A DNA stretch of 64,000 nt from Microgenomates group bacterium ADurb.Bin219 (lineage in GTDB: Bacteria > Patescibacteriota > Microgenomatia > UM-FILTER-40-11). Shown here piece after piece: positions 1 through 64,000 of this stretch. A program made the translations under genes and the position numbers. The notes beneath the pieces were generated by a model, which made no database searches, was not told the origin of the DNA, and saw only the letters and a program-made list of their open reading frames with translations. Positions within the stretch are counted from its first letter, which is position 1; every line of letters starts with the position of its first letter. The stretch is from the NCBI GenBank assembly GCA_002069945.1, contig MWCH01000002.1, positions 15,164 to 79,163 on the forward strand. The letters are read 5' to 3'.

Positions 1-1333
1 TTTCCTCCTCTTTAAATTTCACCCAAGTAAAACCCCTGCGGCCGGGATCGTAAGGAGCCGACCATTTTTTGACCACCACTCCCTCCAGTCCTTTTTGTTT
101 TTGCTCGTCATGGTAAGTTCGGAGAACGTCAACTTGGTCGGTCACAATTTGCGGTGAAATTAAAATCGTTCGGTTCTTGGGTGAAATTGTCTTTTCCAAA
201 ATCGTTCTTCTTTCGGACAGAGGTAACTTTAATAAATCCCTGCCGTCTTTAAACAAGACATCAAAAACATAATATCTCAAGGGAATTTTTTGGGCGGTCA
301 GAGAAACATCGTGTTTTCTTTTTCTTTTAATCGTTTCCTGAAAGGGTAAAAATTTGCCCGTTTTTAAGTCAAAACCGATCGCTTCTCCGTCCAGAATAAC
401 TTCCTGGGCATTAATTTCCTGCCAGGCGGCTTTGGCCAAATCGGGGAACATCGGGGTCGTATTTTCCAAATTTCGGGTAAAGGTTCGGATAAAACCTTCT
501 GTTTTAAAATCAAACAGCATTAAGGATTCTTTTTCCTTCTCAATTTTTTTTCGACTAAAGTGCATTTGCAAACGGGTTCCGTCGTATTTCGGCTCAACGG
601 CAACCTTACCCATTTTGGTAATCATCTCATCGGCCGTTGGCAGCCTTTGACACAAGCCGGACATCACCGGAACTCCCAGCCGAACCCTTAAATCTTTCAA
701 GCTATCAAGGCCCTTGACCTTAACCAATCGGACGATGTTGCCGATATCCGCCTGGACATTAAAAGCTTCTTCAATGATATTTCTTTGTGATTTGTCGCCC
801 TTCAACATCCAGGACAAAGCATCCAAAATCGTGAGATCGGAAAAACCCAAACGAAGACGACCCAAAGGAATGCGAACAACATATTTAACGCTCAACTTGT
901 CCAGAAAACCCAAAAGCTCGGCCATTTTTCTGACCTTTCTTTCAACCGAGCCAGATCCTCCTTCCTCGGCTATTGCCAATAACATCTCGTAAACTTGATT
1001 CACCGACAAATCCCGATTTTCCTTCCCCGAATTTAAGGTTTTTAATCTTTGGGCAACTTCACCCAAATCGCCAATCTTTTTATATTCCCTTTTAACTTCT
1101 TCCTCGCTAGCCTTAAAAGCCTGGCCGACCGCCCGAAAAAGCAGTTTTTCCGCCAAATTAAACTCCACGCCTTCGTAGAGAGGCGCCAATTGACCCAAAG
1201 AAAGATAGCAAATTTTATCTACTTCGTCCGCAGAGGCTTTTTTAAAAAGCTCTGCTAAAATTTCCGTAATCGCCAAACGCGAAGAAGTCGCTTCCAACCT
1301 GGCCAAATAGTCGGCAAAATTTGTAAATTTCAT
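1..1333 (-). CDS. ATP-dependent DNA ligase, N-terminal ~444 codons (C-terminus lies upstream of window start)
   Basis: Not in ORF track because it runs off the window edge. Manual minus-strand translation from ATG at 1333 stays open to position 1 and contains adenylation motif I 'EPKYDGTRLQMH' (KxDGxR) of ATP-dependent ligases. Confidence 0.7.
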   Translation of the reverse strand, partial: MKFTNFADYLARLEATSSRLAITEILAELFKKASADEVDKICYLSLGQLAPLYEGVEFNLAEKLLFRAVGQAFKASEEEVKREYKKIGDLGEVAQRLKTLNSGKENRDLSVNQVYEMLLAIAEEGGSGSVERKVRKMAELLGFLDKLSVKYVVRIPLGRLRLGFSDLTILDALSWMLKGDKSQRNIIEEAFNVQADIGNIVRLVKVKGLDSLKDLRVRLGVPVMSGLCQRLPTADEMITKMGKVAVEPKYDGTRLQMHFSRKKIEKEKESLMLFDFKTEGFIRTFTRNLENTTPMFPDLAKAAWQEINAQEVILDGEAIGFDLKTGKFLPFQETIKRKRKHDVSLTAQKIPLRYYVFDVLFKDGRDLLKLPLSERRTILEKTISPKNRTILISPQIVTDQVDVLRTYHDEQKQKGLEGVVVKKWSAPYDPGRRGFTWVKFKEEE

Positions 1334-1433
1334 CGTTATTTATTGAAACAAGAAATGCGAGGCGCGAAGCTAGATATTGAATTGAGAAGTGAGATTTTTC
1401 TCACTTTCAACTTCCAATTCAAACTTCTTACTT

Positions 1434-2561
1434 CTAACTTCTCACTTCCCGCTTAATCCTTAACAAATAAACGGCTTTCTTGGTTGATCCTTTCTTCTTC
1501 AAAATACCCTTTTTTACCAAATCCAGCAAGTCTCTAAGTAAAGTATCGTCGGAAACCATCGGTACAATTTGTTTAGCCTCAGTCATTTTGATTTCTCCAA
1601 ACTCGGCCAGATAATCCATTAATTTAAGCTGTCTTTCGCTTAAACTTACCTGCTTTCCGCCTAAAAGCTGTTTAATTTTTCCGTCAACGGAAAGGCTTTT
1701 AATAACCTCCTTTGCCTTGGAAAGTTCGGAGGCCAAAGCCAAAGAAAAAAATTCCAGCCAGCCGGTTAAATCGCGTTGAAATATCTGGGGATGAGTCTGA
1801 TCAACCTTCATCAACGCCTGATAATATTCCTCGTTGTGATTATCAAAATATTCTTCAAGAGAAAAAAGCTTGCGGGCATCATATCCTTTTACGGCCAAAA
1901 TCAGGTTAGCAAAACTTCTGGCCGTCCGACCGTTGCCTTCAATAAAAGGATGAATAGAATAAAGTAAGTACAAGCCGACTCCGGCAGCCAAGACCGGATG
2001 GATCTCGTCTGCCTTGTTTTTATTAAGCCATTCCAAAAACTCGTCAACATAATAAGGAATCTCAATTGCCGGCGGCGGCCGAAAAATAATTTCCCCGGTT
2101 AAGGAATTTTTTAAAACCACCTGGGCGGTCCGGTAAGCGCCGGCCTCGTTTTTGGCGATAATTTTCTCTACCACCAAAGAATGGATTTTTAACAATTGGC
2201 TCTCTTTGAAAATAAAGGCCGAATCTTTTTCCGCCAGCGCCACCACCTCGTCCAAATAATGCAAAACGTTCCGATAGTTCAAAACCTCCTGAATATCCCT
2301 CTCCCCGGCCGTAATCTTGCCGCCTTCAACCAACTTTTGCGTTTCGGCCAAAGAAAGATCGTTTCCGTCAAGACGGGTAGCATGATAAACCGTCCGAGCG
2401 GCTACTTCGCCTTTAAATTTTTTCTCGTAAGCCGGAATCAGAGGCGCATTTTCAATTATCTCCCGGCCGGCTTCAATTGCACCGATATTCCTTAGAATCT
2501 TGTTGGTAATTTCAAATCTGGGTAATAACATTACCGATATTTTACCACTTTTTGAAAACAA
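1434..2561 (-). CDS. Fic/DOC family protein (likely AMPylator-type)
   Basis: Canonical Fic active-site motif HPFIEGNGRTARSF (HPFx[DE]GNGRxxR) in a 375-aa ORF. Confidence 0.85.
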   Translation of the reverse strand: MFSKSGKISVMLLPRFEITNKILRNIGAIEAGREIIENAPLIPAYEKKFKGEVAARTVYHATRLDGNDLSLAETQKLVEGGKITAGERDIQEVLNYRNVLHYLDEVVALAEKDSAFIFKESQLLKIHSLVVEKIIAKNEAGAYRTAQVVLKNSLTGEIIFRPPPAIEIPYYVDEFLEWLNKNKADEIHPVLAAGVGLYLLYSIHPFIEGNGRTARSFANLILAVKGYDARKLFSLEEYFDNHNEEYYQALMKVDQTHPQIFQRDLTGWLEFFSLALASELSKAKEVIKSLSVDGKIKQLLGGKQVSLSERQLKLMDYLAEFGEIKMTEAKQIVPMVSDDTLLRDLLDLVKKGILKKKGSTKKAVYLLRIKREVRS

Positions 2562-2596
2562 TTACCGCAGATTTCCCTCATTTTTTCCGCTGCTTT

Positions 2597-3676
2597 TTAT
2601 TCAATGATTTTTGCTTCTCTGCGCCAGTCTTCTTTGATTTGGTTTTGGTCGGCCGTAGTTAAAAAAGTCTGCTGGTTGCCGACGGTCTGCCAAACCAATT
2701 CCCGATGCTTAAAATCCAGTTCGGAAAAAATATCATCCAATAAAAGCAATGGCCGCTCGCCGGTTTTACTTACAATAAAGGCCAATTCGGCCATTTTTAG
2801 CCATAAAACCGCCAACCGCTGCTCCCCCCTAGAACCGTAAGCGGAAAGAGCTTTACCCAAATCTTCTTTACCGGTCAAATCGCCCATTAAAATCTGCCAA
2901 TCGTCCCGGTGCGGGCCGACCAAAGTTGCCGCTGCCGCCACTTCCTCTTCTTTATATTGGTCCAAACGCGCTTCCGAAATAAGGCTTTGGTCATATTCCA
3001 TCTGAAACTGGCAACCAAAAGTCGGTAAACGATAGTTGTTAACCGCCTCAATAAATTCTCGCCTCTTTTGGCCAAGATAGCTGCCGTTTTTTAACAACAA
3101 CTGGTTCCAAAAATACAACTGGCTTCGGGGCGCTCCGGTTTCCCTAATCGCCTCCAAGACTTTATTTCTGGCCCGGAGGCCTTTTTCGTAAGAAAGCAGT
3201 GAACGGCCATATTCAAGATCAATCTGGCATAAAACCAAATCAAAGTATTTTCTTCGCCGGGCCGGCGAATTGGTAATCAGTTGAAGATCTTCGGGTCCAA
3301 AATAAACCGCTTTCAGTTTTCCAGAAAAATCCCCCTGCCTTTTATTGACTCCGTTAACCCGGCAGATTTTTTTGGCAGTTTTTTCCCCGTTGATTTCTCC
3401 TCTGGTTAAAATCAATTCCAACTCTTCTCCGCCGCTTATTTCTCCTTTAACTTTAGCCATCGGTTTTTCGTATCCGATCATTTCGCTTTCCAGATCGGCC
3501 CGAAAACTTCTGACGGTCGCCAAGAGATAAATTGCCTCCAGCAGGTTTGTCTTTCCGGAAGCGTTTGGTCCGATAACCAGATTTATTTTTTCCGAAAAAG
3601 CAAACTCTTTTTTTGAATAGTTCCGGAAATCCTGAAGATGAAGATGCTTTATTATCATATCTGGCAGTTTTCGCAA
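2597..3676 (-). CDS. recF: DNA replication/repair protein RecF
   Basis: N-terminal Walker A GPNASGKTNLLEAIYLL and C-terminal LLLLDDIFSELD signature, ~360 aa. Confidence 0.85.
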   Translation of the reverse strand: MRKLPDMIIKHLHLQDFRNYSKKEFAFSEKINLVIGPNASGKTNLLEAIYLLATVRSFRADLESEMIGYEKPMAKVKGEISGGEELELILTRGEINGEKTAKKICRVNGVNKRQGDFSGKLKAVYFGPEDLQLITNSPARRRKYFDLVLCQIDLEYGRSLLSYEKGLRARNKVLEAIRETGAPRSQLYFWNQLLLKNGSYLGQKRREFIEAVNNYRLPTFGCQFQMEYDQSLISEARLDQYKEEEVAAAATLVGPHRDDWQILMGDLTGKEDLGKALSAYGSRGEQRLAVLWLKMAELAFIVSKTGERPLLLLDDIFSELDFKHRELVWQTVGNQQTFLTTADQNQIKEDWRREAKIIE

Positions 3677-4572
3677 TAAAAAGTTCCTCTTCCACCAACG
3701 GCGATTCTTTTAATTAATCCGCCGCATTGGGGACATTCTTTTCCCTTGCGGCCATAGACTTGCAAAAATTTTTGAAAATTTCCTTTTTCGCCACTGATCT
3801 GCCGATAAGCTTCATCCCTATCCGAAGTCCCTTTATTTTTAATCGCCTCTTTCAATATTCTCAATATCGAATATCTTAATTTCCGAACTTCCTCATCTTC
3901 CAACGAACTCGCCGGCCTGGTAGGCCTAATTCCCGCTTCAAATAAGGCCTCATTTGCGTAAATATTACCAACCCCCGCTAGTTTCTCTTGATCCATAACC
4001 ACCAACTTGATCGGTTTTTTCGACTTGGACAAAACAGTCCTAAAATAATCCAAAGTGAAAGTTTTTTCGTCGTTTGCCTCGGGTCCCAATCTTTCTAAAC
4101 CCAAAGCTTCATCCAATTTTCCGCCCGTTTCCAACTTTTCCCCTTTAACTTTTAATCTTGAATCTATAATTTTTATCCATCCAAACTTTCTTAAATCGTT
4201 AAAATACAATTTGCTGCCGTCATCAAAACCAATAATCACGGTCGTGAATTTATTCGGGAGTTCGCAAACGGCAAAAGGTCCGTCCTTCTGATTACAAAAT
4301 TCCCCCGATTCTGGACTTTCAATCTTTAACTTTTTTCTGAAGATAAGTTGACCGGTCAATTTAAGATGAATTGCCAAGTATTTTGTTGAGGATAATTTAA
4401 GAAGAATAATTTTTGCCCGGCGTGACACCTCCTCAACTCTCAAACCGATAGCTTCATTGGTCAAACCAAGAAAATTTTTGCGGTTAAGAACTTCAATCTG
4501 GGTAATTTTTAGGCCTTTTAGGGCCTGATTCAATTGTTGGGCTATTGTTTCAACTTCAGGAAGCTCCGGCAT
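3655..4572 (-). CDS. mutM: Formamidopyrimidine-DNA glycosylase (Fpg/MutM)
   Basis: N-terminal MPELPEVE, C-terminal zinc finger CPQCGG...CENC; 22-nt overlap with recF suggests co-transcription. Confidence 0.85.
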   Translation of the reverse strand: MPELPEVETIAQQLNQALKGLKITQIEVLNRKNFLGLTNEAIGLRVEEVSRRAKIILLKLSSTKYLAIHLKLTGQLIFRKKLKIESPESGEFCNQKDGPFAVCELPNKFTTVIIGFDDGSKLYFNDLRKFGWIKIIDSRLKVKGEKLETGGKLDEALGLERLGPEANDEKTFTLDYFRTVLSKSKKPIKLVVMDQEKLAGVGNIYANEALFEAGIRPTRPASSLEDEEVRKLRYSILRILKEAIKNKGTSDRDEAYRQISGEKGNFQKFLQVYGRKGKECPQCGGLIKRIAVGGRGTFYCENCQI

Positions 4573-4663
4573 TATTCCTCCTTTATCGGCCCTTGCCCTT
4601 CCGGAACCCTGAGCTTGTCGAAGGACAAAGAAGGGTTTATTTCGGGCAATCCCGGCATTTTTG

Positions 4664-5182
4664 TCAGATGTTTTTCAAAGAAATGAGGCTTTTTTTATTC
4701 CAGTCGTCAATCTTTTTCAACATCAGATAATCGCTGTTGCCAAAATAGCCGCCGGCCATAAAGCCATATTCACGGAAACCGAATTTTTTATAAAATTTAA
4801 GATTCCGGCGAGCACAGCTTAGGGTTAGCATATGACCTTTATTGGCCTTAATCCATCTTTCCCAATAAGATAATAGTTTTCGGCCGACTCCCTGCCGGCG
4901 GTATTCTTTGATCACGATCAGCCAATCGCAATTACTGACTCCGCCGATAATCTTTTGCGCCACCAGCATGCCGAGAACCGTTCCTTGTTCGTTTTTGGCG
5001 ACGAAAATATATTCCTCGCCTTGTTTAATCCAACGAAACAAATTACTCCGGCGATGTCTTTTAATCTGGAAAGAGGCCACTTCGGGAGAATATTCCTTAA
5101 AATCTTCACTGATCGCTTTTTTAAAGATAGCGTAAAAAGCCGCTAAATCGCGTTTTTTTAATTTTTCAATTTTGATTTTCAT
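4664..5182 (-). CDS. GNAT family N-acetyltransferase
   Basis: Acetyl-CoA binding motif region RRQGVGRKLL; paralogous to the ORF at 34814..35320. Confidence 0.65.
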   Translation of the reverse strand: MKIKIEKLKKRDLAAFYAIFKKAISEDFKEYSPEVASFQIKRHRRSNLFRWIKQGEEYIFVAKNEQGTVLGMLVAQKIIGGVSNCDWLIVIKEYRRQGVGRKLLSYWERWIKANKGHMLTLSCARRNLKFYKKFGFREYGFMAGGYFGNSDYLMLKKIDDWNKKSLISLKNI

Positions 5183-5229
5183 CGGAACATCCCCTTATGG
5201 CAGAAATCTTTAACAAGAAGACAACCTCA

Positions 5230-6357
5230 TTATAGCAATTTTTTGAGCGGAAATGAAGTAGCCAGACGAATCTCTTTTAAAAACCGCTCGGAGCCGAATT
5301 TGCTTGCCCGAGAAAGGCAATCTTTTGGTCGGAAACCGGCTTTGGCTTCAATCTTCTCAAACCTTTTAATTGCTTCCTTCAACGAATCGACCGACGGCCG
5401 ATCAAAGAAGATCCCGGTTTTGTTTTCCACTACGGTTTCTCTAACCCCGCCCTGTCTTAGGGCAATCACCGGCTTGCCGGCGGCCATTGCCTCCACCGGC
5501 GCAATACCAAAATCCTCTTCCTCGGCCGGAAAAAGATAAGCACGGCAATTGGCTAAAAGTTCGGCCTTTTGTTCCTCGGTAACTTCACCCAAAAATTGAA
5601 CCAAGGGCCCGGCCATTTGTCTTAACTCTTTTTCGTAACCGGCAAAAGCTCGGCCAAAAATCTTAAGCGGGATATTTAATTCGCTGCAGGCCTTAATCGC
5701 CAGATCGATTCTCTTTGCCCTGGCCAGCCTTCCCCCTGCCAGAAAATAGCGGCCGGCGTCCGACTGGGAAAATCCAAGTTTTACCGGAAGTTCAACCGGC
5801 GGATAAATTACCCTTGCTTCCCGACGATAAAACTTTTTAATCCTAGCCGCTGTATTTTGCGAATTGGCAATAAAATAATCGGTTTTTTGAGCCGAGAGAA
5901 AATCAATCCGCTTTAAAAAACGATTGATAATTTTTGCCGGAAAACGAATCCACCAATGCTTCTGCCAATTTCTTGACGTCGGCAAGCCGTAAAGATATCT
6001 TGGCGGTGTATGACAATAGCAGAAGTGAGTCCCTTTTTTCGTTTTAACCAAATTGGGATTATAAGCGCCGGTAGCCGAAACCATCACTAAATCATAATCG
6101 CTTAAATCCAACCGACTGAAGAGGAGCGGTGCTAAAATCCTCAAAGGACTGATTAATTTTGCCAAAAAAGGAAATTTTGCAGAAATAATCGGTTTTACCG
6201 ACCAGGAAGAAAGCCTTTGTCGGTGAGGACCTAAAAAATCCGGCAAATAAACCAAGGTAAAAATAGGCGCTTCCGGCCAAAGCCGATGAAATTGTTCCAA
6301 TACCCGCTCCGCCCCGCCGTATTCCTTTAAATAATCATGAACTAAGGCAACTTTCAT
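5230..6357 (-). CDS. Glycosyltransferase family 4 (GT-B fold)
   Basis: C-terminal GT4 signature EDFGIAPVEAMAAGKPVIA. Confidence 0.75.
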   Translation of the reverse strand: MKVALVHDYLKEYGGAERVLEQFHRLWPEAPIFTLVYLPDFLGPHRQRLSSWSVKPIISAKFPFLAKLISPLRILAPLLFSRLDLSDYDLVMVSATGAYNPNLVKTKKGTHFCYCHTPPRYLYGLPTSRNWQKHWWIRFPAKIINRFLKRIDFLSAQKTDYFIANSQNTAARIKKFYRREARVIYPPVELPVKLGFSQSDAGRYFLAGGRLARAKRIDLAIKACSELNIPLKIFGRAFAGYEKELRQMAGPLVQFLGEVTEEQKAELLANCRAYLFPAEEEDFGIAPVEAMAAGKPVIALRQGGVRETVVENKTGIFFDRPSVDSLKEAIKRFEKIEAKAGFRPKDCLSRASKFGSERFLKEIRLATSFPLKKLL

Positions 6358-6365
6358 TCTTGTTG

Positions 6366-7352
6366 TTAAAATAACCTTTCCTGCCCACTTTCCTCGGGAG
6401 TTTTTTTCTTTTTTCTTTCTTTTTTTTTCTCTTCCCTGCCGGCAATTCTGGAAATCAAAGACTTAAATCCAAGTTCTCTCAAACATTCAATCGCTTCCGG
6501 CCGGTTAAAATCCTTAAGTACAGCTTCTTCTAATTTTAAGTCAACCGGAGCCTCCGTTACCACCGTCGCCAATTTTTGCGACAAAAAAGCGCTTTCCTTG
6601 CCGTCTGCTAATTTTTTGGCCAAAACGGGAGAACTGATCGCTGGCAATGAATGGTAAATATTGGCCAATGTTTTAAATTTTTGCAAAAGATCAATTGCTC
6701 CCTTGGGACCGATGCCCGGAACTCCGGGATAATTGTCGGAAGGATCGCCGACTAAAGCCTTATAATCAACAATTTGCTCCGGTTTAATGCCCATTTTTTC
6801 AAACACTTCTTTTTCGCCAAAAATCTGGGCTTCGGATAAGCCCTTAACCGGCATAAAAAGTTTGACCTTCTCGTTCACCAGTTGGAAAAGATCTTTGTCC
6901 CCGGTAACGATAACAACCTCCAAATTTAAGTTTTGATTTTTTGTTTCCCGATCGGATTTACCCTCGTTACCTTGTCGGAGGGCTTGCTTGACCAAGGTTC
7001 CGATAATGTCATCTGCTTCAAAACCAGGAGCCTCGTAAGAAGGAATTCCCAAAGCTTTTACCAAAAAATGAACTTTTTCCACTTGGGAGAAAAGCTCTTG
7101 GTCTGTTTCCGGCCTTTGCGATTGATAACCGATAAACAAATCGTGGCGAAAGGTCGTTTCCGGCGTATCAAAAGCAGCCGCCAAATACTTCGGCTGTAAA
7201 TCGGCCACAACCTTAAGCAAAATTGAGCAATAGCCGTAAACCGCGTTGGTCAATTCCCCGGAACGATTGGTTAAGGGCGGCAAGGCGTGATAGGCCCGAT
7301 GTAAAATCGCATAGCTATCAATTAAAATTAATTTATCCGTCATTGAAGCCAT
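6366..7352 (-). CDS. 5'-3' exonuclease / flap endonuclease (Pol I N-terminal domain-like)
   Basis: N-terminal LILIDSYAILHRAYHA and acidic metal-binding clusters; Lys-rich C-terminal tail. Confidence 0.8.
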   Translation of the reverse strand: MASMTDKLILIDSYAILHRAYHALPPLTNRSGELTNAVYGYCSILLKVVADLQPKYLAAAFDTPETTFRHDLFIGYQSQRPETDQELFSQVEKVHFLVKALGIPSYEAPGFEADDIIGTLVKQALRQGNEGKSDRETKNQNLNLEVVIVTGDKDLFQLVNEKVKLFMPVKGLSEAQIFGEKEVFEKMGIKPEQIVDYKALVGDPSDNYPGVPGIGPKGAIDLLQKFKTLANIYHSLPAISSPVLAKKLADGKESAFLSQKLATVVTEAPVDLKLEEAVLKDFNRPEAIECLRELGFKSLISRIAGREEKKKERKKKKTPEESGQERLF

Positions 7353-7378
7353 TTTACCACGAAGAAAAAACCGGAAGA

Positions 7379-9244
7379 TTATTTCATCAATTTGGCAAAT
7401 TCGTCACCTTCAATCGTTTCTTTCACTAGAAGAGTTTTGGCAATCAAATCAAGTTTAGGCCGATTTTTAGCAATAATTTCTTCCGCTTTTTTATAGCCGT
7501 TGTTAATAATCGCCTTGATCGTCTCGTCAACCTTGCCTTGCATTTGGGGAGAAATCTGGGTTGATTCGTACCAAATCCTGCCCATGTCGGAAACGTCGCT
7601 CTGGGGACCGAGATTAACCGGACCCAATTCACTCATCCCAAATTCAACCACCATGGCCCGGGCAATCCGCGTTGCCTGGCTGATGTCATTGGCCGCCCCG
7701 GTCGTCATTTCCTTAAAAACAATTTCTTCGGCTACCCGGCCGCCCAGCATCACCTGTATTTGCTCAACAAGATGGGTTTTGCTTTCATGGGAGCGGTCTT
7801 TTGCCGGCGGAATTAAAGTATGGCCCAAACTCATTCCCCGGGCGACAATGGAAATCCGGTGAACCGGATCCATCTGAGAAGAAAAATAATTAACCAGAGC
7901 GTGTCCCGCTTCGTGATAAGCGGTTAACTTCTTATCTTCTTCCGACTGAAAACGCTTTCTTTCCGGTCCCAGCTTAACCTTGACGGCCGCTTCTTCGATG
8001 TCTGCTGTCTCAATCGCTTTTTTGTTCCCCCGGGCAGCCAAAATCGCCGCTTCGTTCAACATATTTTCCAAATCCGCGCCGGAAAAGCCAACGGTTCTCT
8101 TGGCTATTTTTTCCCAATCGATCTTTTTAAAAAAAGGCTTCCCTCGAGCATGGATGGCCAAAATCGCCTTCCTTCCTTCAATGTCCGGCATATCCAAAAC
8201 CACACGACGATCAAAACGGCCGGGCCGCAAAAGCGCCGGATCCAAAAGATCGCCCCGGTTAGTGGCCGCGACGACAATAACATTATCGTTGGGCGTAAAA
8301 CCGTCCATTTCCACCAAAATCTGGTTCAGGGTTTGTTCTCTTTCGTCATGACCGCCAGCAATACCAAAACCCCGTTGGCGACCAATAGCATCGATTTCGT
8401 CAATAAAGATAATCGCCGGAGCCGCTTTTTTAGCTGTCCCAAAAAGATCCCTTACCCGGCTGGCGCCGACACCAACCAACATTTCCATAAACTCGGATCC
8501 GGCCATGGAAAAAAACGGCACCCCCGCTTCTCCGGCAACTGCCCGCGCCAAAAGAGTTTTACCGACACCGGACGGGCCAACCAACAAAACACCCTTTGGT
8601 GTCCTGGCTCCCAATAACCGATATTTTTGAGGGTGTTTTAAAAAATCAACCACTTCCTGAAGCTCTTTCTTGGCCTCGTCCACTCCGGCAACATCCTTAA
8701 AAGTGATTCTTTGTTTTCCTTTGGCAAACAACCTGGCTCGCGATTGACCGAAAGAAAAGATTGACTCCTGGGCTCCGCGAGCTTGCTTGATAATGAAATA
8801 AAAGAAAACCGCCATTAGAATTAGGGGCAAGACCGTTCCCAAAATATCGGCCCAAGCTCTAGACATGGTCTGATCGGCCACCTTTATCTTGACGCTTTTC
8901 GGATCAATTCCGACCGCCTCCAGAGTTTTGACCAAACTGTCGGCCGATTCTTTACGGGAGGTAAAAATTTTTTCGTCCGTATAAGTCAAGGCCAACTTGT
9001 CCCCTTCTACGTAAATTTCCTTGACTTTTCCGTCTCTAACGTCCTGAAGCGCGGTAGAAAGGTCAATTTCTTCTCCGACCAAGGTCGGACCGGCCAAAGA
9101 ACTCAAAAAAGACAACCCAAAAAAGAGAAGCAAAATCCAAATCAAAATTTTTCTGAAATTGAGATTGAATTTCAACTCAAAACGGCGAATTAATTTTTTT
9201 TCTTTATTGTTCCGGCCGTTGCCGTTCTTGGTGTCGTTGTTCAT
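7379..9244 (-). CDS. ftsH: ATP-dependent zinc metalloprotease FtsH
   Basis: N-terminal TM segments, AAA Walker A GPSGVGKT, second region of homology, HEAGHAL zinc site. Confidence 0.9.
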
Positions 9245-9298
9245 CGCGAAAAAATTATACCTTTTTTTCTCTTTCCCGGCAATCCCTAAAACTATGGC

Positions 9299-12200
9299 TT
9301 GATATTAAATAATCGTCTATTTAAACTAAAGAAGATGAGTTGGAACAGTATTGTCAATTATCCCAAATATCTAAAAGAGAAACTAAACTTATCAACAAAA
9401 ATCTTTCGGAAACAAAAAACTTCCCTTTATGCTCTTTTACTTCTTCTTTTTTTTCTGCCTATCTCCATCTTGGTTGTCAAAAAATCAACCTGGCTTGTTC
9501 CAAAAGCACAAACTCCCAATCAATCGGCTGACCCCGGCAACGCTTACGATTTTATTCCCGACATAATTTTCGGCAAGGCGGGATTTGGCGAAATTGTTCC
9601 CAATCAAGTTACGGGAAACCGGGTTTTTTTGCCGGCCGGAATTACGGTTGATAGAGGAACCAGCCCAAACCGAATTTACGTTTGGGACAGCGGCAACAGC
9701 CGAATCCTCGGTTTTACTTCATTGGGAACTTGCGAGAGCGGTGCCAACACCGGCCGGCCTTGCACAAACAATCTTGATTGCCCCTCTTCCGTTTGCCAAA
9801 TAAATTCAACCAAAAATGCGGATCTGGTTTTCGGCCAACCCGATCTGTTTCATGCCGCCTGTAACGGAGATAGTACCATTAAGGCCAACCCCTCCGCTGC
9901 CACTTTATGCTCCCAACGCCATCCAAACCAAATAAGTTTGATTGAAGGACCGGAGCCAAACAATATGGCCGTTGATCAAAACCATAATCTTTATGTCGTC
10001 GATAAATGGAATAATCGGGCTTTAAAATACAACGATCCTTTCAATCCCGATAAAACAGAAGGAAAAGGAGATAATATCGCCGACCAGGTTTGGGGCCAAC
10101 CGGATTTTTTTAGCCGCAGCTGCAACCGGAACGAAAACGACGATTGCCATATAGTTGCCAACCCAACCAGCAACAGTCTCTGTTTAGATTGCCATAATCT
10201 TAATGTTATTAATAGCGAGTTTAATGCCAGCGGCCTGGACGTTGAACCGGACGGATCTCGTCTCTGGATTGCCGACGGAGCCAATCATCGGGTTCTTCGT
10301 TTTCCTGCAGATTCCGGTGATGCCGACTTGGTTATCGGCCAACCAGACTTTTCTTCAAGAAATCCAAACGGCTGTGTTTCTTACCCCAATTTACCGGCAG
10401 AAGATGCCCTTTGTCGGCCAAAAGTGGCCAAATATAGTCCTTTAACCAATCAGTTATATATTCTTGATTGGGCCGATGAAATCAACCTTTTCCGAATTTT
10501 AATTTACGACCCTCCTTTTACCAACAATAAAATGGCTCCTTCGGAAATCATTTACGGAGGGCCAACCGACCAATACCGCGATTTGATTGTTAACCAGGAA
10601 CGTTCCGATTGGAGCTACCACCGGCTCAGCCGTCCGCTGGGATTGGCATTAGATCCTTTTGCTCCCAGTGCTTTTTGGTTAACGGACAATAATCACAACC
10701 GGGCTTTGTATTTTCAAAAAATTGCCGGCAAGTGGCAACCAACCAAGGTTTTACCTCAGCCAAATTTGGAAAGAATTCAGAAGTTCGGCTCTTTCAACTG
10801 CTCAAACTTACCGGAAGAAGAAAGATGGCGGTGCTTTGTCAACCCGAGTGGCTCAGCCGGTATTGATTCCGAGGGAAATATTTATCTGGAATCTAACTTC
10901 CATGAGCAGATTTTGCGATTTTCAGCACCGATTCCCACGCCCCTAGCGGAAGCAACCGGCGACGAGGGAATCGGATACGCAGCGGAAAATGTCTTTCTTA
11001 AACAACAGGAAAATGCTTCCGCCGACCAGATGGTGGGAATAAATTTTATCGGTCCGGCAGGGATACATACTCCCAACGCCGCCTTGACGGTCAACTATAC
11101 AGGCGGGGCAAAACAGCTTTTCGTCCAAGACAAATTCCGAGTGCTTGTCTGGAATGATTACACCAATAAAGTTTCCAATTCTCCGGCAGACTATGTTCTT
11201 TTTCAAAACGATTTTAACAGTCAGCTTACCAACGTAAACAACCAGGCCAATAATTGGCTGGTAAGACAAATGGTTGCCGATTCTCAAGGAAGAATCTGGA
11301 TGGCAAAAGAAAGCCAGGGAGTTTATGTTTTTCAGGGCCCGATTAGTACTTCCCCAGCCACCCCTACGATTATTCCCTTAACCTTAAATCTTAAAAACAG
11401 TTCCCGACCAATCAATCTCGGCTTGATTTCCGGATTGGCTTATGACGAAAATGAAGATTGCCTCTGGGTTGCCGATGCTGACAATTACCGGGTTGTCAGA
11501 ATTAATCACCCTCTTGATCCCAACCAAAGAATTGTTGATCTGGTTTTGGGACAACCCAACCTGGACAGTATTAAACCAAACCGATCCAAAGACGACCGAT
11601 CCGATCCTCAAAACTGCCCCAATATGCAACCGGACAGTTTTGCCTCTTTAAGCAAAATTTACCTGGATAATTTTAAAAATCTTTATGTTGTTGATGCCAC
11701 TCATGAATTGGCTTGGTGCAGCAACAACCGACTGATTGAATACGACAAGACTGATTTGACCGCCAAGTTGGAAGAAGGAAAAGTTTTTCTTGCCGACAAT
11801 GAACTGGTCCCCAAAAGAGTTTATGGCCGATCCGGGTTTACCACCAGCGAAAAAAATAAATATTCTGATGAAAATAAACCCAATGCGCCCTTCTCCATCT
11901 CTTTTACTTCCGACAACAGAATGCTGATCGGCGCCGAGGGTTATGGCAATAAAAACTATAAAAGAATCTACCTGCTCAATAATCCTCTGCCCAATTGCCA
12001 AACTTCCTGCCGGGTGGATGAGGACTATCTTGAACTGGCGCCGGGAGCAATTCCCCAATTTGGCTTATCTTATCTTATTCCCCTTTCGGTGAGCCAGCCG
12101 GACGAAGTTTTTTGGGACAAATCAAATAATCTGATTGTTCTTGATCATGCCTGGAGCCGGGTTCTCTTTTTTAAGACTCCCCTTCCTCCTGCGCCTACTC

Positions 12201-13096
12201 CAACAAATGTGCCCAACTGCGCCACCGTCGGCAGAAATTGCACCAGCGTTCCTTGTTGCACCAGTCAAGGGACTGTCTGCACGAAAATTACTTCTTCCTA
12301 TTATCAATGCCAAATTCCCGGCGCTTCTTCCCAAGAAGGAAACCAAACTCCCACCGACGTACCCAACTGCGCTACTGTCGGCAGAAATTGTATAAGCACT
12401 CCTTGTTGTGCCAGCCAAGGAACCGTTTGTACTCCGATTGTCCCTAACTACTCACAATGTTTAGTTCCCACCGTGGCAACCGGCACGACAACCCCAACCC
12501 GAGTTCCGACTTCAAGCCCAACCCCAACCATAATTCCAACACCAAACGCACCTTCCCCGACTTCCGGCCCCATCTCGGGACCAATAATCAAAGATTTCAG
12601 CTCTGTAGCGGATACTTTTATTTATAACTCTGCCGCAAGCGAAAACAGTAATTTCGGCAGCCAGGGAAACCTTAGAACTTCTTTTTGGTCAAGCACAGAC
12701 ATCCGTCAAAGCTTAATAAAATTTGAATTGTCCGAGATTCCGGTATCGGCAAACGTTACTTCAGCAATTCTTAGCCTTGAATCGGTTGCCTGGGGAGGAA
12801 AAGGAACTACCGTCAGTCTTTACAAATTATTGCAAGACTGGGACGAACTGACGGTCACCTGGAAAAATAAACCCAATCAAGACACCCTTCTTTTGGGGAG
12901 CTTCAATGTAACTTCTTTGGGTAAACACCAGCTCAATTTAACTCCGATTGTCCAATCCTGGATTAATAACCCCAATACCAACAAGGGACTTTTGTTAAAA
13001 ATTGAGGTTAAGGGGTTTGATCTTTACTTTGCCTCAAGAGAAAACAACAATCTGACAAAAAGACCGAAGCTGACGGTTACCTATACGATTCCGTAA
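9299..13096 (+). CDS. Large secreted NHL-repeat (beta-propeller) protein with two tandem Cys-rich mini-modules, a Pro/Thr linker and a C-terminal beta-sandwich-like domain (DNRLRE-like)
   Basis: N-terminal hydrophobic anchor/signal. Repeated YVxDxxNxRhxxF-type NHL motifs (NRILGF, NNRALKY, NHRVLRF, NHNRALYF, NYRVVRI). Two ~37-aa C-x6-C-x4-CC-x6-C-x9-C modules, then a PT-rich linker, then a domain ending ...ASRENNNLTKRPKLTVTY. Real start may be the internal Met at 9335. Confidence 0.6.
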   Translation: MILNNRLFKLKKMSWNSIVNYPKYLKEKLNLSTKIFRKQKTSLYALLLLLFFLPISILVVKKSTWLVPKAQTPNQSADPGNAYDFIPDIIFGKAGFGEIVPNQVTGNRVFLPAGITVDRGTSPNRIYVWDSGNSRILGFTSLGTCESGANTGRPCTNNLDCPSSVCQINSTKNADLVFGQPDLFHAACNGDSTIKANPSAATLCSQRHPNQISLIEGPEPNNMAVDQNHNLYVVDKWNNRALKYNDPFNPDKTEGKGDNIADQVWGQPDFFSRSCNRNENDDCHIVANPTSNSLCLDCHNLNVINSEFNASGLDVEPDGSRLWIADGANHRVLRFPADSGDADLVIGQPDFSSRNPNGCVSYPNLPAEDALCRPKVAKYSPLTNQLYILDWADEINLFRILIYDPPFTNNKMAPSEIIYGGPTDQYRDLIVNQERSDWSYHRLSRPLGLALDPFAPSAFWLTDNNHNRALYFQKIAGKWQPTKVLPQPNLERIQKFGSFNCSNLPEEERWRCFVNPSGSAGIDSEGNIYLESNFHEQILRFSAPIPTPLAEATGDEGIGYAAENVFLKQQENASADQMVGINFIGPAGIHTPNAALTVNYTGGAKQLFVQDKFRVLVWNDYTNKVSNSPADYVLFQNDFNSQLTNVNNQANNWLVRQMVADSQGRIWMAKESQGVYVFQGPISTSPATPTIIPLTLNLKNSSRPINLGLISGLAYDENEDCLWVADADNYRVVRINHPLDPNQRIVDLVLGQPNLDSIKPNRSKDDRSDPQNCPNMQPDSFASLSKIYLDNFKNLYVVDATHELAWCSNNRLIEYDKTDLTAKLEEGKVFLADNELVPKRVYGRSGFTTSEKNKYSDENKPNAPFSISFTSDNRMLIGAEGYGNKNYKRIYLLNNPLPNCQTSCRVDEDYLELAPGAIPQFGLSYLIPLSVSQPDEVFWDKSNNLIVLDHAWSRVLFFKTPLPPAPTPTNVPNCATVGRNCTSVPCCTSQGTVCTKITSSYYQCQIPGASSQEGNQTPTDVPNCATVGRNCISTPCCASQGTVCTPIVPNYSQCLVPTVATGTTTPTRVPTSSPTPTIIPTPNAPSPTSGPISGPIIKDFSSVADTFIYNSAASENSNFGSQGNLRTSFWSSTDIRQSLIKFELSEIPVSANVTSAILSLESVAWGGKGTTVSLYKLLQDWDELTVTWKNKPNQDTLLLGSFNVTSLGKHQLNLTPIVQSWINNPNTNKGLLLKIEVKGFDLYFASRENNNLTKRPKLTVTYTIP
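12209..12460 (+). repeat. Imperfect tandem duplication (~100 nt units) encoding two Cys-rich modules inside the NHL protein
   Basis: VPNCATVGRNCTSVPCCTSQGTVCTKITSSYYQCQ and VPNCATVGRNCISTPCCASQGTVCTPIVPNYSQCL, ~75% nucleotide identity. Confidence 0.8.
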
Positions 13097-13105
13097 ATCA
13101 AATTT

Positions 13106-14089
13106 TTACACCAGTCCCATTTTTTCTTTGGCCTCTCGGAGTGTTTCTTTAGCAATTATTGAGCAATAGTCTCTTCCTTCCTCCAATATTTCCTCGACTA
13201 AGTTGGAATTTTGTTCGTAAAATTTTCTTTTTTCCTGAATCGGTTTGATTTCTTCGTAAATCGCATTGGCCAAATCATGTTTGAGATCCTGATAACGGAT
13301 TCCTTCATGGAGGTACTGGCTTTCGTATTTCATTCTGATGTCCTTGCCCTCGAAAAGTTCAACCAAGGTCAGCAAATTAGCTACACCGCCCTCTTGGGGT
13401 ACTTCCGTACCCTTGCCGGTATCTGTCGGCGCGCCGGCCAATCTTTTTCTAATCATTTCCAAATCATCGGTCAGTAGAATGTAACTGCCTTCAATCGACT
13501 TACTCATCTTGCCTTCCCCTTTTAAAGAAGGCACATAAGCGCCTTCCATCAAATAAGCCTGCGGCTCGGGAAAGGTTTTGCCGAACATCAAATTAAATTT
13601 CCGGGCAAATTCGCGCGTAATTTCTATATGGGGAACTTGATCTTTACCAACCGGCACCGTATCGGCTTTATAAAGCATAATATCCGCCGCCATTAAAACC
13701 GGATAATACAAAAGTCCCATGTTGAGATAACCCGGATTTTCCGCTTTTTTGTCTTTATAAGTCGGCAGATCTTCCAATCTGCTTACCGGAAAAATTGTTC
13801 CCAGTAAATAAGCAAGCTCCAGGTGTTCCGGTACTTGCGACTGGATCATTAAATGACACTTTTGAGGATCAAGCCCCGCCGCCAATAAATCCAAAGCCAA
13901 ATTTCTAATTTGATTCGGCAAATCCTTGGGTTTGTAAGGAGTGGTGATTCCATGTAAATCAACCACGCCGTAAATGCAGTCAAATCCCGGCTTGTTTTGC
14001 AGGTCAATTTGACCCTTGATGGCTCCCAGATAATTCCCGATATGAATCAGGTTTGTCGGTCTTAATCCGGAAAAAACTCGTTTTTTCAT
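13106..14089 (-). CDS. trpS: Tryptophanyl-tRNA synthetase
   Basis: Class I HIGH-region (LIHIGNYLGA) and KMSKS motifs, 327 aa. Confidence 0.9.
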   Translation of the reverse strand: MKKRVFSGLRPTNLIHIGNYLGAIKGQIDLQNKPGFDCIYGVVDLHGITTPYKPKDLPNQIRNLALDLLAAGLDPQKCHLMIQSQVPEHLELAYLLGTIFPVSRLEDLPTYKDKKAENPGYLNMGLLYYPVLMAADIMLYKADTVPVGKDQVPHIEITREFARKFNLMFGKTFPEPQAYLMEGAYVPSLKGEGKMSKSIEGSYILLTDDLEMIRKRLAGAPTDTGKGTEVPQEGGVANLLTLVELFEGKDIRMKYESQYLHEGIRYQDLKHDLANAIYEEIKPIQEKRKFYEQNSNLVEEILEEGRDYCSIIAKETLREAKEKMGLV

Positions 14090-14092
14090 AAG

Positions 14093-14165
14093 CAGGGATG
14101 GAGGGAATCGAACCCCCGACCGACGGTTTTGGAGACCGTTGCTCTACCAACTGAGCTACATCCCT
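14093..14165 (-). tRNA. tRNA-Trp (anticodon CCA)
   Basis: Hand-folded cloverleaf: 7-bp acceptor AGGGATG/CATCCCT, D arm GCTC/GAGC, anticodon stem ACGGT/ACCGT with loop CTCCAAA, T loop TTCGATT. Sits 3 nt upstream of trpS on the same strand; no encoded CCA. Confidence 0.8.
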
Positions 14166-14173
14166 TTAAAAAG

Positions 14174-14247
14174 TAGCAGGGGCGGGACTCGAACCCGCGA
14201 TCTTTGCGTTATGAATGCACTGCTCTAACCAGCTGAGCTACCCTGCC
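14174..14247 (-). tRNA. tRNA with CAU anticodon (Met or Ile2-type); anticodon stem imperfect
   Basis: Acceptor GGCAGGG/CCCTGCT (G1.U72), D arm GCTC-AGCTGGTTA-GAGC, T arm GCGGG-TTCGAGT-CCCGC all canonical. Anticodon loop TTCATAA, but the anticodon stem GTGCA/CGCAA has only 3 Watson-Crick pairs (A31.C39 and G27.A43 mismatches). Possibly a degenerating copy. Confidence 0.5.
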
Positions 14248-14354
14248 TGGTTTAAATTTGAAATACAGAAGCATTATAACAACAATAAAACTCCGCTTCA
14301 ATTAAAGCGGGGTTCTCGCTTTTATGAATATCGTTATCCCGATCGTATAGAAAG

Positions 14355-14384
14355 AAAAAACCGCCAAATTTATGGCGGTTTTTT
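14355..14384. terminator. Bidirectional intrinsic-terminator-like hairpin
   Basis: aaaaaa-CCGCCA-aattta-TGGCGG-tttttt: 6-bp GC stem flanked by an A-run and a T-run, between the tRNA-like element and the CAU tRNA. Confidence 0.55.
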
Positions 14385-14395
14385 AATAACTCATG

Positions 14396-14465
14396 TTGCG
14401 GGGCCGGGAGTCGCGCCCGGCCTGGAAGATTATGAGCCTTCCGTGCTACTGTACACTACCCCGCA
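14396..14465 (-). ncRNA. GC-rich tRNA-like element with CUCAUAA anticodon loop and non-canonical T-loop
   Basis: Folds as a cloverleaf: acceptor TGCGGGG/CCCCGCA (U1-A72), D arm GTGT-ACAGTA-GCAC, anticodon stem GAAGG/TCTTC with loop CTCATAA, T arm CCGGG-CGCGACT-CCCGG (lacks the T54-psi55 TT). ~70% GC in a ~40% GC genome. Overlapped by the spurious N-terminal extension of ORF 14393..15286. Confidence 0.4.
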
Positions 14466-14512
14466 CAACGAAAACTATTTTAACAAAAAAATGTTTAAAC
14501 CGCAAGGAAGTG

Positions 14513-15286
14513 ATGCTGGATTTTCTTGGGAAAACTTCCTATAATTTTTTTATGGATCCGAAACTGCCCATTCGCTCCTCTACCCAAGAACAGGTTCCCC
14601 TGGAAAATATCAGGGATAACCTTTTTATTCTCAAGGACGGCAATTGCGGCGTAGTTCTTTCCGTTTCCGCCTTGAATTTCAGCTTGCTTTCCGAAACCGA
14701 ACAGGAAGCGACAATTTATGCCTATGCGGCCCTGCTTAACTCGCTGACTTTTCCCATCCAGATACTTACCCGCTCAAAGCAAAAAGATATCTCCTCTTAT
14801 CTGGCGATTCTCCTTGAGGAAGAAAATAAACAGAAAAATCCCCTTCTTCAAGGACAAATTAAAAAATACCGCAAATTTGTTGAAGAGATGATTAAAAGAA
14901 ACAACGTCCTCGATAAAGATTTCTACGTCGTTATCCCCTTTTCTCTTTATGAACTGGGGGCGCCGCAGATTATCGGGAAAGGCCTGATTTCCCCAAAAAA
15001 ATCTTTGCCTTTTTCCGAAAATTATATTGTTGAAAAGGCCAAGATTAATCTTGGCCCCAAAAAAGACCAATTGATCCGTCAATTCGGCCGCATCGGCCTG
15101 GTGGCCAGACAGCTCAATACCCAAGAACTGACGGCTCTTTTTTACGAAATTTATAACCCTAAGCAAGCGGAAAGACAAAAAATTTCGGCCGACAATCAAT
15201 ATTCTTCTCCAATTGTTCAACCCGCTCCGTCAGGCCCCCGGCTAAAACTCAATAGACAAACAATTTCCACCAACGGCGCCAGTTAG
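14513..15286 (+). CDS. Hypothetical protein (no recognisable motif)
   Basis: Long ORF with coding-like composition. The track start at 14393 overlaps the tRNA-like element, so an internal Met at 14513 (or 14552) is more plausible. Confidence 0.45.
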   Translation: MLDFLGKTSYNFFMDPKLPIRSSTQEQVPLENIRDNLFILKDGNCGVVLSVSALNFSLLSETEQEATIYAYAALLNSLTFPIQILTRSKQKDISSYLAILLEEENKQKNPLLQGQIKKYRKFVEEMIKRNNVLDKDFYVVIPFSLYELGAPQIIGKGLISPKKSLPFSENYIVEKAKINLGPKKDQLIRQFGRIGLVARQLNTQELTALFYEIYNPKQAERQKISADNQYSSPIVQPAPSGPRLKLNRQTISTNGAS

Positions 15287-15611
15287 ATATCGGCCGGTCT
15301 TCCGTATCAGCTAGGAAATTGGGCGGAACTATTGTCGGCAAAATAATCACTTTTTCTCCCTCTCTGGTCATTCCCAGTTTCTCCCTGGCCTCTTCTTCAA
15401 TAAAATCCTTTCCTTGAACCTTTTCCAGCTTCGCCCTAAGTTCCCGGTTTTTTTCTTCCAACTCCAAAATTTCCGTTTCTAAATCCACCAGCTTCCGACC
15501 AGCTTTCCAAGTAACATAAATCTGTCTAGAAAAATTCACTATAAGGCTAAACAAAAAAATTATTACCAGGCTGTAAAAAAAATTATTCTTCATATTATGG
15601 GTTGACATCAT
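15249..15611 (-). CDS. FtsB/DivIC-like septum formation initiator (TM + coiled coil)
   Basis: N-terminal TM helix followed by coiled coil LELEEKNRELRAKLEKVQ...DFIEEEAREKLGMTREGEKVI, typical of the FtsB/DivIC family. Confidence 0.55.
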   Translation of the reverse strand: MMSTHNMKNNFFYSLVIIFLFSLIVNFSRQIYVTWKAGRKLVDLETEILELEEKNRELRAKLEKVQGKDFIEEEAREKLGMTREGEKVIILPTIVPPNFLADTEDRPISNWRRWWKLFVY

Positions 15612-15620
15612 TCCTGCTTC

Positions 15621-16505
15621 GTGTTATCATTCTCCAATATGAATGAGCCGACCACCATTACTTCTGCCAAATTGGAATTCACGGAAACTCTTAAAAAACA
15701 AAAAAGAGCTTCTGCGACTATTCTAGCATACGGCAATGATATCGCTCAGTTGGAAGCTTTTTTGGCCCAAAAAGGCATTTCCCAAATTTTAGCCATTAAT
15801 CAAGCGGTTTTGGATGAGTTTAAGGCACAAATGGAAAAGGACGGCTATACGGCCAAATCCATCTCCCGCAAGATAAATTCCATTAAAACTTTTTTCCGGG
15901 TTTTACAAAACGAAGGCGTTATTAAAGATAATCCGGCTACTTTATTGGCTCACCCCAAATACGAAACCAAACCCCCGAGAATTCTTTCCAAGGTCGAATA
16001 CCGAGCCTTAAGAGACGCCTGTAGAAACGATGTCCGTATTTCGGCCATCGTTGAATTGATGCTCCAAACCGGATTGCGTATCAGCGAAGTCGCCAATCTG
16101 AAAATTGAAGATTATAAAAACGATTCACTTTTCATTGCCGCCTACGAATCCCATCCGGAAAGAGTTATTCCCTTAAACAAAGCGGCCAAAACCGCCCTGG
16201 AAAGGTATTTAAGCCAAAGGCCGAAAGACATCAAGGAAAAAGCAATTTTTGTGACCAAAACCGGCCGCTCTTTCTTAATCAGAAATATCCGCTCCGCCAT
16301 TGAACGCTACTTTAGCCAGGCCGATCTTAAAAACGTCAAAGTTAACGATTTGCGTCATACCTGGGTATTCTATCAACTGGACGCGGGCGTTTCCGTAGCG
16401 ACGATCGCCAAACTGGCCGGCCACAAAAGAGTTTCCACGACGGAAAAATATTTGGAACTAATCGGCAGTAAAAAAGAGCAAGCGGCTAAACTGGAAGAAT
16501 TGTAA
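15621..16505 (+). CDS. Tyrosine-type site-specific recombinase (XerC/XerD-like integrase family)
   Basis: 294 aa with catalytic residues in GLRISEV ... LRHTWVF ... AGHKRVSTTEKYLEL (R..HxxR..Y). Confidence 0.8.
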   Translation: MLSFSNMNEPTTITSAKLEFTETLKKQKRASATILAYGNDIAQLEAFLAQKGISQILAINQAVLDEFKAQMEKDGYTAKSISRKINSIKTFFRVLQNEGVIKDNPATLLAHPKYETKPPRILSKVEYRALRDACRNDVRISAIVELMLQTGLRISEVANLKIEDYKNDSLFIAAYESHPERVIPLNKAAKTALERYLSQRPKDIKEKAIFVTKTGRSFLIRNIRSAIERYFSQADLKNVKVNDLRHTWVFYQLDAGVSVATIAKLAGHKRVSTTEKYLELIGSKKEQAAKLEEL

Positions 16506-16605
16506 ACCTTCTTTATTTTTGATTGCCTCCCTCCCCTTCTTTGTTTAACTAATTTTTAATGGCAGAATAGAAATATTGGGAGGTTAGGATTTTATTTATA
16601 AATAG

Positions 16606-16646
16606 TAGGCTCGCTTGGGATCGAACCAAGGACCCTTTCTTTATAA
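16606..16646 (-). pseudogene. 3' half (anticodon-loop TTATAA through 3' end) of an interrupted tRNA-Ile(UAU)-like gene ('outer' tRNA)
   Basis: Minus-strand reading TTATAA-AGAAA-GGGTC-CTTGG-TTCGATC-CCAAG-CGAGCCT-A. Its anticodon-stem 3' strand AGAAA and acceptor 3' strand pair perfectly with the 5' half at 16794..16828. Confidence 0.7.
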
Positions 16647-16682
16647 TTTGCTTCGCAAAGTATATTGAATTTCGGACTAAGG

Positions 16683-16754
16683 TGGACCAGCTTGGATTCG
16701 AACCAAGGACTCCGTCTTTATAAGAGACGTACTCTACCGCTGAGTTACTGGTCC
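16683..16754 (-). tRNA. tRNA-Ile (anticodon UAU), intact, located inside the insertion that splits the outer tRNA
   Basis: Cloverleaf: GGACCAG/CTGGTCC acceptor, D arm ACTC-AGCGGTA-GAGT, anticodon stem CGTCT/AGACG with loop CTTATAA (anticodon TAT), T arm CTTGG-TTCGAAT-CCAAG, discriminator A then CC. Confidence 0.75.
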
Positions 16755-16793
16755 AAATTCATTATTAAATTCATTATAATTATTAAATTCATT
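16755..16793. repeat. AT-rich 12-nt tandem repeat (aaattcattatt x ~3) inside the tRNA-disrupting insertion
   Basis: ccaaattcattattaaattcattataattattaaattcattataag read directly from sequence. Confidence 0.8.
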
Positions 16794-16828
16794 ATAAGAG
16801 AAATGCTCTACCACCGAGCTACGAGCCC
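16794..16828 (-). pseudogene. 5' half (5' end through anticodon loop) of the interrupted outer tRNA-Ile(UAU)-like gene
   Basis: Minus-strand reading GGGCTCG-TA-GCTC-GGTGGTA-GAGC-A-TTTCT-CTTAT(AA), followed by the insertion. TTATAA is present at both junctions (16641..16646 and 16792..16797). Confidence 0.7.
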
Positions 16829-16902
16829 CCCAAAATTAGCCTAATTTTAACAGATTCGAAGCAAAAAGGAAAAAATCAGGTAGCCAGTATCAAATATCCG
16901 AG

Positions 16903-19296
16903 CTACAGTCTCGCTCTTTGCGCAATCTCCGCCTCTACCACTGCCTTGGAACGGCCATACTTCAACCTTGACAGCTCTTTTACCATCTCGGACATTTTCG
17001 GATTCTGTTGCTGCCAAATCGGCGGCATGTCTTGTTTCATGGTCATCGAAAAAGCCGGCACCGGTTCGTTACCGACCAAAGTCTTGACATAAGCATTGTA
17101 AGCTTCAATATTAAGCAAGTCCGATTCGGAAAAGGTCGGCGTATATTCGTGTTGCAAATATTGAGCGTCGGTAACGCCTACCCGAAAGCTGATTTTGGTG
17201 CCGCAGTTGCCGAAAACCGCGTTTTTGACTTCGTCATCCATTTGGCCGATAAATTGGTTGGCCACACAAAGACCCAAATGAAACTTTCTGGCCTCGGAAA
17301 GAATTTGGGCAAAATCGGGAGTGGCAAAGTTTTGAAACTCGTCAACGTAAAGATAAAAATCTTTTCTTTGGGCTTCGGGGATATCCGAACGACTCATCGC
17401 CGCCATCAGGATTTTCGGAACCAAAACCAAACCCAAAAAACTGGAATTTTCTTCCCCAATCTGGCCTTTGGCCAGATTGATAATCAAAATCTTCCCCTCA
17501 TCCATCACTTTCCGAAAATCAAAGGAGGATTTAGACTGGCCGACAATATTTCTCATCATCCGGTTGGTGACGAAACGACCAAACTTGGAAACAATGTAAT
17601 CCAAAACCTCGGATTTATGAAAATCGGCGGTCTGGGCAATCTGGTCGGTCCAATAACGCCGCACCATCGGATCCTGAACCTTGGGCAACAATTCTTGAAC
17701 AAAGTTCTGGTCTTGAAGCGCCCGCATTACTTCCACAAAAGTTGCTCCCGGTTCGCACATTACCGTTAACATTGCGTTTCTGATTGCGTGCTCAAACCGC
17801 GGCCCGATAATTCCGGTTTTATAAGGATCGTAAAGTTTATACATCAAATTGATAATCGCCGAGGCGATAAAATGTTTTTGGTCCTCGCTTTGGGCTTCAA
17901 TCAAATTCAAACCCATCGGTCTTTCCGTATCAGCCGGCGAAAAATAAATCACATCCTCTGCTCTTTCCGGCGGAATCAGTTGCATCACCATTTCAAAAGT
18001 GTCATGAGGATCAATAAAACAAAAACCCTTTCCGGCTTTCATATCCTGATACATCATTTTGGCCAAGAGTTGAGATTTTCCGGTTCCGGTGGCGCCAATA
18101 ATGTAAATATGGCGCATCCTGTCCTTGTCCTGAATATAAACCGGCACCTCAATCCCCCGAAAGGCGCTTTTTCCCAAATAAAGTCCTTCCTTGGGAATTT
18201 GCTGAGGAGCCGGCGCCCTTTTGGCATTCAGCCAAAAAATAAAAGGTGTTTCCACGGTTTTATTGGGCAAGTGAAAAATTCCGGCCAATTCTTCGGAAGA
18301 TAAAATTATTTTGTTGCGGAAAAAATAGAGCTGCGGCGGATAACGGTAAATAAAATCGGTCATAAATAACTTGTTTAAACGGATTTTCCGACTTTTAAAG
18401 CCGTTTTGATCGGAGTTAAATTGCTCAAACGCCGCCTTGAGGTTAGCCAAATGCGCTTTTGCCGACTCCATCGTCGGCGAAGAAACAACCATCTTCAAAC
18501 TGACTTCAAAACCAGGCTTAGTGCATTTATTTTCGATTGCTTCCAATTGCTTCGGATCGGTTTTATAAGTTGCCTTTTCCGGATCGGATTCGGTTTTTTT
18601 GGTTTTGGCCAAAAAGCGTTTTCCCGAAGAGGCCCATTTCCGATTAGCCGGCGTAAATAAAAGCTGAATTGCCGCTCCTTCTCCGGGTTGCATCTTGGCC
18701 AAAGCGGAAGTTATTAAGGCCAGCGGGTCGGTCGGCAAATCCTTATAAACTTTAATCGGGAAAAAAGGAGCCGATCGGAATTGAAGCTCGGAAAAAGCGA
18801 CTTTGCCTTTTTCGGAAAAAATATTGTATTCTTTGGCTTCCTGAATTTCGGCTCCGGGATAAGCTCCATGAATCTGTTTTTCCACCATGTCCCTTAATTT
18901 CCCGGGGACGGAAATATAAAAACGAACATCTTCGGGTAAACCGACTATCTCAAAAGAAAGAAAGTCCTGGGATTTTAAAAATTCAAAGCGACCGCCCTTT
19001 CTTAACGAGGAAAAGGCGGCAAACATTTGTTCGGCCGCGTCAATTTTGATCTCGTTGTCTTTGGGAACGGCGACCTGAAGCAAAACATAACCCAAAGACT
19101 TTTTTTCCCGAAAACGATTCCGCCACCAAACAACCAGAAAATAACCGGAGATAAAAAGAAAAATCAGAAAAAATACCCCGAAGGTTAAAATCTCCAAAAC
19201 CAATTGGAAATTGGCTAAAAATAGGTTGTCCAAAAAATTGGAAACTGGTTCACTGGGCGGCATTTTCTTCCTTTCTGAAGACGGTCTGTTTGTCAA
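16903..19296 (-). CDS. Membrane-anchored VirB4/VirD4-superfamily ATPase (type IV secretion / conjugation-type AAA-like, TraG-D_C-like C-terminus)
   Basis: N-terminal TM helix; Walker A IIGATGTGKSQLL followed by FIDPHD; C-terminal DEFQNF...RKFHLGLCVANQ Walker B/arginine-finger-like region, as in T4SS coupling proteins and VirB4. Confidence 0.55.
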   Translation of the reverse strand: MTNRPSSERKKMPPSEPVSNFLDNLFLANFQLVLEILTFGVFFLIFLFISGYFLVVWWRNRFREKKSLGYVLLQVAVPKDNEIKIDAAEQMFAAFSSLRKGGRFEFLKSQDFLSFEIVGLPEDVRFYISVPGKLRDMVEKQIHGAYPGAEIQEAKEYNIFSEKGKVAFSELQFRSAPFFPIKVYKDLPTDPLALITSALAKMQPGEGAAIQLLFTPANRKWASSGKRFLAKTKKTESDPEKATYKTDPKQLEAIENKCTKPGFEVSLKMVVSSPTMESAKAHLANLKAAFEQFNSDQNGFKSRKIRLNKLFMTDFIYRYPPQLYFFRNKIILSSEELAGIFHLPNKTVETPFIFWLNAKRAPAPQQIPKEGLYLGKSAFRGIEVPVYIQDKDRMRHIYIIGATGTGKSQLLAKMMYQDMKAGKGFCFIDPHDTFEMVMQLIPPERAEDVIYFSPADTERPMGLNLIEAQSEDQKHFIASAIINLMYKLYDPYKTGIIGPRFEHAIRNAMLTVMCEPGATFVEVMRALQDQNFVQELLPKVQDPMVRRYWTDQIAQTADFHKSEVLDYIVSKFGRFVTNRMMRNIVGQSKSSFDFRKVMDEGKILIINLAKGQIGEENSSFLGLVLVPKILMAAMSRSDIPEAQRKDFYLYVDEFQNFATPDFAQILSEARKFHLGLCVANQFIGQMDDEVKNAVFGNCGTKISFRVGVTDAQYLQHEYTPTFSESDLLNIEAYNAYVKTLVGNEPVPAFSMTMKQDMPPIWQQQNPKMSEMVKELSRLKYGRSKAVVEAEIAQRARL

Positions 19297-19642
19297 ACAT
19301 CTTAATCAAGCGGCGGCACCATTCCGCCAACCAGCGGACCGATTCGGAAACTTTTTGTTTTAAACCAAAAAGAAACGTTGCCTCGCTTATCGGCAAAACA
19401 ATCTGCGTCGGTTGGGCGGACGGCGCGGTTACTAAAGTTTGGCCGTAATCATCAGTAATCGGTTTGGCCAAGTAAATCTCCTTTTCAATTTTTTCAATAT
19501 AGGGCTGGACCTCTTTTTCGATTTCTTTTTCCTTTTCTTCAACCACCGGAAAGCGCTCCTCTTCTTCATTAAAAAGAGAGTTCAGAACTTCCTTCTCTTT
19601 ACTCATTGATCCGGCCGGAGACGAGGTAACGGGCAGTGCCAT
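19250..19642 (-). CDS. Hypothetical small acidic protein (overlaps start of ATPase gene by 47 nt)
   Basis: 130-aa ORF; Glu/Lys-rich low-complexity N-terminal half; no recognised motif. Confidence 0.35.
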   Translation of the reverse strand: MALPVTSSPAGSMSKEKEVLNSLFNEEEERFPVVEEKEKEIEKEVQPYIEKIEKEIYLAKPITDDYGQTLVTAPSAQPTQIVLPISEATFLFGLKQKVSESVRWLAEWCRRLIKMFDKQTVFRKEENAAQ

Positions 19643-19684
19643 ATATTTATAATATAGTATAAATTGACCGGGAAATAAAGGTAA

Positions 19685-19724
19685 GGAGAGATTAAAAAAA
19701 CCGACCGGAAAAATTAATCTCCCC
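19685..19724. terminator. Hairpin (GGAGAGATTAA / TTAATCTCCCC) overlapping the nrdG stop codon
   Basis: 11-bp inverted repeat with one mismatch and an 18-nt loop; read directly. Confidence 0.35.
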
Positions 19725-20448
19725 TAATTTCAGCCGTAGGAATAATTTTTTGGACAATTTTCAAAGATTGCTTTAACTCTCCGGACGTAAACGGTTTCAG
19801 CTCACTAAACCGAAGATCCAAACAATTAGTCGGTCGGAAGTTCTGCAAAACCCAACGATAATTTACAATTTTTAATTTACAATTTTCAATTAAAGATCTT
19901 ATCTCGCCCGCCATTTGAATTAAAATCTTTTCATTGTGCAACCCCGGCACGACCGTGGTCCGAAACTCACAACCTATACCACTTTTTAAAATCAATTCCA
20001 TTGAAGATTTAACATTTGACATTTGACATTTGACATTGATGAAATTTTGATAATTATCAAAATTTCCCTTGTAATCCATGGCTACAAAATCAATTAATCC
20101 GTCTTTCAGTAATCGGGTGATTGTTTCCGGCTTGCTCCCGTTGGTTTCAATCATTGTCAAAAAACCCATTTTTTTAAGCTCTTTTAAAAAACCGGCCAAC
20201 TCCGGCTGCAGGGTCGGTTCCCCTCCGGTAACGACAATGGCATCAACCCATTTTTGCCTTTTTTTCAGGTCGGCGAAAATTTCCCCTTCTTCAAAGAAGG
20301 TCAGCTTAGGCTGCTTTTGGGGATCGGACAAGTCGGAGTTGTGACAAAACGGGCAACGGAAATTACAACCGGGAACAAAAATCACCGCCGCAATTTTTCC
20401 CGGCCACTCAATTAAGGAAGTTTTAAGATAGCCGGCTATTTGAACCAT
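19714..20448 (-). CDS. nrdG: Anaerobic ribonucleoside-triphosphate reductase activating protein (radical SAM)
   Basis: CNFRCPFCHN radical-SAM CxxxCxxC cluster near the N-terminus, 244 aa; sits downstream of nrdD. Confidence 0.8.
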   Translation of the reverse strand: MVQIAGYLKTSLIEWPGKIAAVIFVPGCNFRCPFCHNSDLSDPQKQPKLTFFEEGEIFADLKKRQKWVDAIVVTGGEPTLQPELAGFLKELKKMGFLTMIETNGSKPETITRLLKDGLIDFVAMDYKGNFDNYQNFINVKCQMSNVKSSMELILKSGIGCEFRTTVVPGLHNEKILIQMAGEIRSLIENCKLKIVNYRWVLQNFRPTNCLDLRFSELKPFTSGELKQSLKIVQKIIPTAEIRGD

Positions 20449-20592
20449 AATTAAATTTAAAGCGAGAAGTTTGAGATGAGAAGTTAGAAGTTGAAGAGTA
20501 AGACGAAATGTCCAAAAACTTAACTCCCACTTCTTTTAACTTTATCCGAATCCAACCTCCCGCCTCTCTCTTCCGTCTTCAGATTTAAAAAA

Positions 20593-20736
20593 TCATTTTT
20601 TGCCAATAATGTAGGTCTTTCTCTGTTCAAACTCCTGCTGTTTGCCGTCATTCCATTGCGATATCGGTCGGAGATAGCCGACAATACGGGAAAAAATCTC
20701 ACAGGGTTGCCTTTTAAGAATTTTGGTTTGGTCCAT
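20593..20736 (-). CDS. 47-aa stand-alone peptide corresponding to the NrdD C-terminal glycyl-radical tail
   Basis: Not in ORF track (<60 aa). MDQTKILKRQPCEIFSRIVGYLRPISQWNDGKQQEFEQRKTYIIGKK carries the class III RNR glycyl-radical signature RxxGYL...WNxGKxxExxxR. Strong RBS AAAAAGGGAGGTTGT-ATG; lies 72 nt after the nrdD stop. Confidence 0.55.
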   Translation of the reverse strand: MDQTKILKRQPCEIFSRIVGYLRPISQWNDGKQQEFEQRKTYIIGKK

Positions 20737-20808
20737 ACAACCTCCCTTTTTACTTAATTAAAAAATAATCTTTATTTTTTACCCCGTCTCTATCTCTATC
20801 TCTTACTT

Positions 20809-23013
20809 TTACTCTATCTCCACCCGGTATCCTTCTTTCTCCAATTCTTTCTTTTGTCTGATTAGATCTTCGTCACATTTGGGACAAAAACTAAAACCAC
20901 CCTTAAGATACCCGTGACGGGGACAGATACTGAAAGTCGGCGTCAGGGTAAAATAAGGCAAATGAAAATTTTCGGCGATCTTTTTAACCGCCGTTTTGAC
21001 CGTTTGGATATCGGAAAGGCTTTCTCCTAAAAAACCATGCAAAACCGTTCCTCCGGTATATTGGCATTGAAGTTCATCCTGATGTTCCAAGGCTTCAAAA
21101 ATATCGGCAGTATAATCAACCGGCAAATGAGTTGAATTGGTATAATACGGTTCTGCTTTTTTCTCCTTAACCGCCCGGTTGTTGGCAAAAATTATCTCCG
21201 GATAACGTTTCCGATCCTCGCGGGCAAAACGATAAGAAGTTCCCTCGGCCGGAGTTGCTTCCAAATTAAAAAGCTGGCCGGTTTCTTCTTGATAACGACC
21301 GATTCTCTCCCTCATAAATTTCAAAACTTTCAAGGCAAAGCTGCGTCCTTTTTTGGTCGCGATGTTTTCCCCCAAAAGATTTAAACAGGCTTCGTTCATA
21401 CCCACTAAACCGATGGTGTTGAAATGGTTTTTCCAATATTCGCCGAAGCGCTCTTTGATTGGCGTCAAAAAAACCTGGGAATAGGGATAAAGTCCTTTTC
21501 CGGTAAAATCTTCAACCACTTTTCTTTTGATCATCAAGCTTTCCTTGGCCAAATCCATCATTGCGGCCAGATTTTGAAAAAAATCCTTTTCTTTCTTGGC
21601 CAAAAAACCAAGTCTCGGTAAATTAATCGTCACTACCCCAACGGCTCCGGTCAAAGGATTGGCGCCAAAAAGTCCGCCGCCTTTTTTCCTCAATTCCCGA
21701 TTGTCCAAGCGCAATCGGCAACACATACTGCGCGCGTCTTCGGGGCTCATATCGGAATTAATAAAATTGGAAAAATAAGGAATGCCGTATTTTCGGGTTG
21801 CTTCCCAAAGATTTTCCAAATCCGGATTGTCCCAATCGAAATCCTTGGTGATATTAATGGTCGGGATCGGGAAAGAAAAAACCCGGCCCTGGGCGTCGCC
21901 TTCCAACAAAACCTCGCCAAAAGCACGGTTAAAAAGATTCATTTCTTTTTGAAAATCACCATAGGTCTTTTTTTGCGGCTGGCCGCCGACAATGACCGAT
22001 TCTTTCGCCATCATCTTTGGAACCTTCAAGTCCAAAGTCACGTTGGAAAAAGGCGTTTGAAAACCGACCCGGGTCGGCACGTTCATATTAAACATGAACT
22101 CCTGCAAGGCCTGTTTGACCTCAAGATAATCCAATTTGTCGTAATAAATAAACGGCGCCAATAAGGTATCAAAATTTGAAACCGCCTGAGCTCCGGCCGT
22201 TTCTCCCTGAAGGGTATAAATTAAATTAACCAATTGGCCGAGCGCGGTCCGAAAATGTTTTGGTGGACGTGAATTCAGTTTTCCGGAAACGCCGCCGAAA
22301 CCTTTGACTAAAAACTCGCGCAAATCCCATCCGCAACAGTAAGCCGCCAAAATCGCCAGGTCGTGGAGATGTAAGTCGCCGTTTAAATGAGCATCCCCAA
22401 TCTTCTTAGGATATATTTGATTTAGCCAGAAATTTGAAGAAACCAAGCTGGCCACGTGGTTATTCAACCCCTGGAGAGAAAAAGTCATATTACTGTTTTC
22501 CTTAACCCGCCAATCCAGCTTTCCCAAATAGTTTTTAATCAGCTCGTCCGAATCCACCAGGCTTTCAATGCTTCTGATTTTGTTATGCAGCTCCCGGTAA
22601 AGAATATAAGCTTTAGAAACCGCCACCAGCCGATTTTTAATCAGAACCTCTTCAACAATATCCTGAATCTGTTCTACCCCGGGAATTAAATGACCGTCAA
22701 AGCGCCGATCGAGGATTTTACTGACCTCAAGTGCCATTTGCCTGGCTTTCGGCAAATCCACCTCTCCCACCGCCCACATTGCTTTGGAAATGGCAATAAA
22801 AATTTTTTTCCGGTCAAAATCAACAATCCGACCGTCCCTTTTGCAAATTTGTCTCACTGGTCGGGAAATCTTATTTGCCGTCTCGTTTAGTTTTGATTTA
22901 TTTTTAAAACTATTTTTCATCATTCTCCACAAAAAAACCTGCCCCTGTATCTTTTGTGAAGATATTATCACTCTTCCCCACTGAAGCCTGTCAACCGGTA
23001 ATTTTAATATCAA
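20809..23013 (-). CDS. nrdD: Anaerobic ribonucleoside-triphosphate reductase large subunit (class III), lacking its own glycyl-radical tail
   Basis: N-terminal ATP-cone (RDGRIVDFDRKKIFIAISKA), large NrdD body, C-terminal Zn-ribbon-like TPTFSICPRHGYLKGGFSFCPKC. Ends ~20 aa after the ribbon with no RVxGYL motif. Confidence 0.8.
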   Translation of the reverse strand: MILKLPVDRLQWGRVIISSQKIQGQVFLWRMMKNSFKNKSKLNETANKISRPVRQICKRDGRIVDFDRKKIFIAISKAMWAVGEVDLPKARQMALEVSKILDRRFDGHLIPGVEQIQDIVEEVLIKNRLVAVSKAYILYRELHNKIRSIESLVDSDELIKNYLGKLDWRVKENSNMTFSLQGLNNHVASLVSSNFWLNQIYPKKIGDAHLNGDLHLHDLAILAAYCCGWDLREFLVKGFGGVSGKLNSRPPKHFRTALGQLVNLIYTLQGETAGAQAVSNFDTLLAPFIYYDKLDYLEVKQALQEFMFNMNVPTRVGFQTPFSNVTLDLKVPKMMAKESVIVGGQPQKKTYGDFQKEMNLFNRAFGEVLLEGDAQGRVFSFPIPTINITKDFDWDNPDLENLWEATRKYGIPYFSNFINSDMSPEDARSMCCRLRLDNRELRKKGGGLFGANPLTGAVGVVTINLPRLGFLAKKEKDFFQNLAAMMDLAKESLMIKRKVVEDFTGKGLYPYSQVFLTPIKERFGEYWKNHFNTIGLVGMNEACLNLLGENIATKKGRSFALKVLKFMRERIGRYQEETGQLFNLEATPAEGTSYRFAREDRKRYPEIIFANNRAVKEKKAEPYYTNSTHLPVDYTADIFEALEHQDELQCQYTGGTVLHGFLGESLSDIQTVKTAVKKIAENFHLPYFTLTPTFSICPRHGYLKGGFSFCPKCDEDLIRQKKELEKEGYRVEIE

Positions 23014-23103
23014 AAGATATCAGCTCAAGGCCGGGCAAACCACAAAAAAATTTTTGCCGATATTTTGGGCAAAAACTTAAGAATAAATTTTCTCCCCAAT
23101 TCC

Positions 23104-23685
23104 TTAATCTAATAACTTTTCTGTCCCTAAAATCACCCTTTCGGAATATTGAGTTAAACGAACCAGGGTCTCTTTTCTCTCGGAACTTAAACCCTGGGCC
23201 AGGTCGGATATCAATTCCTGATGTTTTTCCGCTGCCGTTTTGATTTTCTTGGCCAAAACAGAAACGTCTTCTCCTTGTTTTTTTGCCTCTTCCAAATTTA
23301 AAACCGCCTGTTCAAGGTATTTTTCCGCTTTTTCTATAGTGGTAATTCCCAGGTCAATTTTATTGCCCTCAATTAAAAATCTACCTGCTCCGAGTCTTTT
23401 GTCGGCAAAAAGCAAAACAATTTCCGCTTTTTTCTCCGCGCCAGAGGTCAACCATAACCAAATTCTGTCCCTGATCATTTTAAAAGAATAAAGCGGGTGG
23501 TCGGGTAAGATACCGGGATACGGCAAATAGTATAAAATTTCGGCTTTGGGAGTCGGCGTCGGTGTTAAAACCAAAACCGTCTCGGTTTTTGTGGTGACAA
23601 CCTTAGCCGAAGCGTTTAGAACCGATAAAAACAAAACCGAAAATGCAAAGACCAAAGCTGCTATGACGGTAAAAATTTTTTTCAT
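23104..23685 (-). CDS. Hypothetical secreted protein
   Basis: Signal peptide MKKIFTVIAALVFAFSVLFLSVLNASA, PT-rich segment, then a helical C-terminal region. Confidence 0.5.
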   Translation of the reverse strand: MKKIFTVIAALVFAFSVLFLSVLNASAKVVTTKTETVLVLTPTPTPKAEILYYLPYPGILPDHPLYSFKMIRDRIWLWLTSGAEKKAEIVLLFADKRLGAGRFLIEGNKIDLGITTIEKAEKYLEQAVLNLEEAKKQGEDVSVLAKKIKTAAEKHQELISDLAQGLSSERKETLVRLTQYSERVILGTEKLLD

Positions 23686-23819
23686 CCTTTAAAATCACCT
23701 CCTTTCATTTTTCTTTTGCTATTTAGAGTAAAACAATTATACGACTTTCGTTTTCCGACAAAACATTATTTTATCAAAAAATAATTTAAATACTTCGCCC
23801 GCTCTTAATTTTTCTTCCC

Positions 23820-26261
23820 CTAAACGACAAAATTGATTAATCTTCCCGGAACAAAAATTACTTTTCTGATTTTCTTGTCCGCCAAATATTTTCGAACCCT
23901 CTCGCTTTCCTTGGCCAATTTTTCAATTTCGTCTTTGGCTTCCCTTTTTTCATTGTCAATCGTCAGTTTTTCCCTTAACTTGCCGTTAACCTGAACAACG
24001 ACCGTTACCATTTCTTCCCGAATCAAAACCTTATCGTATTCCGGCCAATTTGTGGCGTGAATTGAGAAATTGTTTCCCAATCTTTCCCATAATTCTTCGG
24101 CCAGATAAGGCGCAAAAGGAGCTAAAATTTGGAGAAATTTTCCGGTATCTTCTTTGGCTAGCTCCGAATTTTCTTCCTGCCAAACATTAACAAATTCCAT
24201 CATGGCGGCAACCGCCGTATTGAATTTCATTCTGGCAATATCCTCCCCCACTTTCTTAATTGTCTGGTGTAATTTTCTCTTTAAGTTCAAATTCCCGCTC
24301 CCCGCCTTTTTCTCCGCTTCCAACTCACACTTCCCGATCACTAACCCCCAAACCCGCTTAATAAAGCGGTAACATCCTTCCATGCTTTCCTGGCTCCAAG
24401 TCATTGTTCCCTCAAACGGACCCATAAACATCAGGTAGGTTCTTAAGGCATCTACCCCAAAAGCTTCCCAAATCACATCCGGATTGATCACGTTTCCTCT
24501 GGACTTGCTCATCCTTTGGCCGTCTGATCCCAAAATCACTCCGTGAGACAACCTCTTGTAATAAGGCTCTGGATGCTCTTTCGGGACAAATCCCTGATCC
24601 CACAAAAATTGATAGGTAAAACGCGAATAAAGCAAATGAAGAGTATTGTGCTCATCCCCGCCGACGTAAATATCCACCGGCAGCCAATATTTTGCTTTTT
24701 TTAAATCAACCGGAGCCTTGCTGTTACGAGGATCCAAATAGCGCAAGAAATACCAATCCGAGCCCGCCCAATTCGGCATCGTGTCGGTTTCTCTTCTGGC
24801 CGGGCCGCCACACTGCGGGCAAACGGTCTTAACCCAACCTTCAATCCCCGCCAAGGGAGATTCTCCGGTTTCCGTCGGTTGATAATTTTCAACCTTGGGC
24901 AACTCTACCGGCAAATCGCTTTCGGGAACCGGTACCTCCCCGCACTTTGAACATAAAATTATCGGAATCGGTTCCCCCCAATAATGCTGCCGGGAAAAAA
25001 TCCAATCGCGAAGATGATAAGAAACCGTCTTTTGGCCGATTTTCTTTTCTTCCAGCCATTGAACTGCTTTTTTAATTGCCTCCCCTGTCGGCAATCCGTT
25101 CCACTCTTCGCTATTGATACTGGTTCCTTTTTCCGTTTCAAGATAGGGAGCTTTTGTAAAATCCCATTCTTTTTTGGCTGCAATTACCGGAACAATCGGC
25201 AAGCCAAATTTTTTGGCAAAGGCAAAATCCCGATCGTCGTGAGCCGGAACAGACATAATCGCCCCAGTCCCGTAAGTGCTTAAAACAAAATCAGAAATCC
25301 AAATGGGAATCTCTTTTCCCGTTACCGGATTAACGGCCATCAGTCCGCTGAAAACCCCGGTTTTTTCCTTGGCCAAATCGGTTCTTTCCAAATCCGATTT
25401 CTTTAGAGACTTCTCAACATAATGTTTAACCTCGTCATTATTAATTTGATCAACAATTTCGTGCTCGGGGGATAAAACCATAAAAGTCGCTCCGTACAAA
25501 GTATCCGGCCGAGTCGTAAAAACTTTAATTTTTGATTCCCGACCTTTAATGGCAAATTCAATTTCCGCCCCCTCGGATTTTCCGATCCAGTTTATTTGCG
25601 CCGCTTTAACTTTCTCAATAAAATCGGTCCGGGAAAGTCCTTCCATCAACCGATCGGCATAGTCGGTAATTTTAACCACCCATTGCTTGATCCTCTTACG
25701 GGTTACTTCCGCTCCACACCTTTCGCAGCTTCCGGCAACAACTTCCTCATTCGCCAGCCCGATTTTACACCGGGGGCACCAATTAATCGGCATTTCGACT
25801 TTTTTGGCCAACCCTTTTTTGTACCATTGCAAGAAAATCCATTGCGTCCACCGGTAATAAGCCGGTTCCGTTGTGGAAATTTCTCTTTCCCAATCGAGTG
25901 ATAAAGCCAAGTGTTTAGCTTGGATCTTAGAGTTGGCAATGTTTTTGACAGTCGTAATCATCGGGTTAATGCCGGTTTTGATAGCGTAGTTTTCCGCCGG
26001 CAAACCAAAAGCGTCCCAGCCGATCGGCAGCAAAACATTAAAACCGTTCATCCGGCTAAAACGCGCCAAAACATCAGTGCCGGTAAAAGAAAAAGTGTGG
26101 CCGACATGCAGTCTTTCCCCCGAAGGATAAGGAAATTCAAAAAGAATATATTTTTTGGGTCTTTTATCAAAATCAATTGCCCGATAAAGATTCGCCTCTT
26201 CCCACCTTTTTTGCCATTTCGGCTCTATCAAGCGATGATTATATTTTTCAGCTGTTTCCAT
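23820..26261 (-). CDS. leuS: Leucyl-tRNA synthetase
   Basis: HVGHTFSF (HIGH) and KMSKS motifs, 813 aa, LeuRS-type editing insertion. Confidence 0.9.
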   Translation of the reverse strand: METAEKYNHRLIEPKWQKRWEEANLYRAIDFDKRPKKYILFEFPYPSGERLHVGHTFSFTGTDVLARFSRMNGFNVLLPIGWDAFGLPAENYAIKTGINPMITTVKNIANSKIQAKHLALSLDWEREISTTEPAYYRWTQWIFLQWYKKGLAKKVEMPINWCPRCKIGLANEEVVAGSCERCGAEVTRKRIKQWVVKITDYADRLMEGLSRTDFIEKVKAAQINWIGKSEGAEIEFAIKGRESKIKVFTTRPDTLYGATFMVLSPEHEIVDQINNDEVKHYVEKSLKKSDLERTDLAKEKTGVFSGLMAVNPVTGKEIPIWISDFVLSTYGTGAIMSVPAHDDRDFAFAKKFGLPIVPVIAAKKEWDFTKAPYLETEKGTSINSEEWNGLPTGEAIKKAVQWLEEKKIGQKTVSYHLRDWIFSRQHYWGEPIPIILCSKCGEVPVPESDLPVELPKVENYQPTETGESPLAGIEGWVKTVCPQCGGPARRETDTMPNWAGSDWYFLRYLDPRNSKAPVDLKKAKYWLPVDIYVGGDEHNTLHLLYSRFTYQFLWDQGFVPKEHPEPYYKRLSHGVILGSDGQRMSKSRGNVINPDVIWEAFGVDALRTYLMFMGPFEGTMTWSQESMEGCYRFIKRVWGLVIGKCELEAEKKAGSGNLNLKRKLHQTIKKVGEDIARMKFNTAVAAMMEFVNVWQEENSELAKEDTGKFLQILAPFAPYLAEELWERLGNNFSIHATNWPEYDKVLIREEMVTVVVQVNGKLREKLTIDNEKREAKDEIEKLAKESERVRKYLADKKIRKVIFVPGRLINFVV

Positions 26262-26287
26262 CTTCTAAATATTATTTCTCTTGCCGC

Positions 26288-26425
26288 TTAAAAGGCGGGC
26301 AAAATCCCCAAAGAAAGCAAAATCCCCAAAATAACGAAACCGATAAAGGTAAAAACGGTAAACCCGGCAACAAAGATCAAAAGCAGGAAAAGCGGATTTT
26401 GCTTGTTTTCTTTATTCATGGACAT
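26288..26425 (-). CDS. Possible 45-aa small membrane peptide
   Basis: Manually found ORF MSMNKENKQNPLFLLLIFVAGFTVFTFIGFVILGILLSLGILPAF between leuS and the CPBP gene; a single hydrophobic helix; no motif. Confidence 0.3.
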   Translation of the reverse strand: MSMNKENKQNPLFLLLIFVAGFTVFTFIGFVILGILLSLGILPAF

Positions 26426-26447
26426 GCCTTATTTTAGCACAGAGAAC

Positions 26448-27593
26448 CTAAAGTCCCAAAATTACCTGCCAATTCCAAAGAAAATGCCAAACGATTGAGG
26501 GGACCGTATTGTAAGTTAAAGAGAATAACAATCCCGACCCAAAACTCATGACCGAAAGTAACCCTAAGGCCGCCAGAATCTGTTCTCCGCTCAAACGAAG
26601 AACAAAAATACTGATTGGCAGATGAATTAAAACAAAACCCAAACTGACCAAAAGGTTTGCCTTCCAGGCCTTTCCCAAAGCTTCCCATAAACGATTAAAC
26701 AAATAGCCGCGAAAAAATGTCTCCTCAACTACCGCCGTTAAAAATTGAATTGAAATCGTTACCAGGCTGGATAAGGGCAAGGTCCCGAGAATTGTCAAAA
26801 AAGAACGGGAGTGGCGGGAAAAACCGACAATTAGACTTTCCAAAACAACAAAAACCAGAAAATAAAAAATGACCCAAAGACTGGTTTGAAAGTTTTTGCC
26901 TAAATAACCCAATGAGGAAAAGAGCGGCCGCTTCTCCACTTTTCTGATAAGATAAATTGTCGGCAAAAGCCAAAGAGCCGGCTTTATAGCTGCTTCCTCC
27001 CAGAACAAGGGTAAACGAAAAAAATAACGATAAACGGACCAACCAACCAAAACCAGAAAAAAATCCAAAAAAGCCAAGGAAAGCGTTCTTTTTTGAGCGG
27101 AAAGTGAGGTCTTGGCAACCTGGCAACCCTTGAAGGAAAAATCAATTGCCGTCAAAATTTCCTCAATTTTTTCTCTTGCCGAAACCAAATTAACCAAATT
27201 GTCTTTTTCCGGGAAAAAATGAAAAACCATATTGCGGGAATTTTTCCAAGTATGCCAAAGCTTAGAAGAAATCTCTTCTCCGCCGCAAAAACGAGTCAAT
27301 TTTTCATAAACCGATTCCCGAGGATATTCTTTGTAAATCGCCGGGTTTAAGGCCCGGCCGATTCTAAATCTTTCTCCGGAAAACTGGCTGCGATTAATCA
27401 ACCCCAAATCAAAAAATAATTTTTTAAGAAAGCCCTCGTAAGCTCTGGCTGCCGGAAAAACAACAAAGGAATAGTCAAGAAAACCGGAAGGGTTTTTTTC
27501 TTCCTTTTCCAAAAGAATCAGGCTTTGCCTAAGCAAATCCTGTTGGACACCATCCAAAAAACTCCACCAGGATTTTTTGCTTAAATCTTCCAT
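26448..27593 (-). CDS. CPBP (CAAX/Abi) family intramembrane metalloprotease with ~190-aa N-terminal soluble domain
   Basis: C-terminal half is polytopic with motif 1 EETFFRG and a later FxxxH (LIHLP). Confidence 0.6.
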   Translation of the reverse strand: MEDLSKKSWWSFLDGVQQDLLRQSLILLEKEEKNPSGFLDYSFVVFPAARAYEGFLKKLFFDLGLINRSQFSGERFRIGRALNPAIYKEYPRESVYEKLTRFCGGEEISSKLWHTWKNSRNMVFHFFPEKDNLVNLVSAREKIEEILTAIDFSFKGCQVAKTSLSAQKRTLSLAFLDFFLVLVGWSVYRYFFRLPLFWEEAAIKPALWLLPTIYLIRKVEKRPLFSSLGYLGKNFQTSLWVIFYFLVFVVLESLIVGFSRHSRSFLTILGTLPLSSLVTISIQFLTAVVEETFFRGYLFNRLWEALGKAWKANLLVSLGFVLIHLPISIFVLRLSGEQILAALGLLSVMSFGSGLLFSLTYNTVPSIVWHFLWNWQVILGL

Positions 27594-27653
27594 CTTTTTT
27601 ATTATACTCTTACTTTATCTCTTCCTTTTACTATTTTTGGTATAATTCAGGCA

Positions 27654-29867
27654 ATGAAACCCCGTAAAAGAAAAATCCGAACCCGAAGAAAATCCAAGCT
27701 TTTATCTTTGTTCAAAGAAAAAAAATTTTGGCTGCTGATTTTTTTTGTCGGCTTGGCCGCTTACTGGTTGGTTTTTAAAGACCTTCCTTCCCCGACTTCC
27801 TTGACTTCTTCAAAAATCAATCCCGTTTCCACCAAAATTTTAGACCGCAACGGAAAACTACTCTACGAAATTTATGTCCAAAAAAACCGGACTCCGGTTA
27901 AGCTTTCCGAACTTCCCGAATACATTAAACAGGCAACCATCGCCTCGGAAGATAAAGATTTTTATAAACACGCCGGTTTTGATCTTCGGGGAATTGCCCG
28001 GGCCCTTTTTAATACCGTTTTCCGCCGAAAATTACAGGGCGGGTCAACAATTACCCAGCAGCTTGCCAAAAATGCCTTGTTAACACAGGAAAGGACCATT
28101 CAGAGAAAAATTAGGGAAGCCCTTTTGACCTTGGCGATTGAATTAATCTATTCCAAAGATACCATTTTGGAAATGTATTTAAATCAAATTCCCTACGGAG
28201 GAACCGCTTACGGTATCGGCGCTGCCGCCGAAAATTATTTCGGTAAAAATGCGGCCGATTTAACGCTGGCGCAAGCCGCCCTTTTGGCCGGACTGCCGGC
28301 TTCTCCTACCCGCTATTCCCCTTTCGGCTCCCAACCGGCACTAGCCAAAAAACGCCAGGAATACGTTCTGGACCAAATGGTTACCGTTAAATTTATTAAA
28401 ACCGACCAGGCGGAAGAAGCAAAAAAAGAAATTCTGACTTATAAAGAACACGGAAAAGGAATCAAGGCTCCCCATTTCGTGATGTATGTTAAAGAGAGGC
28501 TGGAAGAAGAATACGGCCAGCCAGTCATAGAGCAAGGAGGCTTAAGAGTAACCACAACTTTAGATCTGGATCTTCAGGAATTTGCCCAGCAAGCCGTCGC
28601 TTCCGAAGTTGCCAAGTTGAAAAAAGAAAAGGTCTCCAACGGCTCGGCCTTAATAACCAATCCCAAAACCGGAGAAATTCTCGCTATGGTTGGATCCAAA
28701 GATTATTTTGATAAAGAGATTGACGGCAACGTTAACGTCACAACTTCTTTAAGACAACCCGGCTCGGCAATTAAACCCCTTAATTACGTTTTGGGTTTTT
28801 ATAAAAAAATCATTACGCCTGCTTCTTTGGTTTTGGATATTCCAACCTGTTTCCGCAGTCCCGGACAACCGCTTTACTGCCCAGGCAATTATGACGGCCA
28901 ATTTCACGGACCGACTCAAGTCAGATTTGCCCTGGGCAACTCTTTCAATATCCCGGCCGTTAAAACCCTTGCCTTTAATGGCCTGGAGGATTTCATCGCC
29001 ACCGCCTCGGCAATGGGAATTTCCACTTTTAAAGACCCGAAAAATTACGGTCTTTCCTTGACTTTGGGCGGCGGAGAGGTCAAGATGGTTGACCTGGCCA
29101 CCGCTTTCGGCGTCTTGGCCAACCAGGGAATCCGGCAGGACCTTGTCAGTCTGCTTAAGGTTGAAGACTATACCGGCAAAATTCTGGAAGACTCGGCAAT
29201 TGAAGAAGGCAACCGAATTTTACCGCCGGAACCTTGTTATTTGATTTCCCATATCCTTTTGGACAATAATGCCCGATCGGCCATGTTTGGCGAATCGTCT
29301 TATTTAATTGTCAAAGGCCATCCGGAGGTTGCCGTTAAGACCGGAACCACCAACGATCGCCGCGACAATTGGACTATCGGCTATACTCCCAGCTTCCTGG
29401 TTGTTACCTGGGTCGGCAACAACGACAATAAGCCAATGAGCTATGTTGCCTCCGGAGTTACCGGCGCTTCGCCGATCTGGAATAAAATCATGCGTTTTGC
29501 TCTGGAAAAACAAGATCGGGAAAAAGGAAAGAATTTTCAGGAATGGCCGGTTAAGCCCGATGGGGTTGTCGGCAGCCCAATCTGCCAAACTTCCGGCCTT
29601 TCACCGGGAGATTCCGGCTGCTCAACCAGATTTGAATATTTTATCGAAGGTACTGTCCCCCAGGAAACGGAAAATCTGAAAAGAACCATCGCCGTTAACA
29701 AAGAAAATGGCCAGCCGATTCAACCCGGGCAAAATATTCCTCCGGAAAAAACGGAAAATCAGGAACACCAGCAAGTTTTGACCGATATTTCCGGCTCCTT
29801 TCTCTGCCTTGATTGTTCTTTTCCTTCCGACCCGGCAATCTTCAATCTGGGAGATCTTAAAAGATAG
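27654..29867 (+). CDS. Class A penicillin-binding protein (PBP1A-type, transglycosylase + transpeptidase)
   Basis: GT51 motifs EDKDFYKHAGFD and STITQQLAKN; transpeptidase SAIKP (SxxK), SFN, KTGT. Confidence 0.85.
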   Translation: MKPRKRKIRTRRKSKLLSLFKEKKFWLLIFFVGLAAYWLVFKDLPSPTSLTSSKINPVSTKILDRNGKLLYEIYVQKNRTPVKLSELPEYIKQATIASEDKDFYKHAGFDLRGIARALFNTVFRRKLQGGSTITQQLAKNALLTQERTIQRKIREALLTLAIELIYSKDTILEMYLNQIPYGGTAYGIGAAAENYFGKNAADLTLAQAALLAGLPASPTRYSPFGSQPALAKKRQEYVLDQMVTVKFIKTDQAEEAKKEILTYKEHGKGIKAPHFVMYVKERLEEEYGQPVIEQGGLRVTTTLDLDLQEFAQQAVASEVAKLKKEKVSNGSALITNPKTGEILAMVGSKDYFDKEIDGNVNVTTSLRQPGSAIKPLNYVLGFYKKIITPASLVLDIPTCFRSPGQPLYCPGNYDGQFHGPTQVRFALGNSFNIPAVKTLAFNGLEDFIATASAMGISTFKDPKNYGLSLTLGGGEVKMVDLATAFGVLANQGIRQDLVSLLKVEDYTGKILEDSAIEEGNRILPPEPCYLISHILLDNNARSAMFGESSYLIVKGHPEVAVKTGTTNDRRDNWTIGYTPSFLVVTWVGNNDNKPMSYVASGVTGASPIWNKIMRFALEKQDREKGKNFQEWPVKPDGVVGSPICQTSGLSPGDSGCSTRFEYFIEGTVPQETENLKRTIAVNKENGQPIQPGQNIPPEKTENQEHQQVLTDISGSFLCLDCSFPSDPAIFNLGDLKR

Positions 29868-29927
29868 TAAAATAAACAGATTTCGCTTCTTTACTTTTAA
29901 GGCAACTTATCCTATAATCATCAAGTT

Positions 29928-32315
29928 ATGACGAAAAGGACAGGTTTTCCTCAAATTTTGACTTTATTTTATTGGCTCGGCCGGCCTTTCTTTTGGCTGT
30001 TTCTTCTGGCCGGTTATTTGCTTATAGTCGGCATAAGCATCTTAAGGCTGACTTTGTCCTTTTTCCTTAAAAACACAAAGGGATTATTTCTCCTCCTTTT
30101 TTCCTTCCCGGGTCAAATTTTTAAAAAGATTCCGCGCTTAAAAATAAAAAAACCGGTTGTTTCTTTTCCGAAAATTCCCCCATTTAAATTATTTAAATTC
30201 AGATTCCGCCGGATTACCTTTCCGAAGCCTAAATTAAGACTCTCCTTGGGACCGAAATCGGTTGCTTTTTTATTGGGAATTATTCCCGGTTGTCTAGTCT
30301 TTCTTTCTTTTTATTTTTATATCTTAAAAGAGCTGCCTTCTCCCCAGGAGCTTTCCAAACCGTTGCCTTTGACAACCAAAATCCTGGATCGTAACGGCCA
30401 GGTCCTTTATAAAATCTACCGTAACCAAAACCGCACCAAAGTCTCTTTAGCCGATATTCCTCTCTATGCCCGCCAGGCAACCACTGCCATTGAAGACAAA
30501 GATTTTTACCGCCATTCCGGTTTTGATCTTCGGGGAATTACCCGGGCCGTTTACTACTTTTTGACCGAAGGCAAATTGACCGGCGGCTCAACCATCACTC
30601 AACAGCTGGTTAAAAATACACTTTTAAATTCGGAAAAGACCTTGCGCCGGAAACTTAAGGAATTAATTCTGGCTATTCTGGTTGAGAAGAAATACACCAA
30701 AGACGAAATTCTGGAAATGTATTTGAACGAAGTCGGTTACGGCGGCGCCACCTACGGAATTGAAGAAGCCAGTCAAAAATATTTCGGCAAATCGGTTAAG
30801 GAGCTAACTTTAGCCCAGGCGGCTCTCCTGGCCGGACTGCCGGCTTCTCCGACCGCCTACTCCCCTTTCGGCAGCCATCCGGAAATTGCCCGGCTTAGAC
30901 AATCGCAGGTTCTCTCCCGAATGGTTGAAGACGGTTATTTAAGCGAAAACGAGGCTCAGGCCGCGCTAAAAGAAAACATTAATTACCGCAAACAGGAAAT
31001 TGAAATCCGCGCTCCCCACTTTGTGATGTACGTTAAGGAATTGCTGGCCCAGGAATTCGGAGAAAGGCTTTTGGAAGAAGGCGGCCTGGAAGTATTAACC
31101 AGCCTTGATTTGCAACTTCAGGAAGAAGCGCAGGAAATCGTTAAACAAGAAATTGAAAAACTCAAACCCCTCAGAATTACCAACGGCGCCGCCCTGGTTA
31201 CCAACCCAAAAACAGGAGAAATCCTGGCCATGGTCGGCTCAAAAGACTATCAAGCAACCGATATTGACGGGAATTTCAATGTCACCACGGCCCTGCGCCA
31301 ACCCGGATCGGCGATTAAACCGGTTAACTATTCTCTGGCTCTGGAAAGAGGGTTTACCCCCTCAACTTTGATTTCCGATACGGCCATTACTTACCGCGTT
31401 GCCGGTCAACCGGCTTATTCTCCCAAAAATTACGATAACCGTTTCCACGGAAATGTTTCTCTAAGAACGGCGCTGGGTTCCTCTTATAATATTCCTGCCG
31501 TCAAAATACTGTCCGCTTTTGGGGTTGAAGAAATGGTCAAAAGAGGCCAAGCAATGGGAATCACCGACTGGAACGACTCCTCCCGTTTTGGTCTTTCCTT
31601 AACCTTGGGTGGCGGCGAAGTTAAAATGACCGATCTGGCCGTTGTCTACGGAACAATCGCCAATTACGGCAAGAAAGTGAGCTTAAACCCCATACTGGAA
31701 GTTAAAGACAGTTCGGGAAAAATCTTAAAACAGAATCCCTGCTTGCCGCAAAAAGAAAATTTCAGCCTCAAGAAGGAAGAAAAAACAACCTGCGAGTCTC
31801 CGGTTCTCAATGCGGGAGTCGCCTGGTTGTTGACCAATATTTTAGCCGACAATTCGGCCAGGACTCCGGCTTTCGGCCCCAATTCTCTATTGGTAATTCC
31901 CCATCACGAAGTAGCGGTTAAAACCGGCACTACCCAAAACATGCGTGACAACTGGACCATCGGCTATACGCCTTCCCGGTTGGTTGCCGTTTGGGTCGGG
32001 AATAACAACAATGCGCCGATGAGCTACGTTGCTTCCGGAGTTACCGGCGCTTCGCCGATCTGGAATAAAATTATGAATAGTTTACTAAAAAACCAGCCGA
32101 ACGAGCCCTTTGCCAAACCGGAAGAAATAATTTCCGGCCAAATTTGTATTCTCACCGGAACTTTGTCCTGCGAAGGCTGTCCGTCTGTTAAAAACGAATA
32201 TTTTTTAAAAGGAACCGAGCCGAAAAACCATTGTGACCCGGAAAAAATAAAGCAAATTCTTGAAGAAAAAGCCAGATTGGAAGAAGAACAGAAAAAGTCG
32301 GAAAGACCGGAATAA
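29928..32315 (+). CDS. Class A penicillin-binding protein, second paralog
   Basis: Same motif set (EDKDFYRHSGFD, STITQQLVKN, SAIKP, SYN, KTGT) with a longer N-terminal TM/basic region; tandem with the previous gene. Confidence 0.85.
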   Translation: MTKRTGFPQILTLFYWLGRPFFWLFLLAGYLLIVGISILRLTLSFFLKNTKGLFLLLFSFPGQIFKKIPRLKIKKPVVSFPKIPPFKLFKFRFRRITFPKPKLRLSLGPKSVAFLLGIIPGCLVFLSFYFYILKELPSPQELSKPLPLTTKILDRNGQVLYKIYRNQNRTKVSLADIPLYARQATTAIEDKDFYRHSGFDLRGITRAVYYFLTEGKLTGGSTITQQLVKNTLLNSEKTLRRKLKELILAILVEKKYTKDEILEMYLNEVGYGGATYGIEEASQKYFGKSVKELTLAQAALLAGLPASPTAYSPFGSHPEIARLRQSQVLSRMVEDGYLSENEAQAALKENINYRKQEIEIRAPHFVMYVKELLAQEFGERLLEEGGLEVLTSLDLQLQEEAQEIVKQEIEKLKPLRITNGAALVTNPKTGEILAMVGSKDYQATDIDGNFNVTTALRQPGSAIKPVNYSLALERGFTPSTLISDTAITYRVAGQPAYSPKNYDNRFHGNVSLRTALGSSYNIPAVKILSAFGVEEMVKRGQAMGITDWNDSSRFGLSLTLGGGEVKMTDLAVVYGTIANYGKKVSLNPILEVKDSSGKILKQNPCLPQKENFSLKKEEKTTCESPVLNAGVAWLLTNILADNSARTPAFGPNSLLVIPHHEVAVKTGTTQNMRDNWTIGYTPSRLVAVWVGNNNNAPMSYVASGVTGASPIWNKIMNSLLKNQPNEPFAKPEEIISGQICILTGTLSCEGCPSVKNEYFLKGTEPKNHCDPEKIKQILEEKARLEEEQKKSERPE

Positions 32316-32337
32316 CAATTTCCAATATCCAATGAGA

Positions 32338-33306
32338 TTATTTTTCAAACTGTTTATATACCAATTCCGCAATCTTGGGTAAAACCTCTTTGGCTTCTTT
32401 CTCCAAAACACCCCTGGATAAAATTGCCAAAATAAAAGGTTTTTTGGCAAAAACAATTCCCGCATCGGAAACAACGCCAATCTCGGAGCCCACTTTGTGG
32501 GCAACTCTAATCCCGTTGGGAATACCGGTCGGAATTCTGTCTTCCCAAATCGTTTCCGTCAAAAAAGAAAGTAATTCATCGCGATCGTCGCGGATCAAGA
32601 GATTCTGGGTATAAAGTTTGTAGAAAAAAAGGCCAATATCCGCCGGGGTTGTCTCCCAATCCACAAAAGAGGTTTTTTTCAAACCAAGATCGTCAATTAA
32701 TCTTTGCACCTTTTCTTCCCCTAAAATCCGGCTAACAACATTAAAGGCGGTATTGTCCGATTGTTTGCCCATCAGCTCCGCCATTTGCCGGTAGGTCAAA
32801 GAATAACCGACCGGTTTGTATTGAAGACTGCCGGCACCTGGCCGCTTGTCCCCTACCCGCAAACTGTATTTTGTCTCCAAGTCTAAATTACCCGCCTCGG
32901 CCTCCCGATAAAGAGCCAAAAGCAAAGGTAATTTATTTAAAGAGGCCGAGTCAAAAACCTGGTCTTCGTTGTAGCCGTAGCTTTTACCGGAAGCCAAATC
33001 CTGAACAAAAACTCCATAATTTCCCTTTAAGGGGCTAACCAAATCGGCAATTTCTTTTTTCTCCCGGGCAAAAGCCGGGGTCGGAGTTACCGTGGTTTCT
33101 TCCTTGGAAGAAATTATTGTCCGAGGCGCAACCAACTGACGGAAAAACTTTCGCAAAACCAGGCGGCCGTCCCGATAGGCAATCACTCCGAAAATAATTA
33201 AAAGCGTTCCGGCCAAAACCGAAAGAACAATTTTCCGGTTCCTCCGCAATTGCCGATAATCTTTATCGGATATTTTTTCCTTTTTCTTAAAAATTTCAAT
33301 CATCAT
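32338..33306 (-). CDS. Serine hydrolase of beta-lactamase class A / DD-peptidase fold
   Basis: N-terminal TM anchor, S-x-x-K (SLNK), SDN, and KVG (KTG-like) triad elements in order. Confidence 0.5.
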   Translation of the reverse strand: MMIEIFKKKEKISDKDYRQLRRNRKIVLSVLAGTLLIIFGVIAYRDGRLVLRKFFRQLVAPRTIISSKEETTVTPTPAFAREKKEIADLVSPLKGNYGVFVQDLASGKSYGYNEDQVFDSASLNKLPLLLALYREAEAGNLDLETKYSLRVGDKRPGAGSLQYKPVGYSLTYRQMAELMGKQSDNTAFNVVSRILGEEKVQRLIDDLGLKKTSFVDWETTPADIGLFFYKLYTQNLLIRDDRDELLSFLTETIWEDRIPTGIPNGIRVAHKVGSEIGVVSDAGIVFAKKPFILAILSRGVLEKEAKEVLPKIAELVYKQFEK

Positions 33307-33443
33307 ATTAGCCCGGTCTCTATCTTTGTGCTTTATACTTTCCGCTCTATACTAATGATATTAATCATATTACAAAATTTGCATATATGCTAAAAGCAAA
33401 CCTTCGGGTAGCCAAAACTCAAGAAAAGTACTAAAATCTTTTT

Positions 33444-34793
33444 ATGCCAAATACAAAAATAGTTAAAGTTGGTCTTTTTGTTGATTATCTCGGCTTTCTG
33501 CAAGCGACAGAAAACCTTCCTTTGGTAGATTATTATTATCTAACAGCTGAAGACACCCGCGACCAAGAGTGGGCCAGAAAATTTTTACCCGCAGAAAAAA
33601 TTATTACTTATAAGATCGGAGGAAAGTATGGTTATTTCCATAATTACTTCACCGATAGAATAATCCGCGATTCAAATCTTACCGAAGTTCTAAAGCAAAA
33701 CGAAATCAGTGTTCTTGTTCCGGGATTCGACTGTTCTCGGTTTGTCTTTGGCTGGGCGGCTAAAAACAATCTTAAAATCGCCTCAATTGACCATCGCTTC
33801 CAACATAATTTCGAAAATAAAATATATTTTGATAAATTTCTCCAAGCTAATGGTTTTCCCAAACCAAAAAGTTTTATCACCCAGCTTCCTTTAACTTCTT
33901 CTCTTCCTTTTTCCGACAGGTTTGTTCTCCAGGCCTCTGCCTCCCGAGGCGGAACCGGAACTTTTTTTTTGGAATCGGCCGAACAAATTGATAATTTAAT
34001 CAAGACAAAAGTTCTAGAAACAAAAACCGACTATCTTTTGCGAGAATTTATAAGTGGTAAAACCTATGGTATTTCCGTTTTTGTCGGCCAAGATTTTCTC
34101 GCACTTTCCGCTGCCAGACAACAATGTTTTTTCGATCTGGACCAGCGCCATAATAAAGTTTTTCGCGGCGTCCAATGGGTAGGTAATAGTTTCAGCGACA
34201 ATCTAAAAGAGAAAGTCAACGAAAACTTTTCCCGAATCGGCAAACTACTCCTGGGAAAAGGTTATTTCGGTTTTGCTAATTTTGATTTCATGATTGACGA
34301 AAAAGAAAGTCTTTATTTTATTGAATTTAACCCCCGACTATCTTCGGCCACTCCCCAAATTTTTCTAAACCCGGAATTGCTTTCCGGTTTGCCTTTGGGT
34401 CAAATCTTTTTGGAAAAATTTTTGGAAACCAAAACCTTCATTCCTGAATCCAATTTCTATCCTTATCCGGAAACCGACTTTGAAGGCTCTCTTTTAGATG
34501 TGGTTGTTAAAAGTCCGGATAAAAAGAAACACTTAATTGAAAAAGAATACACTAATGGAATTTACAGCCTAAAACAAAACTCCTTTGTTTTTGAAAATCC
34601 AGATATCCGAAAAATTAAAGGGGATAACTTCTTGAAAAAGATAATTTTTTATTCTGATGTACGCCGAGGAGAGAGTTACGGCGACCGAGCCGTGGTTTTT
34701 CACCTTTTTTCTACCTACCGACTTTTCCGGCAAGACGGCACCCTTAATGAAGAGGGAGAAAAAGCCCTTGCCGCTTTCAAATATAAATCTTGA
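33444..34793 (+). CDS. ATP-grasp domain protein
   Basis: C-terminal ATP-grasp signature FANFDFMIDEKESLYFIEFNPRLS. Confidence 0.5.
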   Translation: MPNTKIVKVGLFVDYLGFLQATENLPLVDYYYLTAEDTRDQEWARKFLPAEKIITYKIGGKYGYFHNYFTDRIIRDSNLTEVLKQNEISVLVPGFDCSRFVFGWAAKNNLKIASIDHRFQHNFENKIYFDKFLQANGFPKPKSFITQLPLTSSLPFSDRFVLQASASRGGTGTFFLESAEQIDNLIKTKVLETKTDYLLREFISGKTYGISVFVGQDFLALSAARQQCFFDLDQRHNKVFRGVQWVGNSFSDNLKEKVNENFSRIGKLLLGKGYFGFANFDFMIDEKESLYFIEFNPRLSSATPQIFLNPELLSGLPLGQIFLEKFLETKTFIPESNFYPYPETDFEGSLLDVVVKSPDKKKHLIEKEYTNGIYSLKQNSFVFENPDIRKIKGDNFLKKIIFYSDVRRGESYGDRAVVFHLFSTYRLFRQDGTLNEEGEKALAAFKYKS

Positions 34794-34813
34794 GCAAAAA
34801 TCTCTATCCTGAT

Positions 34814-35320
34814 TTATCTTAAAAACAAATTCGGCCGAGGCTCCCCGATTACCTTTCCGTAAATCCAGCAATCCAAGCCAAACCAGGATTTTTCTTCAAA
34901 GCCTTCCTGTTTAAAGCCCATTTTTAAATAGAAGTCGTGATTTTTTCTTCCCTGAGTAATTAACGTCAACTTATGGCCGCCGGCCTTTTCAACTTCTTCT
35001 TCCCAACGATTTAATAAATCCCTGGCCAATCCCCGGCCCCGATAACTTTCCCCGACTCCCAGCCAATTGCAATAACTGACTCCGCCGTAAAGACTGTCCG
35101 CCAATAAAAAAGCGGCCGGTTTTTCTTCAATAAATTCCAAAAAACCGAACCATTGATTACTTTTAAGTTTTTCTTCAAAAACATTTTTGGCATAATCTTT
35201 TTCAATTAAAAAGTTAACCAGATCTTCGGAATATTCCGGAAAACCGGTCTTTAAAACTTCTTTAAAAATCAGCAAAAATTGGTCTAAATTTTCTAACGAT
35301 AATTTTTCTATTTTTGTCAT
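34814..35320 (-). CDS. GNAT family N-acetyltransferase (paralog of 4664..5182)
   Basis: Shares GGVSxCxWLxV...YRxxGxxRxLL...HxLTL...FYxKxGF pattern with the upstream GNAT. Confidence 0.65.
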   Translation of the reverse strand: MTKIEKLSLENLDQFLLIFKEVLKTGFPEYSEDLVNFLIEKDYAKNVFEEKLKSNQWFGFLEFIEEKPAAFLLADSLYGGVSYCNWLGVGESYRGRGLARDLLNRWEEEVEKAGGHKLTLITQGRKNHDFYLKMGFKQEGFEEKSWFGLDCWIYGKVIGEPRPNLFLR

Positions 35321-35427
35321 TCCAAAGAGTTAATTTTTAATTGATAAATTAATTAATTGTTTATAGATTTGTGTTTATTTCGGTAATTAATTCAAATTTT
35401 CTCCGGGGTAAATAAATTGTTCTTAGT

Positions 35428-36462
35428 TCAAAGTTCTAGCCTTTCCATAAGAATTTCTTTATTAAGCCAATTGTTTATGTCGGCCGCTTTGATGATCCCT
35501 TTTTTGGCCCCGACCTGGCTGACAACCGAAGTCGCATTGGCAGAGGCAATTTTTAAACAATCGCTTAGTGAAAACTCTTTAATTATTCCGGCGACTAAAC
35601 CGGAACCGAAAGAGTCCCCGGCTCCGGTTGTCTCCACCCGGGGAACGTCATCAAAAATTCCGCAATGCCACCAAAAAGAATCGCCTTTTTGGTGGAGATA
35701 TGAACCGTTTCGGTCATCGGTAATCACGACAAAACGGCAAGGCAATTCGCCCGCCTTACTCAGTAATTCTTTCATTTCCCATTCTTCACCCTCGCCCCCC
35801 AATAGTTCTTCCATTTCTTCTTTGTTGATATTTAGGAGTGTTATCCCCGGTAATATTGCCGCTACTTTTTCTTTTTGTTTTAATTCACCGCCGCCCGGAT
35901 TCCAAGCGACCTTAGGAGCTTGCCCTTGCGCAGACCCGAGGGAATGAGGAGGAACCAGCAATCTCTCCACTATTTTCAAATTTCCTTCCACCGAACTGAC
36001 ATAAAACCACTTTGTTTCCAATTTTTCCCAAGGTATTTCCGTCTCTTCCAGCTTGGTTTCTCCCCGATAAATTAAAATCGTCCGGCCGCCGTCGGGCGCC
36101 CATAGAATCGTTGAATAATCGGTATTCCCTTTTTCGTCAGGAACACAAAAATCCGTCGCCACTCCTTCTTTGGCCAAGTCCTCTTTAATCTTTTTTCCGG
36201 CAAAATCCGGGGCCAATTTAACCACTGAGGCAACTTTTAATCCCTGGCGGGCAAAAGTAACAGCCGAATTCGTTCCTCCTCCACCTGACTCAAAATAAAT
36301 TTCGTCAACGGGAATTTTCGCTCCGTAGCGGACGCAAATATCCTTGCTTCCTCCCTCCCTTTCTATCTCCAGTCCTTTGGAGCGTATAAAAACGTCCAGA
36401 GTAGCGGAACCGATGGAAATAACGTCAAACATTTTCATCTTAATTTTATAAACTAGCCCCAA
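35428..36462 (-). CDS. PfkB-family carbohydrate kinase (probable phosphofructokinase/ribokinase-like)
   Basis: GGGGTNSAVTFARQG and C-terminal TTGAGDSFGSG PfkB signatures; immediately upstream-overlapping the class I aldolase gene. Confidence 0.75.
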   Translation of the reverse strand: MGLVYKIKMKMFDVISIGSATLDVFIRSKGLEIEREGGSKDICVRYGAKIPVDEIYFESGGGGTNSAVTFARQGLKVASVVKLAPDFAGKKIKEDLAKEGVATDFCVPDEKGNTDYSTILWAPDGGRTILIYRGETKLEETEIPWEKLETKWFYVSSVEGNLKIVERLLVPPHSLGSAQGQAPKVAWNPGGGELKQKEKVAAILPGITLLNINKEEMEELLGGEGEEWEMKELLSKAGELPCRFVVITDDRNGSYLHQKGDSFWWHCGIFDDVPRVETTGAGDSFGSGLVAGIIKEFSLSDCLKIASANATSVVSQVGAKKGIIKAADINNWLNKEILMERLEL

Positions 36463-37205
36463 ATCGTCTTCGCCATTTTAGCCGTAATACTTAGCGGATC
36501 AGCCGATTGCCACACATTTCTCCCTACTGCCATCCCGATTGCTCCCGCCTCAAGAGAATCGCCAACCATCTTCAAGAAGCTTTCTTCGGCCATTTTAGAG
36601 CCTCCCATCACCACTACTTTTGTCTTACCGGCAGCTGCCACTGCCCACTTGAAAGAAACGATATCGCCCGTATAGCGGATTTTGACGATGTCTGCCCCCA
36701 ATTCCAGCCCGACCCGAGCGGCATAAGCCACCATTTTCGGATCCGATTCGTCGGGAATATTTTTTCCCCGCGGGTACATCCAGGCAATAACCGGAATGCC
36801 CGCCTCTTCCGCTTCCTGCTCAATCCTCCCGAATTCCTGGGTCATGAGAGATTCAAATTCGCTGCCGACATAAATCGTGTAGCCGACGGCGCTGGCTCCA
36901 TAGCTGACCGCTTCGGCCACCGAACAAAGCTGGGGAGAATAGGGATCAACCTCTTTGACCAAATTGGTTTTGCCGTTTAATTTGACAATCAAAGGAACCC
37001 GGTATTTTTTCTTCCAATAATATTTTTCCGCCGGGCCTTTTTGCAAAATCACGCCGGTAAAATATCCGGAATCAGCAATTTCCAAAACTTTTTCCGGATC
37101 AACATTTGCCTCGTTAAAATCGGTCGGCCCATGCTCAAAACCCTGGTCGTAGGCCAGAAAGAGAGCCCGTCCGTTTCTTGTTATTTTATCTAAAATATCG
37201 GGCAT
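36453..37205 (-). CDS. Class I fructose-bisphosphate aldolase, archaeal DhnA type
   Basis: LAYDQGFEHGPTDF motif and 250-aa length characteristic of the DhnA/FbaB family. Confidence 0.75.
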   Translation of the reverse strand: MPDILDKITRNGRALFLAYDQGFEHGPTDFNEANVDPEKVLEIADSGYFTGVILQKGPAEKYYWKKKYRVPLIVKLNGKTNLVKEVDPYSPQLCSVAEAVSYGASAVGYTIYVGSEFESLMTQEFGRIEQEAEEAGIPVIAWMYPRGKNIPDESDPKMVAYAARVGLELGADIVKIRYTGDIVSFKWAVAAAGKTKVVVMGGSKMAEESFLKMVGDSLEAGAIGMAVGRNVWQSADPLSITAKMAKTIWG

Positions 37206-37230
37206 TTTTAAAAAAATAGATTGGAAACAA

Positions 37231-38196
37231 TTATTTATCGCCCACCAAATTAGGCGGTTGGCGGTTGTTAAGCGCTTCTATTATATTCAGGGCGGCCAGG
37301 CGCGCCATATCATCCCTTACTTCCTTAACCGACGAAGCAATATGAGGAGTTAAAATCACGTTGGGCAAGCCGCATAATTCCGGATTAACCTCCGGTTCGT
37401 ATTCATGAGTGTCAATTGCCGCCCCCGCCAATTTGCCCTTTTTTAAAGACTCAACCAAAGCCGCTTCGTCAACAATTCCGCCTCGGCTGGTATTGATCAA
37501 GAAAGCGCCGTCTTTCATCAATTGTATTTCCCGATCGCCAATCAAATGCCGACTTTCTTTGGTCAGGGGAACATGAACGGAAACAATATCCGCTTCCCTT
37601 AATAAATTTTCCAAACTCAGATATTCCAGACGATATTTTTTTTCCATTTCGCCATCGCGATTTCTTTTGTAATAAACAACCCTCAGTCCAAAAGCGCTGG
37701 CCATTTTTGCAACCAAACAACCTATTCCGCCCAGGCCAATAATTCCCAAAGTTTTGCCGGTTAAATTCTGGCCTAAAAAGATTTCCGGCTTCCAGCCGCC
37801 AAAATTGCCTTTGCGGGCAAACTCATCCCCCTCCACAATCCTTTTTAATAAGGAAAAAATCAACCCGACGGTAAATTCCGCCACTGCCTGACCAGAAAGA
37901 AGACTGGGGGTATTGGAGACCAGAATATTTCTTTGCCGGGCAGCGGCCAAATCGATATTCTCAAAACCGACCCCGTAATTGGCAATTATCTTTAATTGCT
38001 TCCCGGCCGCGTCCATTATCTCGGCGTCAATTTTATCCAGCAATAAACAAAGAATCGCGTCCGCCCCTTTGACAAATTCCTTCATCTGTTCCCGACTCAA
38101 AAGTTTTTCCGATTCGTTGCCGACAACTTCAAAACCGGCGTCCTCCAGCATATCAATACCGAGCCTGGGAATTTTTCTGGTAACAACCACTTTCAT
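37231..38196 (-). CDS. D-isomer-specific 2-hydroxyacid dehydrogenase (glycerate/phosphoglycerate dehydrogenase-like)
   Basis: NAD-binding GIIGLGGIG and catalytic region ...TPHIASS... Confidence 0.8.
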   Translation of the reverse strand: MKVVVTRKIPRLGIDMLEDAGFEVVGNESEKLLSREQMKEFVKGADAILCLLLDKIDAEIMDAAGKQLKIIANYGVGFENIDLAAARQRNILVSNTPSLLSGQAVAEFTVGLIFSLLKRIVEGDEFARKGNFGGWKPEIFLGQNLTGKTLGIIGLGGIGCLVAKMASAFGLRVVYYKRNRDGEMEKKYRLEYLSLENLLREADIVSVHVPLTKESRHLIGDREIQLMKDGAFLINTSRGGIVDEAALVESLKKGKLAGAAIDTHEYEPEVNPELCGLPNVILTPHIASSVKEVRDDMARLAALNIIEALNNRQPPNLVGDK

Positions 38197-38223
38197 AAAA
38201 TAATTCCAATTTCTATTGGTTAA

Positions 38224-39144
38224 TTAAGTTAATTCTTTAATTGCCCTAGCTATATTATTCCCGTTAAGGCCGTATTTTTCAAGCAACTCTTCTCTGGTCC
38301 TAGCCGATTCGCCAAAAACATCCGGAATTCCCAAAATTTTTATCGGCAGAGGATATTTCCCGGCCAATAACTCGCTGGCGGCACTACCCAGTCCGCCATA
38401 AATTGAATGTTCTTCCACTACTAAAACTTTTCCGGTTTTGGCGGCCGATTTTAAAATCGTTTCTTTATCCAACGGCTTTACCGAATAAACATCAATTACT
38501 TCTACGTCAAAATTCTCCGCGGCGCTGATAACTTCCTGTAAAATTGGGCCGTGGCTTAAAACGGTCAGGTCTTTCCCCTCCTGCAAAATTCTCGCTCCTC
38601 CAATTTTTAATTTTTCATTTTTATTTTTTATTTCCGAAGGTACTTCCGACTTTGAAATTCTGATATACACCGGGCCATTATGTTGCGCTGCTAAATCTAC
38701 TAACGAAGCCACTTCCTGGCCGTCAAATGGACAGAGAACAACCATCTCCGGCAAACTCCTCATTAAAGCAATATCTTCAACCGATTGTGCACTTGCGCCA
38801 TCACCGGAATTGGAAAAACCCAAGTGACCACCGACCAATTTAACATTGGCTTTATTCTGGCAAACGGAAACCCGGATTTGATCAAAGCACCTTCCTGGCA
38901 GAAAAACCGCAAAAGAAGCCGCAAAAGGAAGAAAACCTGCCAAAGAAAGACCGGCCGCCACGCCGATTAAGTTTTGTTCCGCTACCCCAACATTAAAGAA
39001 TCGCTCCGGAAATTTTTCTTTAAAGTCGGTCAATTTTAAAGACGTTTCCAGATCGGCAGTCAAAACCAAAATTTGAGAATTAGTCTTGGCCAATTCCAAT
39101 AAGGCATCCCCAAAATAATCGCGTTGTTGTTTTAATTGCGTCAT
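38224..39144 (-). CDS. Transketolase, C-terminal (pyrimidine-binding) subunit
   Basis: FNVGVAEQNLIGVAAGLSLAG motif; split-transketolase arrangement with the next gene. Confidence 0.85.
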   Translation of the reverse strand: MTQLKQQRDYFGDALLELAKTNSQILVLTADLETSLKLTDFKEKFPERFFNVGVAEQNLIGVAAGLSLAGFLPFAASFAVFLPGRCFDQIRVSVCQNKANVKLVGGHLGFSNSGDGASAQSVEDIALMRSLPEMVVLCPFDGQEVASLVDLAAQHNGPVYIRISKSEVPSEIKNKNEKLKIGGARILQEGKDLTVLSHGPILQEVISAAENFDVEVIDVYSVKPLDKETILKSAAKTGKVLVVEEHSIYGGLGSAASELLAGKYPLPIKILGIPDVFGESARTREELLEKYGLNGNNIARAIKELT

Positions 39145-39218
39145 TTTTTGTAGTATCTTAATATCTCGTCATATCATTAACTCAAAAAAACGAAATAATC
39201 AGCTATCAAGATAACAAG

Positions 39219-40007
39219 TTATTTTATTTCCTCCTTCGCTTTCTTGTATTCTTCTTCCGTCAGTGTACACGCGTGATAACGCAACTGGTTCTCCATAAAA
39301 GAAACCCCTTTGCCTCTAATCGTCCGGCCAATTATAACCACCGGCATGCCTTTCGCTGGGTCTGAGTTTCTGACTTCTTCGTAAGCACTCAAAATCTGTT
39401 TAAAATCATGGCCGTCAACTTCCATAACCCGCCAACCGAAGGCTTCATATTTTTCTTTAAGTGGTTCAAGAAGAGTAATTTTTTCTGTCTGGCCACCAAT
39501 CTGCAGGCCGTTTCGGTCAATAATTAGGCACAAGTTATTCAATTTATGTTTTGCGGCGAACATGGCTGCCTCCCAAACCTGGCCTTCTTCCTGCTCTCCG
39601 TCCGAAGATAAAATCCAAATAATTCCCGCTTCTTTTTTTATTTTCTTTCCTAAAGCTACTCCTGCTCCAACACTTATTCCCTGACCCAAAGACCCGGTTG
39701 AAGTCTCCACAAAATCAGCCATTTTTTGGTAAGGATGGCCTTGAAATTCGCTCCCTAATTTTCTCAATTTATCCCGCTTCTCGCTTCCGGCTTCCAACTT
39801 CTGATTTAAAACCGAGTACCAGGCCGGGCAAACATGGCCGGCAGACAGAATAAACTTATCCTCTTTTGCCAATGCGCCCCCAAAATAAAGACCAACCAGA
39901 AGATCAACCGAAGAAAGACTTCCGCCCGGATGACCGCTTCCGGCGCGGTAAATCATTTCCACAATTTCCCGTCTCGCCTGACCAGCAATTCTTTCCAAAT
40001 TATCCAT
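39219..40007 (-). CDS. Transketolase, N-terminal (TPP-binding) subunit
   Basis: GSGHPGGSLSSVDLL and GDGEQEEG TPP-binding motifs. Confidence 0.85.
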   Translation of the reverse strand: MDNLERIAGQARREIVEMIYRAGSGHPGGSLSSVDLLVGLYFGGALAKEDKFILSAGHVCPAWYSVLNQKLEAGSEKRDKLRKLGSEFQGHPYQKMADFVETSTGSLGQGISVGAGVALGKKIKKEAGIIWILSSDGEQEEGQVWEAAMFAAKHKLNNLCLIIDRNGLQIGGQTEKITLLEPLKEKYEAFGWRVMEVDGHDFKQILSAYEEVRNSDPAKGMPVVIIGRTIRGKGVSFMENQLRYHACTLTEEEYKKAKEEIK

Positions 40008-40080
40008 TGCTATAATCGTAACCTTTTTGCAGAAAAAAATGAAGCTTTTCTCTTAAGATTTCTTCTCTTAAGCGTTTTTT

Positions 40081-40626
40081 CTATTTGTTCAACTTCTCAA
40101 CTTCTTCCAGCACTTCTTCCGGTGTGGTCACAATCCGGTAAACCTGAAGCTCAATTTCCCGCATCAACATATTGCGGCCAAAAGATTCCATGATCTCATG
40201 CCACCAATCTCCGTAAAGAATCAACGGTCTGTGGTGACCGAAATAAAGCCGGGCCAAACCCCAAGCCATTCCGAATTCGGAAATCGTCCCGGTCCCGCCG
40301 TTAAATACAACATAGATATCGCCTTGATTTAAAAGCTCCAGAGTTCTTTCCAGATAATTTTCCTTCATAATTTCTTCGTCCGCGTGGTTCAGCTGGTCCC
40401 GACCCTCAAAATGGGTCATGTCTTTGGGAACAAAAGAAACAACCGTCGCTTTACCGCCGCCGGCATGAGCGCCTTCGGTTGCTGCCCGCATTACCCCCGG
40501 ACCTCCGCCGTTGACAATATGGTAGCCTTTAGAAGCCAAGAGTTTGGCCGTCTTGTAAGCGGCATCATATTCCGGATCGCCCGGCTTTGATTCCGAATAG
40601 CCGAAAAAAGTCACGGTCTTAATCAT
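40081..40626 (-). CDS. LOG family protein (nucleotide 5'-monophosphate phosphoribohydrolase, TIGR00730-like)
   Basis: GGGPGVMRA...GGTGTISEF Rossmann-fold LOG signatures, 181 aa. Confidence 0.8.
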   Translation of the reverse strand: MIKTVTFFGYSESKPGDPEYDAAYKTAKLLASKGYHIVNGGGPGVMRAATEGAHAGGGKATVVSFVPKDMTHFEGRDQLNHADEEIMKENYLERTLELLNQGDIYVVFNGGTGTISEFGMAWGLARLYFGHHRPLILYGDWWHEIMESFGRNMLMREIELQVYRIVTTPEEVLEEVEKLNK

Positions 40627-40629
40627 TGT

Positions 40630-41289
40630 TTATTTAATTAACGCTGTTAATTCCTCGTATCTTGCCTTTAAATCCCCGGCTTCCCAGAAAGTTTTTCCAA
40701 CATAAAAAACATTGGCGCCGGCTTCTTTACACTTTAAAATATTTCCTTCGTTTAGTCCACCGTCAATTCCTATCTGAACCAAGCTTCCGCCTATCGCCCT
40801 GATCCCTCTAATCTTATCCAAAACCGTGGGGTTAAATTCCTGACCGGAATAGCCGGCCTTAACTGCCATCAATAAAACCTGGTCTGCCAGCGGGTATAAA
40901 TCGGCCGGAATTTTTTCAATATTGGTTTCCAGGTCAATCGCCAAACCAACCTCCATTCCCGAAGCGGCAACTTCTTCCAAAAAAAATTTCAGGTCGCTCA
41001 TCATTTCTATCTGGCCGGTTATCCGGTCCGCCAAAACGTCCCGGCTGCGATTAATCCAATCAAGTGGATCTTTAACCATCAAGTGAAGTTCAGTTTTTAG
41101 CTGATGATCAAAATCCTTCAAGGCCGACAAATCAAAAGTTTTATTGCCAACAAAAATCCCGTCAATGACATCAATTTGTACTTTGGGAACAATACCGTCC
41201 AATAAAAGTAATTTTTCCCGAAGTTCGTTTGGGTCCTTGGTTAGAATAGTCGGAATTATTTCGTTCATTAATTTAACTTCTCGCCTCAC
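40630..41289 (-). CDS. rpe: Ribulose-phosphate 3-epimerase
   Basis: IPTIL...IDVIDGIFVGN...HLMV pattern matching RPE (hxDvMDGxFVPN, HLMV). Confidence 0.7.
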   Translation of the reverse strand: MRREVKLMNEIIPTILTKDPNELREKLLLLDGIVPKVQIDVIDGIFVGNKTFDLSALKDFDHQLKTELHLMVKDPLDWINRSRDVLADRITGQIEMMSDLKFFLEEVAASGMEVGLAIDLETNIEKIPADLYPLADQVLLMAVKAGYSGQEFNPTVLDKIRGIRAIGGSLVQIGIDGGLNEGNILKCKEAGANVFYVGKTFWEAGDLKARYEELTALIK

Positions 41290-41294
41290 CCTTC

Positions 41295-42320
41295 CTACTT
41301 ACCTATCACGATCGCTTCTTCCACTAATCGATGGGCATAGGCCATTTCGTTATCATACCAAACCCCAATTTGAATAAAATCTTCTTCCACCACATTCGTC
41401 ATCGCCATATCCACAATCGCCGAAGCCGAATTGCCGACAATATCGGAGGAAACAATCGGATCGTAAGCCAGAGAAAGTATCTCTTTGAGTTTTTCCTCGG
41501 CCGCCTTTTGAAAAGCCCGGTTAACCGCATCAACCGTAACTTTTTTCTCCAATTTAAAAGTCAGGTCGGAAAACGAGCCACAGCCAACCGGAACGCGAAT
41601 CGCCGTACCGGCGAACTTGCCTTTCAAATCCGGAAAAATCGCGACCACCGACTCGGCCGCGCCGGTTTCCGTCGGAATAATATTAAGAGCGGCACTCCGT
41701 CCTCTTCTTAAATCTTTATGTGAGCCGTCCACTAATTCCTGGTCGGCCGTATAGGCATGAATAGTCGTTAGAACCGCCTGGCCGATACCGAATTCGTCTT
41801 TAATAACCTTCACCACCGGCGCAACGCAATTGGTCGTGCAGGAACCGTTGCTGATAATTTTTTCTCCCCGGTAACGGTGGAGGTTAACCCCCACCAAATA
41901 AATCGGAATTTCCTTGCTTTTGGGCGGCGCGGAAATAATTACTTTTTCCGCTCCGACCAAAAGATGTTTTTCCGCTTCCGGCCAAGAACGGAAAACCCCG
42001 GTCGCCTCAAGAACAACTTGGGGCTGGTAGGTATACCAAGGAATTTTTAATAAATCTTTTTCCGCCAAAATCGGATAACGCCGGCCTTCAATTTCCAGAG
42101 CCCCGATTTCCTTTGAGCCGGCCGGCTCAACGACCTTAATTTCCCGAGGAAAACGGCCGTAAATCGTATCGTATTTAAGCAGATATGCCCAACCGGCGGC
42201 ATCCATGGAACCGGAAGTATTAATGGCAACGACTTCCGCTTCCTTCAGGTGATTTAAAACCGCCACCCGAAAGGCCAACCGGCCAATCCGGCCAAAACCG
42301 TTAATTGAAATTCTAACCAT
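41295..42320 (-). CDS. gap: Glyceraldehyde-3-phosphate dehydrogenase
   Basis: N-terminal INGFGRIGR and active-site SCTTNC. Confidence 0.9.
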   Translation of the reverse strand: MVRISINGFGRIGRLAFRVAVLNHLKEAEVVAINTSGSMDAAGWAYLLKYDTIYGRFPREIKVVEPAGSKEIGALEIEGRRYPILAEKDLLKIPWYTYQPQVVLEATGVFRSWPEAEKHLLVGAEKVIISAPPKSKEIPIYLVGVNLHRYRGEKIISNGSCTTNCVAPVVKVIKDEFGIGQAVLTTIHAYTADQELVDGSHKDLRRGRSAALNIIPTETGAAESVVAIFPDLKGKFAGTAIRVPVGCGSFSDLTFKLEKKVTVDAVNRAFQKAAEEKLKEILSLAYDPIVSSDIVGNSASAIVDMAMTNVVEEDFIQIGVWYDNEMAYAHRLVEEAIVIGK

Positions 42321-43386
42321 AATTAGTAAGAGCTTTTATCCCGGGAAGAGTTCCTTGAGCAAGAAACTCTAGCATAGCGCCTCCTCCTAAGGATACAAAG
42401 TCCATTTTAGACAAAATTCCAAACTTATTCAAAGCGTTAATGGTATCGCCACCACCAACAACCTTAAAAGCTTTGCTCTCTGCAATTGCCTCCGCAATTT
42501 TCCTTGTTCCCGCTTCCCACTTCTCATCCTCACATCTTCCCAAAGGTCCATTCCAAACAATCGTCCCGGCGGTTTTAATAATTTCTTCAAATTCTTCAAT
42601 TGTTTCTTCGTTGATATCAAGCCTGTCGTCAGTCAAATCTCCCCAACTGACATTTTTATTCTCCTGCTCTTTTACTCTTTTACCCTGTGACAAAGTTCCG
42701 CCCACTAAAACAGAATCTGCTTTTGAGGCAAACTCTGCCACCATCGGTATCTTTGTCTCCGGTTTTGCGCCACCGATAATAAAGACCAGAGGTCTTTGAG
42801 GATTTTCCAAGATTTGAGAGAGATTTTCTACTTCCTCAAGAAAATGAAAACCGGCACAATGAGGTAAAAATTTGGGCAACCCAACAAGGGAAGCATGTTC
42901 CCGGTGAGAGGCAGCAAAAGCTTCATTAACATAAAAATCGCCCAAAAAAGAAAGGCTTTTGGCAAATTCTAAATCATTAGCCTCTTCGCCGGGATAAAAC
43001 CTTAAATTTTCCAACAACCAAAGGTTTTCCTCTAAAATGTAGACGGGAAAGTTTTGAATTTTTAATTGAACTTTTAGCTTCTCGCCTGCTCCATTCTGGG
43101 AATCCCTTCTGGATGTAGCTTTTAGCTTCAAAAGATCTTTGATTTTTTGCGCCACCGGAGCCATTTTTAACTCTTCTACCACCTCACCTTCTGGTCGCCC
43201 CAAGTGTCCCATTAAAATCACCTTCGCCCCCTTTTCAAGAAGGTATTCTACTGTCGGCAAGCAAGCTTTTATCCTCGTCTCGTCCTCCACTCTTATCTCT
43301 CGCTCTACCAAGGGCACGTCAATATCACAACGGACTAAGACATTTTTATTTTGGAAATCAAAATCTGTCAGTTTGGAAAGCTTCAT
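42313..43386 (-). CDS. pgk: Phosphoglycerate kinase
   Basis: N-terminal VLVRCDIDVP and overall PGK architecture (somewhat short at 357 aa). Confidence 0.8.
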   Translation of the reverse strand: MKLSKLTDFDFQNKNVLVRCDIDVPLVEREIRVEDETRIKACLPTVEYLLEKGAKVILMGHLGRPEGEVVEELKMAPVAQKIKDLLKLKATSRRDSQNGAGEKLKVQLKIQNFPVYILEENLWLLENLRFYPGEEANDLEFAKSLSFLGDFYVNEAFAASHREHASLVGLPKFLPHCAGFHFLEEVENLSQILENPQRPLVFIIGGAKPETKIPMVAEFASKADSVLVGGTLSQGKRVKEQENKNVSWGDLTDDRLDINEETIEEFEEIIKTAGTIVWNGPLGRCEDEKWEAGTRKIAEAIAESKAFKVVGGGDTINALNKFGILSKMDFVSLGGGAMLEFLAQGTLPGIKALTNYG

Positions 43387-43400
43387 TTAAATTCGTCCAA

Positions 43401-43856
43401 TTAGTCTAATTGGTCCAATTTCTCAATTCTTCTCTCCTTTTTCTCTTCTGAGGAAAATTCCGTTCCCAAAAAAGTTTTAATAATGTTTTTTGCCGTTTCT
43501 TCATCAAGAAAATCCGCCGCTAGAGCAAGGCAATTAATATCATCGTCTTCTCTGGCTTTTTTAATCTGCTCTGCCGAAAATCCTAAGCCACATCTTATTC
43601 CCGTAAATCTATTGGCCGCGATATCTATACCCACCCCGCTTCCGCAAATAACAACACCCAATACCTTTTCTTCTACTCTTTCACTCTCCTGCCCTTTGAC
43701 GCTCTTCGCGACCAAGGCGGCGAAGTCTGGATAATCATCTTCCGGATCTAAACGATTATTGCCCATATCTTCATACTCCTGACCCCACTCGGTAAGCCAG
43801 AGTTTTACTTTTTCTTTTAAATTGTAACCGCGATGATCGGAAGCAATAAAAATCAT
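43401..43856 (-). CDS. rpiB: Ribose-5-phosphate isomerase B
   Basis: MIFIASDHRGYNLKEKV N-terminus and GSGVGI motif typical of RpiB/LacAB. Confidence 0.85.
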   Translation of the reverse strand: MIFIASDHRGYNLKEKVKLWLTEWGQEYEDMGNNRLDPEDDYPDFAALVAKSVKGQESERVEEKVLGVVICGSGVGIDIAANRFTGIRCGLGFSAEQIKKAREDDDINCLALAADFLDEETAKNIIKTFLGTEFSSEEKKERRIEKLDQLD

Positions 43857-43876
43857 TTCGCTTCTCCCTTCCCGCC

Positions 43877-44542
43877 TTAATTACTAATAATTAATTCTAA
43901 CAACTTTTCCTTTGGTTTCTCCGCTAAAACAACCGCCGATGAAATCAAAACCCCTTTCGCTCCCCGCTTTTCCGCCATTTCTAAATCTTTTTTTGAATGA
44001 ATTCCCGCGCCAACAATTAAAGGAATTTTTCCGCAGATTTCTGCCGCGTGTTTAATTGCTTTGGGCGCTTTCTCGGTAATAGAATCTTTTGTTCCGATCA
44101 ATTCCGCAATTTCATAGGCCATATAATCCGGTTGAAGCTTTACCAATCTTTCCATCTGCCCCAAAGTTTTACAACAAATCATCGCTTCAAAATTTCTATT
44201 TTTTAATTTCAAATTTCTAATTCCGGAAATGGTTTGTTTGATAGTACCGGGCGGAAGCGGGTGTTCCGAATGATTTAATAAAGTTCCGCCGGCTCCCGCT
44301 TCAATCGCCGCTTCCAAATTTTGCCAACCGGTAAATTGACCTTGTCCAAATTGATCCAAATGCTGAGTCCAAATCGGAATTTTAACCACTTGTTTTACCC
44401 GATATAAATCTACTGTTTGAACCACCGGAATAATTTCCCCTCCCGATTCCCGCGATACCTCCTCGCATATTTTGGCCAATTCCACCGCCTTTTCTCCGGT
44501 TCCCTGGGGATAAGTTTTGAAATTGATAAATATTTTAAACAT
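43877..44542 (-). CDS. tpiA: Triosephosphate isomerase (short archaeal-type)
   Basis: INFKTY N-terminal motif, ~220 aa length, GAGIHS near C-terminus. Confidence 0.75.
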   Translation of the reverse strand: MFKIFINFKTYPQGTGEKAVELAKICEEVSRESGGEIIPVVQTVDLYRVKQVVKIPIWTQHLDQFGQGQFTGWQNLEAAIEAGAGGTLLNHSEHPLPPGTIKQTISGIRNLKLKNRNFEAMICCKTLGQMERLVKLQPDYMAYEIAELIGTKDSITEKAPKAIKHAAEICGKIPLIVGAGIHSKKDLEMAEKRGAKGVLISSAVVLAEKPKEKLLELIISN

Positions 44543-44549
44543 TCTTGCT

Positions 44550-45107
44550 CTATCTTAACCCATATTCACCCAATTTAAAATATTCCGGTCCTTTTGGGGA
44601 AAGAATACTTTGATATAAAATCAATTTCTCCGCCAAAAATTCTTTATTTAAATTTACCCGGGCAATTTTTTTATTAAGGTTCCCCGGCATTTTAATTTTT
44701 TCCGGAATCCTGCCAATAGTACAGTGGGGAGAATATTCAAAATGCTCCCTTTCCAACATCAGGCCCTCCTTGAGCAAACCATCAATCAATTTTTTATATA
44801 AAGAAAAGGCTTTTTCCTTCTGGCCACCGGCGTTAAACCAAATCCCCCTTGGTCTCTTGTTGTCCGGAAAAATCGCCAGGTTTTGTAAAGATAAAGTAAA
44901 TTTAGAGAAAGAAGAAGCTAGTTCCGATAAAGTTTTTTTAACCTTTTCTAATTCTTCTTCATCCCGCTCTCCCAAAAACACCAAGGTTAGATGAAGATTT
45001 TCTCTGGCCACCAATCTTAAGGGAATCTCTTTGAAAATTTTCTGAGAAATTTCGGAAACTTCCTTTTTTAAATCCTCCGATAAATCAATTGCCGTAAAAA
45101 CTCTCAT
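44550..45107 (-). CDS. thpR: RNA 2',3'-cyclic phosphodiesterase / 2'-5' RNA ligase family (2H phosphoesterase)
   Basis: Two H-x-T-x motifs (HLTLVFLG, HCTIGRI). The track start at 45158 is a TTG; the ATG at 45107 (MRVFTAIDL) has a GAGGAAAG RBS and overlaps the upstream gene's stop as ATGA. Confidence 0.75.
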   Translation of the reverse strand: MRVFTAIDLSEDLKKEVSEISQKIFKEIPLRLVARENLHLTLVFLGERDEEELEKVKKTLSELASSFSKFTLSLQNLAIFPDNKRPRGIWFNAGGQKEKAFSLYKKLIDGLLKEGLMLEREHFEYSPHCTIGRIPEKIKMPGNLNKKIARVNLNKEFLAEKLILYQSILSPKGPEYFKLGEYGLR

Positions 45108-46069
45108 TTTGTTTCTTTCCTCAACCCCGGAACAACTTGTGGCAATTTTTCTTGGCAATCACCCAAGACCACTAAATCATTTTGATCAAGATAATCAGGA
45201 ATAGTTCTTTCTGTTAAAGTGAAGGAAACAATTGTTAGATTTGGCCTCTCTCTTTTAAGATAATTAATTATTCCCCGATCATCTTTACTTAACCCAACCG
45301 TAATTAATATCTTTGCGTCTATTGCCCTTTTTCTGACCTTATCAAAAGCGCCGCTTTCTAAATCAAGATGAATCGCCGAAACTCGACTACCCTTTGCCTC
45401 GTGCTTTAAATCGGTATTTTCCGTAAAAATTATTGTTCCCGGCTTAGCTTCAATCACACCGGCAATCGCTTCGTGTGCCGGGGTAGAAGTATCGGTAAAA
45501 AGCTGATTGGCGAATTGCCTTACTTTTGCCGCCAATATTCCGGGATTTTCCCTAAATTGCTTTACGAAACCAACGCCCCCATTATTTAATCCTAAATTCT
45601 CTTTTAATTGATCCATGTTCCAGGCTGGTTTTTCCCCAGCAGTAGAAATCCCCGCGCCGGTATAAAAAATTAGTTCATCTCCAGATATAGAATTTACTAT
45701 TTCGGCCAGTTCTTCTGCCGAAATCCTTTTAATTTGAGTTTTTTCAATCTCTGTTCTTCTAGGCGACAATCCGTTAATATAATATCCTTCTTTGGAAACT
45801 CGGGACTTTCTTTCTCTTGCCTCGGGTAAATCTGGATAGATTGACTTTTTTCTTCCTTCCTCAACCACTAATCGAATTTCATCTTCATCTATTTCAAAAT
45901 GAGCCGAAGTAATTGCTGACGTTCCGCCAAAATTAAAGGTAAAGCTTGCTCGACGCGGCAGTTTTTGAAATTCTTCGGGTGAGATTTTTTTAGAAAAAAG
46001 AGGGTTTGGATTTTCCTTCGTTAACCCGGTTATTGAAATTCCCGTACATTCCACTGGTCCAACTTCCAT
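45104..46069 (-). CDS. SIR2_2-like (zinc-less SIR2/DHS-like NAD-binding) domain protein with ~140-aa N-terminal domain of unknown function
   Basis: FYTGAGISTAGEKPAWNMDQL (GAGxS...PxW...L), FTENTDLKHE (TQNIDxLHE-like), AIHLD, ILITVGLS. No Zn-binding Cys pairs. Stop TGA overlaps thpR ATG. Confidence 0.55.
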   Translation of the reverse strand: MEVGPVECTGISITGLTKENPNPLFSKKISPEEFQKLPRRASFTFNFGGTSAITSAHFEIDEDEIRLVVEEGRKKSIYPDLPEARERKSRVSKEGYYINGLSPRRTEIEKTQIKRISAEELAEIVNSISGDELIFYTGAGISTAGEKPAWNMDQLKENLGLNNGGVGFVKQFRENPGILAAKVRQFANQLFTDTSTPAHEAIAGVIEAKPGTIIFTENTDLKHEAKGSRVSAIHLDLESGAFDKVRKRAIDAKILITVGLSKDDRGIINYLKRERPNLTIVSFTLTERTIPDYLDQNDLVVLGDCQEKLPQVVPGLRKETK

Positions 46070-46100
46070 ATTTAATTATAATATCATCTATAATATCCTT

Positions 46101-47024
46101 GTGCCAAAAAAACTTTTTCTCGTTCCGGCTTTTTTCTTTGTCTTTTTAATTCTTATCTTTTACCTCTTGCTTTCTCGCTCTCCCGTTTCTTTTATCTCGC
46201 CTCTCGCTTCTCGCCTCTCGACTCACCTCCCAACTCCTACTCCCGCTTCTGTCTCCATTGTCGCTGTCGGTGATATCATGCTCGGCCGGAACGTTAATAA
46301 AAAAATGCACGATTACGACGATTTTCTTTACCCTTTTAGAAAAACGGCCGACTTCCTTTCCGGAGCCGATATTACTTTCGGTAATTTGGAATCTCCTTTT
46401 TTTGACCAATGCCCGGTTGTCGGTAGCGGCACTTTTAAGTTCTGCGGAGATTACCGCTCAGTTGAAGGCTTAAAAACGGCCGGCTTTGACGTTTTGTCTT
46501 TGGAAAACAATCATATTTTGAACTATGGCGAAGAAGGACTTAAACAAACCGTTGATCTTTTAAGACAAAACAATATTTCTCCTTCAACGGCAAACGAGAT
46601 AACGATTAAACGAGCCAACGAGATAACTTTCGGCTTCCTTTCTTTTTCCTACGACCGTAATTTGGACCAAGCCCTGGAAAAAGTCAAACAAGAAAAAGAT
46701 AAGGTTGATGTTTTAATTGTCTCTTTACATTGGGGAGCCGAATACAAAACCAAACCGGCAAAATCCCAAGTTGATTTAGCCCACCAATTAATTGATTCTG
46801 GCGTTAAGGTGATTTTGGGCCATCATTCCCATTGGGTTGGCGAAGTTGAACATTATCAGAACGGATTAATTTTTTATTCCTTAGGTAATTTTGTTTTTGA
46901 CCAAATGTGGAGTGAAGAAACCAAAAAAGGCTTAGTAGCCAAAATTAATTTTGAAGGTAAAAAAATTAAAGATTTTCAAACTTACCAGGTCCTTATCTCC
47001 GACTATTCCCAACCGAGTTTTTAA
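46101..47024 (+). CDS. CapA family (PGA_cap metallophosphatase-like) protein
   Basis: VAVGDIMLGRNV and ADITFGNLESP motifs, signal-anchor N-terminus; GTG start in track. Confidence 0.75.
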   Translation: MPKKLFLVPAFFFVFLILIFYLLLSRSPVSFISPLASRLSTHLPTPTPASVSIVAVGDIMLGRNVNKKMHDYDDFLYPFRKTADFLSGADITFGNLESPFFDQCPVVGSGTFKFCGDYRSVEGLKTAGFDVLSLENNHILNYGEEGLKQTVDLLRQNNISPSTANEITIKRANEITFGFLSFSYDRNLDQALEKVKQEKDKVDVLIVSLHWGAEYKTKPAKSQVDLAHQLIDSGVKVILGHHSHWVGEVEHYQNGLIFYSLGNFVFDQMWSEETKKGLVAKINFEGKKIKDFQTYQVLISDYSQPSF

Positions 47025-47047
47025 TCTTCCTCGAGCTTAAAAGCTAA

Positions 47048-47665
47048 CTAGCTTTTAACCATGCCGAATTTTTCCGGATAATTCTCTTTTTTGGGTAAAA
47101 CAATAAACAGGGCGTGGTAGTCATCAACCTGGCGTGGTTTTTTTGTTTTGGGATCCAAAACTTCGTTAATATCCCACCAACGCCTTTCAAATTTCAAGAC
47201 ACTAAAACAACGGTCTTTGCCGGCATAGGTTTTGTAGGGATCGGCCAAAGTTACCCAATTCTCCCTGCGGTTGATACCGGTAATAATGCTGTAATGGCCC
47301 GGGTCTTCGTCGTCGGTTTCTTCTTCTTCGTCGTCGTCCTCAAAAACTCCCTGCCACTCAACCCCAACCGGCCGATGGTGTTCGTTAATTAAGGCCGCCA
47401 ATTCCTCAATTGTCGATTGTCTTTTAAACCAAAAGTTCATCCCGGGAGCAACCAAATCGGTCGCAATGGCCAACTCCTCAATCGTCATTCCCTGGTCTTT
47501 TAGTTTATTGGTGGCGGTAATGGCGTTAATGATTTTGGTTTGGTTGATATAAACGCCTTCAAATCTTAATAGCATTTCCAAAACCGCCGGACCGCAACTA
47601 TAACTGCTTAATTGTTTTATCCTGGGAAGTGAAGGAAAAGAAATTTCACTTGAGGTCTTTGGCAT
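47048..47665 (-). CDS. Papain-like Peptidase_C39_2 (BtrH-like) domain protein with acidic insert
   Basis: Catalytic Cys context SYSCGPAVLEMLL, downstream PGHYSII His; poly-acidic stretch EDDDEEEETDDED; 20-nt overlap with the upstream ATP-grasp gene. Confidence 0.55.
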   Translation of the reverse strand: MPKTSSEISFPSLPRIKQLSSYSCGPAVLEMLLRFEGVYINQTKIINAITATNKLKDQGMTIEELAIATDLVAPGMNFWFKRQSTIEELAALINEHHRPVGVEWQGVFEDDDEEEETDDEDPGHYSIITGINRRENWVTLADPYKTYAGKDRCFSVLKFERRWWDINEVLDPKTKKPRQVDDYHALFIVLPKKENYPEKFGMVKS

Positions 47666-48710
47666 ATTTACTCAGCATGCTGGCCAAAAGGTCACTAAAA
47701 CTGACATCATGCAACTTGGCTACTTCGGTAAAGGGCAAGCCCAAATCCGGACCGAAGGCGGTATTGGGGTTAGAGTCGGTAAAGTAAGGCGTGTTTGTCT
47801 GTTCGTCCAACCGAATATCAAACTTAGCGTAATCTTTGTGCTGCAATCCCTGAAAAGCCCGAACCGCCAATCTGGCAATCTTGGTCCTCAGAGGCTCTTC
47901 CACTTTTTTAAACCGGTAGGCTTTTTCGTCATCGTAAGATTCGATGCTGGTAAAAAAATGCTTGCCGTCCGGTTTGGTCCGAAAAACCTTTTCCGCCATC
48001 ATGACGTGGCATTTTTGGTTGTCGTCAAAAACACAAACCGTTATTTCCGGACCGTCAATAAATTTTTCCACTACCACCGGCATTTTATAAGTGGTGATCA
48101 TCTCCTCCACTTTTTTTTCAACTTCTTTGGTCGTCTCCTTAACTGCCTTGTTGTCAATGCCGACACTGCCGCCGCTGCCATTTAGCTTAACGATCAAGGG
48201 CAAGCCCAAATCTTCCTGAATTCCGGTCCCGACCCGGCGGATAAACTGAAAAGCTGGAGTCGGAATCTCATAGGCCAAAAGCAGTCTTTTGGTTAAGTTG
48301 CGGTCGTTGCCAATTACCAAACCCTCTATCCCTGCTCCCGTATAAGGAAGATTGGAAAGTTCCAAAGCCGCCGGAACCGAACTTTGCAAACGGTCTTTTC
48401 CCCGCAAAGTGTCAACCAAATTCAAAACCAAATCCGGCTTGTCTACCAAAAGGTTGGTTAAAAAATATTGATTTCCCGGCGATCCCTTTGCTTCTATCCC
48501 CAATTTTTTGATTTCTTCAACAACTTCGGCCGCCCTTTGTTCGACCTCAACTTCGGCCTTATAAGCATCTTCCGTCGGAAACATTTCTCTTTCAACGTGG
48601 GAGTAAGCAACCACAACCAGCTTTAATTTTTTTAAGGCTTCCTTATCAATTTGAAGCTGAATTTTTTCTTCAACCGGCTCTTTGCCGTTATTGTCGCCGT
48701 TTCCGGTCAT
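47646..48710 (-). CDS. ATP-grasp ligase, D-Ala-D-Ala ligase-like
   Basis: IVKLNGSGGSVGI (Ddl-like KPxxxGSSxGI), ATP-grasp C-terminal Glu/Asn region. Confidence 0.65.
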   Translation of the reverse strand: MTGNGDNNGKEPVEEKIQLQIDKEALKKLKLVVVAYSHVEREMFPTEDAYKAEVEVEQRAAEVVEEIKKLGIEAKGSPGNQYFLTNLLVDKPDLVLNLVDTLRGKDRLQSSVPAALELSNLPYTGAGIEGLVIGNDRNLTKRLLLAYEIPTPAFQFIRRVGTGIQEDLGLPLIVKLNGSGGSVGIDNKAVKETTKEVEKKVEEMITTYKMPVVVEKFIDGPEITVCVFDDNQKCHVMMAEKVFRTKPDGKHFFTSIESYDDEKAYRFKKVEEPLRTKIARLAVRAFQGLQHKDYAKFDIRLDEQTNTPYFTDSNPNTAFGPDLGLPFTEVAKLHDVSFSDLLASMLSKYAKDLK

Positions 48711-48756
48711 AAACTTATGTTAACCTGTTTTGAAAAATAAATGCAACCGGCAATTT

Positions 48757-49695
48757 TCAATTTAAACCAAGGCAAACCAAAAAAGCCAAAAAACCCAGGA
48801 AAAACAAATAAGCAGTCCAGCGCGGAACAATCCGGCCTTTAAAATAACAAATCAATCCGTAAAAGCTTAAAGCGGAAAAAAGAAAGAAAAACCAGGTTAA
48901 ACCGGAAATAATCGGAACCGAAGAAAAAAATAAAGTTGCTCCACCAATTAAAAGGATATTGTATATATTGGAGCCCAAAACATTGCCAGTTGCCGCTTTT
49001 TGCTCATCTTTCCGCGTTCCGATAACGGTAAAAAACAATTCCGGCAAAGAAGTGGCAACCGCCGCCAAAGACAAGCCCAAAAAAGTCGTGGAAATTCCGC
49101 TGATTGAAGAAATTTGTTCAACCGAGCGGACAATAATATTTCCCGACCAAAAAATACCGGCCAAGGAAGCCAACAACAACCAAACGGTTTTCCAGTTTAA
49201 CTTTGTTTCTTCGCGGCAAATATGGCGGGAGTCTTCGTTGTCCCGACCCTCTATTCCCCAGCGGTATTCCTGAAAAGTAAAAAGGGCCGCCAGAAAAAGA
49301 AAAGCAAGGCCGATTAAACGGTAATAAACCCGAAAAACATTTAAAAAGAAAAAGGCAAAAGTTACCGCCACCATTAAGAACGCATTTCTTTGGGTTTTGC
49401 TGATGCCCATTTTTAAATCGGCCAATAAAACGCTAACGGGAAAGACCAAGAAAATATTAACGATATTGGAGCCGACAATATTTCCAATCGCCAAGCCCGG
49501 CTCGTTTTTTAAAACAGCCAAAAACGAGACAGCCAGCTCCGGCAGAGAAGTTCCAATGGCAACAACCGTCACGCCGACAACCAATGGAGAAATCCGCAAC
49601 GACAAGGAAGTTTCAATCGCTGAAGACATAAACGCCCGGGTAGAAAATAAAAGCAATAAAATCGCCAGTAAAAGCAAAAGAAGAGCATTAAGCAT
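48757..49695 (-). CDS. Ca2+/cation antiporter (CaCA / YrbG-like Na+/Ca2+ exchanger)
   Basis: Two alpha-repeats GTSLPELAVS / ATSLPELFFT with GNIVGSNI(V/Y)N, polytopic. Confidence 0.75.
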   Translation of the reverse strand: MLNALLLLLLAILLLLFSTRAFMSSAIETSLSLRISPLVVGVTVVAIGTSLPELAVSFLAVLKNEPGLAIGNIVGSNIVNIFLVFPVSVLLADLKMGISKTQRNAFLMVAVTFAFFFLNVFRVYYRLIGLAFLFLAALFTFQEYRWGIEGRDNEDSRHICREETKLNWKTVWLLLASLAGIFWSGNIIVRSVEQISSISGISTTFLGLSLAAVATSLPELFFTVIGTRKDEQKAATGNVLGSNIYNILLIGGATLFFSSVPIISGLTWFFFLFSALSFYGLICYFKGRIVPRWTAYLFFLGFLAFLVCLGLN

Positions 49696-49789
49696 TTCCT
49701 TTTAATCCTAGCAAAGAAAGTTAAAAAAGAAAAATTGGCCGAAGAAGGTTGAGAGATAAATCAATTTCAAAACTGTTTAGAAAAAAGGT

Positions 49790-50542
49790 CTAAATTTTTT
49801 CGTATAATATGCCCAAGTAATTTTTCTTGTTAAAAAAATCTTTAATATCTTTAAACGGTTTTTCCTGATATTTTTCTGACTTATTTTCCTCCGGATAATC
49901 CTTAAGCCAAATCACACACGGCTGAATGATTTCCACCAAAGAAAATCCTTTATGTCTAATCGCCGATTTTAAAATTTCCGTTGTTTGTGCCAAGTCGGAC
50001 GACTGCGTCCGCGCCAAAAAAGAAGCTCCCGCAACGGCGGCCAGATCAATTGCCGAAAGCGGCTCAAAAGGATTACCTTCGGGAGTGGAACGGGTTTTTA
50101 AGCCTTTTGGCGTTGCCGCCGAAGTTTGGCCAGTCGTCAGGGCAAAAACGTAATTGTTATTAAGAATAACGGTGATGTCATCGTTTCTTTGGGCCGCGTG
50201 AATCAAGTGGTTACCGCCTTCGGTAACAATACCCCCCTCTCCTCCTTGAGCAATCACCGTTAATTTAGGATTGGCCATTTTAACACCCACTGCCACCGGA
50301 ATTGACCGGCCGTGTAAGGTCGCAAAACCGCAGACGTTTAAATTATTGACCATATTGGCCGCACAGCCGATATCGTAAGTAGCCACCACGTCTTTCGGTT
50401 CCAAATTTAATTCGCCAATCGCTTTTTTAATCGCCGCCAAAACCAGATAGTTGCCGCAACCCGGACACCAGGTTGGTTGAACTCCAGTACTAAGATCGCT
50501 TAACTTATTCATAATTTCAAAAAACTGTTTTACGAATTCCAA
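49790..50542 (-). CDS. 2-oxoacid:ferredoxin oxidoreductase beta subunit (TPP-binding)
   Basis: TWCPGCGNY motif and TPP-binding GDG region. Confidence 0.85.
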   Translation of the reverse strand: MEFVKQFFEIMNKLSDLSTGVQPTWCPGCGNYLVLAAIKKAIGELNLEPKDVVATYDIGCAANMVNNLNVCGFATLHGRSIPVAVGVKMANPKLTVIAQGGEGGIVTEGGNHLIHAAQRNDDITVILNNNYVFALTTGQTSAATPKGLKTRSTPEGNPFEPLSAIDLAAVAGASFLARTQSSDLAQTTEILKSAIRHKGFSLVEIIQPCVIWLKDYPEENKSEKYQEKPFKDIKDFFNKKNYLGILYEKI

Positions 50543-50629
50543 AACTCAAAACTTAAACCGCAAAACTCAAAACTAAAACTTAAAACTATAACTTCAAAGA
50601 TTTAAGGATTTGAGATTTGGATTTAACAT

Positions 50630-52246
50630 TTAACATTTGAGTTTTAAGATTTTTTGTTCCAATTCTTCTTTAAAAAACGGTCTTCCGTCATCTTTCAAGA
50701 TTTTCTGCACTTTTAATCCTGTTTTTAATTCAATCAAATCCGCCATTTGGCCCGAATAATTGCCTTCAACAGCAATTATTTTTTTGACCTTTTTCAAAAT
50801 TGATGTCACTTCTTGTGGGAATGGCCAGGGCCGCCAAAAATGAATTAAATTATAATCCGGATTTTCTTTAATAAAATCCAAGAGGATTCCTTTAGTTGAT
50901 CCCCAGGAAACCAACGTTCCCCTCTTTCCTTCTTCTCCGTATTTTTCAAATCCTCCCTTTAGCCCGCTTAATTTTCCCCTTCTTTTCTCCATCATTTCGT
51001 TTCTCATTTCTGCCTCGTCGGTAGAAAACCCTTTTTCATCATGCTCATAAGAATTGGTTAAAAAGGCGGTTTGTCCCGGAAAAGCTCTTGGTGAAATGCC
51101 GCTTTTCGTCAACTGATATCTTTTATAATCTTCAGGATTTTTTACCCCACTTGATACTTTTAATACTTTTATTTCTTTTAATTCCCCTTCATTGGCCGAG
51201 AATCTGCTTTCCGCCAAATACTTGTCCGTCATCAAGATCACCGGCACCTGGTATTCCTCCGCCAAATTAAAGGCTTCCGCTCCAAACCGGTAAAGTTCCT
51301 GTAAATCACCCGGAGCTAAAATAATCCGAGGAAATTCGCCTTGACCGGCGTAAATAGCAAAATTCAAATCCGCCTGGGAAGAATAAGTTGCCATTCCGGT
51401 TGATGGTCCAGCCCTTTGGCCCAATACAATTACCAGAGGAATTTCCGCTATTCCCGCCATCCCCAAACCTTCTGTCATTAAAGAAAATCCGCCGCCCGAA
51501 GTCGCCACCATCGCCCTTTTCCCGGCGTAAGAAGCGCCGATGGCGGCCAGAATTCCGGCAACTTCGTCCTCTGGCCGGAAAACCGTTACTATGGATTTGC
51601 TTAATTCGGTTAAAACGGCGTTTATCGGCGTCATCGGGTAGATAGCGGCAAAACCGCATTGGCCCACCAGAATTCCCCTCACCAAAGCTTCGTTTCCGGT
51701 CAGATTAATAATTCCTTTCCTTCTTCCTAATTCCCGATTCTCGACCCCCTTCCAAATTCTCAACCCGACATCCTTCCCTTTAGAAAAACCCGATCTCGCT
51801 GCCGATAGGTTTAATTTAAAAATTTTCTCCTCCTTAAAATCTTCTCTCAACTGTTCTTCCAAAACTTTTAAATCAAACCCTAATATTTTCCATAAAAAGC
51901 CCAAGGTAGCGCTGTTTTTTACCAATTCCGTCTCCACTTTTATTCCCAATTCCCCCAATTCATAAGTCCGGCCGGCCTTTTTAACTTCTCCCCGGTGATT
52001 TTTCAAACATTCGGAGTTAAAAGCCAAAAGCAAATCAATCTTTTCGTTCGGAGAATTTACCGGTTCGGAAGAAAAGACAATTTGCAGATTGTTGTCGCCC
52101 CCTCTGATTTGGGAGGGATATTCCGGATAAACCAAAGTATAAAAACCCAAGCGGTTTAAAGCCTTAGAAAAGGTCTCGCCCGCCCGCATTATTCCCGTTC
52201 CTGCCGGACCTGAAATTTTAAGAGAAAAATTTCCCTTCATTTTCAT
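50630..52246 (-). CDS. 2-oxoacid:ferredoxin oxidoreductase alpha subunit with N-terminal gamma-like domain
   Basis: N-terminal ISGPAGTGIMRAGETF gamma-domain motif followed by an alpha-subunit body; adjacent to the beta subunit. Confidence 0.8.
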   Translation of the reverse strand: MKMKGNFSLKISGPAGTGIMRAGETFSKALNRLGFYTLVYPEYPSQIRGGDNNLQIVFSSEPVNSPNEKIDLLLAFNSECLKNHRGEVKKAGRTYELGELGIKVETELVKNSATLGFLWKILGFDLKVLEEQLREDFKEEKIFKLNLSAARSGFSKGKDVGLRIWKGVENRELGRRKGIINLTGNEALVRGILVGQCGFAAIYPMTPINAVLTELSKSIVTVFRPEDEVAGILAAIGASYAGKRAMVATSGGGFSLMTEGLGMAGIAEIPLVIVLGQRAGPSTGMATYSSQADLNFAIYAGQGEFPRIILAPGDLQELYRFGAEAFNLAEEYQVPVILMTDKYLAESRFSANEGELKEIKVLKVSSGVKNPEDYKRYQLTKSGISPRAFPGQTAFLTNSYEHDEKGFSTDEAEMRNEMMEKRRGKLSGLKGGFEKYGEEGKRGTLVSWGSTKGILLDFIKENPDYNLIHFWRPWPFPQEVTSILKKVKKIIAVEGNYSGQMADLIELKTGLKVQKILKDDGRPFFKEELEQKILKLKC

Positions 52247-52668
52247 TTTTCACTTTTCGTTTTTAATTTATTTTTATAGTCCTCAATTGCTTTCCTGACT
52301 GCTTCTTCGGCTAAAATTGAGCAGTGGGTTTTAGCCGGCGGCAAACCGTCCAAAGCCTCCATCACCGCCTTGTTGGTCAATTTTTCCGCCTGAGCCAAGG
52401 TTTTGCCCTTAATTAACTCTGTTGCCATTGAGCTGGTGGCGATAGCCGCACCACATCCCAAAGTTTGGAATTTAACATCCTCAACAACTTCCTCACTTTT
52501 ACCTTTTACCTTTTGATTTTTAACTTTGATAAACATTCTCATTACATCCCCGCAAACCGGATTCCCGACAGTTGAAACTCCGTCGGGATTTTTCATTTCC
52601 CCCATATTTCTCGGGTGAAAGAAATGATCTAAAACTTTTTTGGAATAAAGTTGGTTAATGTTGGCCAT
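52243..52668 (-). CDS. Fe-S cluster assembly scaffold IscU/NifU
   Basis: VGNPVCGDVMRMFIKV and ...KFQTLGCGAAIAT... motifs. Start refined from track (52761) to the Met of MANINQLYSKKVLDHF at 52668, which removes the overlap with iscS. Confidence 0.75.
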   Translation of the reverse strand: MANINQLYSKKVLDHFFHPRNMGEMKNPDGVSTVGNPVCGDVMRMFIKVKNQKVKGKSEEVVEDVKFQTLGCGAAIATSSMATELIKGKTLAQAEKLTNKAVMEALDGLPPAKTHCSILAEEAVRKAIEDYKNKLKTKSEK

Positions 52669-52726
52669 TGTTGTTCTCTGTTGTCTCAAAAAACCAAATA
52701 ACAAGCTAACGAAATCGCGATTTATA

Positions 52727-53917
52727 TTATAATTTTGGTGCCATTTTCCTGATACCGTCAATCACTCCGGGTAAAACTTTTAATACATAATCTATTTCTT
52801 CTTCCGTTGTTTTCCTTCCCAGGGAAAACCTGATTGAACCATGGGCAACTTCAGGCGGAATCCCCATTGCCAACAAAACATGAGAGGGCCGTAAGGATCC
52901 GGAAGTGCAAGCGCTTCCCGAAGAAGCCGCAATCCCCTCCGCATCCAATCTTAACAAAATAGCTTCTCCTTCCGCCCCTTTAAAGCAAAAAGAGGCAATG
53001 TGCGGAGCTCTTCGGTCCGGAGAACCGGTCAAAATACTGTCGGGGATTCTTTTTAAAATCTCTTTAATAAGTTTATCCCGAAGTTTTGTCAGCTCGATCG
53101 CCCGCAATTTTCCTTCCCCGCCAACTAATTCGACCGCCCTTCCCAATCCTACGATATAGGGGGTATTTTCCGTTCCCGACCTTAAATCTCTTTCTTGCCC
53201 TCCCCCATCCTGCTGTCTGATTAACGGCACTCCATCGCGGACATATAAAACTCCAACTCCTTTGGGAGCATAAAATTTATGACCGGTAAAAGACAGCAAA
53301 TCCACCCCCAATTTGTCAACATGACAATCCAGATATTGAATTCCTTGAGTCGCGTCCGTATGAAAATAAATTTTTCTTCCATACTTTTGACTTTTAACTT
53401 TTATCATTTGGCCGATTTCCGCGATCGGTTCAATTGTCCCGACTTCGTTGTTAACGTACATTACCGAAACTAACACGGTATTGGATTTTATGGCTTTTTC
53501 CAAATCTTTAACCTTAACCAAACCGTATTTATCCACCGGTAAATAAGTTACTTCCGCCATTCCCGACTTTTCCAGATGACGGCATGTTTCTAATACTGCC
53601 TTATGTTCGATCTCCGAAGTAATAACATGTGGCTTTCCGGCGACCGAGGACCGATTGCCGACGGCTTCAACTAATCCCTTATGAGCTAAATTTATGGACT
53701 CGGTAGCGCAGGAAGTAAAAATTATCTCCTGGGTTTTTGCCCCTAAAAAATCGGCAATTTTATTCCGGCTTTCCTCGATCGCTACTCTTGCTTGCTGCCC
53801 CCATCCGTGCGGCTCAGAAGGATTGCCGAATATTTCCGACCAGTAAGGCTCCATCGCCTTGATAACCTCGGGCCGAACCGGAGTAGTCGCCGCATAATCT
53901 AAATATATCTTTTCCAT
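52727..53917 (-). CDS. Cysteine desulfurase (IscS/NifS)
   Basis: PLP-lysine region SGHKFYAPKGVGVLYV and C-terminal SSGSACTSGS. Confidence 0.85.
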   Translation of the reverse strand: MEKIYLDYAATTPVRPEVIKAMEPYWSEIFGNPSEPHGWGQQARVAIEESRNKIADFLGAKTQEIIFTSCATESINLAHKGLVEAVGNRSSVAGKPHVITSEIEHKAVLETCRHLEKSGMAEVTYLPVDKYGLVKVKDLEKAIKSNTVLVSVMYVNNEVGTIEPIAEIGQMIKVKSQKYGRKIYFHTDATQGIQYLDCHVDKLGVDLLSFTGHKFYAPKGVGVLYVRDGVPLIRQQDGGGQERDLRSGTENTPYIVGLGRAVELVGGEGKLRAIELTKLRDKLIKEILKRIPDSILTGSPDRRAPHIASFCFKGAEGEAILLRLDAEGIAASSGSACTSGSLRPSHVLLAMGIPPEVAHGSIRFSLGRKTTEEEIDYVLKVLPGVIDGIRKMAPKL

Positions 53918-53920
53918 CGT

Positions 53921-54190
53921 TTACTCTTGCCAGCCCCCAAAACAGGCTCCCCCTTCCGGGCAATTCAGTTTAATCTGATAATAAACTTCCCGGCCTTTCT
54001 TTTTTGCCTTCAGCAATCTTTCTTTCTCCATCATTTTCAAATGGTAAGAAACCGTTGGTTGGCGGAGTTTTAATTTTTTGGTAATTTCGCCGACGGTTTT
54101 ATCTCCTTCAAGGTAAAGATACTCAAATATCTTCCTTCGGGAAAGATCGGCCATTTGGGGAATGGCAAACGGGCAACAAGGAATATTCAT
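53921..54190 (-). CDS. ArsR/SmtB family HTH transcriptional regulator
   Basis: HTH region ...RQPTVSYHLKMM...; heads the iscS-iscU operon; extra Cys (CCP, C..C) may sense metal or Fe-S. Confidence 0.6.
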   Translation of the reverse strand: MNIPCCPFAIPQMADLSRRKIFEYLYLEGDKTVGEITKKLKLRQPTVSYHLKMMEKERLLKAKKKGREVYYQIKLNCPEGGACFGGWQE

Positions 54191-54232
54191 AATATATAGA
54201 TATTAGTCTATACTTCTTTCCTTGTCAAGTCT

Positions 54233-55204
54233 TTATTCCATTTCTTCAAAAATTTCATTTCTTTTTATAAAAGCCCTTAAAAAATCGTAAAAGGGAGTAA
54301 TCTGAGATTGGTATTGATTCATCGCTTTCAATTTATTGTCTTCCTCTTCCGTCGATAATTCAAAGCTAAACCAGCCCTTTTGAGAGAATAATTTTTTCGG
54401 CGGATAAAGAAAACTGTCTTTTTGTAATTTCTTTTCGGGCGGATAAAGAGGATAGTGCACCAAATAGCTAAAAATCTTAACCGGCCGGCCAATTTCCTCT
54501 AAAACTTTTTTCAGAAAAGAATAAGTCGCCTGGTGATCGGAGTGCAAATCGCGAGGATGAGCAACTAAAATCACTGTTGGCTTAAATTCCGTAATAATCT
54601 CTTTCAAATCAACAACTAGATTTTCCCCGGCGTAAACTCTGGTTGGTTTATAAGTTCCCCTATAGGGATTATGATTAAACCTGGTTCCGGGAGAAACCAA
54701 TGGATTAAACTCGCTATAAAACTTGCTCAACATCGACTTAAGTCCTTGATCGGGGTATCCCAAGAAAATCAAATTATTTTCTTTCAATCCCAAGGTTGCC
54801 ATTGCCCTTTTCCCTTCCGCCATTCTTTGTTCGCCAAGCAAAACAAATTGTTCCGGATCAAGGGTAATTTTCCTATCTTCTTTAATTACCCCACCCAAGC
54901 TGTCATCGCCGTTGGTTAAATAGACAATCTTCACCGAAGCTTTTTGGGCAAGAGCCTTTAAAATAACTCCTCCTCCACCTATCGTTTCGTCGTCAATGTG
55001 TGGCGCCAAAATTAAAAATTTTTCCCGGTTGCTGATTTCCGGAAATTTACCCAATTCCGATTTTGTCAAAAACCAACCGCCTAACAATCCCAAACCAAAC
55101 GTCCAAAACCCCCAAATCAAAAAAAGAAAAAAGAAAATCATCCTAAATTTCTTATTCCCCCGATAATTACGGCCAATTTGTTTTAAAAAATTAAAAAACT
55201 TCAT
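54233..55204 (-). CDS. PIG-L (LmbE-like) family deacetylase with N-terminal signal-anchor
   Basis: LILAPHIDDETIGGGG (HPDDE-type) motif. Track start 55447 would overlap the divergent GT2 gene; ATG at 55204 (MKFFNF) or 55141 is more plausible. Confidence 0.65.
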   Translation of the reverse strand: MKFFNFLKQIGRNYRGNKKFRMIFFFLFLIWGFWTFGLGLLGGWFLTKSELGKFPEISNREKFLILAPHIDDETIGGGGVILKALAQKASVKIVYLTNGDDSLGGVIKEDRKITLDPEQFVLLGEQRMAEGKRAMATLGLKENNLIFLGYPDQGLKSMLSKFYSEFNPLVSPGTRFNHNPYRGTYKPTRVYAGENLVVDLKEIITEFKPTVILVAHPRDLHSDHQATYSFLKKVLEEIGRPVKIFSYLVHYPLYPPEKKLQKDSFLYPPKKLFSQKGWFSFELSTEEEDNKLKAMNQYQSQITPFYDFLRAFIKRNEIFEEME

Positions 55205-55228
55205 CCCTCCAATGTTATAATATTGACG

Positions 55229-56728
55229 ATGAAAAGGCCAAAAATTTCCATCGTCATTCCTGCCTATAATGAAGAAGATTATCTTGGTTACTGCCTGGAG
55301 TCTCTGGCTAATCAGGATTTTCCCAAAAAAGATTACGAAATTATCGTCGTTGACAACGCTTCTACCGACAGCACCGTTAAAATTGCCAAGAATTTTAAAG
55401 CAAGAATTGTCAAAGAACCAAAAAAGGGAGTCGTTTTTGCCCGCCAAAAAGGGACTTTATCCGCCAAGGGGAAAATCATTGTCAGCTTTGACGCCGATTC
55501 GGAAGCTCCCCGGGATTGGCTCAAAAGAATTTTTCGCCATTTTCAAAAAGATCCCCGAATCATCGCCGTCGGCGGTTTTTATTTCCAACCCGGCATCCGT
55601 TTAACCTCAAAAATCTATCACGAAATGTTTTTAAGTTCTTCCATTTCTCTTTCCGCTTCTCTTTTGGGGTATCCGTATTTAATCTCCGCTTCCAATTTTG
55701 CTTTTAAGAAAGCCGCTTTTATAAAAGCCGGCGGCTATCCTTTAAACGCCGGTCGAACCGCCGACCAGTCCAGTTTTATCCGCCGATTGAAAAAAGTCGG
55801 CAAAATTATTTTTGACCCCAAATTAACCATCAGGACTTCGGCCCGCCGAACCAAAGGCCGACTTTTGGCCTCAATCGTCAAGGACGGACTTACCTATACT
55901 TTTTTGGATCCGGCTTTTTACAAATTGACCAAGAAACATCTTCCGGGAGAGGTCCCCGATATTCGAAAAACGCCAAAAACCCCTTTATTTTTGCCCCTTT
56001 TCTTTCTTTTGACCGCTTCTCTTTTGATCTTGTCCGGATTTAATCCTAAAAAGGTTTCGGGAAAAATTTACCGCCAGGCAAATCAACCCGAAAGGAAAGA
56101 GGTCAGCCTTACTTTTGACGACGGACCAAACGAGATAGGAACCCCCAGCGTTTTGGCTGCCCTGGAAGAATATCAGCTTCCGGCGACTTTTTTCTTTGTC
56201 GGTAAAAATATCCAAGGCAATGAAGAAATCCTCAAACAAGTTGCGCACAAGGGTCATGCCATCGGCAATCATAGTTACCGCCACCAAAAATTGACCTTTA
56301 AATCCGAAGAATTAAAAAAAGAGGTTGATTTGACCGAAAAAGAAATTTTTAGCGTTATTAACCGCAAACCCAGACTTTTCCGCTCTCCTTACGGTTTTCT
56401 TTCTCTCTATTCGGTTTCGCTTTTGGAAAAAGAAGGTTATCAAATCATCGGCTGGAGCGTTGACCCTCAGGATTACAAGAAAAATAAAACCGCCCAAGAA
56501 ATCGCCGCCGCAATTTTAAAAGAAGTTCGACCCGGCGCCATTATTCTGCTTCATGACGGCCGGGAGATCAAAGACGGCTCGGATTATCGGGTAACCACCG
56601 AAGCTCTCAAGGAAGTCATCCCTTCTCTTTTGGCTCAAAATTACCGATTTGTTACCCTTCCGGAGCTTTTAAATATCTCCGCTTACTTTCCCGAAATCTT
56701 CCCCCAATTTATCGCCTTTCTCCATTAG
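55229..56728 (+). CDS. Fusion protein: N-terminal GT2 glycosyltransferase + TM + C-terminal CE4 (NodB-type) polysaccharide deacetylase
   Basis: ISIVIPAYNEEDYL, VDNASTD, FDADS (GT2) and TFDDGPN, HSYRH, LLHDG (CE4). ATG at 55229 (track gives TTG at 55223); TATAAT at 55214. Confidence 0.75.
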   Translation: MKRPKISIVIPAYNEEDYLGYCLESLANQDFPKKDYEIIVVDNASTDSTVKIAKNFKARIVKEPKKGVVFARQKGTLSAKGKIIVSFDADSEAPRDWLKRIFRHFQKDPRIIAVGGFYFQPGIRLTSKIYHEMFLSSSISLSASLLGYPYLISASNFAFKKAAFIKAGGYPLNAGRTADQSSFIRRLKKVGKIIFDPKLTIRTSARRTKGRLLASIVKDGLTYTFLDPAFYKLTKKHLPGEVPDIRKTPKTPLFLPLFFLLTASLLILSGFNPKKVSGKIYRQANQPERKEVSLTFDDGPNEIGTPSVLAALEEYQLPATFFFVGKNIQGNEEILKQVAHKGHAIGNHSYRHQKLTFKSEELKKEVDLTEKEIFSVINRKPRLFRSPYGFLSLYSVSLLEKEGYQIIGWSVDPQDYKKNKTAQEIAAAILKEVRPGAIILLHDGREIKDGSDYRVTTEALKEVIPSLLAQNYRFVTLPELLNISAYFPEIFPQFIAFLH

Positions 56729-56735
56729 AAGGAAT

Positions 56736-57992
56736 TCAGACAGGAGAAAAACGAAAGCTTTTATCGCCCAAAAAACCGTTGACTTCGCTTTTAAGCAAAG
56801 ACCGGCCAAGCATCACCGCCGGGTATAAAGTCAATTCTCCAAACCTTTTATTGACCGCATCCATCGCCTTGATTAAATCTTTTTCTTTTTTTTCTTCCCC
56901 TAAAAGGCTTAAGGTTAATTCATCCTTAGGCCTCAAATCACCCAACCAAATACCCAAGAACCGAACGCCACCCTCCCAATCCATTTCTTTAAATAACCGC
57001 CAAACAATTTCAAAAACTTCTTTTCCGGAATCAAGGTAGTGCTTTAGAGCTTTGTGTCTATAATCACCTCTCGCTTCTCGCTTCTCGCCCCTTACTCCCC
57101 GACCACTACCTCTCACTCCCAATCCGACTATTCTTCCCGCCATCCCCATCTCCCGCGCCTTAAAAACCGCCTCCTCGCATAAATTTCTTAAAGTCGCCTT
57201 GATTTTTTCCCCGTCGGTTGTATTTTCGTATAAAGTATAGGTTCGGGAGACTGATTTCATCGCCGGAGTTTCCCCGATCCGGGTCAATAAAGAATCGTCC
57301 TCTCCAAAAGAAAGTTTTTTTAATTCTTTTGGCCAATAGGGACCGAGACTGGCCTCTAAACACCCAAGAGGTACTTCTCTCAAGCTCTTAAAGTTGGTAA
57401 TTCCCAAATTAAAAAGTTTTTTCTTCAGCCTTTCGCCCAGACCGCAAACGTCGGTCAATTCGCAGGAAAAGAGAACTTCGTCCCGATTGGCCAATGTAAT
57501 TTCAAAAACTCCGTCCGGTTTTTTAATTCCCGAGGCCAATTTGGCCAATAAGCGGTTGTAAGAAATACCGACAGAACAGGTAATATAACGGCCGATTTCG
57601 CTTTTAATCGCCCGTTTGATTTTTTGACAAACTTCTCCGGGCCCGCCGAACAGATCTTGGGTTCTGGTAATATCCAAAAAAAGTTCGTCAATTGAAAAAA
57701 CTTCCAAATCCGGAGAATAACGGGAGCAAATTTCAATAAATTTTTTGGTGACGGAAAAATATTTATCAAAATCCGCCGGCACCAGAATAATTTTGGGATA
57801 AATTGCTTTGGCTTCGTAGGTAGTCGTCCCGGTTTTGATTCCCAACTTTTTTGCCTCGCGGGAAGCGGCAATAAGACAAGTCCGACCGGGTCCTTTGATA
57901 ACCCCAACCGGCTTTCCGACCAGGGCGGGGCTGGCCTGTTGCTCAACCGAGGCAAAAAAGGAATCCATGTCCAAATGCAAGATTGTTTGCAT
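56736..57992 (-). CDS. dinB: DNA polymerase IV (Y-family)
   Basis: N-terminal ILHLDMDSFFASVEQ, Y-family fold; Arg/Gly-rich low-complexity insert. Confidence 0.85.
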   Translation of the reverse strand: MQTILHLDMDSFFASVEQQASPALVGKPVGVIKGPGRTCLIAASREAKKLGIKTGTTTYEAKAIYPKIILVPADFDKYFSVTKKFIEICSRYSPDLEVFSIDELFLDITRTQDLFGGPGEVCQKIKRAIKSEIGRYITCSVGISYNRLLAKLASGIKKPDGVFEITLANRDEVLFSCELTDVCGLGERLKKKLFNLGITNFKSLREVPLGCLEASLGPYWPKELKKLSFGEDDSLLTRIGETPAMKSVSRTYTLYENTTDGEKIKATLRNLCEEAVFKAREMGMAGRIVGLGVRGSGRGVRGEKREARGDYRHKALKHYLDSGKEVFEIVWRLFKEMDWEGGVRFLGIWLGDLRPKDELTLSLLGEEKKEKDLIKAMDAVNKRFGELTLYPAVMLGRSLLKSEVNGFLGDKSFRFSPV

Positions 57993-58014
57993 TTAATTAA
58001 AAATTAAATTAATT

Positions 58015-58254
58015 TCAAAGGCTTCTCTCCATCTCCCAGCTAAACTTCTCCCGATTGAAGCTGATTTCAAAATTGCCGCCAGCGGTTTGAACCGAAAAAT
58101 AAAAAACTTTTTCCTGCCCGAGATTTTTTGAATAAGAGAAGGCCACTTCAATAATTTTGTAAAGACGCTTACGCCAGGAAAAAAGAAGCGGCTTAATCTT
58201 TCCGGCTTCAAAAAGAGAAACGACCCTGATTTTCTCCTTAATAAAAACTTCCAT
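58015..58254 (-). CDS. Hypothetical small protein immediately upstream of dinB (alternative frame 57993..58211 exists)
   Basis: 79-aa ORF ending 23 nt before dinB; no motif recognised; frame choice uncertain. Confidence 0.3.
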   Translation of the reverse strand: MEVFIKEKIRVVSLFEAGKIKPLLFSWRKRLYKIIEVAFSYSKNLGQEKVFYFSVQTAGGNFEISFNREKFSWEMERSL

Positions 58255-58365
58255 CTTTCAAGATTAACCGAAGAAAACCCGAAAAGTCAAGACCGTTTAT
58301 TAGGCTAAAGGGTTAGAATTTTTCGCTGAAGAGGCAATTTTAAAACAGGGAAAAATAAATTTTTT

Positions 58366-58524
58366 TCAAGAAGGAATGGAGTCGTCCTCTAATTTTGGTT
58401 CGGCGCCGACCGTCTCCATTGCCTGGCCACAACAAATTAAAGTCCCGCCTCCTGCCTTGGTCACGCAAACCTCATTTCCGCAAACAAGACAACGAAATTT
58501 TTCCCCAACTTTGGTAACCGCCAT
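58366..58524 (-). CDS. Desulforedoxin-like (Dx-type rubredoxin-family) small metal-binding protein, 52 aa
   Basis: Not in ORF track. MAVTKVGEKFRCLVCGNEVCVTKAGGGTLICCGQAME... matches the Dx pattern CxxCG...GGGTLxCCG. RBS GGAGGTGATTTTTTT-ATG. Confidence 0.6.
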   Translation of the reverse strand: MAVTKVGEKFRCLVCGNEVCVTKAGGGTLICCGQAMETVGAEPKLEDDSIPS

Positions 58525-58604
58525 AAAAAAATCACCTCCTTTTTAAAAAATCTGATTTAATTCCCTTAAACAAAGAACTTTATTTAATCTCATGTTAAAA
58601 TAAA

Positions 58605-59168
58605 TTGATGGAATATTACAACCTTGATTTTTTCGGCCTGAAAAGAAAATTGCCTCTTGTTTCCTTAACTCCGAAAATTAAAGTCGCCAGCCTTTCCCTT
58701 CTGGGCGATACCGAATTAACTGATAAAGCGGCGGAAAAATTAAAAGAAAAGCTGGAAAAGTTTCATTTTGACTATCTTGTCGGCCCGGAAGTTAAAGTAG
58801 TTCCCCTGCTCCACGCCCTTTCCCAAAAATTCGGTCAAAAAAGATATATTGTTTGCCGCAAAAGCATTAAGGGCTACATGAATGATCCTTTTTTCTTAAA
58901 AACTCCCCAGGGCACGAAATCAAATTTTTTGGTTTTGGACGGACCGGATGCGGAACTTCTCCAGGGAAAAAAAGTTGCCGTGATTGACGATGTTGTTTCT
59001 TCGGGAACAACCTTGACCAATCTGGAAAACTTGCTCAAACAAGCCGGTGCCGAAATTGAAGTTGTCGCCACCATCTTCAAACAGGGCGATAAATACGAGA
59101 AAGACTTGCTTTTTTTATCTTCTTTGCCGGTTTTCTTCAATCAACTCCCCCTTGACAAAAAATCTTGA
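58605..59168 (+). CDS. Type I phosphoribosyltransferase (purine/adenine PRT-like)
   Basis: PRPP-binding motif VAVIDDVVSSGTTL. Confidence 0.7.
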   Translation: MMEYYNLDFFGLKRKLPLVSLTPKIKVASLSLLGDTELTDKAAEKLKEKLEKFHFDYLVGPEVKVVPLLHALSQKFGQKRYIVCRKSIKGYMNDPFFLKTPQGTKSNFLVLDGPDAELLQGKKVAVIDDVVSSGTTLTNLENLLKQAGAEIEVVATIFKQGDKYEKDLLFLSSLPVFFNQLPLDKKS

Positions 59169-59187
59169 TTTAATTAAAACCTATCTG

Positions 59188-59243
59188 TCAGCAATAATAT
59201 TCTCTTTCCCTTAAACAAAAAGGAAAAAAGCCGGAGAAAAAAT
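59188..59243 (+). promoter_or_regulatory. Conserved leader motif copy 1 (tcagcaataatattctct ... gccggagaaaaaat) upstream of the PRT-like/purA operon
   Basis: 18-nt and 14-nt blocks are identical to those at 62652..62722; contains a TAATAT -10-like hexamer. Confidence 0.5.
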
Positions 59244-59270
59244 TAAAAAATAAATAAAACGGCCAAAAAA

Positions 59271-60017
59271 ATGGTTTCTCTTATAGAAAGAATCACAGAA
59301 AGGACCAAACCAGAAGCAATCTCCTCCTCTCCTCCCCCAGAGGTTACTCCCCAAAATATCACTCAAGTAGATTTCCGTAATTTAAATTGGCTACCATATT
59401 TTTCCGGCGAACATCTTTTTGGCCCAGTCGAAAACTGCCCGGAACTCCAGCCGAACGAGTCCTTGAATATTCTAATCCCTGAATTTGCCGTTAGACAACG
59501 GGTGGAAGCGGTTGCCGGCAATCTCGCCGGGGCCATTTTGGCCGATCCGGGAAAATTTTCTCTGGGTGCTATTCGCGAGGGCGGTCTTTGGTTTTACGAG
59601 CAACTAATGAAAAAAGTTGAAGAAATCAGTCCTTGGGGAAGAAAAACCGTCAATGCGGAAAACCATTTGGATATTAAAAGCCGCCACGCAACCGAAACCG
59701 GCGAATATCAAGTTCTTAGTTCTCCTGACCCGGAAAGAGTCAACGGCAAAACTCTGATTCTTTGCGAAGGAGTTGCCGATACGCTGCAAACCATAACCAT
59801 TGCCCAAGAAGTTCTGAGCCGACCACCATATCGGGAAGTCAATTTAAGAATTCTGTTATTGCTGGACAAAACCGGCGTTCATCCAGGACTTGCCCTTCCA
59901 GGTGTTGTTTATCCGCCACTTTTTTCCTGCGGCAACGTCTGGGTTTCCGGCTGCGGCCCGGATACTGATCAAAGATTTAGAAATTTAGGTTGTATCGCAG
60001 TCTATAAAAAAGAATGA
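59271..60017 (+). CDS. Hypothetical protein, weak PRTase-like motif
   Basis: GKTLILCEGVADTLQT resembles the hhhh(D/E)(D/E)hxxTGxT PRPP loop. Overlaps purA start by 4 nt, implying an operon. Confidence 0.4.
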   Translation: MVSLIERITERTKPEAISSSPPPEVTPQNITQVDFRNLNWLPYFSGEHLFGPVENCPELQPNESLNILIPEFAVRQRVEAVAGNLAGAILADPGKFSLGAIREGGLWFYEQLMKKVEEISPWGRKTVNAENHLDIKSRHATETGEYQVLSSPDPERVNGKTLILCEGVADTLQTITIAQEVLSRPPYREVNLRILLLLDKTGVHPGLALPGVVYPPLFSCGNVWVSGCGPDTDQRFRNLGCIAVYKKE

Positions 60018-61147
60018 CAGAGCAAGAGAGTAAAAGAAAAAACGGAGCAGAAATAATCGTGGGCGCTTTTTGGGGCGACGAAGGCAAAGGAACAACTTCC
60101 GCTTTTCTGGCTTGCCGCGACCAAGCCGCGATTGTCGCCAGAGCAGGAGTCGGACCAAATGCCGAACACGGTCTTTTTCCGAAAGAAAATGGTCCTTATC
60201 TTTGCGTTAACCAACTTCCCCTCGGCTGGGCCTTAAGTCCGGAATCGCAGATCAGAATCGGACCGGGAGTTTGCGTCAACCCCCGTCTGCTTTTGGCCGA
60301 AATTGATCGGTTGAAAATTGACCCATTAAGGGTTAAGGTTGATTTCCGCTGTCCGATTATTACTCCCGAACACATTGAAAAAGAAAGACGAAGCAAGGGA
60401 ATGAGAGGAATCGGCTCAACCTTTAGCGGCAGCGGCTATTGCCGCGCGGACTTTATTTTAAGAACTGCCCAACAGGCCCGCGATATTCCCGAATTAAAAG
60501 AATTTCTGGCCGATGTTCCGGCAGAGATTAATCGAGTTGCCGAAGAGAATACGGTCATCGTTGAATCAAGCCAAGGAACAATGCTTTCTTTGGCGCTTTC
60601 ACCGGATTACCCGAATACCACTTCGGACAATGTAACCGCGATGGCCGCCGCGGACGATGTCGGGCTAAACTGGCAGAAATTGAGAGAGGTTATCCTTGTC
60701 GTCAAAGCCTTACCTACCCGCGAGGGCGGCGGCGGCCTGGGAAAAGTCAGGGAGTTGTCGGCAAAAGAAATCCAAGGACGAAATCTGGTAGAGAGAAGTT
60801 CCATTCAAGAAGGATCACTTACCGGCCGGATACGGCGCAAGGCGGAAACAATTGACTTTGACCTGTTGGCCTTTGCCGCCGAAGTTAACGGAGCAACCCA
60901 AATCGTTCTCACTTTTCTCGATCATTTTGATCCGCGGGTAACCAATATCACCGAAAGATCCGGGCTGACGGACGAAGTTTGGCAATTAATTGAAAAAGTA
61001 AAAGAAACTACCGGAACGCCGGTTACTTTGGTCAATACCGGCAAGCCCTTTGACGCTTTTGTTGATCTGACCGATAAAAAAAGACCCGAAGGAAAAATTG
61101 ATCAGGCAAAAAAATACTTCGGAACTCTTTTCCCGCCGGAAAAATAA
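60014..61147 (+). CDS. purA: Adenylosuccinate synthetase (short, archaeal-like)
   Basis: FWGDEGKGT P-loop (GDEGKGK-type) and GVGPNAEHG region, 377 aa. Confidence 0.8.
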   Translation: MTEQESKRKNGAEIIVGAFWGDEGKGTTSAFLACRDQAAIVARAGVGPNAEHGLFPKENGPYLCVNQLPLGWALSPESQIRIGPGVCVNPRLLLAEIDRLKIDPLRVKVDFRCPIITPEHIEKERRSKGMRGIGSTFSGSGYCRADFILRTAQQARDIPELKEFLADVPAEINRVAEENTVIVESSQGTMLSLALSPDYPNTTSDNVTAMAAADDVGLNWQKLREVILVVKALPTREGGGGLGKVRELSAKEIQGRNLVERSSIQEGSLTGRIRRKAETIDFDLLAFAAEVNGATQIVLTFLDHFDPRVTNITERSGLTDEVWQLIEKVKETTGTPVTLVNTGKPFDAFVDLTDKKRPEGKIDQAKKYFGTLFPPEK

Positions 61148-62497
61148 TTATTTCTCCGCGATGCCCTGTGAGGCAATGATTCCGGTTGCCGCCGCCCCGA
61201 CAATATTACCCGAAACTCCGGCGCCGTCACCGGCAACAAACAAACCCTTGATTTCCGTTTCCAGCTTCCGGCTGACCCGCGGCCGAACGGAAAAAAATTT
61301 TACTTCCGGCGCGTAAAGCAAAGTAGAATCGCTGGCCAAACCGGGCAACATTTCGTTCAATTTCTCCAAGCCTTCAATTAGGTTGGTCACGATGCGATAA
61401 GGAAAAGCCATTCCGATATCGCCGGGCGTTACCTTTTTTAGGGTCGGCAGAATGTAGCTTTTCGACAGCCTTTCCCAGGTGCTCCGGCGATGACGCTTAA
61501 AATCGGTATATCTTTGTAAAATCGGCTTGCCTCCGCCAATCGTCGCCGCCAGCTTGCAAATACTTTCACCGTAAGCAATGGTGTCGGTTACCGGTTCGGA
61601 AAGAGAGACTTTGTCCAAAAGGGCAAAATTGGCATTGGCCGAATGTTTCTGGTGGTAAGCGTGACCATTAACGCAAACAAATTCCTTGTATTTTTCCTCC
61701 GCGACAAAACCGGTAGGATTGGTGCAAAAAGTTCTTAATTCGTCATCAAAACTTTGCGTATGAAGATAGAAAGTCGGATCATAAATGACACCGCAGATTT
61801 CTTTTAAAACTTCCGAGGGAACTTCCACTCTCACTCCGATTTCAATCGCTTTTTGCTCCAGGGTCGCCCCGGCTTTTTCCAATTCTTTAGTCAACCAGTT
61901 GTTTCCCGAACGACCGGGCGCCAAAAGAATTTTCCCCGCCTTAAAGACGCCTCTATTTGTTTCCAAGCCGACAATACGTTTACCTTTCAATACCAATTCG
62001 TTAACCTCGCAACCGGTTAAAATTTCGACCCCTTTTGCCCTCAAAAATTCCTCCATTTTCGCGATATAGCCGGGAAGATTGTCCGAACCGAGATGTTTTT
62101 GCCTGATAATTTGCAAGTCAAAACCAAGCTGTTTTGTTTTTTGACGGTATTTTTCCGCCAATTCCTTATCGGTCGGGTAGGTTTCTCCGTCCATCCCAAA
62201 TTGGCAAAAAATTTCTTCCACTTCGGTCACTAATTTTTCGGCTGCCGAAAAATCCAAAAATTCGGTTAAGTCGGTTTTGCCCAAACGGGAAGTAAAATTT
62301 AATTTTCCGTCGGAATAAAGACCGGCGCCGCCGACACCCCAAAGAATTTCCTCCGGCTTTCTGGTCCGCGAAGAATTACCTTTATCTACCAGAAGAATCT
62401 TGTTTAAGCCCAAATTTAATAATTTCCAGGAAGCGAATAGGCCGGCAGGACCGGCGCCGACAATTATCACCTGAAATTTCTTTTCCTTAATTTTCAT
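61148..62497 (-). CDS. FAD-dependent oxidoreductase (COG2509-like uncharacterised FAD dehydrogenase)
   Basis: N-terminal dinucleotide fold VIIVGAGPAGLFAS and GVGGAGLYSDGKLNF. Confidence 0.7.
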   Translation of the reverse strand: MKIKEKKFQVIIVGAGPAGLFASWKLLNLGLNKILLVDKGNSSRTRKPEEILWGVGGAGLYSDGKLNFTSRLGKTDLTEFLDFSAAEKLVTEVEEIFCQFGMDGETYPTDKELAEKYRQKTKQLGFDLQIIRQKHLGSDNLPGYIAKMEEFLRAKGVEILTGCEVNELVLKGKRIVGLETNRGVFKAGKILLAPGRSGNNWLTKELEKAGATLEQKAIEIGVRVEVPSEVLKEICGVIYDPTFYLHTQSFDDELRTFCTNPTGFVAEEKYKEFVCVNGHAYHQKHSANANFALLDKVSLSEPVTDTIAYGESICKLAATIGGGKPILQRYTDFKRHRRSTWERLSKSYILPTLKKVTPGDIGMAFPYRIVTNLIEGLEKLNEMLPGLASDSTLLYAPEVKFFSVRPRVSRKLETEIKGLFVAGDGAGVSGNIVGAAATGIIASQGIAEK

Positions 62498-62651
62498 TAA
62501 TTACCAACAGATTAAAAAAGGCCAGAAAACAACGCCCAATTATTATTAACTTATTTCTTTAGAAAAGTAAAGCCGGTTTTATAGGTTAATTTAAGCAGCA
62601 TTAAGCTTTTCCTGTCTTGACAAAGGCCAGGTTTTTTTTAAAATAAAATCA

Positions 62652-62722
62652 TCAGCAATAATATTCTCTGCTTGGCTAAATCAGCCCGGGTCAAAAATAT
62701 TTGACCTTGCCGGAGAAAAAAT
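62652..62722 (+). promoter_or_regulatory. Conserved leader motif copy 2, at the start of the long leader upstream of the SBP gene
   Basis: Same 18-nt + 14-nt blocks; followed by a possible 42-codon leader ORF (62731..62859) and a terminator hairpin. Confidence 0.5.
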
Positions 62723-62750
62723 AAAAGAAAATGGCAAAACAAATTAACCG

Positions 62751-62785
62751 CCCGTCGTTATTCATTTCTTTTGACGGGTTTTTTT
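62751..62785 (+). terminator. Intrinsic terminator / attenuator hairpin
   Basis: CCCGTC-gttattcatttctttt-GACGGG followed by TTTTTTT. Confidence 0.55.
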
Positions 62786-62903
62786 GGTCCCCTTTTCCTC
62801 TTTCCCCCTCTTTTACTTTGTCTCTCAAGAATATTTGCTTTCTTGTGAGAAAAAAATAAGTTTTTTCAGCTCTTTGACAATTGAAGGCTATTGAAAATAA
62901 GTT

Positions 62904-62968
62904 TAGACAGCAGCCACCAGTCCTTTTGTGAGGGTTGCTGGCTGCTGTCTATCAAACTTTTTTCTTTT
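62904..62968 (+). promoter_or_regulatory. Long GC-rich stem-loop followed by a U-rich tract ~45 nt upstream of the SBP start (attenuator/terminator-like)
   Basis: tagacagcagcc...ggctgctgtcta, a 12-bp perfect stem with an extendable imperfect helix, then cttttttctttt. A TTGACA at 62872 lies upstream. Confidence 0.5.
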
Positions 62969-63009
62969 GATAGAAAACCAACAGTAGCAATACTCTCAAG
63001 GAGGAAAAG

Positions 63010-64000
63010 ATGTCTCTCCGTCAGTGTTTCCGAGGTTTGGTTTCGATTCTGCTGGTAGTCGCTTTTCTGGTCAGTTGCACTCCCAAGACGAATCCAACAC
63101 CAACTCCCCGACCTGTCTTGAAAGTACTCCAAGTTCCTTTGGGCTGGCTGAACAATGACGAATTCATCGCTCTCCAGGCCGCCCAGCAAAGAGGATTTTT
63201 TGCCGAAGAAGGACTGGACGTAACGCTTGTCTCGGGTGGCGGCAGCACCGGCTTTAACCCAATTTTAGCTATCGGCGGTATGGACAACAGTGTCCGTATC
63301 GGTGTTCCGGCTGCTCTCAGCCTGGTTTTGAGTTCCAAGGCCGAAGGAACCGATGTTATTGCCATCGCCGCCTTACTGCAAAAAGAACCCTCCGGATTTT
63401 TGACTTTGATCAAGAATGGCCGACGGGCTCAAGGCCCTTGCGATTTTGACGGTCGAATCGTCAGTATGCAAACTGACGGCTTCTGGTACGTCGACTTTCT
63501 CGGCGCCGTTTGTCCAAACAAGCAATTGAAATCCGGACGCGACTTTACGGTCATTCCGGCCGGCTGGACTCCCGACTGTCTTTTGTCTAACCAGTGCGAT
63601 TACTATTGCGCCTGGTCAACCAACCAACCCTTCATTCTCAGCCAACAGGGAATGGTTGAAGGCAAAGACTACGAGATGTTCCTGACCGCCGACTATCTGC
63701 CGTTTTACTACGCCGACGTGATCGTTACCAGCCGGGTATACGCGACCGAACACCCGGAAGTAGTTCGCGCTTTTGTCGCCGCAGCGGTTAAAGGAATGCA
63801 ATTCGTTCTTGACGATCCCAATAAGGCAATCGAAATTGCCAGCAGTATTCCCGGCGTAGAGCGCGAGCATGCCACTTGGAGAATTCCCGCTCAAAACAAG
63901 CTGGTCGTTTCCGAGGACACCAAGGAACACGGCTTGGGCTATATGGACCTGGAAAAAGTCCAGGCGATGATTGACTTTCTGGCGGCGAATGGCCAGATCA
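63010..64000 (+). CDS. ABC transporter substrate-binding lipoprotein, NMT1/THI5 (SsuA/TauA/ThiY-like) family, 5' 330 codons (continues past window end)
   Basis: Not in ORF track (no stop in window). Manual translation from ATG 63010 (RBS AAGGAGGAAAAG) gives an open frame to 64000 with lipobox LVSC. GC content is clearly higher than the rest of the window. Confidence 0.6.
   Translation, partial: MSLRQCFRGLVSILLVVAFLVSCTPKTNPTPTPRPVLKVLQVPLGWLNNDEFIALQAAQQRGFFAEEGLDVTLVSGGGSTGFNPILAIGGMDNSVRIGVPAALSLVLSSKAEGTDVIAIAALLQKEPSGFLTLIKNGRRAQGPCDFDGRIVSMQTDGFWYVDFLGAVCPNKQLKSGRDFTVIPAGWTPDCLLSNQCDYYCAWSTNQPFILSQQGMVEGKDYEMFLTADYLPFYYADVIVTSRVYATEHPEVVRAFVAAAVKGMQFVLDDPNKAIEIASSIPGVEREHATWRIPAQNKLVVSEDTKEHGLGYMDLEKVQAMIDFLAANGQI

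Follow-up and report, generated by a model that had tools for sequence, protein, structure and literature searches.

A DUF8128-type coupling-protein-like ATPase in the core chromosome of the Microgenomatia

The closest described relatives of the locus analysed here are the T4SS proteins of the Patescibacteria, whose T4CP and TrsD homologues were already catalogued in 2025 (Quinonero-Coronel et al., PMC12102498). That survey recovered 5,713 VirD4-like T4CPs in 2,918 Patescibacteria genomes, 148 of them near virB4, as well as 2,272 TrsD homologues. Relaxases were nearly absent, and the system was therefore judged to have been repurposed. In Ca. Southlakia epibionticum the T4SS is essential but the T4CP homologue, which is not necessarily a DUF8128 protein, is not. 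The exaptation of the T4CP to another role was left open by the authors.

Here we describe a segment of the window, the whole 64,000-nt stretch of DNA analysed from Microgenomates group bacterium ADurb.Bin219. A preliminary description had read this segment as a remnant integrative/conjugative module bracketed by tRNA targets. All of the genes and features that it listed are present where it placed them (Table 1), and profile searches of the window agree with it that a relaxase and a pilin are missing; VirB4 and VirB6 were not found either. The interpretation itself is contradicted by class-wide synteny, which includes tRNA-Ile and tRNA-Met. The segment is vertically inherited core chromosome of the Microgenomatia (CPR/Patescibacteria), shared class-wide, and not a decayed element. 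We give a probability of roughly 0.6 to the fuller reading that it mixes housekeeping genes, dispersed parts of a domesticated T4SS and a partner ORF of the ATPase.

Table 1. Features of the segment, with window coordinates and the evidence for each.
Feature	Position	Strand	Evidence
tRNA-Trp(CCA)	14092-14165	-	ARAGORN; Rfam tRNA 73.8 bits
tRNA-Met(CAU)	14173-14247	-	ARAGORN; Rfam tRNA 63.6 bits
Second tRNA-Met(CAU), 71 nt	14395-14465	-	ARAGORN; Rfam tRNA 44.3 bits
TrsD/TraC-like ORF, 257 aa	14513..15286	+	NCBIfam matches; PF26593 in near-identical copies
DivIC/FtsB-type septum-formation protein	15249..15611	-	Pfam DivIC 1.1e-16
Xer-type tyrosine recombinase	15621..16505	+	Phage_integrase 7e-27; SAM_1 6e-15
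Outer tRNA-Ile(UAU), 3' half	16606..16646	-	Direct sequence reading
Insert within outer anticodon loop	16647..16792	-	Contains inner tRNA-Ile(UAU)
Inner tRNA-Ile(UAU), complete	16681-16754	-	ARAGORN; Rfam 69.1 bits
Outer tRNA-Ile(UAU), 5' half	16793..16829	-	Sequence reading; comparison with L003
DUF8128-family membrane-anchored ATPase, 797-aa ORF	16903..19296	-	Pfam, NCBIfam, AF2 model
Small acidic ORF, 130 aa, pI 4.97	19250..19642	-	Overlaps ATPase gene start

Species-level Microgenomatia genomes repeatedly show the order PBP-PBP–NrdD/G–small acidic ORF–ATPase–tRNA-Ile(UAU)–variable slot–Xer–DivIC–tRNA-Met–TrpRS–FtsH, and the syntenic region comprises the whole 25 kb. Relatives whose ATPase is 62-88% identical keep the same gene order around it, and an ATPase orthologue is present in at least 582 species-representative genomes. 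The tRNA-Ile(UAU) comes after the ATPase gene in 45 of 49 loci. Xer and DivIC lie downstream of the ATPase in 27 of the 43 loci with a downstream flank of 9 kb or more. The tRNA-Trp/Met/Met cluster (14092..14465) consists of housekeeping tRNAs adjoining TrpRS, and two tRNA-Met genes are found near DivIC/TrpRS in most related loci. Median identities are 64% for the ATPase, FtsH and NrdD and 53% for Xer and TrpRS.

The 797-aa protein is a DUF8128-type coupling-protein-like ATPase of the VirB4/VirD4 superfamily. PF26449 is recorded for its homologues, and public annotation uses the ATG at 19263, which gives 786 aa. Pfam TrwB_AAD_bind (31.7 bits, cut-off 20.5), DUF87 (28.6, cut-off 23.2) and TraG-D_C (22.9, cut-off 22) all match, as do NCBIfam SXT_TraD (1.8e-12) and CD1115 VirD4-like, the latter aligned over residues 390-707. 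The curated NCBIfam T4CP and VirB4 models all fall far under their cut-offs. Pfam FtsK_SpoIIIE is below cut-off and extends over no more than 34 P-loop residues, and a search for an FtsK gamma domain was negative. The motifs read as Walker A GATGTGKS, FIDPHD and Walker B DEF; Walker A, Walker B and Q are invariant across 41 homologues, whose alignment has a mean column identity of 73%. In the 786-aa numbering a single TM helix (~8-49) is followed by a VirB4-NTD-like domain (55-375) and a TrwB-like NBD (376-786) with an all-alpha insert (~460-590) and the TraG-D_C motif. Foldseek searches with an AF2 model (pLDDT 80.9) returned VirB4/TrwK (2e-16), HerA, TrwB (6e-12) and Cag-beta. The N-terminal domain alone matched the VirB4 NTD (2.6e-8), and its top 14 matches were all VirB4 chains. 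The earlier assignment of the protein to the conjugation-type (T4CP/VirB4-superfamily) ATPases stands; it does not classify as FtsK/HerA.

The gene of the small acidic ORF overlaps that of the ATPase, as had been noted before, by 47 nt from the TTG start of the latter or by 14 nt from its ATG at 19263. In all 77 related loci with sufficient upstream sequence an ORF ends no further than 150 nt from the start of the ATPase gene, in most of them with an overlap. The two genes are probably translationally coupled. The ORF matched no Pfam, NCBIfam or PHROG family, and its alignment shows a conserved C-terminal motif (LPL...GL...S.RWLA.WC.R..K). It would be a lineage-specific, co-translated partner of the ATPase and may act as an adaptor or regulator.

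ORF 14513..15286 had been described as a motif-less 258-aa protein, which does not stand. Its product is TrsD/TraC-like and akin to the N-terminal part of VirB4, with matches to NCBIfam VirB4_plasma (4.7e-11, positions 102-290 of 894 in the N-terminal part of the model) and TrsD/TraD (2e-6). Near-identical public copies are annotated as Pfam PF26593 (TraC-like), and every one of the 1094 homologues is PF26593. The true start is probably the ATG at 14552 (244 aa). Elsewhere in the Microgenomatia the gene immediately precedes virB4; it adjoins DivIC in the window clade only. The protein is probably the VirB4-N-terminus-like accessory subunit, usually encoded before virB4, whose gene has moved next to divIC in the window clade.

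Related genomes carry the DUF8128 ATPase together with a separate bona fide VirB4. In one of these (k141_81781) pilins, PrgI-like, TraC-like, VirB4, CHAP, dnaN and dnaA form one locus, and the DUF8128 gene is ~46 kb from it. Outside of CPR the DUF8128 family is a genuine T4SS component, which sits inside the conjugation modules of Bacillaceae and haloarchaeal plasmids; homologues were found on 367 plasmids. On a Peribacillus plasmid the DUF8128 gene is followed by a replication-relaxation protein, a conjugal transfer protein and TcpE. In haloarchaeal pHTS138 a pilin comes first and, further on, a conjugal transfer protein, a DUF8128-like ORF and a TraM-recognition T4CP.

In the reading that we prefer, the tRNAs, DivIC/FtsB and the single Xer-type recombinase would be the housekeeping genes of the segment, and the ATPase and the TrsD/TraC-like protein would be two dispersed parts of the chromosomal monoderm-type (MPF-FATA-derived) T4SS of the phylum. 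The single N-out/C-in TM helix would tether the cytoplasmic VirB4-NTD-like domain and the TrwB/VirD4-like RecA ATPase to the membrane, where the protein could form a hexameric ring. ATP hydrolysis (Walker A, Walker B and sensor residues are intact) would drive substrate recruitment and the pushing or pulling of a protein or nucleic acid through the T4SS channel, putatively encoded elsewhere at the virB4/pilin locus near dnaA. The evidence favours the suggestion, made in the preliminary description, that CPR use such ATPases in T4SS-like host-interaction machinery. Some observations count against a T4SS role. The T4CP homologue of Ca. Southlakia epibionticum, DUF8128 or not, is non-essential (PMC12102498). 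The DUF8128 gene did not adjoin virB4 once among the Microgenomatia loci examined, and in the further CPR classes sampled it is flanked mostly by housekeeping genes, with a pilin gene nearby in L089 only. In addition, the scores of the curated T4CP/VirB4 models are low, and a ~320-aa VirB4-like N-terminal domain is foreign to textbook T4CPs.

The recombinase is not the integrase of an element but the single, class-wide housekeeping Xer-type gene, which is paired with divIC. Its start is probably the ATG at 15639 (288 aa). It matches TIGR XerD/XerC at ~1e-46, and the XerD/XerC/XerA models at 1e-46 to 1e-39 are all below cut-offs. Orthologues of 43-78% identity occupy the same place across the class, with R, K, R, H and Y invariant and His-II replaced by Asn in 47 of 47.

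An alternative, which we consider unlikely, is an exaptation of the DUF8128 ATPase as a housekeeping translocase independent of the T4SS, either as an FtsK-like DNA pump with Xer and DivIC at the septum or as a motor for the uptake of host nucleic acid. Xer and DivIC do lie between a few hundred bases and a few kb away in about two-thirds of the Microgenomatia loci, and the ATPase is a membrane-anchored FtsK-HerA superfamily member, conserved at core-gene level and uncoupled from virB4 in the genome. A cultured Microgenomatia is reported to feed on host RNA (2026 preprint 10.64898/2026.06.21.733656), and exaptation was left open in PMC12102498. However, Xer and the ATPase are not one operon because their genes are convergent and separated by a tRNA and a slot of variable size (52-6532 nt), with unrelated cargo in relatives. 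Because the whole 25-kb region is syntenic, the Xer adjacency is no more special than the NrdDG adjacency. It is missing in the other CPR classes sampled; the FtsK_SpoIIIE match is limited to the P-loop; and the non-CPR family members are located in conjugation modules. Titles and term matches point to a separate ftsK in Saccharibacteria.

Highly improbable is the model of the preliminary description, in which an element that integrated via a tRNA gene decayed until a disrupted tRNA, a recombinase and a coupling ATPase were left. In its favour, the ATPase family belongs to conjugation modules on plasmids and has homologues in Bacillus and Geobacillus phages (PHROG 5156 at 1.4e-96), a tyrosine recombinase adjoins tRNA genes, and relatives have variable cargo in the slot between tRNA-Ile and Xer (Fic, nitroreductase and bAvd/23S-IVP genes). 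In the window, however, this slot is empty, with 100 nt from the Xer stop to the outer tRNA. The k-mer deviation proposed as a check is not seen: tetranucleotide z-scores over 14-21 kb are -0.5 to -1.4, typical of the window, and GC content is flat. A repeat search found no att-type or bracketing direct repeats around the block; direct repeats are confined to the two nested tRNA copies, which lie within 230 nt, with halves 74-77 nt apart. Of the earlier argument the conjugation-type ATPase stands, but the block is syntenic and conserved in related genomes. The mobile-element reading fails because of this synteny, which takes in the tRNAs and the recombinase, the FtsH-like conservation of the ATPase, and the lack of k-mer deviation, att repeats, a relaxase and VirB4, to which the missing VirB6 and pilin may be added. 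An acquisition, if there was one, must be older than the radiation of the class or phylum (PMC12102498) and would thus be a domestication, not a remnant element.

That the ATPase and its small partner form a HerA/MADS-type anti-phage defence or phage-derived module is hardly credible: PADLOC mad8 (1.3e-18), weak HerA matches, NCBIfam HerA_antiphage (~1e-3) and the phage homologues point to it, but the matches are restricted to the generic ATPase core, profile and PADLOC searches found no other MADS, Sir2, DUF4297 or nuclease partner nearby, and the ATPase occurs universally in the class, at 62-81% identity, whereas defence genes are patchy in distribution and rapidly evolving.

The oddest feature of the block is an intact tRNA-Ile(UAU) within the anticodon loop of another. 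The outer tRNA, earlier called disrupted, is indeed split, but by the precise nesting of a complete tRNA. Its 3' half contains the anticodon-stem 3' strand, T arm and acceptor 3' strand, and its 5' half the acceptor 5' strand, D arm, anticodon-stem 5' strand and loop CTTATAA; joined, they give a perfect cloverleaf. The halves are identical to L003 at 39 of 41 (3') and 36 of 37 (5') bases, and an uninterrupted form of this tRNA type occurs in other Microgenomatia (e.g. L043, L005, L061). The insert is bounded at both ends by TTATAA and has a 2x18-nt tandem repeat on its 5' side and a TTTGCGAAGCAAA hairpin on its 3' side; within it, mutually complementary spacers flank the inner tRNA. The nested arrangement was seen in three genomes, and their consensus fold has 10 compensatory pairs, three of them in the 6-bp spacer helix, a covarying helix that closes the inner tRNA.

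Among known systems, FtsK/SpoIIIE with XerCD resembles the locus in having a membrane-anchored FtsK-HerA ATPase encoded near Xer and a divisome gene. The window ATPase differs in its P-loop-level match, its one predicted TM and the undetected gamma domain, and its adjacency to Xer is non-operonic and limited to one class among those sampled. With TrwB (R388), VirD4 and Cag-beta it shares the RecA-type NBD, Walker A/B, the all-alpha insert, the TraG-D_C region and an N-terminal membrane anchor; for TrwB the target-normalised TM is ~0.6. Unlike these coupling proteins it has one TM helix, not two, an extra ~320-aa domain between anchor and NBD, and no relaxase/oriT partner; sequence identity is 14-16%, and all curated equivalog models score far below cut-offs. 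VirB4/TrwK of the R388 T4SS inner-membrane complex (PDB 8rtd, 7o42) has the same NTD and RecA CTD layout and is the best PDB match of both the whole model and the isolated N-terminal domain. However, VirB4 sequence models fail (TIGR00929 18.9 bits, cut-off 643), P-loop_TraG reaches 12 bits (cut-off 25.8), and the window ATPase carries a TM helix of its own and a C-terminal region of the T4CP type, with a separate VirB4 in the genomes of relatives.

The DUF8128 ATPases of Bacillaceae plasmids and phages and of haloarchaeal plasmids (e.g. Peribacillus NZ_CP068052, Haloterrigena pHTS138, Geobacillus phage TP-84) are full-length homologues, 20-30% identical over 80-94% of the protein. TP-84 has an overlapping small ORF upstream of the DUF8128 gene, as in the window, and haloarchaea encode the DUF8128 part as an ORF by itself. 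These copies are carried on mobile elements and adjoin relaxase-like, VirB4-like, TcpE or pilin genes; the window copy adjoins none of these and, unlike the plasmid and phage ones, is a chromosomal core gene.

The Patescibacteria T4CP and TrsD proteins (PMC12102498; Wang et al. 2023 as cited there) come from the same phylum and the same protein families. Those T4CPs, like the window ATPase, are chromosomal, without a relaxase and far from virB4; TrsD is likewise a VirB4-N-terminus-like protein, and virB4 and pilin arrays near dnaA/dnaN are seen both there and in the relatives studied here. The survey treated the proteins as HMM matches only. Added here are the VirB4-NTD-like fold predicted for the DUF8128 N-terminal domain, the fixed place of the gene throughout the class Microgenomatia, together with tRNA-Ile(UAU) and a small coupled ORF, and the displacement of TrsD from virB4 to divIC in the window clade.

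The features of the segment are collected in the table. All those listed in the preliminary description (the tRNAs, DivIC/FtsB, the recombinase, the ATPase and the acidic ORF) were recovered in place. The block is flanked by genes for FtsH, a large NHL/CBM96 surface protein, TrpRS, NrdG, NrdD, DUF5667, LeuRS, a CAAX protease and two class-A PBPs, and the remaining content of the window is housekeeping.

Features of the segment and corresponding sites in relatives (window coordinates unless a locus handle is given; L numbers are genomic loci from relatives, L097 is phage TP-84)
Feature	Locus	Coordinates	Strand	Remark
NHL-repeat/CBM96 protein, 1265 aa	window	9299-13096	+	secreted
tRNA-Trp, tRNA-Met, tRNA-Met	window	14092-14465	-	
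second tRNA-Met(CAU), 71 nt	window	14395-14465	-	
TrsD/TraC-like ORF, 257 aa	window	14513-15286	+	PF26593
DivIC/FtsB	window	15249-15611	-	convergent with the 257-aa ORF, 38-nt overlap
promoter-like site upstream of Xer	window	15602-15630		TTGACA, 17 nt, TG-TATCAT
Xer-type tyrosine recombinase	window	15621-16505	+	probable ATG 15639
tRNA-Ile to Xer slot	window	16506-16605		empty
nested tRNA, whole	window	16606-16829	-	
outer tRNA-Ile(UAU) halves	window	16793-16829 + 16606-16646	-	
inner tRNA-Ile(UAU)	window	16681-16754	-	between the two halves of the second tRNA-Ile(UAU)
ATPase, 797 aa	window	16903-19296	-	786 aa from ATG 19263, the public-annotation start
acidic ORF, 130 aa	window	19250-19642	-	overlaps the ATPase gene
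glycyl-radical peptide ORF, 47 aa	window	20593-20736	-	SRIVGY
large NrdD ORF	window	20809-23013	-	
slot	L001	10743-12341		
slot	L003	10495-11723		
slot	L008	12430-18830		
slot	L092	10330-10803		
slot	L093	10380-11513		
nested tRNA	L003	10856-11049		
nested tRNA	L102	2634-2862		
nested tRNA	L100	7800-8045		
T4SS locus beside dnaN/dnaA	L084	1144-15633		
T4SS locus beside dnaN/dnaA	L090, L091	1-14611		
DUF8128-type ATPase, 754 aa	L097	5495-8034		'hypothetical protein'

Three of the neighboring genes have features of their own. The second tRNA-Met(CAU) scores poorly against the Rfam tRNA model (44 bits), and its D-loop is unusual. Because similar genes of 70-72 nt recur in relatives, it is probably a genuine initiator, elongator or tRNA-Ile2-type tRNA and not a pseudogene. 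The NHL/CBM96 protein contains duplicated Cys-rich, Pro/Thr-linked modules, and its gene is the sole strong tetranucleotide outlier in its part of the window (z ~2.65 for 8-15 kb). In the anaerobic ribonucleotide reductase the glycyl-radical C-terminal peptide is a separate ORF that begins 72 nt beyond the end of the large NrdD ORF. The break lies within the C-terminal Cys cluster (a presumed Zn ribbon), and the identical split, with a 45-47-aa NRDD ORF, is annotated in four relatives (L003, L086, L087, L092).

The ATPase is among the most conserved proteins of the Microgenomatia and belongs to DUF8128, a family without assigned function, for which a literature search by family name returned nothing. 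The N-terminal domain of this family (PF26449) is recorded for a 100%-identical public protein and for all 120 homologues listed; the call comes from these public records, and the Pfam scan run here did not return the model. The protein exceeds the Pfam cut-offs of TrwB_AAD_bind (31.7 bits vs 20.5), TraG-D_C (22.9 vs 22) and DUF87. Its best NCBIfam matches are type IV coupling protein (T4CP) models, SXT_TraD (1.8e-12) and the CD1115 VirD4-like model (residues 390-707), with scores far under the cut-offs (46.5 vs 366 for SXT_TraD, 31.7 vs 250 for CD1115 and 19 vs 521 for TraD_Ftype). The NCBIfam models of VirB4 and FtsK match weakly. The VirB4 sequence models fail (TIGR00929, 18.9 vs 643; P-loop_TraG, 12.2 vs 25.8), and AAA_10 and CagE gave no match in the Pfam/NCBIfam profile search. 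Across 41 homologues with a mean column identity of 73%, no variation occurs in Walker A (G390-S/T397), Walker B (D641, E642) or Q670.

The AlphaFold2 model of the ATPase (pLDDT 80.9) has a single long N-terminal helix (residues 8-49), an alpha/beta domain (55-375) and a RecA ATPase domain (376-786) with a helical insert at ~460-590. The helix is preceded by acidic residues and followed by RNRFREKK, which suggests an N-out/C-in orientation. A Foldseek search of PDB with the full model returned TrwK/VirB4 of R388 first (2e-16, ~860 aligned columns), then HerA, TrwB (6e-12, target TM ~0.6) and Cag-beta. With the N-terminal domain alone (pLDDT 73), the top 14 matches were all VirB4 chains (2.6e-8 to 6.5e-6; query TM ~0.48) and the next-best matches (1e-4) were unrelated folds. 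The TM scores of ~0.45-0.49 make the resemblance to VirB4 a moderate one. The fold and sequence matches thus point to a VirB4-NTD-like domain and a T4CP-like motor behind one membrane anchor, a layout that bears on the divergence of VirB4 and VirD4. The original designation of the ATPase as conjugation-type is borne out by both the Pfam domains and the TrwB/VirB4 fold matches.

A profile search with the N-terminal domain identified 3590 cluster representatives, 381 of them at E<=1e-30; the representatives are typically 800-1400 aa long, with the domain at the same position. In other lineages of the CPR (Patescibacteria) the DUF8128 gene lies among housekeeping genes, in one case close to dnaN and a T4SS pilin gene. 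Outside of the CPR, full-length homologues of 20-30% identity are found on 367 plasmids, whose hosts include Bacillus, Streptomyces, Staphylococcus, Clostridium, haloarchaea and Sulfolobus, and in 44 Bacillus/Geobacillus phages; PHROG 5156 matches the ATPase at 1.4e-96. On a Peribacillus plasmid the gene is followed by those for a replication-relaxation protein, a conjugal transfer protein and TcpE. Haloterrigena pHTS138 carries, in this order, a pilin, a conjugal-transfer protein, a separate DUF8128-like ORF and a TraM-recognition T4CP. These plasmid contexts indicate that, in the conjugation modules of monoderms and archaea, the family is a true coupling-type component. Among the Microgenomatia its gene is now fixed as part of the core. 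Among the phages, the Geobacillus phage TP-84 protein is a full-length DUF8128-type ATPase whose gene is preceded by an overlapping small membrane-protein gene, and gp156 of Bacillus phage G is another full-length member.

The small acidic ORF accompanies the ATPase throughout the class. In 77/77 loci with enough upstream sequence, a counterpart ORF terminates no more than 150 nt from the start of the ATPase gene, and in most of them the two overlap. Conservation is confined to a C-terminal motif (LPL..GL..S.RWLA.WC.R..K), and no family match was found in Pfam, NCBIfam or PHROG. An HMM of the ORF found no counterpart upstream of the distant DUF8128 genes in three loci (L088, L089, L084); the partner is therefore specific to the Microgenomatia or too divergent there to detect.

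A T4SS-like locus occurs elsewhere on the chromosome of relatives that carry the ATPase gene. This virB4 locus runs in the order pilin array, large uncharacterized proteins, PrgI-like, TraC-like and VirB4 proteins, a CHAP hydrolase, dnaN and dnaA. In the genome k141_81781 it lies ~46 kb from the DUF8128 gene, and VirB4 is conserved to the same degree as the DUF8128 ATPase. The three such loci in the table contain divergent T4SS_pilin arrays, several unannotated 500-1000-aa proteins, a 615-624-aa VirB4 and a CHAP-domain protein. The VirB4 start overlaps the TraC-like stop by 4 nt, so that the pair looks like a split VirB4.

The window itself carries one gene of the kind found in this locus. The ORF at 14513-15286, initially described as a motif-less 258-aa protein, matches the N-terminal part of VirB4_plasma (4.7e-11) and TrsD (2e-6) in NCBIfam, both under the full-length cut-offs. 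PF26593 is on record for its homologues at 52-97% identity and for this very gene in the public annotation of the species. When the T4SS proteins of a relative were searched against the window by tblastn, this TraC-like gene was the sole match. Outside of the window clade the gene directly precedes virB4 (56-59% identity), and it adjoins virB4 in L084, L090 and L091. In the window and its close relatives it abuts divIC, with no virB4 nearby. Among 83 loci, an HMM search placed it beside DivIC in one (L003, the same relative as L085), and annotation of four more close relatives (L086, L087, L092, L093) gave the same adjacency; these loci are the window's own clade. The simplest reading is relocation to divIC in this clade, although the gene may instead be a second copy. 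By hhalign, neither the DUF8128 domain nor the ATPase domain aligned with the TraC-like family (probability <1%), and the link between the two VirB4-NTD-like modules therefore comes from structure and from separate sequence matches.

The T4SSs of Patescibacteria are nested in MPF-FATA, and a survey of the phylum counted 5,713 VirD4-like T4CPs in 2,918 genomes, just 148 of them near virB4, along with 2,272 TrsD homologues, mostly near virB4 (PMC12102498). Relaxases are almost absent (PMC12102498). The T4CP of Ca. S. epibionticum is not essential, hence exaptation is possible (PMC12102498). According to a 2025 review, patescibacterial T4SSs are needed for epibiotic growth (PMC12857230). A cultured member of the Microgenomatia is reported to feed on host RNA and to have T4SS-like pili (2026 preprint, 10.64898/2026.06.21.733656). 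The ATPase agrees with the survey as a T4CP-like gene away from virB4 in the absence of a relaxase, and together with TrsD it belongs to the system already described for the phylum.

We propose, with a probability of about 0.6, that the ATPase serves the chromosomal T4SS-like apparatus. It would be a membrane-tethered hexamer that couples substrate to the apparatus or energizes it, with the acidic ORF as a putative adaptor or regulator and TrsD as a presumed accessory to VirB4. The ATPase is a concrete candidate for the energizing or coupling component of the T4SS-like CPR host-interaction machinery, which is known to be essential in Saccharibacteria. Three results make it one: its family pairs an N-terminal domain resembling that of VirB4 with a motor of T4CP type, is a member of conjugation modules on Firmicutes and archaeal plasmids, and in Patescibacteria has been domesticated as a single-copy gene coupled to a small partner. 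A more speculative reading is that this class-wide ATPase powers the import of nucleic acid from the host. A T4SS-independent role, either FtsK-like in concert with Xer and DivIC or in nucleic-acid uptake, is unlikely. Xer and DivIC do lie downstream of the ATPase in 27 of the 43 loci having at least 9 kb of flank. The FtsK_SpoIIIE match of the protein reaches 18.7 bits (cut-off 24) and covers residues 382-415 only, and Ftsk_gamma gave no match in Pfam.

The proposal that the block at 14513-19642 is a decayed integrative or conjugative module was examined in neighborhoods anchored on the ATPase. These came from two metagenomic relatives, four close relatives and 80 species-representative genomes sampled from at least 582 with an ATPase orthologue. 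By tblastn with the window proteins, the recurring order is PBP, PBP, CAAX, DUF5667, (NrdD, NrdG), small ORF, ATPase, tRNA-Ile(UAU), a variable slot, Xer (on the opposite strand), DivIC, two tRNA-Met, TrpRS and FtsH. The tRNA-Ile(UAU) is next after the ATPase in 45/49 loci scanned. Median identity of the ATPase is 64% (minimum 61%), equal to that of FtsH and NrdD (64% each) and higher than that of Xer and TrpRS (53%). The GC content of the block is flat at 0.40-0.45, the same as its surroundings, and the 4-mer distance of windows covering 14-21 kb (z = -0.5 to -1.4) does not deviate. A repeat scan of 13-21 kb identified no att-type bracketing repeats; the only above-chance repeats are the nested tRNA copies, 74-77 nt apart, and the others, of up to 21 nt, are at chance level. 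No relaxase, VirB4, VirB6 or pilin is found among the scanned ORFs of the window, as was noted initially for relaxase and pilin.

The segment is core chromosome. Class-wide synteny, the core-like identity of the ATPase, the flat composition and the lack of bracketing repeats all contradict the mobile-element reading, and a remnant ICE is now very improbable. The preliminary description had tied such an outcome to conserved synteny without flanking repeats, which is what we find, and to a housekeeping FtsK/HerA-type ATPase, which this protein is not. The recombinase, conjugation-type ATPase and tRNAs resemble an island, yet scans of CPR genomes should not call this gene combination mobile DNA. 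The sole mobile-looking behavior of the locus is that of the slot between tRNA-Ile and Xer, a variable-cargo hot-spot. It ranges from 52 to 6532 nt and in relatives holds Fic/HTH, nitroreductase, bAvd/23S-rRNA-IVP and ORFs without known identity. Phage-derived (PHROG) and anti-phage defense (PADLOC) readings of the ATPase were considered and set aside, and a defense module is likewise highly improbable.

The recombinase looks like the housekeeping Xer of the lineage. The ORF has the SAM-like N-domain and the catalytic domain (Pfam), its position is conserved across loci, and its gene is always paired with divIC. In 47/47 orthologues the catalytic R, K, R, H and Y do not vary and His-II is Asn (motif NDLRH); the TIGR models of XerC, XerD and XerA reach about half of their cut-off scores. 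The end of a near-consensus promoter is 8 nt from the probable ATG, suggestive of a leaderless transcript. Overall, the search for promoters and terminators gave about as many sites as chance predicts (9 found vs 8.2 expected, and 10 vs 7.8) and, with the exception of this site, was left out of the conclusions.

The tRNA described as disrupted is indeed interrupted, but the interruption does not look like an att scar. Placed end to end, the two outer halves form a perfect tRNA-Ile(UAU) cloverleaf. Between them, inside the anticodon loop and bounded by two TTATAA palindromes, lies an insert of ~146 nt that contains a complete second tRNA-Ile(UAU). The nesting is also present in L003 and L102, and the L100 copy is identical. 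The nearer relatives L092 and L093 lack it, as do the other members of the class, in which the outer-type tRNA is continuous. The outer halves of the window and L003 agree at 36/37 and 39/41 bases, with flanks that are not conserved; among genomes these halves stay 95-97% identical despite divergence of the flanks and of the inner tRNA. The inner tRNA differs from that of L003 at seven pairs, all compensatory, and the two spacers pair together (six pairs, three with compensatory changes). A conserved hairpin lies in the insert: TTTGCGAAGCAAA. Judged from these sequences, the nesting looks intron-like and unlike an integration scar; that it is a real RNA-level arrangement is a reading of low probability. 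The outer tRNA would then carry a whole tRNA as its intron-like insert, closed by the spacer helix. If RNase P and RNase Z freed the inner tRNA, the outer precursor would be left in two pieces, which would need either to be joined again or to work as a split tRNA. To our knowledge such a processing route is not described for bacteria. If true it would be a new one, and this small but unusual object merits separate study.

Comparison with known systems places the block and its proteins as follows. None of the hallmarks of an ICE (att repeats, variable presence, foreign composition, relaxase or MPF genes) applies to the block. FtsK/SpoIIIE proteins have a motor, a KOPS-reading gamma domain and a multi-TM N-terminus, whereas the ATPase has one predicted TM segment and no match to the gamma domain. 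With VirB4/TraC/CagE it shares the fold plan, a VirB4-type NTD followed by a RecA domain, but it is outside of that family by sequence and the genuine VirB4 of relatives is a separate protein. With the T4CPs (VirD4/TraG/TraD/TrwB) it shares a nucleotide-binding domain with Walker A and B, an all-alpha insert and the TraG-D_C region; canonical T4CPs have a two-TM anchor directly before the nucleotide-binding domain, whereas the ATPase has one helix and then an extra 320-aa domain. The ORF at 14513-15286 fits the TrsD/TraC-like proteins (PF26593), which are stand-alone VirB4-N-terminal-type proteins of ~230 aa. The window ATPase has the layout of the DUF8128 ATPases, with PF26449 N-terminal to a DUF87/TrwB-type ATPase.

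Follow-up and report, generated by a model that had tools for sequence, protein, structure and literature searches.

On the minus strand of a 64,000-nt stretch of chromosomal DNA from a Microgenomates (CPR) bacterium, here called the window, an intact tRNA-Ile(UAU) gene interrupts a second tRNA-Ile(UAU) gene in the middle of its anticodon loop. Such nests recur in many independent genomes, and the nested-tRNA habit is widespread in CPR bacteria and apparently undescribed; we found no earlier description of nested tRNA genes in the literature. The reading that we favor, and that on balance is probably correct, is that the locus is a self-nesting replacement cassette, in which a working inner gene sits between the relic halves of an outer one.

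The nesting of one tRNA-Ile(UAU) in the anticodon loop of another was proposed in a preliminary description of this DNA, and ARAGORN, Rfam and the rebuilt outer cloverleaf all bear it out. ARAGORN called the inner gene as tRNA-Ile(tat) at 16681-16754 (minus strand), and this gene scored 69.1 bits with the Rfam tRNA model, whose gathering score is 29. Removal of 16647-16797 rebuilt a 73-nt outer gene, which ARAGORN, used for the tRNAscan-type check suggested with the preliminary description, called as a tRNA-Ile(tat) cloverleaf with 4/4 arms paired, in line with that description. This call, together with the calling of 24/26 rebuilt outer genes elsewhere as tRNA-Ile(tat), ruled out a chance cloverleaf. 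The inner and outer tRNAs differ at 18/72 positions, i.e., they have the 75% identity first estimated. Folded as a whole, the stretch gave two nested cloverleaves as its minimum-free-energy structure (z = -2.6). The 398-nt intergenic region is identical across six independent assemblies (two from NCBI, one each from JGI and ENA, and two from Logan), which rules out an assembly artefact.

Read along the minus strand, the locus starts with an extended -10-like motif, TGTTAAAAT (16844-16852), read from the sequence 15 nt upstream of the outer 5' half. This motif is the sole promoter-like element preceding the window's nest; a generic promoter scan of the window did not flag it. The same TGyTAAAAT motif stands before the outermost 5' half, or before the single tRNA, at L011, L013, L098, L093, L128 and L131. 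The outer 5' half (nt 1-35; GGGCTCGTAGCTCGGTGGTAGAGCATTTCTCTTA, 16795-16828) matched an nhmmer half-profile over model positions 1-34 and enters the cloverleaf once rebuilt. At position 14, where A is nearly universal, it has a G; the relatives L121 and L083 retain A14. The inserted cassette follows (16644-16794), with a length of 151 nt when the junction is set at 35/36, the junction common to all examples. The 145-nt insertion first described, plus one TTATAA copy, is equivalent. Direct copies of TTATAA lie at 16641-16646 and 16792-16797. The cassette's 5' spacer (16755-16794) consists of TAA and then a tandem 18-nt unit that holds TATAAT-like boxes (2.1 copies counted from the TTATAA at 16797). 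The AT-rich tandem repeat noted earlier is therefore real; Tandem Repeats Finder placed it at 16761-16797 with a best period of 18 (2.1 copies, 100% matches), and the period of 12 given at first (1.9 copies) is an alternative reading. The last 7 nt of the spacer, TGAATTT (16755-16761), form the 5' strand of a predicted closing stem, P1, whose 3' strand is AAATTCA (16666-16672), both strands being assigned by duplex prediction and fold. Enclosed by P1 is the intact inner tRNA (16683-16754, acceptor GGACCAG/CTGGTCC; ARAGORN and Rfam), presumably the working AUA decoder, the acceptor stem and T arm of which match the single resident tRNA-Ile of relative L129. The 3' junction is preceded, at a distance of 3 nt, by a small hairpin, H (TTTGC-GAA-GCAAA, 16647-16659; z = -2.7), which includes the mini-hairpin motif GCGAAGC and is identical in L083 and L121. 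The outer 3' half (nt 36-73; TAAAGAAAGGGTCCTTGGTTCGATCCCAAGCGAGCCTA, 16606-16643) matched an nhmmer half-profile over model positions 1-39; it has T in place of C72, which yields G1·U72.

Upstream of the outer tRNA is a VirD4/TraG-like ATPase ORF (16903-19296, minus strand); it had been said to begin 75 nt from the tRNA, but it is the 3' end of the ORF that lies there. tRNA-Ile(tat) stands beside the ATPase at 49/80 related loci, which makes this arrangement the clade norm. A genomic UAU anticodon for isoleucine was called uncommon in bacteria, and this holds for bacteria at large, where it is rare (PMC3575796), but not for the window's clade, in which UAU is the rule. Comparison with relatives yielded single tRNA-Ile genes at the same locus; none of 94 full genes was the window's outer allele (anticodon stem TTTCT/AGAAA) in uninterrupted form.

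The nest architecture was seen in about 7/49 species-representative loci and in about 35 metagenome contigs (35/37 metagenome matches); nests are present at L083, L009, L013, L011 and L130. Nesting reaches up to three levels around an intact gene, as in L102, which retains in addition a fourth, degenerate 5' fragment. The cargo was Ile-in-Ile in 35/35 nests, with a search pattern that did not demand the same isoacceptor. None of 43 tRNA-Met(CAU) genes in the same contigs had flanking halves, and loci lacking a called tRNA-Ile held no tRNA-Ile gene with an insert but without an inner tRNA. L115 is a tRNA-Cys locus whose inner copy differs little or not at all from the outer one. Viral contigs contained no real nest or cassette sequence, the single match (L132) being a chance match inside a GC-rich coding region, and a phage or plasmid donor was ruled out on that basis.

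The position of the break is constant. Where both junctions could be read, 26/26 junction intervals include 35|36, and in L009, L114 and L126 this is the only junction allowed. The flanking repeat is variable. In the window, L083, L106 and L121 the insert lies between copies of a 6-bp palindrome, and outside the window family the repeat is 0, 1, 2, 3, 4 or 5 nt long. The TTATAA repeat pointed out in the preliminary description is thus present in the window but is not a general property or att core, repeats in the other nests being 0-6 nt long; a constant target-site duplication (TA, TATA or TTATAA) is ruled out on the same ground. Inserts across the family are ~100-250 nt long, 72 nt of which are tRNA, and spacers of 7-40 nt and 16-175 nt separate the complete inner tRNA from the host halves. 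The ends of the cassette are conserved in structure. A nest's own 5' and 3' spacers form a predicted duplex of -14.1 kcal/mol on average versus -6.7 for mismatched pairs (p = 1.4e-7), and the closing-stem sequences vary between nests, yet stay complementary to their own 5' spacer. Free-standing tRNA-Ile genes have no leader-trailer pairing (p = 0.71), and the closing stem is therefore not a general pre-tRNA processing stem. A role as a clamp that aids folding of the inner tRNA in spite of competition from the outer halves was also rejected, by a partition-function test (native 0.65 versus 0.78 for shuffled spacers, p = 0.9). A 3'-junction hairpin is present in 17/20 nests (mean z = -2.65) and ends 0-5 nt from the 3' junction. 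We note that the cassette ends hold their structure while their sequence changes, which implies a selective agent.

The outer copies decay, and the locus turns over at the strain level. Stacks with 5' halves only are found at L011, L093 and L109, the outer 5' half of L111 is truncated, and the outer copies of L091, L101, L104 and L120 bear D-loop or T-loop insertions; damage is greatest at the outermost levels. In the close relative L121, the outer copy has G1-A72 and G3·U70 versus one change in the inner copy, and a comparison of the window with L121 showed 0 changes over 79 nt of spacer and 4 over 72 nt of outer halves. In most outer halves the acceptor and anticodon stems are still perfectly complementary though their sequences differ between loci, and many outer 3' halves retain an encoded CCA; demonstrably dead outer copies look equally intact. 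L102 and L122 have identical flanks and differently arranged nests, with chimeric halves in L122 and, in L102, a 12-nt tract of clustered substitutions adjoining the junction. The window's clade contains nests, 5'-only forms and five different single alleles, and L128 and L129 carry mosaic single alleles. The same cassette was found in different outer frames, and vice versa, and unrelated contigs share spacer modules that accompany different inner tRNAs. In L127, few or no differences separate the inner from the outer copy. Between the same genomes, tRNA-Ile(UAU) is far more divergent than the neighboring tRNA-Met (p = 7e-19).

If the locus is a self-nesting replacement cassette, then a stem-closed cassette of 151 nt, with a complete tRNA-Ile(UAU) of its own, would have broken a resident tRNA-Ile(UAU) gene apart between nt 35 and 36. 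Transcription would begin at the promoter ahead of the outer 5' half and run through that half, and ordinary 5' and 3' tRNA processing would free the inner tRNA as the cell's AUA decoder. The outer halves would be non-functional relics, already mutating in the window and destined for eventual deletion. As the cargo brings with it a fresh target, namely an intact anticodon loop, the innermost copy could be re-invaded by the family to give Russian-doll nests, and repeated nesting would drive a fast replacement cycle of tRNA-Ile(UAU) alleles. We infer that only the inner copy is functional and that the cassette has spread at the DNA level; the likeliest route is recombination that copies a filled site into another tRNA-Ile allele, the tRNA halves serving as homology arms. 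Among the three explanations offered in the preliminary description, a tiny tRNA-carrying mobile element fits best. Several observations run counter to the favored reading. The 0/79 spacer changes against 4/72 in the outer halves are unlike neutral decay that spares only the inner tRNA, intact outer stems would also be expected from selection for a spliced outer tRNA, and cassette ends that hold their structure call for a selective agent. In addition, we found no free or donor form of the cassette. No recurrent transposase, reverse transcriptase or ligase adjoins the nests, the neighbor clusters of 33 nests being housekeeping synteny, and a Pfam scan of ~40 window ORFs revealed no relevant enzyme. 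Four nests have a small GIY-YIG ORF 0.7-4 kb away, which has a very weak match to group I intron endonucleases (E = 8e-4).

With repeats of 0-6 nt and with terminal complementarity that is conserved between families whose terminal sequences are unrelated, the nests are not typical DNA transposons or MITEs. IS200/IS605-type (PATE-like) single-strand elements duplicate no target, insert 3' of a fixed short target, and have subterminal hairpins, a conserved right-end cleavage sequence and a Y1 transposase in the genome. The nests need no duplication and have a right-end hairpin, but their right-end sequences are not conserved, and no transposase was found near the nests or among the window ORFs scanned. 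The nests resemble in structure the intervening sequences (IVSs) of bacterial 23S and 16S rRNA genes: in both, a hairpin loop of a structural RNA gene carries the insert at its apex, the paired ends of the insert prolong the host helix, and the insert is sporadic among close relatives. IVSs are removed by RNase III without religation and the host RNA works in pieces, but an anticodon-cut tRNA could not decode. The nests differ in having as host a tRNA, which would lose its function if fragmented, and in that their cargo is a tRNA. IVS-type cassettes, with a 23S_rRNA_IVP ORF between long inverted repeats, adjoin the tRNA-Ile locus in L081, L083 and L130.

The best placed of the rival explanations, although we regard it as unlikely, is that the insert is intron-like: the whole nest would be transcribed, the inner tRNA excised, and the outer halves linked at 35/36 by a mechanism that needs no ribozyme, so that one transcript would give two or more working tRNA-Ile molecules. 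Possibly, RNase P- or RNase Z-like enzymes would cleave at the foot of the closing stem and 3' of the hairpin, and an RNA ligase would seal the ends. The intact, complementary outer stems of most nests, the encoded CCA kept in many outer 3' halves, and the sole promoter upstream of the outermost half in short-spacer nests would all fit such a scheme, as would the junction geometry, which is kept while sequences vary, the 5' junction abutting the 5' base of the helix and the 3' junction following the hairpin. Against it, outer copies are often truncated, without a 3' half or loop-inserted while the locus is kept, and A14 is gone from the window's outer copy. An intron need not bring the same isoacceptor, which 35/35 nests carry. 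Also, we know of no protein-dependent tRNA splicing pathway in bacteria. The unconventional intron put forward in the preliminary description is judged less likely than the mobile element. The further proposal that every nest level is matured, CPR bacteria having ribozyme-independent tRNA splicing that recognizes the stem/hairpin junction at 35/36, seems doubtful to us; RNase P, RNase Z and an RNA ligase might make up the pathway.

[quoted passage not shown] 2026; PMC13011429), and the fact that these genuinely spliced introns favor the same position speaks for an intron-like insert. The nests share with them the phylum, the kind of host gene, the insertion in mid-anticodon, inside the anticodon loop at 35/36, and an interrupted gene that standard annotation misses. 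Unlike these introns, the nests have no catalytic core, no terminal G and A35 rather than U before the 5' junction, and their cargo is a full copy of the host gene; where group I introns have U at the last exon position, end in G and are at least ~200 nt long, the window's insert follows A35, ends in A, as against variable last letters in other nests, and is 151 nt long with its 72-nt tRNA included. The Rfam Intron_gpI core (P3-P9) had no match in the window at the gathering threshold, none in 16450-16950 at E<=1, and none at nine other nest loci at E<=0.1. A group I or II intron or other ribozyme was ruled out, no Rfam family matching the inserts at permissive thresholds. A hammerhead-like three-way junction was rejected as well, since its strands would be 4, 0 and 3 nt long and the conserved core is missing.

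Archaeal tRNA genes are interrupted by introns removed by bulge-helix-bulge splicing, and intron transposition occurs in Thermoproteales. Like archaeal tRNA introns and split tRNAs, the nests are interruptions of loops, sometimes at several positions, with related inserts in different tRNA genes and paired exon-intron ends. In contrast to them, the host is bacterial and no bulge-helix-bulge can be formed. When the junctions of L114, L126 and the window were drawn by hand, they formed either one unbroken helix or a three-way junction whose internal loop is 4 nt/3 nt, rather than two 3-nt bulges about a 4-bp helix, and the fold agrees; for L114 and L126 in particular, the failure to draw the motif weighs against an intron-like insert. 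No bulge-helix-bulge splicing endonuclease or ligase was found among the ~40 window ORFs scanned against Pfam. To our knowledge, and in our literature searches, archaeal tRNA introns have not been reported to contain a tRNA.

A repair accident is a further explanation, and an improbable one. A break in the anticodon loop would have been patched by microhomology-mediated templated copying of tRNA-Ile and its flanks, with homologous recombination then shuffling the pieces. The variable 0-6 nt junction repeats resemble microhomologies, and the (nearly) identical inner and outer copies of L127 and of the tRNA-Cys locus L115 look as they would after self-copying; the chimeric halves of L122, the clustered 12-nt substitutions of L102 and the mosaic single alleles of L128 and L129 would be products of shuffling. 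Left unexplained are the constant break at 35/36 and the recurrence of spacer modules with different inner tRNAs in unrelated contigs. Nor does repair account for the self-complementary insert ends and the usual 3' hairpin, the flanks of normal tRNA-Ile genes being unpaired.

We give little credence to the idea that site-specific integration followed by excision, catalyzed by the adjacent Xer-like or another integrase with TTATAA as the att core, left a scar. Integrative elements reportedly target tRNA genes and leave tRNA gene fragments behind (Reiter 1989; Williams 2002). The nests resemble such elements in their anticodon- or T-loop target, in the accumulation of orphan tRNA fragments and in the compensated disruption. 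Anticodon stem-loops are classical integrase targets (Williams 2002, cited in PMC9897764); in the window, L083, L106 and L121 the insert has its 6-bp palindromic flanking repeat, and in the window a tyrosine recombinase gene ends 100 nt away. Integrative elements, however, fuse their own partial 3' copy to the host half at the crossover, carry an integrase and duplicate a fixed core. The nests insert a whole tRNA that is spaced from both halves, have no linked integrase and, outside the window family, lack an identical core of ~6-8 bp; many have a 0-1-nt repeat, too short for the overlap region of a tyrosine recombinase, and the 151-bp element is too small to encode an integrase. The window's recombinase is a housekeeping-like XerC/D-like gene (best matches XerD/XerC) adjoining ftsB/divIC. 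The suggested link between recombinase and nest did not hold up: the gene has the same position in the single-tRNA-Ile relatives L128, L129 and L131 and is absent from most nests, a Xer-like gene lying near 8/33 nest loci, all of one clade. Repeat lengths and gene linkage largely refute a Xer-mediated att scar.

Equally improbable is the idea that the retained halves are silent cassettes that recombine with the expressed inner gene and diversify tRNA-Ile(UAU), e.g., in escape from tRNA-targeting toxins, for there is no evidence of a toxin or of directional conversion, and the points in its favor, i.e., the unusual divergence of tRNA-Ile(UAU), the chimeric and mosaic alleles, and the persistence of intact-looking halves in very compact genomes, are equally expected from selfish turnover.

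Interrupted copies and orphan halves escape tRNA annotation in CPR genomes. Splicing of the outer copies, if it takes place, would be the first protein-dependent tRNA splicing in bacteria; if every level is matured, nested genes would be several tRNAs encoded in one another, and the same machinery would also remove the D- and T-loop hairpin insertions. Either way, the 35/36 position shared with the group I introns of the phylum points to something special in how Patescibacteria handle the anticodon loop. If the self-nesting replacement cassette is the correct reading, the nests would represent a new kind of selfish or semi-selfish genetic element, ~100-250 bp long and without a protein gene, that hits an essential single-copy tRNA gene and repays the damage with its own copy. 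Such an element would rebuild its own target and therefore lead to recursive nesting and rapid allele replacement of one tRNA, which would be a concrete explanation for the hypervariable tRNA-Ile(UAU) of CPR genomes.

The nested tRNA of the preliminary description is confirmed. The minus strand of the window at 16606-16828 reads, in order, a tRNA 5' half (GGGCTCG...TTTCT-CTTA), an insert, a complete tRNA, and the matching 3' half (TAA-AGAAA...CGAGCCT-A). ARAGORN placed the complete inner tRNA-Ile(tat) at 16681-16754 (minus strand; Rfam, 69.1 bits) and, when 16647..16797 was deleted, called a tRNA-Ile(tat) of 73 nt in which every arm pairs, so that the outer halves do rebuild a cloverleaf, as had been claimed. 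Inner and outer paralogs, put at ~75% identity, measured 75%, and both copies of TTATAA were found; the AT-rich tandem repeat is also present (16761-16797, minus strand), with an 18-nt unit in 2.1 copies. Folding of the entire nest gave two nested cloverleaves (z = -2.6). Six independent assemblies, each from a separate project, share one and the same sequence for the full 398-nt intergenic region with the nest, which rules out an assembly artefact.

The ATPase gene, said to begin 75 nt away, instead lies at 16903..19296 (minus strand), with its end 75 nt upstream of the tRNA; its product matches a protein of 'Microgenomates group bacterium ADurb.Bin219' at 100% identity. A Pfam scan of ~40 of the window's 57 ORFs of at least 150 aa found ordinary CPR chromosomal genes, i.e., FtsH, RecF, Fpg, penicillin-binding proteins, glycolysis enzymes, NrdD/NrdG, LeuRS and TrpRS among others, and no TilS among the ORFs scanned. 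Of 80 species-representative loci retrieved by way of the ATPase, 49 have a tRNA-Ile(tat) immediately downstream of that gene; the reported rarity of a genomic UAU anticodon thus holds for bacteria at large (PMC3575796) but not for this clade, where UAU is the rule. The gene order NrdD, NrdG, small ORF, VirD4/TraG-like ATPase, tRNA-Ile(UAU), Xer, FtsB, TraC-like protein and two tRNA-Met is kept in many CPR genomes, and the window adds tRNA-Trp and TrpRS (9299-26261); between ATPase and Xer the cargo varies by genome (an IVP ORF, a 377-aa ORF, or a nitroreductase). In the window's Trp-Met-Met cluster, the third tRNA with a CAU anticodon (14395-14465, minus strand) scores only 44 bits (Rfam tRNA), with its anticodon at position 32. 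Also on the minus strand, an ORF at 26448-27593 joins an Rce1-like CAAX protease domain to a weak HEPN_RnaseLS match, and a Fic/DOC family protein is encoded near the window start (1434-2561).

About 7 of 49 species-representative loci (L-numbers denote loci or contigs compared with the window) have the nest architecture or its fragments: a full nest in L009 (Gottesmanbacteria), a nest interrupted by the contig end in L013, two stacked orphan 5' halves in L011, and fragments in L007, L033, L046 and L055. A search pattern requiring nothing more than the 5' part of an anticodon loop, then a D arm too soon, matched 37 metagenome contigs and no viral contigs. Two of the 37 were ordinary Ile-Val tandems; the remaining 35 were nests or 5' stacks, Ile-in-Ile in every case. 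Two-level nests occur in L104, L110 and L119, and L102 has one intact gene within three nested levels, together with a degenerate 5' fragment as a fourth. The 43 tRNA-Met genes of the same contigs all lacked flanking halves. Among relatives of the window, L130 has the nest inverted, and L083, whose ATPase is 80% identical to the window's, has the same outer tRNA and hairpin but differs in inner tRNA and closing stem. L125 has a complete tRNA-Ile inside the T loop of another, and in L102 (10620-10700) and its L122 equivalent an intact tRNA-Val(GAC) is closely preceded by the 5' fragment of a tRNA-Val-like gene that has a hairpin inserted behind the GG of its D loop. In L115 (13990-14180) a 5' fragment and a 3' part of another tRNA-Cys flank a tRNA-Cys(GCA) gene, and the closing stem is 20 bp long; nesting may therefore extend beyond tRNA-Ile(UAU).

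Every locus was parsed with one profile for each half of the gene (nt 1-35; nt 36-end). All 26 evaluable junctions fit a break at 35/36, and 3 of them permit no other position. Insertion is position-specific at 35/36, with ends conserved in structure and variable in sequence; direct repeats at the junctions measure 0, 1, 2, 3, 4, 5 or 6 nt, and no fixed duplication flanks the insert. Beginning 0-2 nt from the junction, the 5' spacer has a strand complementary to the 3' spacer (the closing stem), and duplexes of a nest's own spacers averaged -14.1 kcal/mol versus -6.7 for mismatched pairs (Mann-Whitney p = 1.4e-7). Closing-stem sequences are unrelated from family to family, e.g., TGAATTT/AAATTCA, CAAACTT/AAGTTTG, GTGAAAATTT/AAATTTTCAC and CCCGCCTGCC/GGCGGGCAGG. 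Free-standing tRNA-Ile genes showed no leader-trailer pairing (p = 0.71). After the closing stem, 17 of 20 nests have a small hairpin whose end lies 0-5 nt short of the 3' junction (mean z = -2.65); the hairpins of L103 and L104 differ by a compensatory pair. Given closing stem and hairpin, the junction in RNA or single-stranded DNA would be a helix or three-way junction, within which the seven anticodon-loop bases are predicted to form a 4-nt/3-nt internal loop. The proposal that the closing stem merely aids inner tRNA folding gained no support when tested.

By position and phylum, the closest known system is the group I intron at 35/36 of Patescibacteria tRNA-Asn/Asp (PMC13011429), but the nests are without its defining catalytic core. 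Because the inserts match no Rfam family except tRNA, group I or group II introns are excluded or unlikely, as are an archaeal-type intron, since no bulge-helix-bulge could be drawn at the nest junctions, and a classical transposon or MITE, for want of a fixed duplication. By architecture, rRNA intervening sequences are closest, sharing loop-apex insertion and a closing stem. IVS-type cassettes, each a 23S_rRNA_IVP/bAvd-family ORF between ~35 bp inverted repeats, lie between the ATPase and the tRNA-Ile locus, directly beside the latter, in three relatives of the window (L081 5390-5840; L083 5495-5797; L130 4889-5600); in L130 a long inverted repeat encloses both the IVP ORF and the inverted nest. 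Integrative elements that target tRNA genes are alike in logic, compensating for the gene they interrupt, but the nest cassette brings a whole gene and no integrase. No protein gene was consistently linked to nests, no relevant one was found among the scanned window ORFs, and viral contigs yielded no donor of the cassette. A small GIY-YIG (UPF0213-like) ORF, with a very weak match to a group I intron endonuclease family (E = 8e-4), lies 0.7-4 kb from four nests (L097, L102 11829-12101, L111, L120).

Several observations say that the inner copy is the working one. The cargo is the same isoacceptor as the host gene in 35/35, a rule that destruction of the host gene would require and its splicing would not; the tRNA-Cys locus looks analogous. 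The 3' side is wholly absent in L011, L093 and L109, the outer 5' half is truncated in L111, and the outer D or T loop has extra hairpin insertions in L091, L101, L104 (level 2) and L120, all with an intact inner gene; in multi-level nests damage grows toward the outer levels. The outer copy has A14G and G1·U72 in the window and G1-A72 and G3·U70 in its close relative L121, while their inner genes differ at one position. Such hairpin-rich insertions, in the D loop or at nt 53/54 of the T loop, occur in several outer copies (L091, L101, L111, L104, L120), and A14-to-G (GCTCGGTGG) is common to two unrelated outer 5' halves (window 16815 and L098/L112). Most outer stems retain perfect complementarity, as they should if the outer copies were genuinely spliced, and this counts against their being relics. 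Copies that are certainly dead have equally good stems, however, so intactness mainly reflects the young age of the insertions. The cargo rule speaks against splicing, which we consider rather unlikely.

L102 and L122 have 100% identical flanks and different nests, with differences of one level, chimeric 3' halves, and four clustered substitutions in the 12 nt beside a junction. One cassette occurs in different outer frames, and one frame with different cassettes (L091, L101, L105, L111). The window's own clade (ATPase 79-88% identical) includes nests (window, L121, L083, L130), a 5'-only form (L093), and five different single alleles (L081, L082, L128, L129, L131). L128 (4889-4961) and L129 (4890-4962) share nearly identical flanks and the acceptor stem GGACCAG/CTGGTCC, yet elsewhere in the tRNA they diverge (anticodon stem, variable loop, T arm): the tRNA-Ile allele is mosaic. 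Because parts reassort, L102 has a conversion-like tract and alleles are mosaic, filled sites most likely spread by DNA-level recombination in which the ~35-nt tRNA halves serve as arms. With the anticodon loop made whole again by the cargo, the innermost copy would become the next target. That the inner gene works, the outer halves are relics and spread is at the DNA level seems to us a somewhat better than even proposition. For the origin of nests and the upkeep of stem and hairpin, one candidate is a nuclease or ligation step specific for structures in single-stranded DNA or RNA, and another is microhomology-mediated templated repair; repair accidents with no dedicated element at all are unlikely. 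The suggestion of a tiny tRNA-bearing insertion stands, but the recombinase scar with the anticodon loop as att core is very improbable, given the variable repeat length and a Xer gene (best matches XerD/XerC, adjoining ftsB/divIC) in housekeeping synteny.

Between the same genome pairs, mean identity was 71% for tRNA-Ile(UAU) versus 78% for the neighbouring tRNA-Met(CAU) (Wilcoxon p = 7e-19), and where Met was at least 95% identical, Ile was just 71-77% identical. In the literature searched, which covered part of the journals, nested tRNA-in-tRNA genes are not described, and self-nesting tRNA cassettes are apparently an undescribed class in CPR bacteria. In sum, the window locus is typical of this widespread class, if slightly aged, and, given the strain-level differences and the Ile-specific divergence, the nest appears to be an intermediate, still visible, in a rapid cycle of replacement specific to tRNA-Ile(UAU).

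Follow-up and report, generated by a model that had tools for sequence, protein, structure and literature searches.

In a stretch of 64,000 nucleotides from Microgenomates group bacterium ADurb.Bin219 (contig MWCH01000002.1; the whole stretch is called the window below), a gene for a sirtuin-like protein runs with its stop codon into the start codon of a gene for a 2H phosphoesterase, and both stand before a set of genes of glycolysis and the pentose-phosphate pathway (PPP). This arrangement raises the question of whether the two enzymes work together. A sequence-only reading had taken them for a fixed pair of an anti-phage-like SIR2_2 protein and a 2H enzyme that would process cyclic nucleotides derived from NAD or ADP-ribose. 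Our analysis suggests that they are probably two functionally independent neighbors, a thpR-like operon head and an NAD+-cleaving sirtuin derivative that occupies a variable slot. The features of the locus are as follows.

45104-46069, minus strand: SIR2-like open reading frame (ORF), 321 aa, protein OQA93637.1 (ORF and translation)
45734-46069, minus strand: N-terminal domain of the sirtuin-like protein, residues 1 to 112
45104-45733, minus strand: zinc-less Sir2 Rossmann core, residues 113 to 321 and the stop codon
45104-45107, minus strand: ATGA stop/start overlap of the sirtuin-like gene and the 2H gene
44550-45107, minus strand: ThpR/LigT-type 2H phosphoesterase, 185 aa
43877-44542, minus strand: TIM (Pfam/NCBIfam)
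43401-43856, minus strand: RpiB (Pfam/NCBIfam)
42313-43386, minus strand: PGK (Pfam/NCBIfam)
41295-42320, minus strand: GAPDH (Pfam/NCBIfam)
34814-41289, minus strand: Rpe, LOG/SLOG, TktN, TktC, 2-hydroxyacid dehydrogenase (2-Hacid_dh), DeoC, PfkB kinase and GNAT acetyltransferase
34814-35320, minus strand: the GNAT acetyltransferase, at the operon end
46101-47024, plus strand: divergent PGA_cap gene, the anchor across the variable slot (Pfam)
46078-46107, minus strand: promoter-like site TTGGCA-18-TATTAT, with TG before the -10 hexamer (consensus match)

The anatomy proposed from the letters alone was confirmed. The sirtuin-like gene ends (TGA) and the 2H gene begins (ATG) within the four letters ATGA, and a GAGGA Shine-Dalgarno-like motif lies 8 to 14 nt 5' of that ATG. 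TIM, RpiB, PGK, and GAPDH follow on the same strand, and the proposed placement at the start of a glycolysis/PPP operon stands. Both genes are real, since homologues were found at E values of 1.8e-82 (sirtuin-like) and 1e-83 (2H). A longer 2H ORF from a TTG start at 45158 was considered and rejected as an over-call; counted from the ATG, the 185 aa equal the orthologue length. The TTGGCA-18-TATTAT site, which ends 9 nt before the start codon of the sirtuin-like gene, agrees with the consensus at 10 of 12 positions and is the best of its region, in which 27 promoter-like sites were counted, not far above the mean of 19.7 (SD, 4.2) in shuffled sequence; by consensus match it is probably the operon promoter in the strain studied. 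A weaker promoter-like site lies inside the operon at 45188 to 45217. The ATGA junction is nothing unusual for the window, where overlaps are common: of 39 same-strand junctions, 3 are ATGA, 9 overlap, and 14 measure 10 nt or less. The GC3 of the sirtuin-like gene (29.8%) is the lowest in the operon, which is no more than suggestive of horizontal transfer.

The identity of the 2H protein was likewise borne out. It matched TIGR02258 with 124.6 bits (cutoff, 65.7) and passed both Pfam models (LigT_PEase, PF02834, 68.3 bits; 2_5_RNA_ligase2, PF13563, 55.1 bits), and both HxT motifs are in place (H39-L-T41 and H128-C-T130). Judged by these profiles and motifs, it is a full-length ThpR/LigT member of the 2H superfamily. 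The genes 3' of it, all on the same strand, run in the order TIM-RpiB-PGK-GAPDH-Rpe-LOG-Tkt-Tkt-2HacidDH-DeoC-PfkB-GNAT, and the block 2H-TIM-RpiB-PGK-GAP-Rpe-LOG-Tkt-Tkt-2HacidDH is kept in loci whose 2H proteins are 96, 67, 51, and 41% identical to that of the window. Over this whole range the 2H orthologue is always the first gene of the same glycolysis/PPP operon. The gene upstream of it is a sirtuin-like gene at 96% identity, an aldo-keto reductase gene at 67%, and a Zip transporter gene at 41%, and at 51% there is none. The divergent PGA_cap gene is also found in loci L151 to L156. The position upstream of the 2H gene and beside PGA_cap is a variable slot. Relatives with no sirtuin-like gene in this slot were viewed over about 14 kb, so the gene could sit elsewhere in their genomes. 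We know of no described ThpR that is the first gene of a glycolysis/PPP operon. Enzymes of the 2H type are usually discussed as RNA repair enzymes. That ThpR stably takes the first position of a glycolysis/PPP/ribose operon in Microgenomates is a hint that a 2H enzyme may serve metabolism, for instance by salvage of 2',3'-cyclic nucleotides.

All of the motifs that had been quoted for a zinc-less SIR2-type core were located in the 321-aa protein, namely GAGISTAGEKPAWNMDQL at residues 138 to 155, FTENTDLKHE at 215 to 224, IHLD at 233 to 236, and ILITVGLS at 254 to 261. The core residues comprise GAGIS (138 to 142), TPAH (196 to 199), TENTD (216 to 220), and H234 and, in the C-terminal part, GLS (259 to 261), D263, D298, and GDCQ (303 to 306). 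H234 aligns with the histidine of ELHG in Sir2Af2, and H199 aligns with the PAH motif of the same protein. The residues of the canonical NAD+ pocket are present (GAGIS, TENTD with Q replaced by E, and H234), and the cofactor loop is altered from the FR of canonical sirtuins to PAWN. The protein has two cysteines, C8 and C305, and thus no Cys4 zinc-binding small domain; H234 and G259 are 25 residues apart, and the substrate-clamping loop is absent as well. These two observations indicate that the protein is zinc-less.

The assignment to SIR2_2, and with it the anti-phage flavor, did not survive. The window protein had no Pfam match at an E value of ≤1, whether to PF02146 or to PF13289, and none at the same threshold to the PADLOC models, those for SIR2, ThsA, and Dsr included. 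Nor did it rise above the thresholds for canonical sirtuins (PF02146 or CobB), the NCBIfam CobB models giving 27.7 and 25.8 bits against cutoffs of 243 and 320. Among 24 relatives, 15 matched PF02146 at an E value of ≤0.01 (best, 3e-9), with relative P0071 reaching 39 bits against a cutoff of 24; 8 weakly matched the PADLOC SIR2 or ThsA models (best, 3.8e-5), and none matched SIR2_2. A profile of the family matched Sir2Af2 in the PDB at 1.9e-14, and all 60 matches listed were canonical sirtuins. The full-length AF2 model (pLDDT, 87; pTM, 0.86) has a predicted sirtuin fold; its best 50 Foldseek matches in the PDB were all canonical sirtuins (E values from 3e-6; probability, 1.0; TM score, 0.38 to 0.54). 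By its relatives, by the family profile, and by its predicted fold, the protein is best placed with canonical sirtuins of the CobB/Sir2Af2 type, not with SIR2_2. Across 121 family sequences YTGAGIS, T..AH, TENxD, GL..D, D298, D304, and Q306 vary little or not at all, and the segment from His to GLS is 25 aa long in 85 and cysteine free in 81. A histidine at the catalytic position is present in the window protein (H234) but in only 67 of these sequences.

The N-terminal domain had been described as lacking any recognizable family, and no Pfam match and no fold match to it was obtained. Residues 1 to 112 start with a disordered stretch and further contain the family motif PLFSKKISPEEF, a four-stranded beta meander (residues 40 to 78), and a linker with the conserved motif YYINGLSPR, which in its general form reads YYIDGLxPR. 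Residues 30 to 80 had a pLDDT of 83 to 95 in the full-length AF2 model. The domain modeled alone had a pLDDT of 66 and no fold match in the PDB (best E value, 1.2); given this poor stand-alone model and the absence of a match, no fold was assigned. This beta domain is novel, and it is kept throughout the family.

The fixed pairing fared no better than the SIR2_2 assignment. The window 2H protein had no phmmer match at an E value of ≤1 among 5,423 ORFs of 144 loci encoding relatives of the sirtuin-like protein, and an HMM of 37 2H sequences had none at an E value of ≤10 in loci L001 to L150. Among the loci examined, adjacency of a sirtuin-like gene and a 2H gene recurred only in a near-identical strain (L157). 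We propose that genome compaction, rather than an obligate module of two enzymes, accounts for the ATGA overlap. The sequence-only reading had itself set two outcomes against its idea, and what we found agrees with both, fully for a pairing with ThpR that is not conserved elsewhere and largely for a likeness to an ordinary sirtuin. In strain L157 the sirtuin-like gene is 99.7% identical to that of the window and the flanking genes are 86 to 96% identical. A recent horizontal transfer of the sirtuin-like gene was considered and rejected; the high-identity tract extends from PGA_cap into the 2H gene, with the remainder mosaic, and represents recombination or strain-mixture assembly, with no gene-specific island.

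Surveys of the neighborhoods revealed no other recurrent partner. The 108 immediate neighbors of family genes matched 191 Pfam families with at most 3 members each, and none recurred among ten tightly linked neighbors compared with Pfam. In an all-against-all clustering of about 440 neighbors, PfkB alone recurred across phyla, at 3 loci, which we judged compatible with chance. Known defense sensor or partner families were absent from the 25 commonest of the 191 neighbor families, from the clustering, and from the ten tightly linked neighbors scanned singly. In the window itself the sirtuin-like gene lies between PGA_cap and ThpR genes, which is not a defense context. A glycolysis/PPP gene was found within 8 kb at about 7 of 150 loci; this is roughly our own rough expectation for small genomes, and therefore no enrichment is claimed. 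In one relative, L001, the sirtuin-like protein is 48% identical and its gene lies in the same operon type at another position, between DeoC and PfkB, with a divergence equal to that of the flanking orthologues. This position and the matching divergence suggest that linkage to the operon may be ancient and selected rather than accidental. Of eight close-clade contexts, six are unrelated to sugar metabolism. The link to central metabolism that the sequence-only reading had offered as its alternative may exist, but the case for it is weak.

The family, which comprises about 300 to 600 clusters at 50% identity (some 586 at an E value of ≤1e-10), is uncharacterized and almost confined to host-dependent microbes, with members in CPR, Chlamydiae, Babeliales, and Holosporales. 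A genome scan with a close-clade alignment as the query (the wide alignment had no conserved stretch) yielded 61 loci, of which 17 were from CPR, 14 from Chlamydiae, 3 from Babeliales, and 6 from Holosporales or other Alphaproteobacteria; the rest included gammaproteobacterial metagenome-assembled genomes (MAGs) and one Woesearchaeote. Among 155 representatives, 56 were predicted to carry a Sec signal peptide, as were 10 of the 13 from Chlamydiae; the window protein and all 15 CPR members examined had none. The family is thus predicted to be often Sec exported in diderm symbionts and never so in these 15 CPR members. Four members are fused to phosphohydrolases (HD, probable HD, HAD-IIIB acid phosphatase, and CYTH), and the HAD-IIIB fusion (P0112; PF03767) bears a signal peptide. 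In one MAG, paralogues are flanked by WD40 and ankyrin-repeat genes. Named members are annotated as "hypothetical," as generic "SIR2 family," or, for long Woesearchaeota fusions, as "glycosyltransferase." We found no tblastn match to the sirtuin-like protein in plasmids and phages, and our literature search found no described zinc-less sirtuin in CPR or Chlamydiae and no relevant Sir2-like effector of Legionella.

Several other explanations were weighed against these observations. The likeness to CobB and Sir2Af2 in sequence and fold, together with the presence of N218, D220, and H234, would suit a genuine NAD+-dependent CobB-like deacylase that regulates the glycolytic and PPP enzymes of its own operon. 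The GNAT protein encoded at the operon end would then be the opposing acyltransferase, substrate would be bound by the N-terminal domain in place of the zinc module, and the presence of the gene in one type of operon in each of two lineages would be accounted for. However, the protein lacks both the zinc module and the FGE/beta-staple segment, as well as the FR of the cofactor loop, and the catalytic histidine is not conserved across the family. Sec signal peptides in about one-third of the family are also odd for a regulator of cytoplasmic enzymes, and with most close-clade contexts unconnected to sugar metabolism we regard this explanation as unlikely. The idea of the sequence-only reading in a generalized form, a working two-step module of the sirtuin-like enzyme and the 2H enzyme that acts on NAD-derived or RNA-end phosphates, is quite unlikely. 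Here the NAD+-using enzyme would take the part of KptA/Tpt1 in the known route in which a 2H enzyme yields a 2'-phosphate that is then removed in an NAD+-dependent reaction giving ADPr>p (PMC9503650, PMC6333775). The overlap, the shared predicted promoter, and the fact that family members have fused independently with HD, HAD-IIIB, and CYTH phosphohydrolases are consistent with such a module, and the four fusions mean that partnership with a phosphoesterase is not implausible in principle. Against this, none of about 150 loci encoding relatives holds a 2H gene, the 2H gene leads the operon also where another gene, or no gene, precedes it, overlaps are frequent in the genome studied, and the Sir2 fold is unrelated to the ART fold of KptA.

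The taxonomy of the 61 loci, the signal peptides (above all in Chlamydiae), and the WD40 and ankyrin-repeat genes beside paralogues are what would be expected of an effector directed at a host or the environment, a NADase or ADP-ribosylating enzyme acting on host NAD+ or proteins, with the CPR copy delivered to the host cell or acting on host-cell material. We consider this very unlikely for the window protein, which like the CPR members examined has no signal peptide and is encoded within a housekeeping operon with no immunity or secretion-system gene nearby. An anti-phage defense NADase is extremely unlikely. Although the protein is zinc-less like the ThsA, DSR, and SIR2-HerA effectors, and a third of the relatives compared gave weak PADLOC matches, the window protein gave none and did not match SIR2_2. 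Moreover, no defense partner was seen among the neighbor families listed, in the clustering, or among the ten linked neighbors, the plasmid and phage search gave no copies, and the gene resides in a central-metabolism operon.

In the preferred reading of two independent neighbors, a Microgenomates operon that serves lower glycolysis, the non-oxidative pentose-phosphate pathway, and the use of ribose has the thpR-like 2H gene as its conserved head. In the lineage of the strain studied, the variable slot is occupied by a member of an uncharacterized family derived from canonical sirtuins, and this gene would be cotranscribed with the operon from the predicted promoter at 46078 to 46107. Neither the zinc-binding module nor the peptide-clamping loops are left in this family, its cofactor loop is changed, and it has gained the N-terminal beta domain. 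Since the NAD+/nicotinamide pocket is intact (GAGIS, TENxD, and H234), we infer binding and cleavage of NAD+ rather than canonical lysine deacylation. The protein would cut the bond between nicotinamide and ribose, acting either as a glycohydrolase of NAD+ or by ADP-ribosyl transfer, and it is most likely a stand-alone enzyme of this kind. To our knowledge, every characterized sirtuin deacylase needs the zinc module that this family has lost.

A wider interpretation, which we hold to be distinctly improbable, is that this is an NAD+-harvesting family of host-dependent microbes, whose members diderm endosymbionts would export and CPR would keep in the cytoplasm. Scavenged NAD+ would be split into nicotinamide and ADP-ribose, the products would be processed by HD, HAD-IIIB, CYTH, and here perhaps 2H enzymes, and ribose-5-phosphate would enter the RpiB/Rpe/LOG/Tkt/DeoC/PfkB operon, in which the gene is found in two CPR lineages. 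If true, this would give a sirtuin-derived fold a new physiological role and would establish a real though loose functional link to the adjoining 2H gene. Because the proposed SIR2_2-2H cyclic-nucleotide module was not upheld, a false call of a new defense or signaling system is avoided. What remains of interest is that the sirtuin superfamily has a coherent but unannotated branch, which carries a new N-terminal domain and is concentrated in obligate symbionts and parasites. Should its members be NADases or ADP-ribosyltransferases, they would be relevant to the question of how host NAD+ is exploited or manipulated by CPR, Chlamydiae, Dependentiae, and Holosporales.

Among known systems, the ThpR/LigT RNA 2',3'-cyclic phosphodiesterases (TIGR02258) are matched by the 185-aa protein itself without any difference. 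The KptA/Tpt1 route is the closest known system to the earlier idea, in that a 2H enzyme here lies beside a predicted NAD+-consuming enzyme. It differs in that the NAD+ enzyme of the window has a predicted Sir2 fold rather than an ART fold and no Pfam match to PTS_2-RNA, the pairing is not conserved, and the operon encodes no RNA ligase or kinase. The defense SIR2 NADases (PF13289; ThsA, DSR1/DSR2, SIR2-HerA, and SIR2-APAZ) share the zinc-less SIR2 core and its N and H residues, and by analogy with them NAD+ hydrolysis rather than deacylation is plausible. In contrast to these proteins, the window protein has no HMM match to them, no match in the plasmid and phage search, and no sensor or partner domain or gene among the neighbor families listed, and its sequence is nearer to canonical sirtuins. 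In Haemophilus, an NAD-auxotrophic, host-dependent bacterium, the exported periplasmic NadN nucleotidase and the e(P4) class C acid phosphatase dismantle host NAD+. We take e(P4) to belong to PF03767, the Pfam family of the HAD-IIIB part of fusion P0112, whereas the NAD+-cleaving step would here reside in an unrelated fold and the CPR members, the window protein included, lack a signal peptide. The canonical sirtuins (CobB, Sir2Af2, and Sir2Tm; PF02146) provide the best sequence, profile, and fold matches. The window protein differs from them in the absence of the Cys4 zinc module, the peptide-clamping loop, and the cofactor-loop FR, in the change of TQN to TEN, in the added N-terminal beta domain, and in scores far below their cutoffs (27.7 versus 243 bits; no Pfam match), and the family differs in its variable catalytic histidine and its many Sec-exported members. 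With them it shares the Rossmann core with GAGIS, the AH helix motif (H199), TxNxD (N218 and D220), a histidine at the catalytic position (H234), G-x-S, and the C-terminal GD motif.

The sequence-only reading suggested that two overlapping genes form a fixed, co-translated module that pairs a SIR2_2-type protein, possibly an NADase, with a 2H phosphoesterase and processes NAD/ADP-ribose-derived cyclic nucleotides. The genes are the following.

45104-46069, minus strand: sirtuin-like ORF, 321 aa, its TGA stop lying within the ATG of the 2H ORF
44550-45107, minus strand: 2H ORF, 185 aa, ThpR/LigT phosphoesterase

The four motifs quoted in that reading were all found in the 321-aa protein (OQA93637.1 of ADurb.Bin219, annotated as hypothetical), and the stop of the sirtuin-like gene and the start of the 2H gene do share the tetranucleotide ATGA. 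The overlap alone carries little information, since overlaps are frequent at same-strand junctions in the window (9 of 39, with ATGA overlaps at 3 of the 39). Thirteen more genes lie downstream on the minus strand, spaced -8 to 107 nt apart. Gene annotation bore out the placement of the pair upstream of TIM, RpiB, PGK and GAPDH on the same strand; this block is followed by Rpe, LOG/SLOG, a split transketolase, a 2-hydroxyacid dehydrogenase, DeoC, a PfkB kinase and a GNAT. The best promoter-like site in the region was located at 46107-46078, just upstream of the sirtuin-like gene. The identity of the 185-aa protein is unambiguous: it scored 124.6 bits against TIGR02258 (cut-off, 65.7), matched PF02834 and PF13563, and carries the two HxT motifs H39-L-T41 and H128-C-T130.

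We gathered approximately 150 loci encoding relatives of the sirtuin-like protein from GTDB genomes, JGI metagenomes and individual contigs, and viewed them over 14 kb or less. The window 2H protein had no match at an E value of ≤1 among 5423 stop-to-stop ORFs from the first 144 loci, and an HMM of 37 2H orthologues had none at an E value of ≤10 in L001-L150. The 108 immediate neighbors of the relatives were spread over 191 Pfam families, each with at most three members, and clustering of 440 neighbors gave a single cross-phylum cluster, of PfkB kinases from three loci. Tightly coupled neighbors included WD40 and ankyrin-repeat proteins, RpoD, DUF4230, a TIM-barrel protein and a methyltransferase. 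When the 2H gene served as the starting point, its orthologues (96, 67, 51 and 41% identity) were all found at the head of one gene string, 2H-TIM-RpiB-PGK-GAPDH-Rpe-LOG-TktN-TktC-2HacidDH (37231-45107, minus strand, in the window), and the gene upstream of 2H differs among them.

Gene upstream of 2H at loci carrying the conserved string (locus; 2H identity to the window; upstream gene)
Window and near-identical strain L157; 96% (L157); sirtuin-like gene
L151-L153; 67%; aldo-keto reductase
L154-L156; 51%; none, the divergent PGA_cap gene directly adjoining
L159; 41%; Zip transporter

The string is constant and the upstream gene changes; ThpR is thus a housekeeping gene that heads the operon, the slot in front of it is variable, and its occupation by the sirtuin-like gene is lineage-specific. 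The SIR2-2H pair as first framed is therefore not a module. The 2H-headed string was present in at least four lineages (represented by L151, L154, L157 and L159); a 38% homologue (L161) does not share this linkage.

GC3 was lower in the sirtuin-like gene (29.8%) than in any other gene of the operon (36.5 to 53.8%), a compositional feature that hints mildly at foreign origin. Nucleotide comparison of window positions 42900-46560 with L157 gave 99 to 100% identity over a tract that takes in the 5' part of PGA_cap, the sirtuin-like gene and the first third of 2H, and 84 to 96% with short 100% patches beyond; this unevenness could be a mosaic produced by recombination or an artifact of assembling a mixture of strains. 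Beyond PGA_cap, the genes for a C39-like cysteine peptidase (205 aa) and an ATP-grasp protein (354 aa; D-Ala-D-Ala ligase C-terminal-like) overlap at 47048-48710 on the minus strand and could be a peptide-modification cassette; they are followed at 48757-52246 by a Na/Ca exchanger and 2-oxoacid:ferredoxin oxidoreductase subunits.

The possible link of the sirtuin-like gene to central metabolism is weak. A 48%-identical relative (L001) lies within a similar operon at a different position (RpiB-Rpe-LOG-Tkt-Tkt-DeoC-sirtuin-like, a convergent gene, PfkB), and its flanking orthologues are 34 to 60% identical to those of the window and have thus diverged about as far as the sirtuin-like gene itself. 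Only two of eight close-clade contexts fall within this operon type, the other six adjoining RNase J, an Obg-like GTPase, SLT, SmpB, a ParE/Phd pair or an unknown gene. Family-wide, about 7 of 150 loci have glycolysis/PPP genes no more than 8 kb away, by rough estimate near background for small genomes. The operon that opens with the sirtuin-like gene closes with a GNAT acetyltransferase (34814-35320, minus strand), a pairing that would fit acyl-lysine regulation; the equivalent place in L001 holds no recognizable GNAT.

The tie of 2H to glycolysis/PPP genes suggests a metabolic role, such as 2',3'-cyclic nucleotide salvage, rather than RNA repair. A LOG/SLOG gene (Lysine_decarbox, LDcluster4; 40081-40626, minus strand) lies between Rpe and transketolase in every operon version (window, L001, L151, L154 and L159). 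The LOG family includes nucleotide 5'-monophosphate nucleosidases; if the operon LOG is one, it would fit a route from nucleotides to ribose-5-phosphate feeding the PPP. The TIM (43877-44542, minus strand) is of a short, 221-aa type, scoring 197.7 bits against NCBIfam NF003302 (PRK04302; cut-off, 132), a model for the short TIMs typical of archaea, and 102 bits against the tim equivalog TIGR00419, under its cut-off of 130.6.

The SIR2_2 assignment was not upheld. The window protein matched neither Pfam SIR2 nor SIR2_2 at an E value of ≤1, nor any PADLOC model, and matched CobB models weakly (27.7 bits; cut-off, 243). Among 24 aligned relatives, 15 matched canonical SIR2 (PF02146; best E value, 3e-9) and none matched SIR2_2. 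The family profile retrieved Sir2Af2 from the PDB at 1.9e-14, and all 60 of the matches listed were canonical sirtuins, as were the best 50 Foldseek PDB matches (CobB, Sir2Af1/2, SIRT2/3/5 and Hst2) of an AlphaFold model (pLDDT, 87; pTM, 0.86). The agreement of homologue, profile and fold matches establishes that it derives from canonical sirtuins and not from the SIR2_2 defense lineage.

Across 121 non-identical family sequences, 25 residues separate the catalytic-His position from the GLS strand in 85, and this stretch is cysteine-free in 81, indicating that the zinc module and the subsequent peptide-clamping loop are missing family-wide. The cofactor-loop FR is replaced or deleted. Only 67 of the sequences have His at the catalytic-His position; the window protein has it (H234). 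Invariant or nearly so are YTGAGIS, T..AH, TENxD, GL..D, D298, D304 and Q306. An N-terminal domain of approximately 110 residues belongs to the family architecture, comprising an [FL]LLxxP..IS.EE motif, a four-stranded beta meander and a linker with YYIDGLxPR; Pfam scan and fold search detected no family or fold relative for it.

An exhaustive profile search gave 305 clusters (50% identity) at E values of ≤1e-30 and 586 at ≤1e-10, most members being 300 to 360 aa long. The 61 GTDB loci come overwhelmingly from host-dependent lineages: 17 CPR, 14 Chlamydiae, 3 Babeliales and 6 Holosporales or other Alphaproteobacteria, the remainder including gammaproteobacterial MAGs, Verrucomicrobia, an Omnitrophota, a Bdellovibrionales and a Woesearchaeote. 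No plasmid or phage copies were found. By a crude hydropathy-window call, 56 of 155 representatives (e.g., P0112, P0116, P0143, L015, L039, L041 and L044) have a classical Sec signal peptide directly before the [FL]LLxxP..IS.EE motif, mostly in Chlamydiae (10 of 13), Holosporales/Alphaproteobacteria (3 of 3 full-length) and Babeliales; the same call gave none in 15 CPR members or in the window protein. Sec export of an NAD+-dependent enzyme is not expected of a CobB-like regulator. One proteobacterial MAG has paralogous sirtuin-like genes (L020:3837-8642 and L030:919-3644), both overlapping an upstream WD40-repeat gene by 4 nt, with an ankyrin-repeat gene following in L020, a setting of eukaryote-like repeats typical of intracellular symbionts. 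The HD, probable HD, HAD-IIIB and CYTH fusions among those listed are independent.

P0069: sirtuin-like domain and HD
P0070: probable HD, N-terminal, fused to sirtuin-like domain
P0112: signal peptide, sirtuin-like domain and HAD-IIIB acid phosphatase
L020 ORF, 5540-7234: lipoprotein-like signal, sirtuin-like domain and CYTH
L004:59-5062 (P0085), Woesearchaeota, ~1650 aa: sirtuin-like domain, HEAT repeats and GT2 glycosyltransferase

We infer that the family cleaves NAD+ or transfers ADP-ribosyl groups and is not a deacylase, as the nicotinamide pocket is intact and every element that holds an acyl-lysine peptide is lost; the inference also draws on export in endosymbionts and on the phosphohydrolase fusions. 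These fusions further lend a low probability to a looser link, through NAD+ catabolism, with phosphoesterases and with the ribose-utilizing operon. The family is an undescribed variant that merits biochemical attention. The window protein falls short of canonical sirtuins in both HMM scores and zinc module, and carries TEN where they have TQN; it lacks both the HMM matches and the partner genes of defense SIR2s. The description that suits it best is a new zinc-less variant of canonical-sirtuin descent. Among known systems, the 2H-KptA/Tpt1 route comes nearest to the module first proposed; the gene pair in the window departs from it in the fold of the NAD+ partner and in a pairing that is not conserved.
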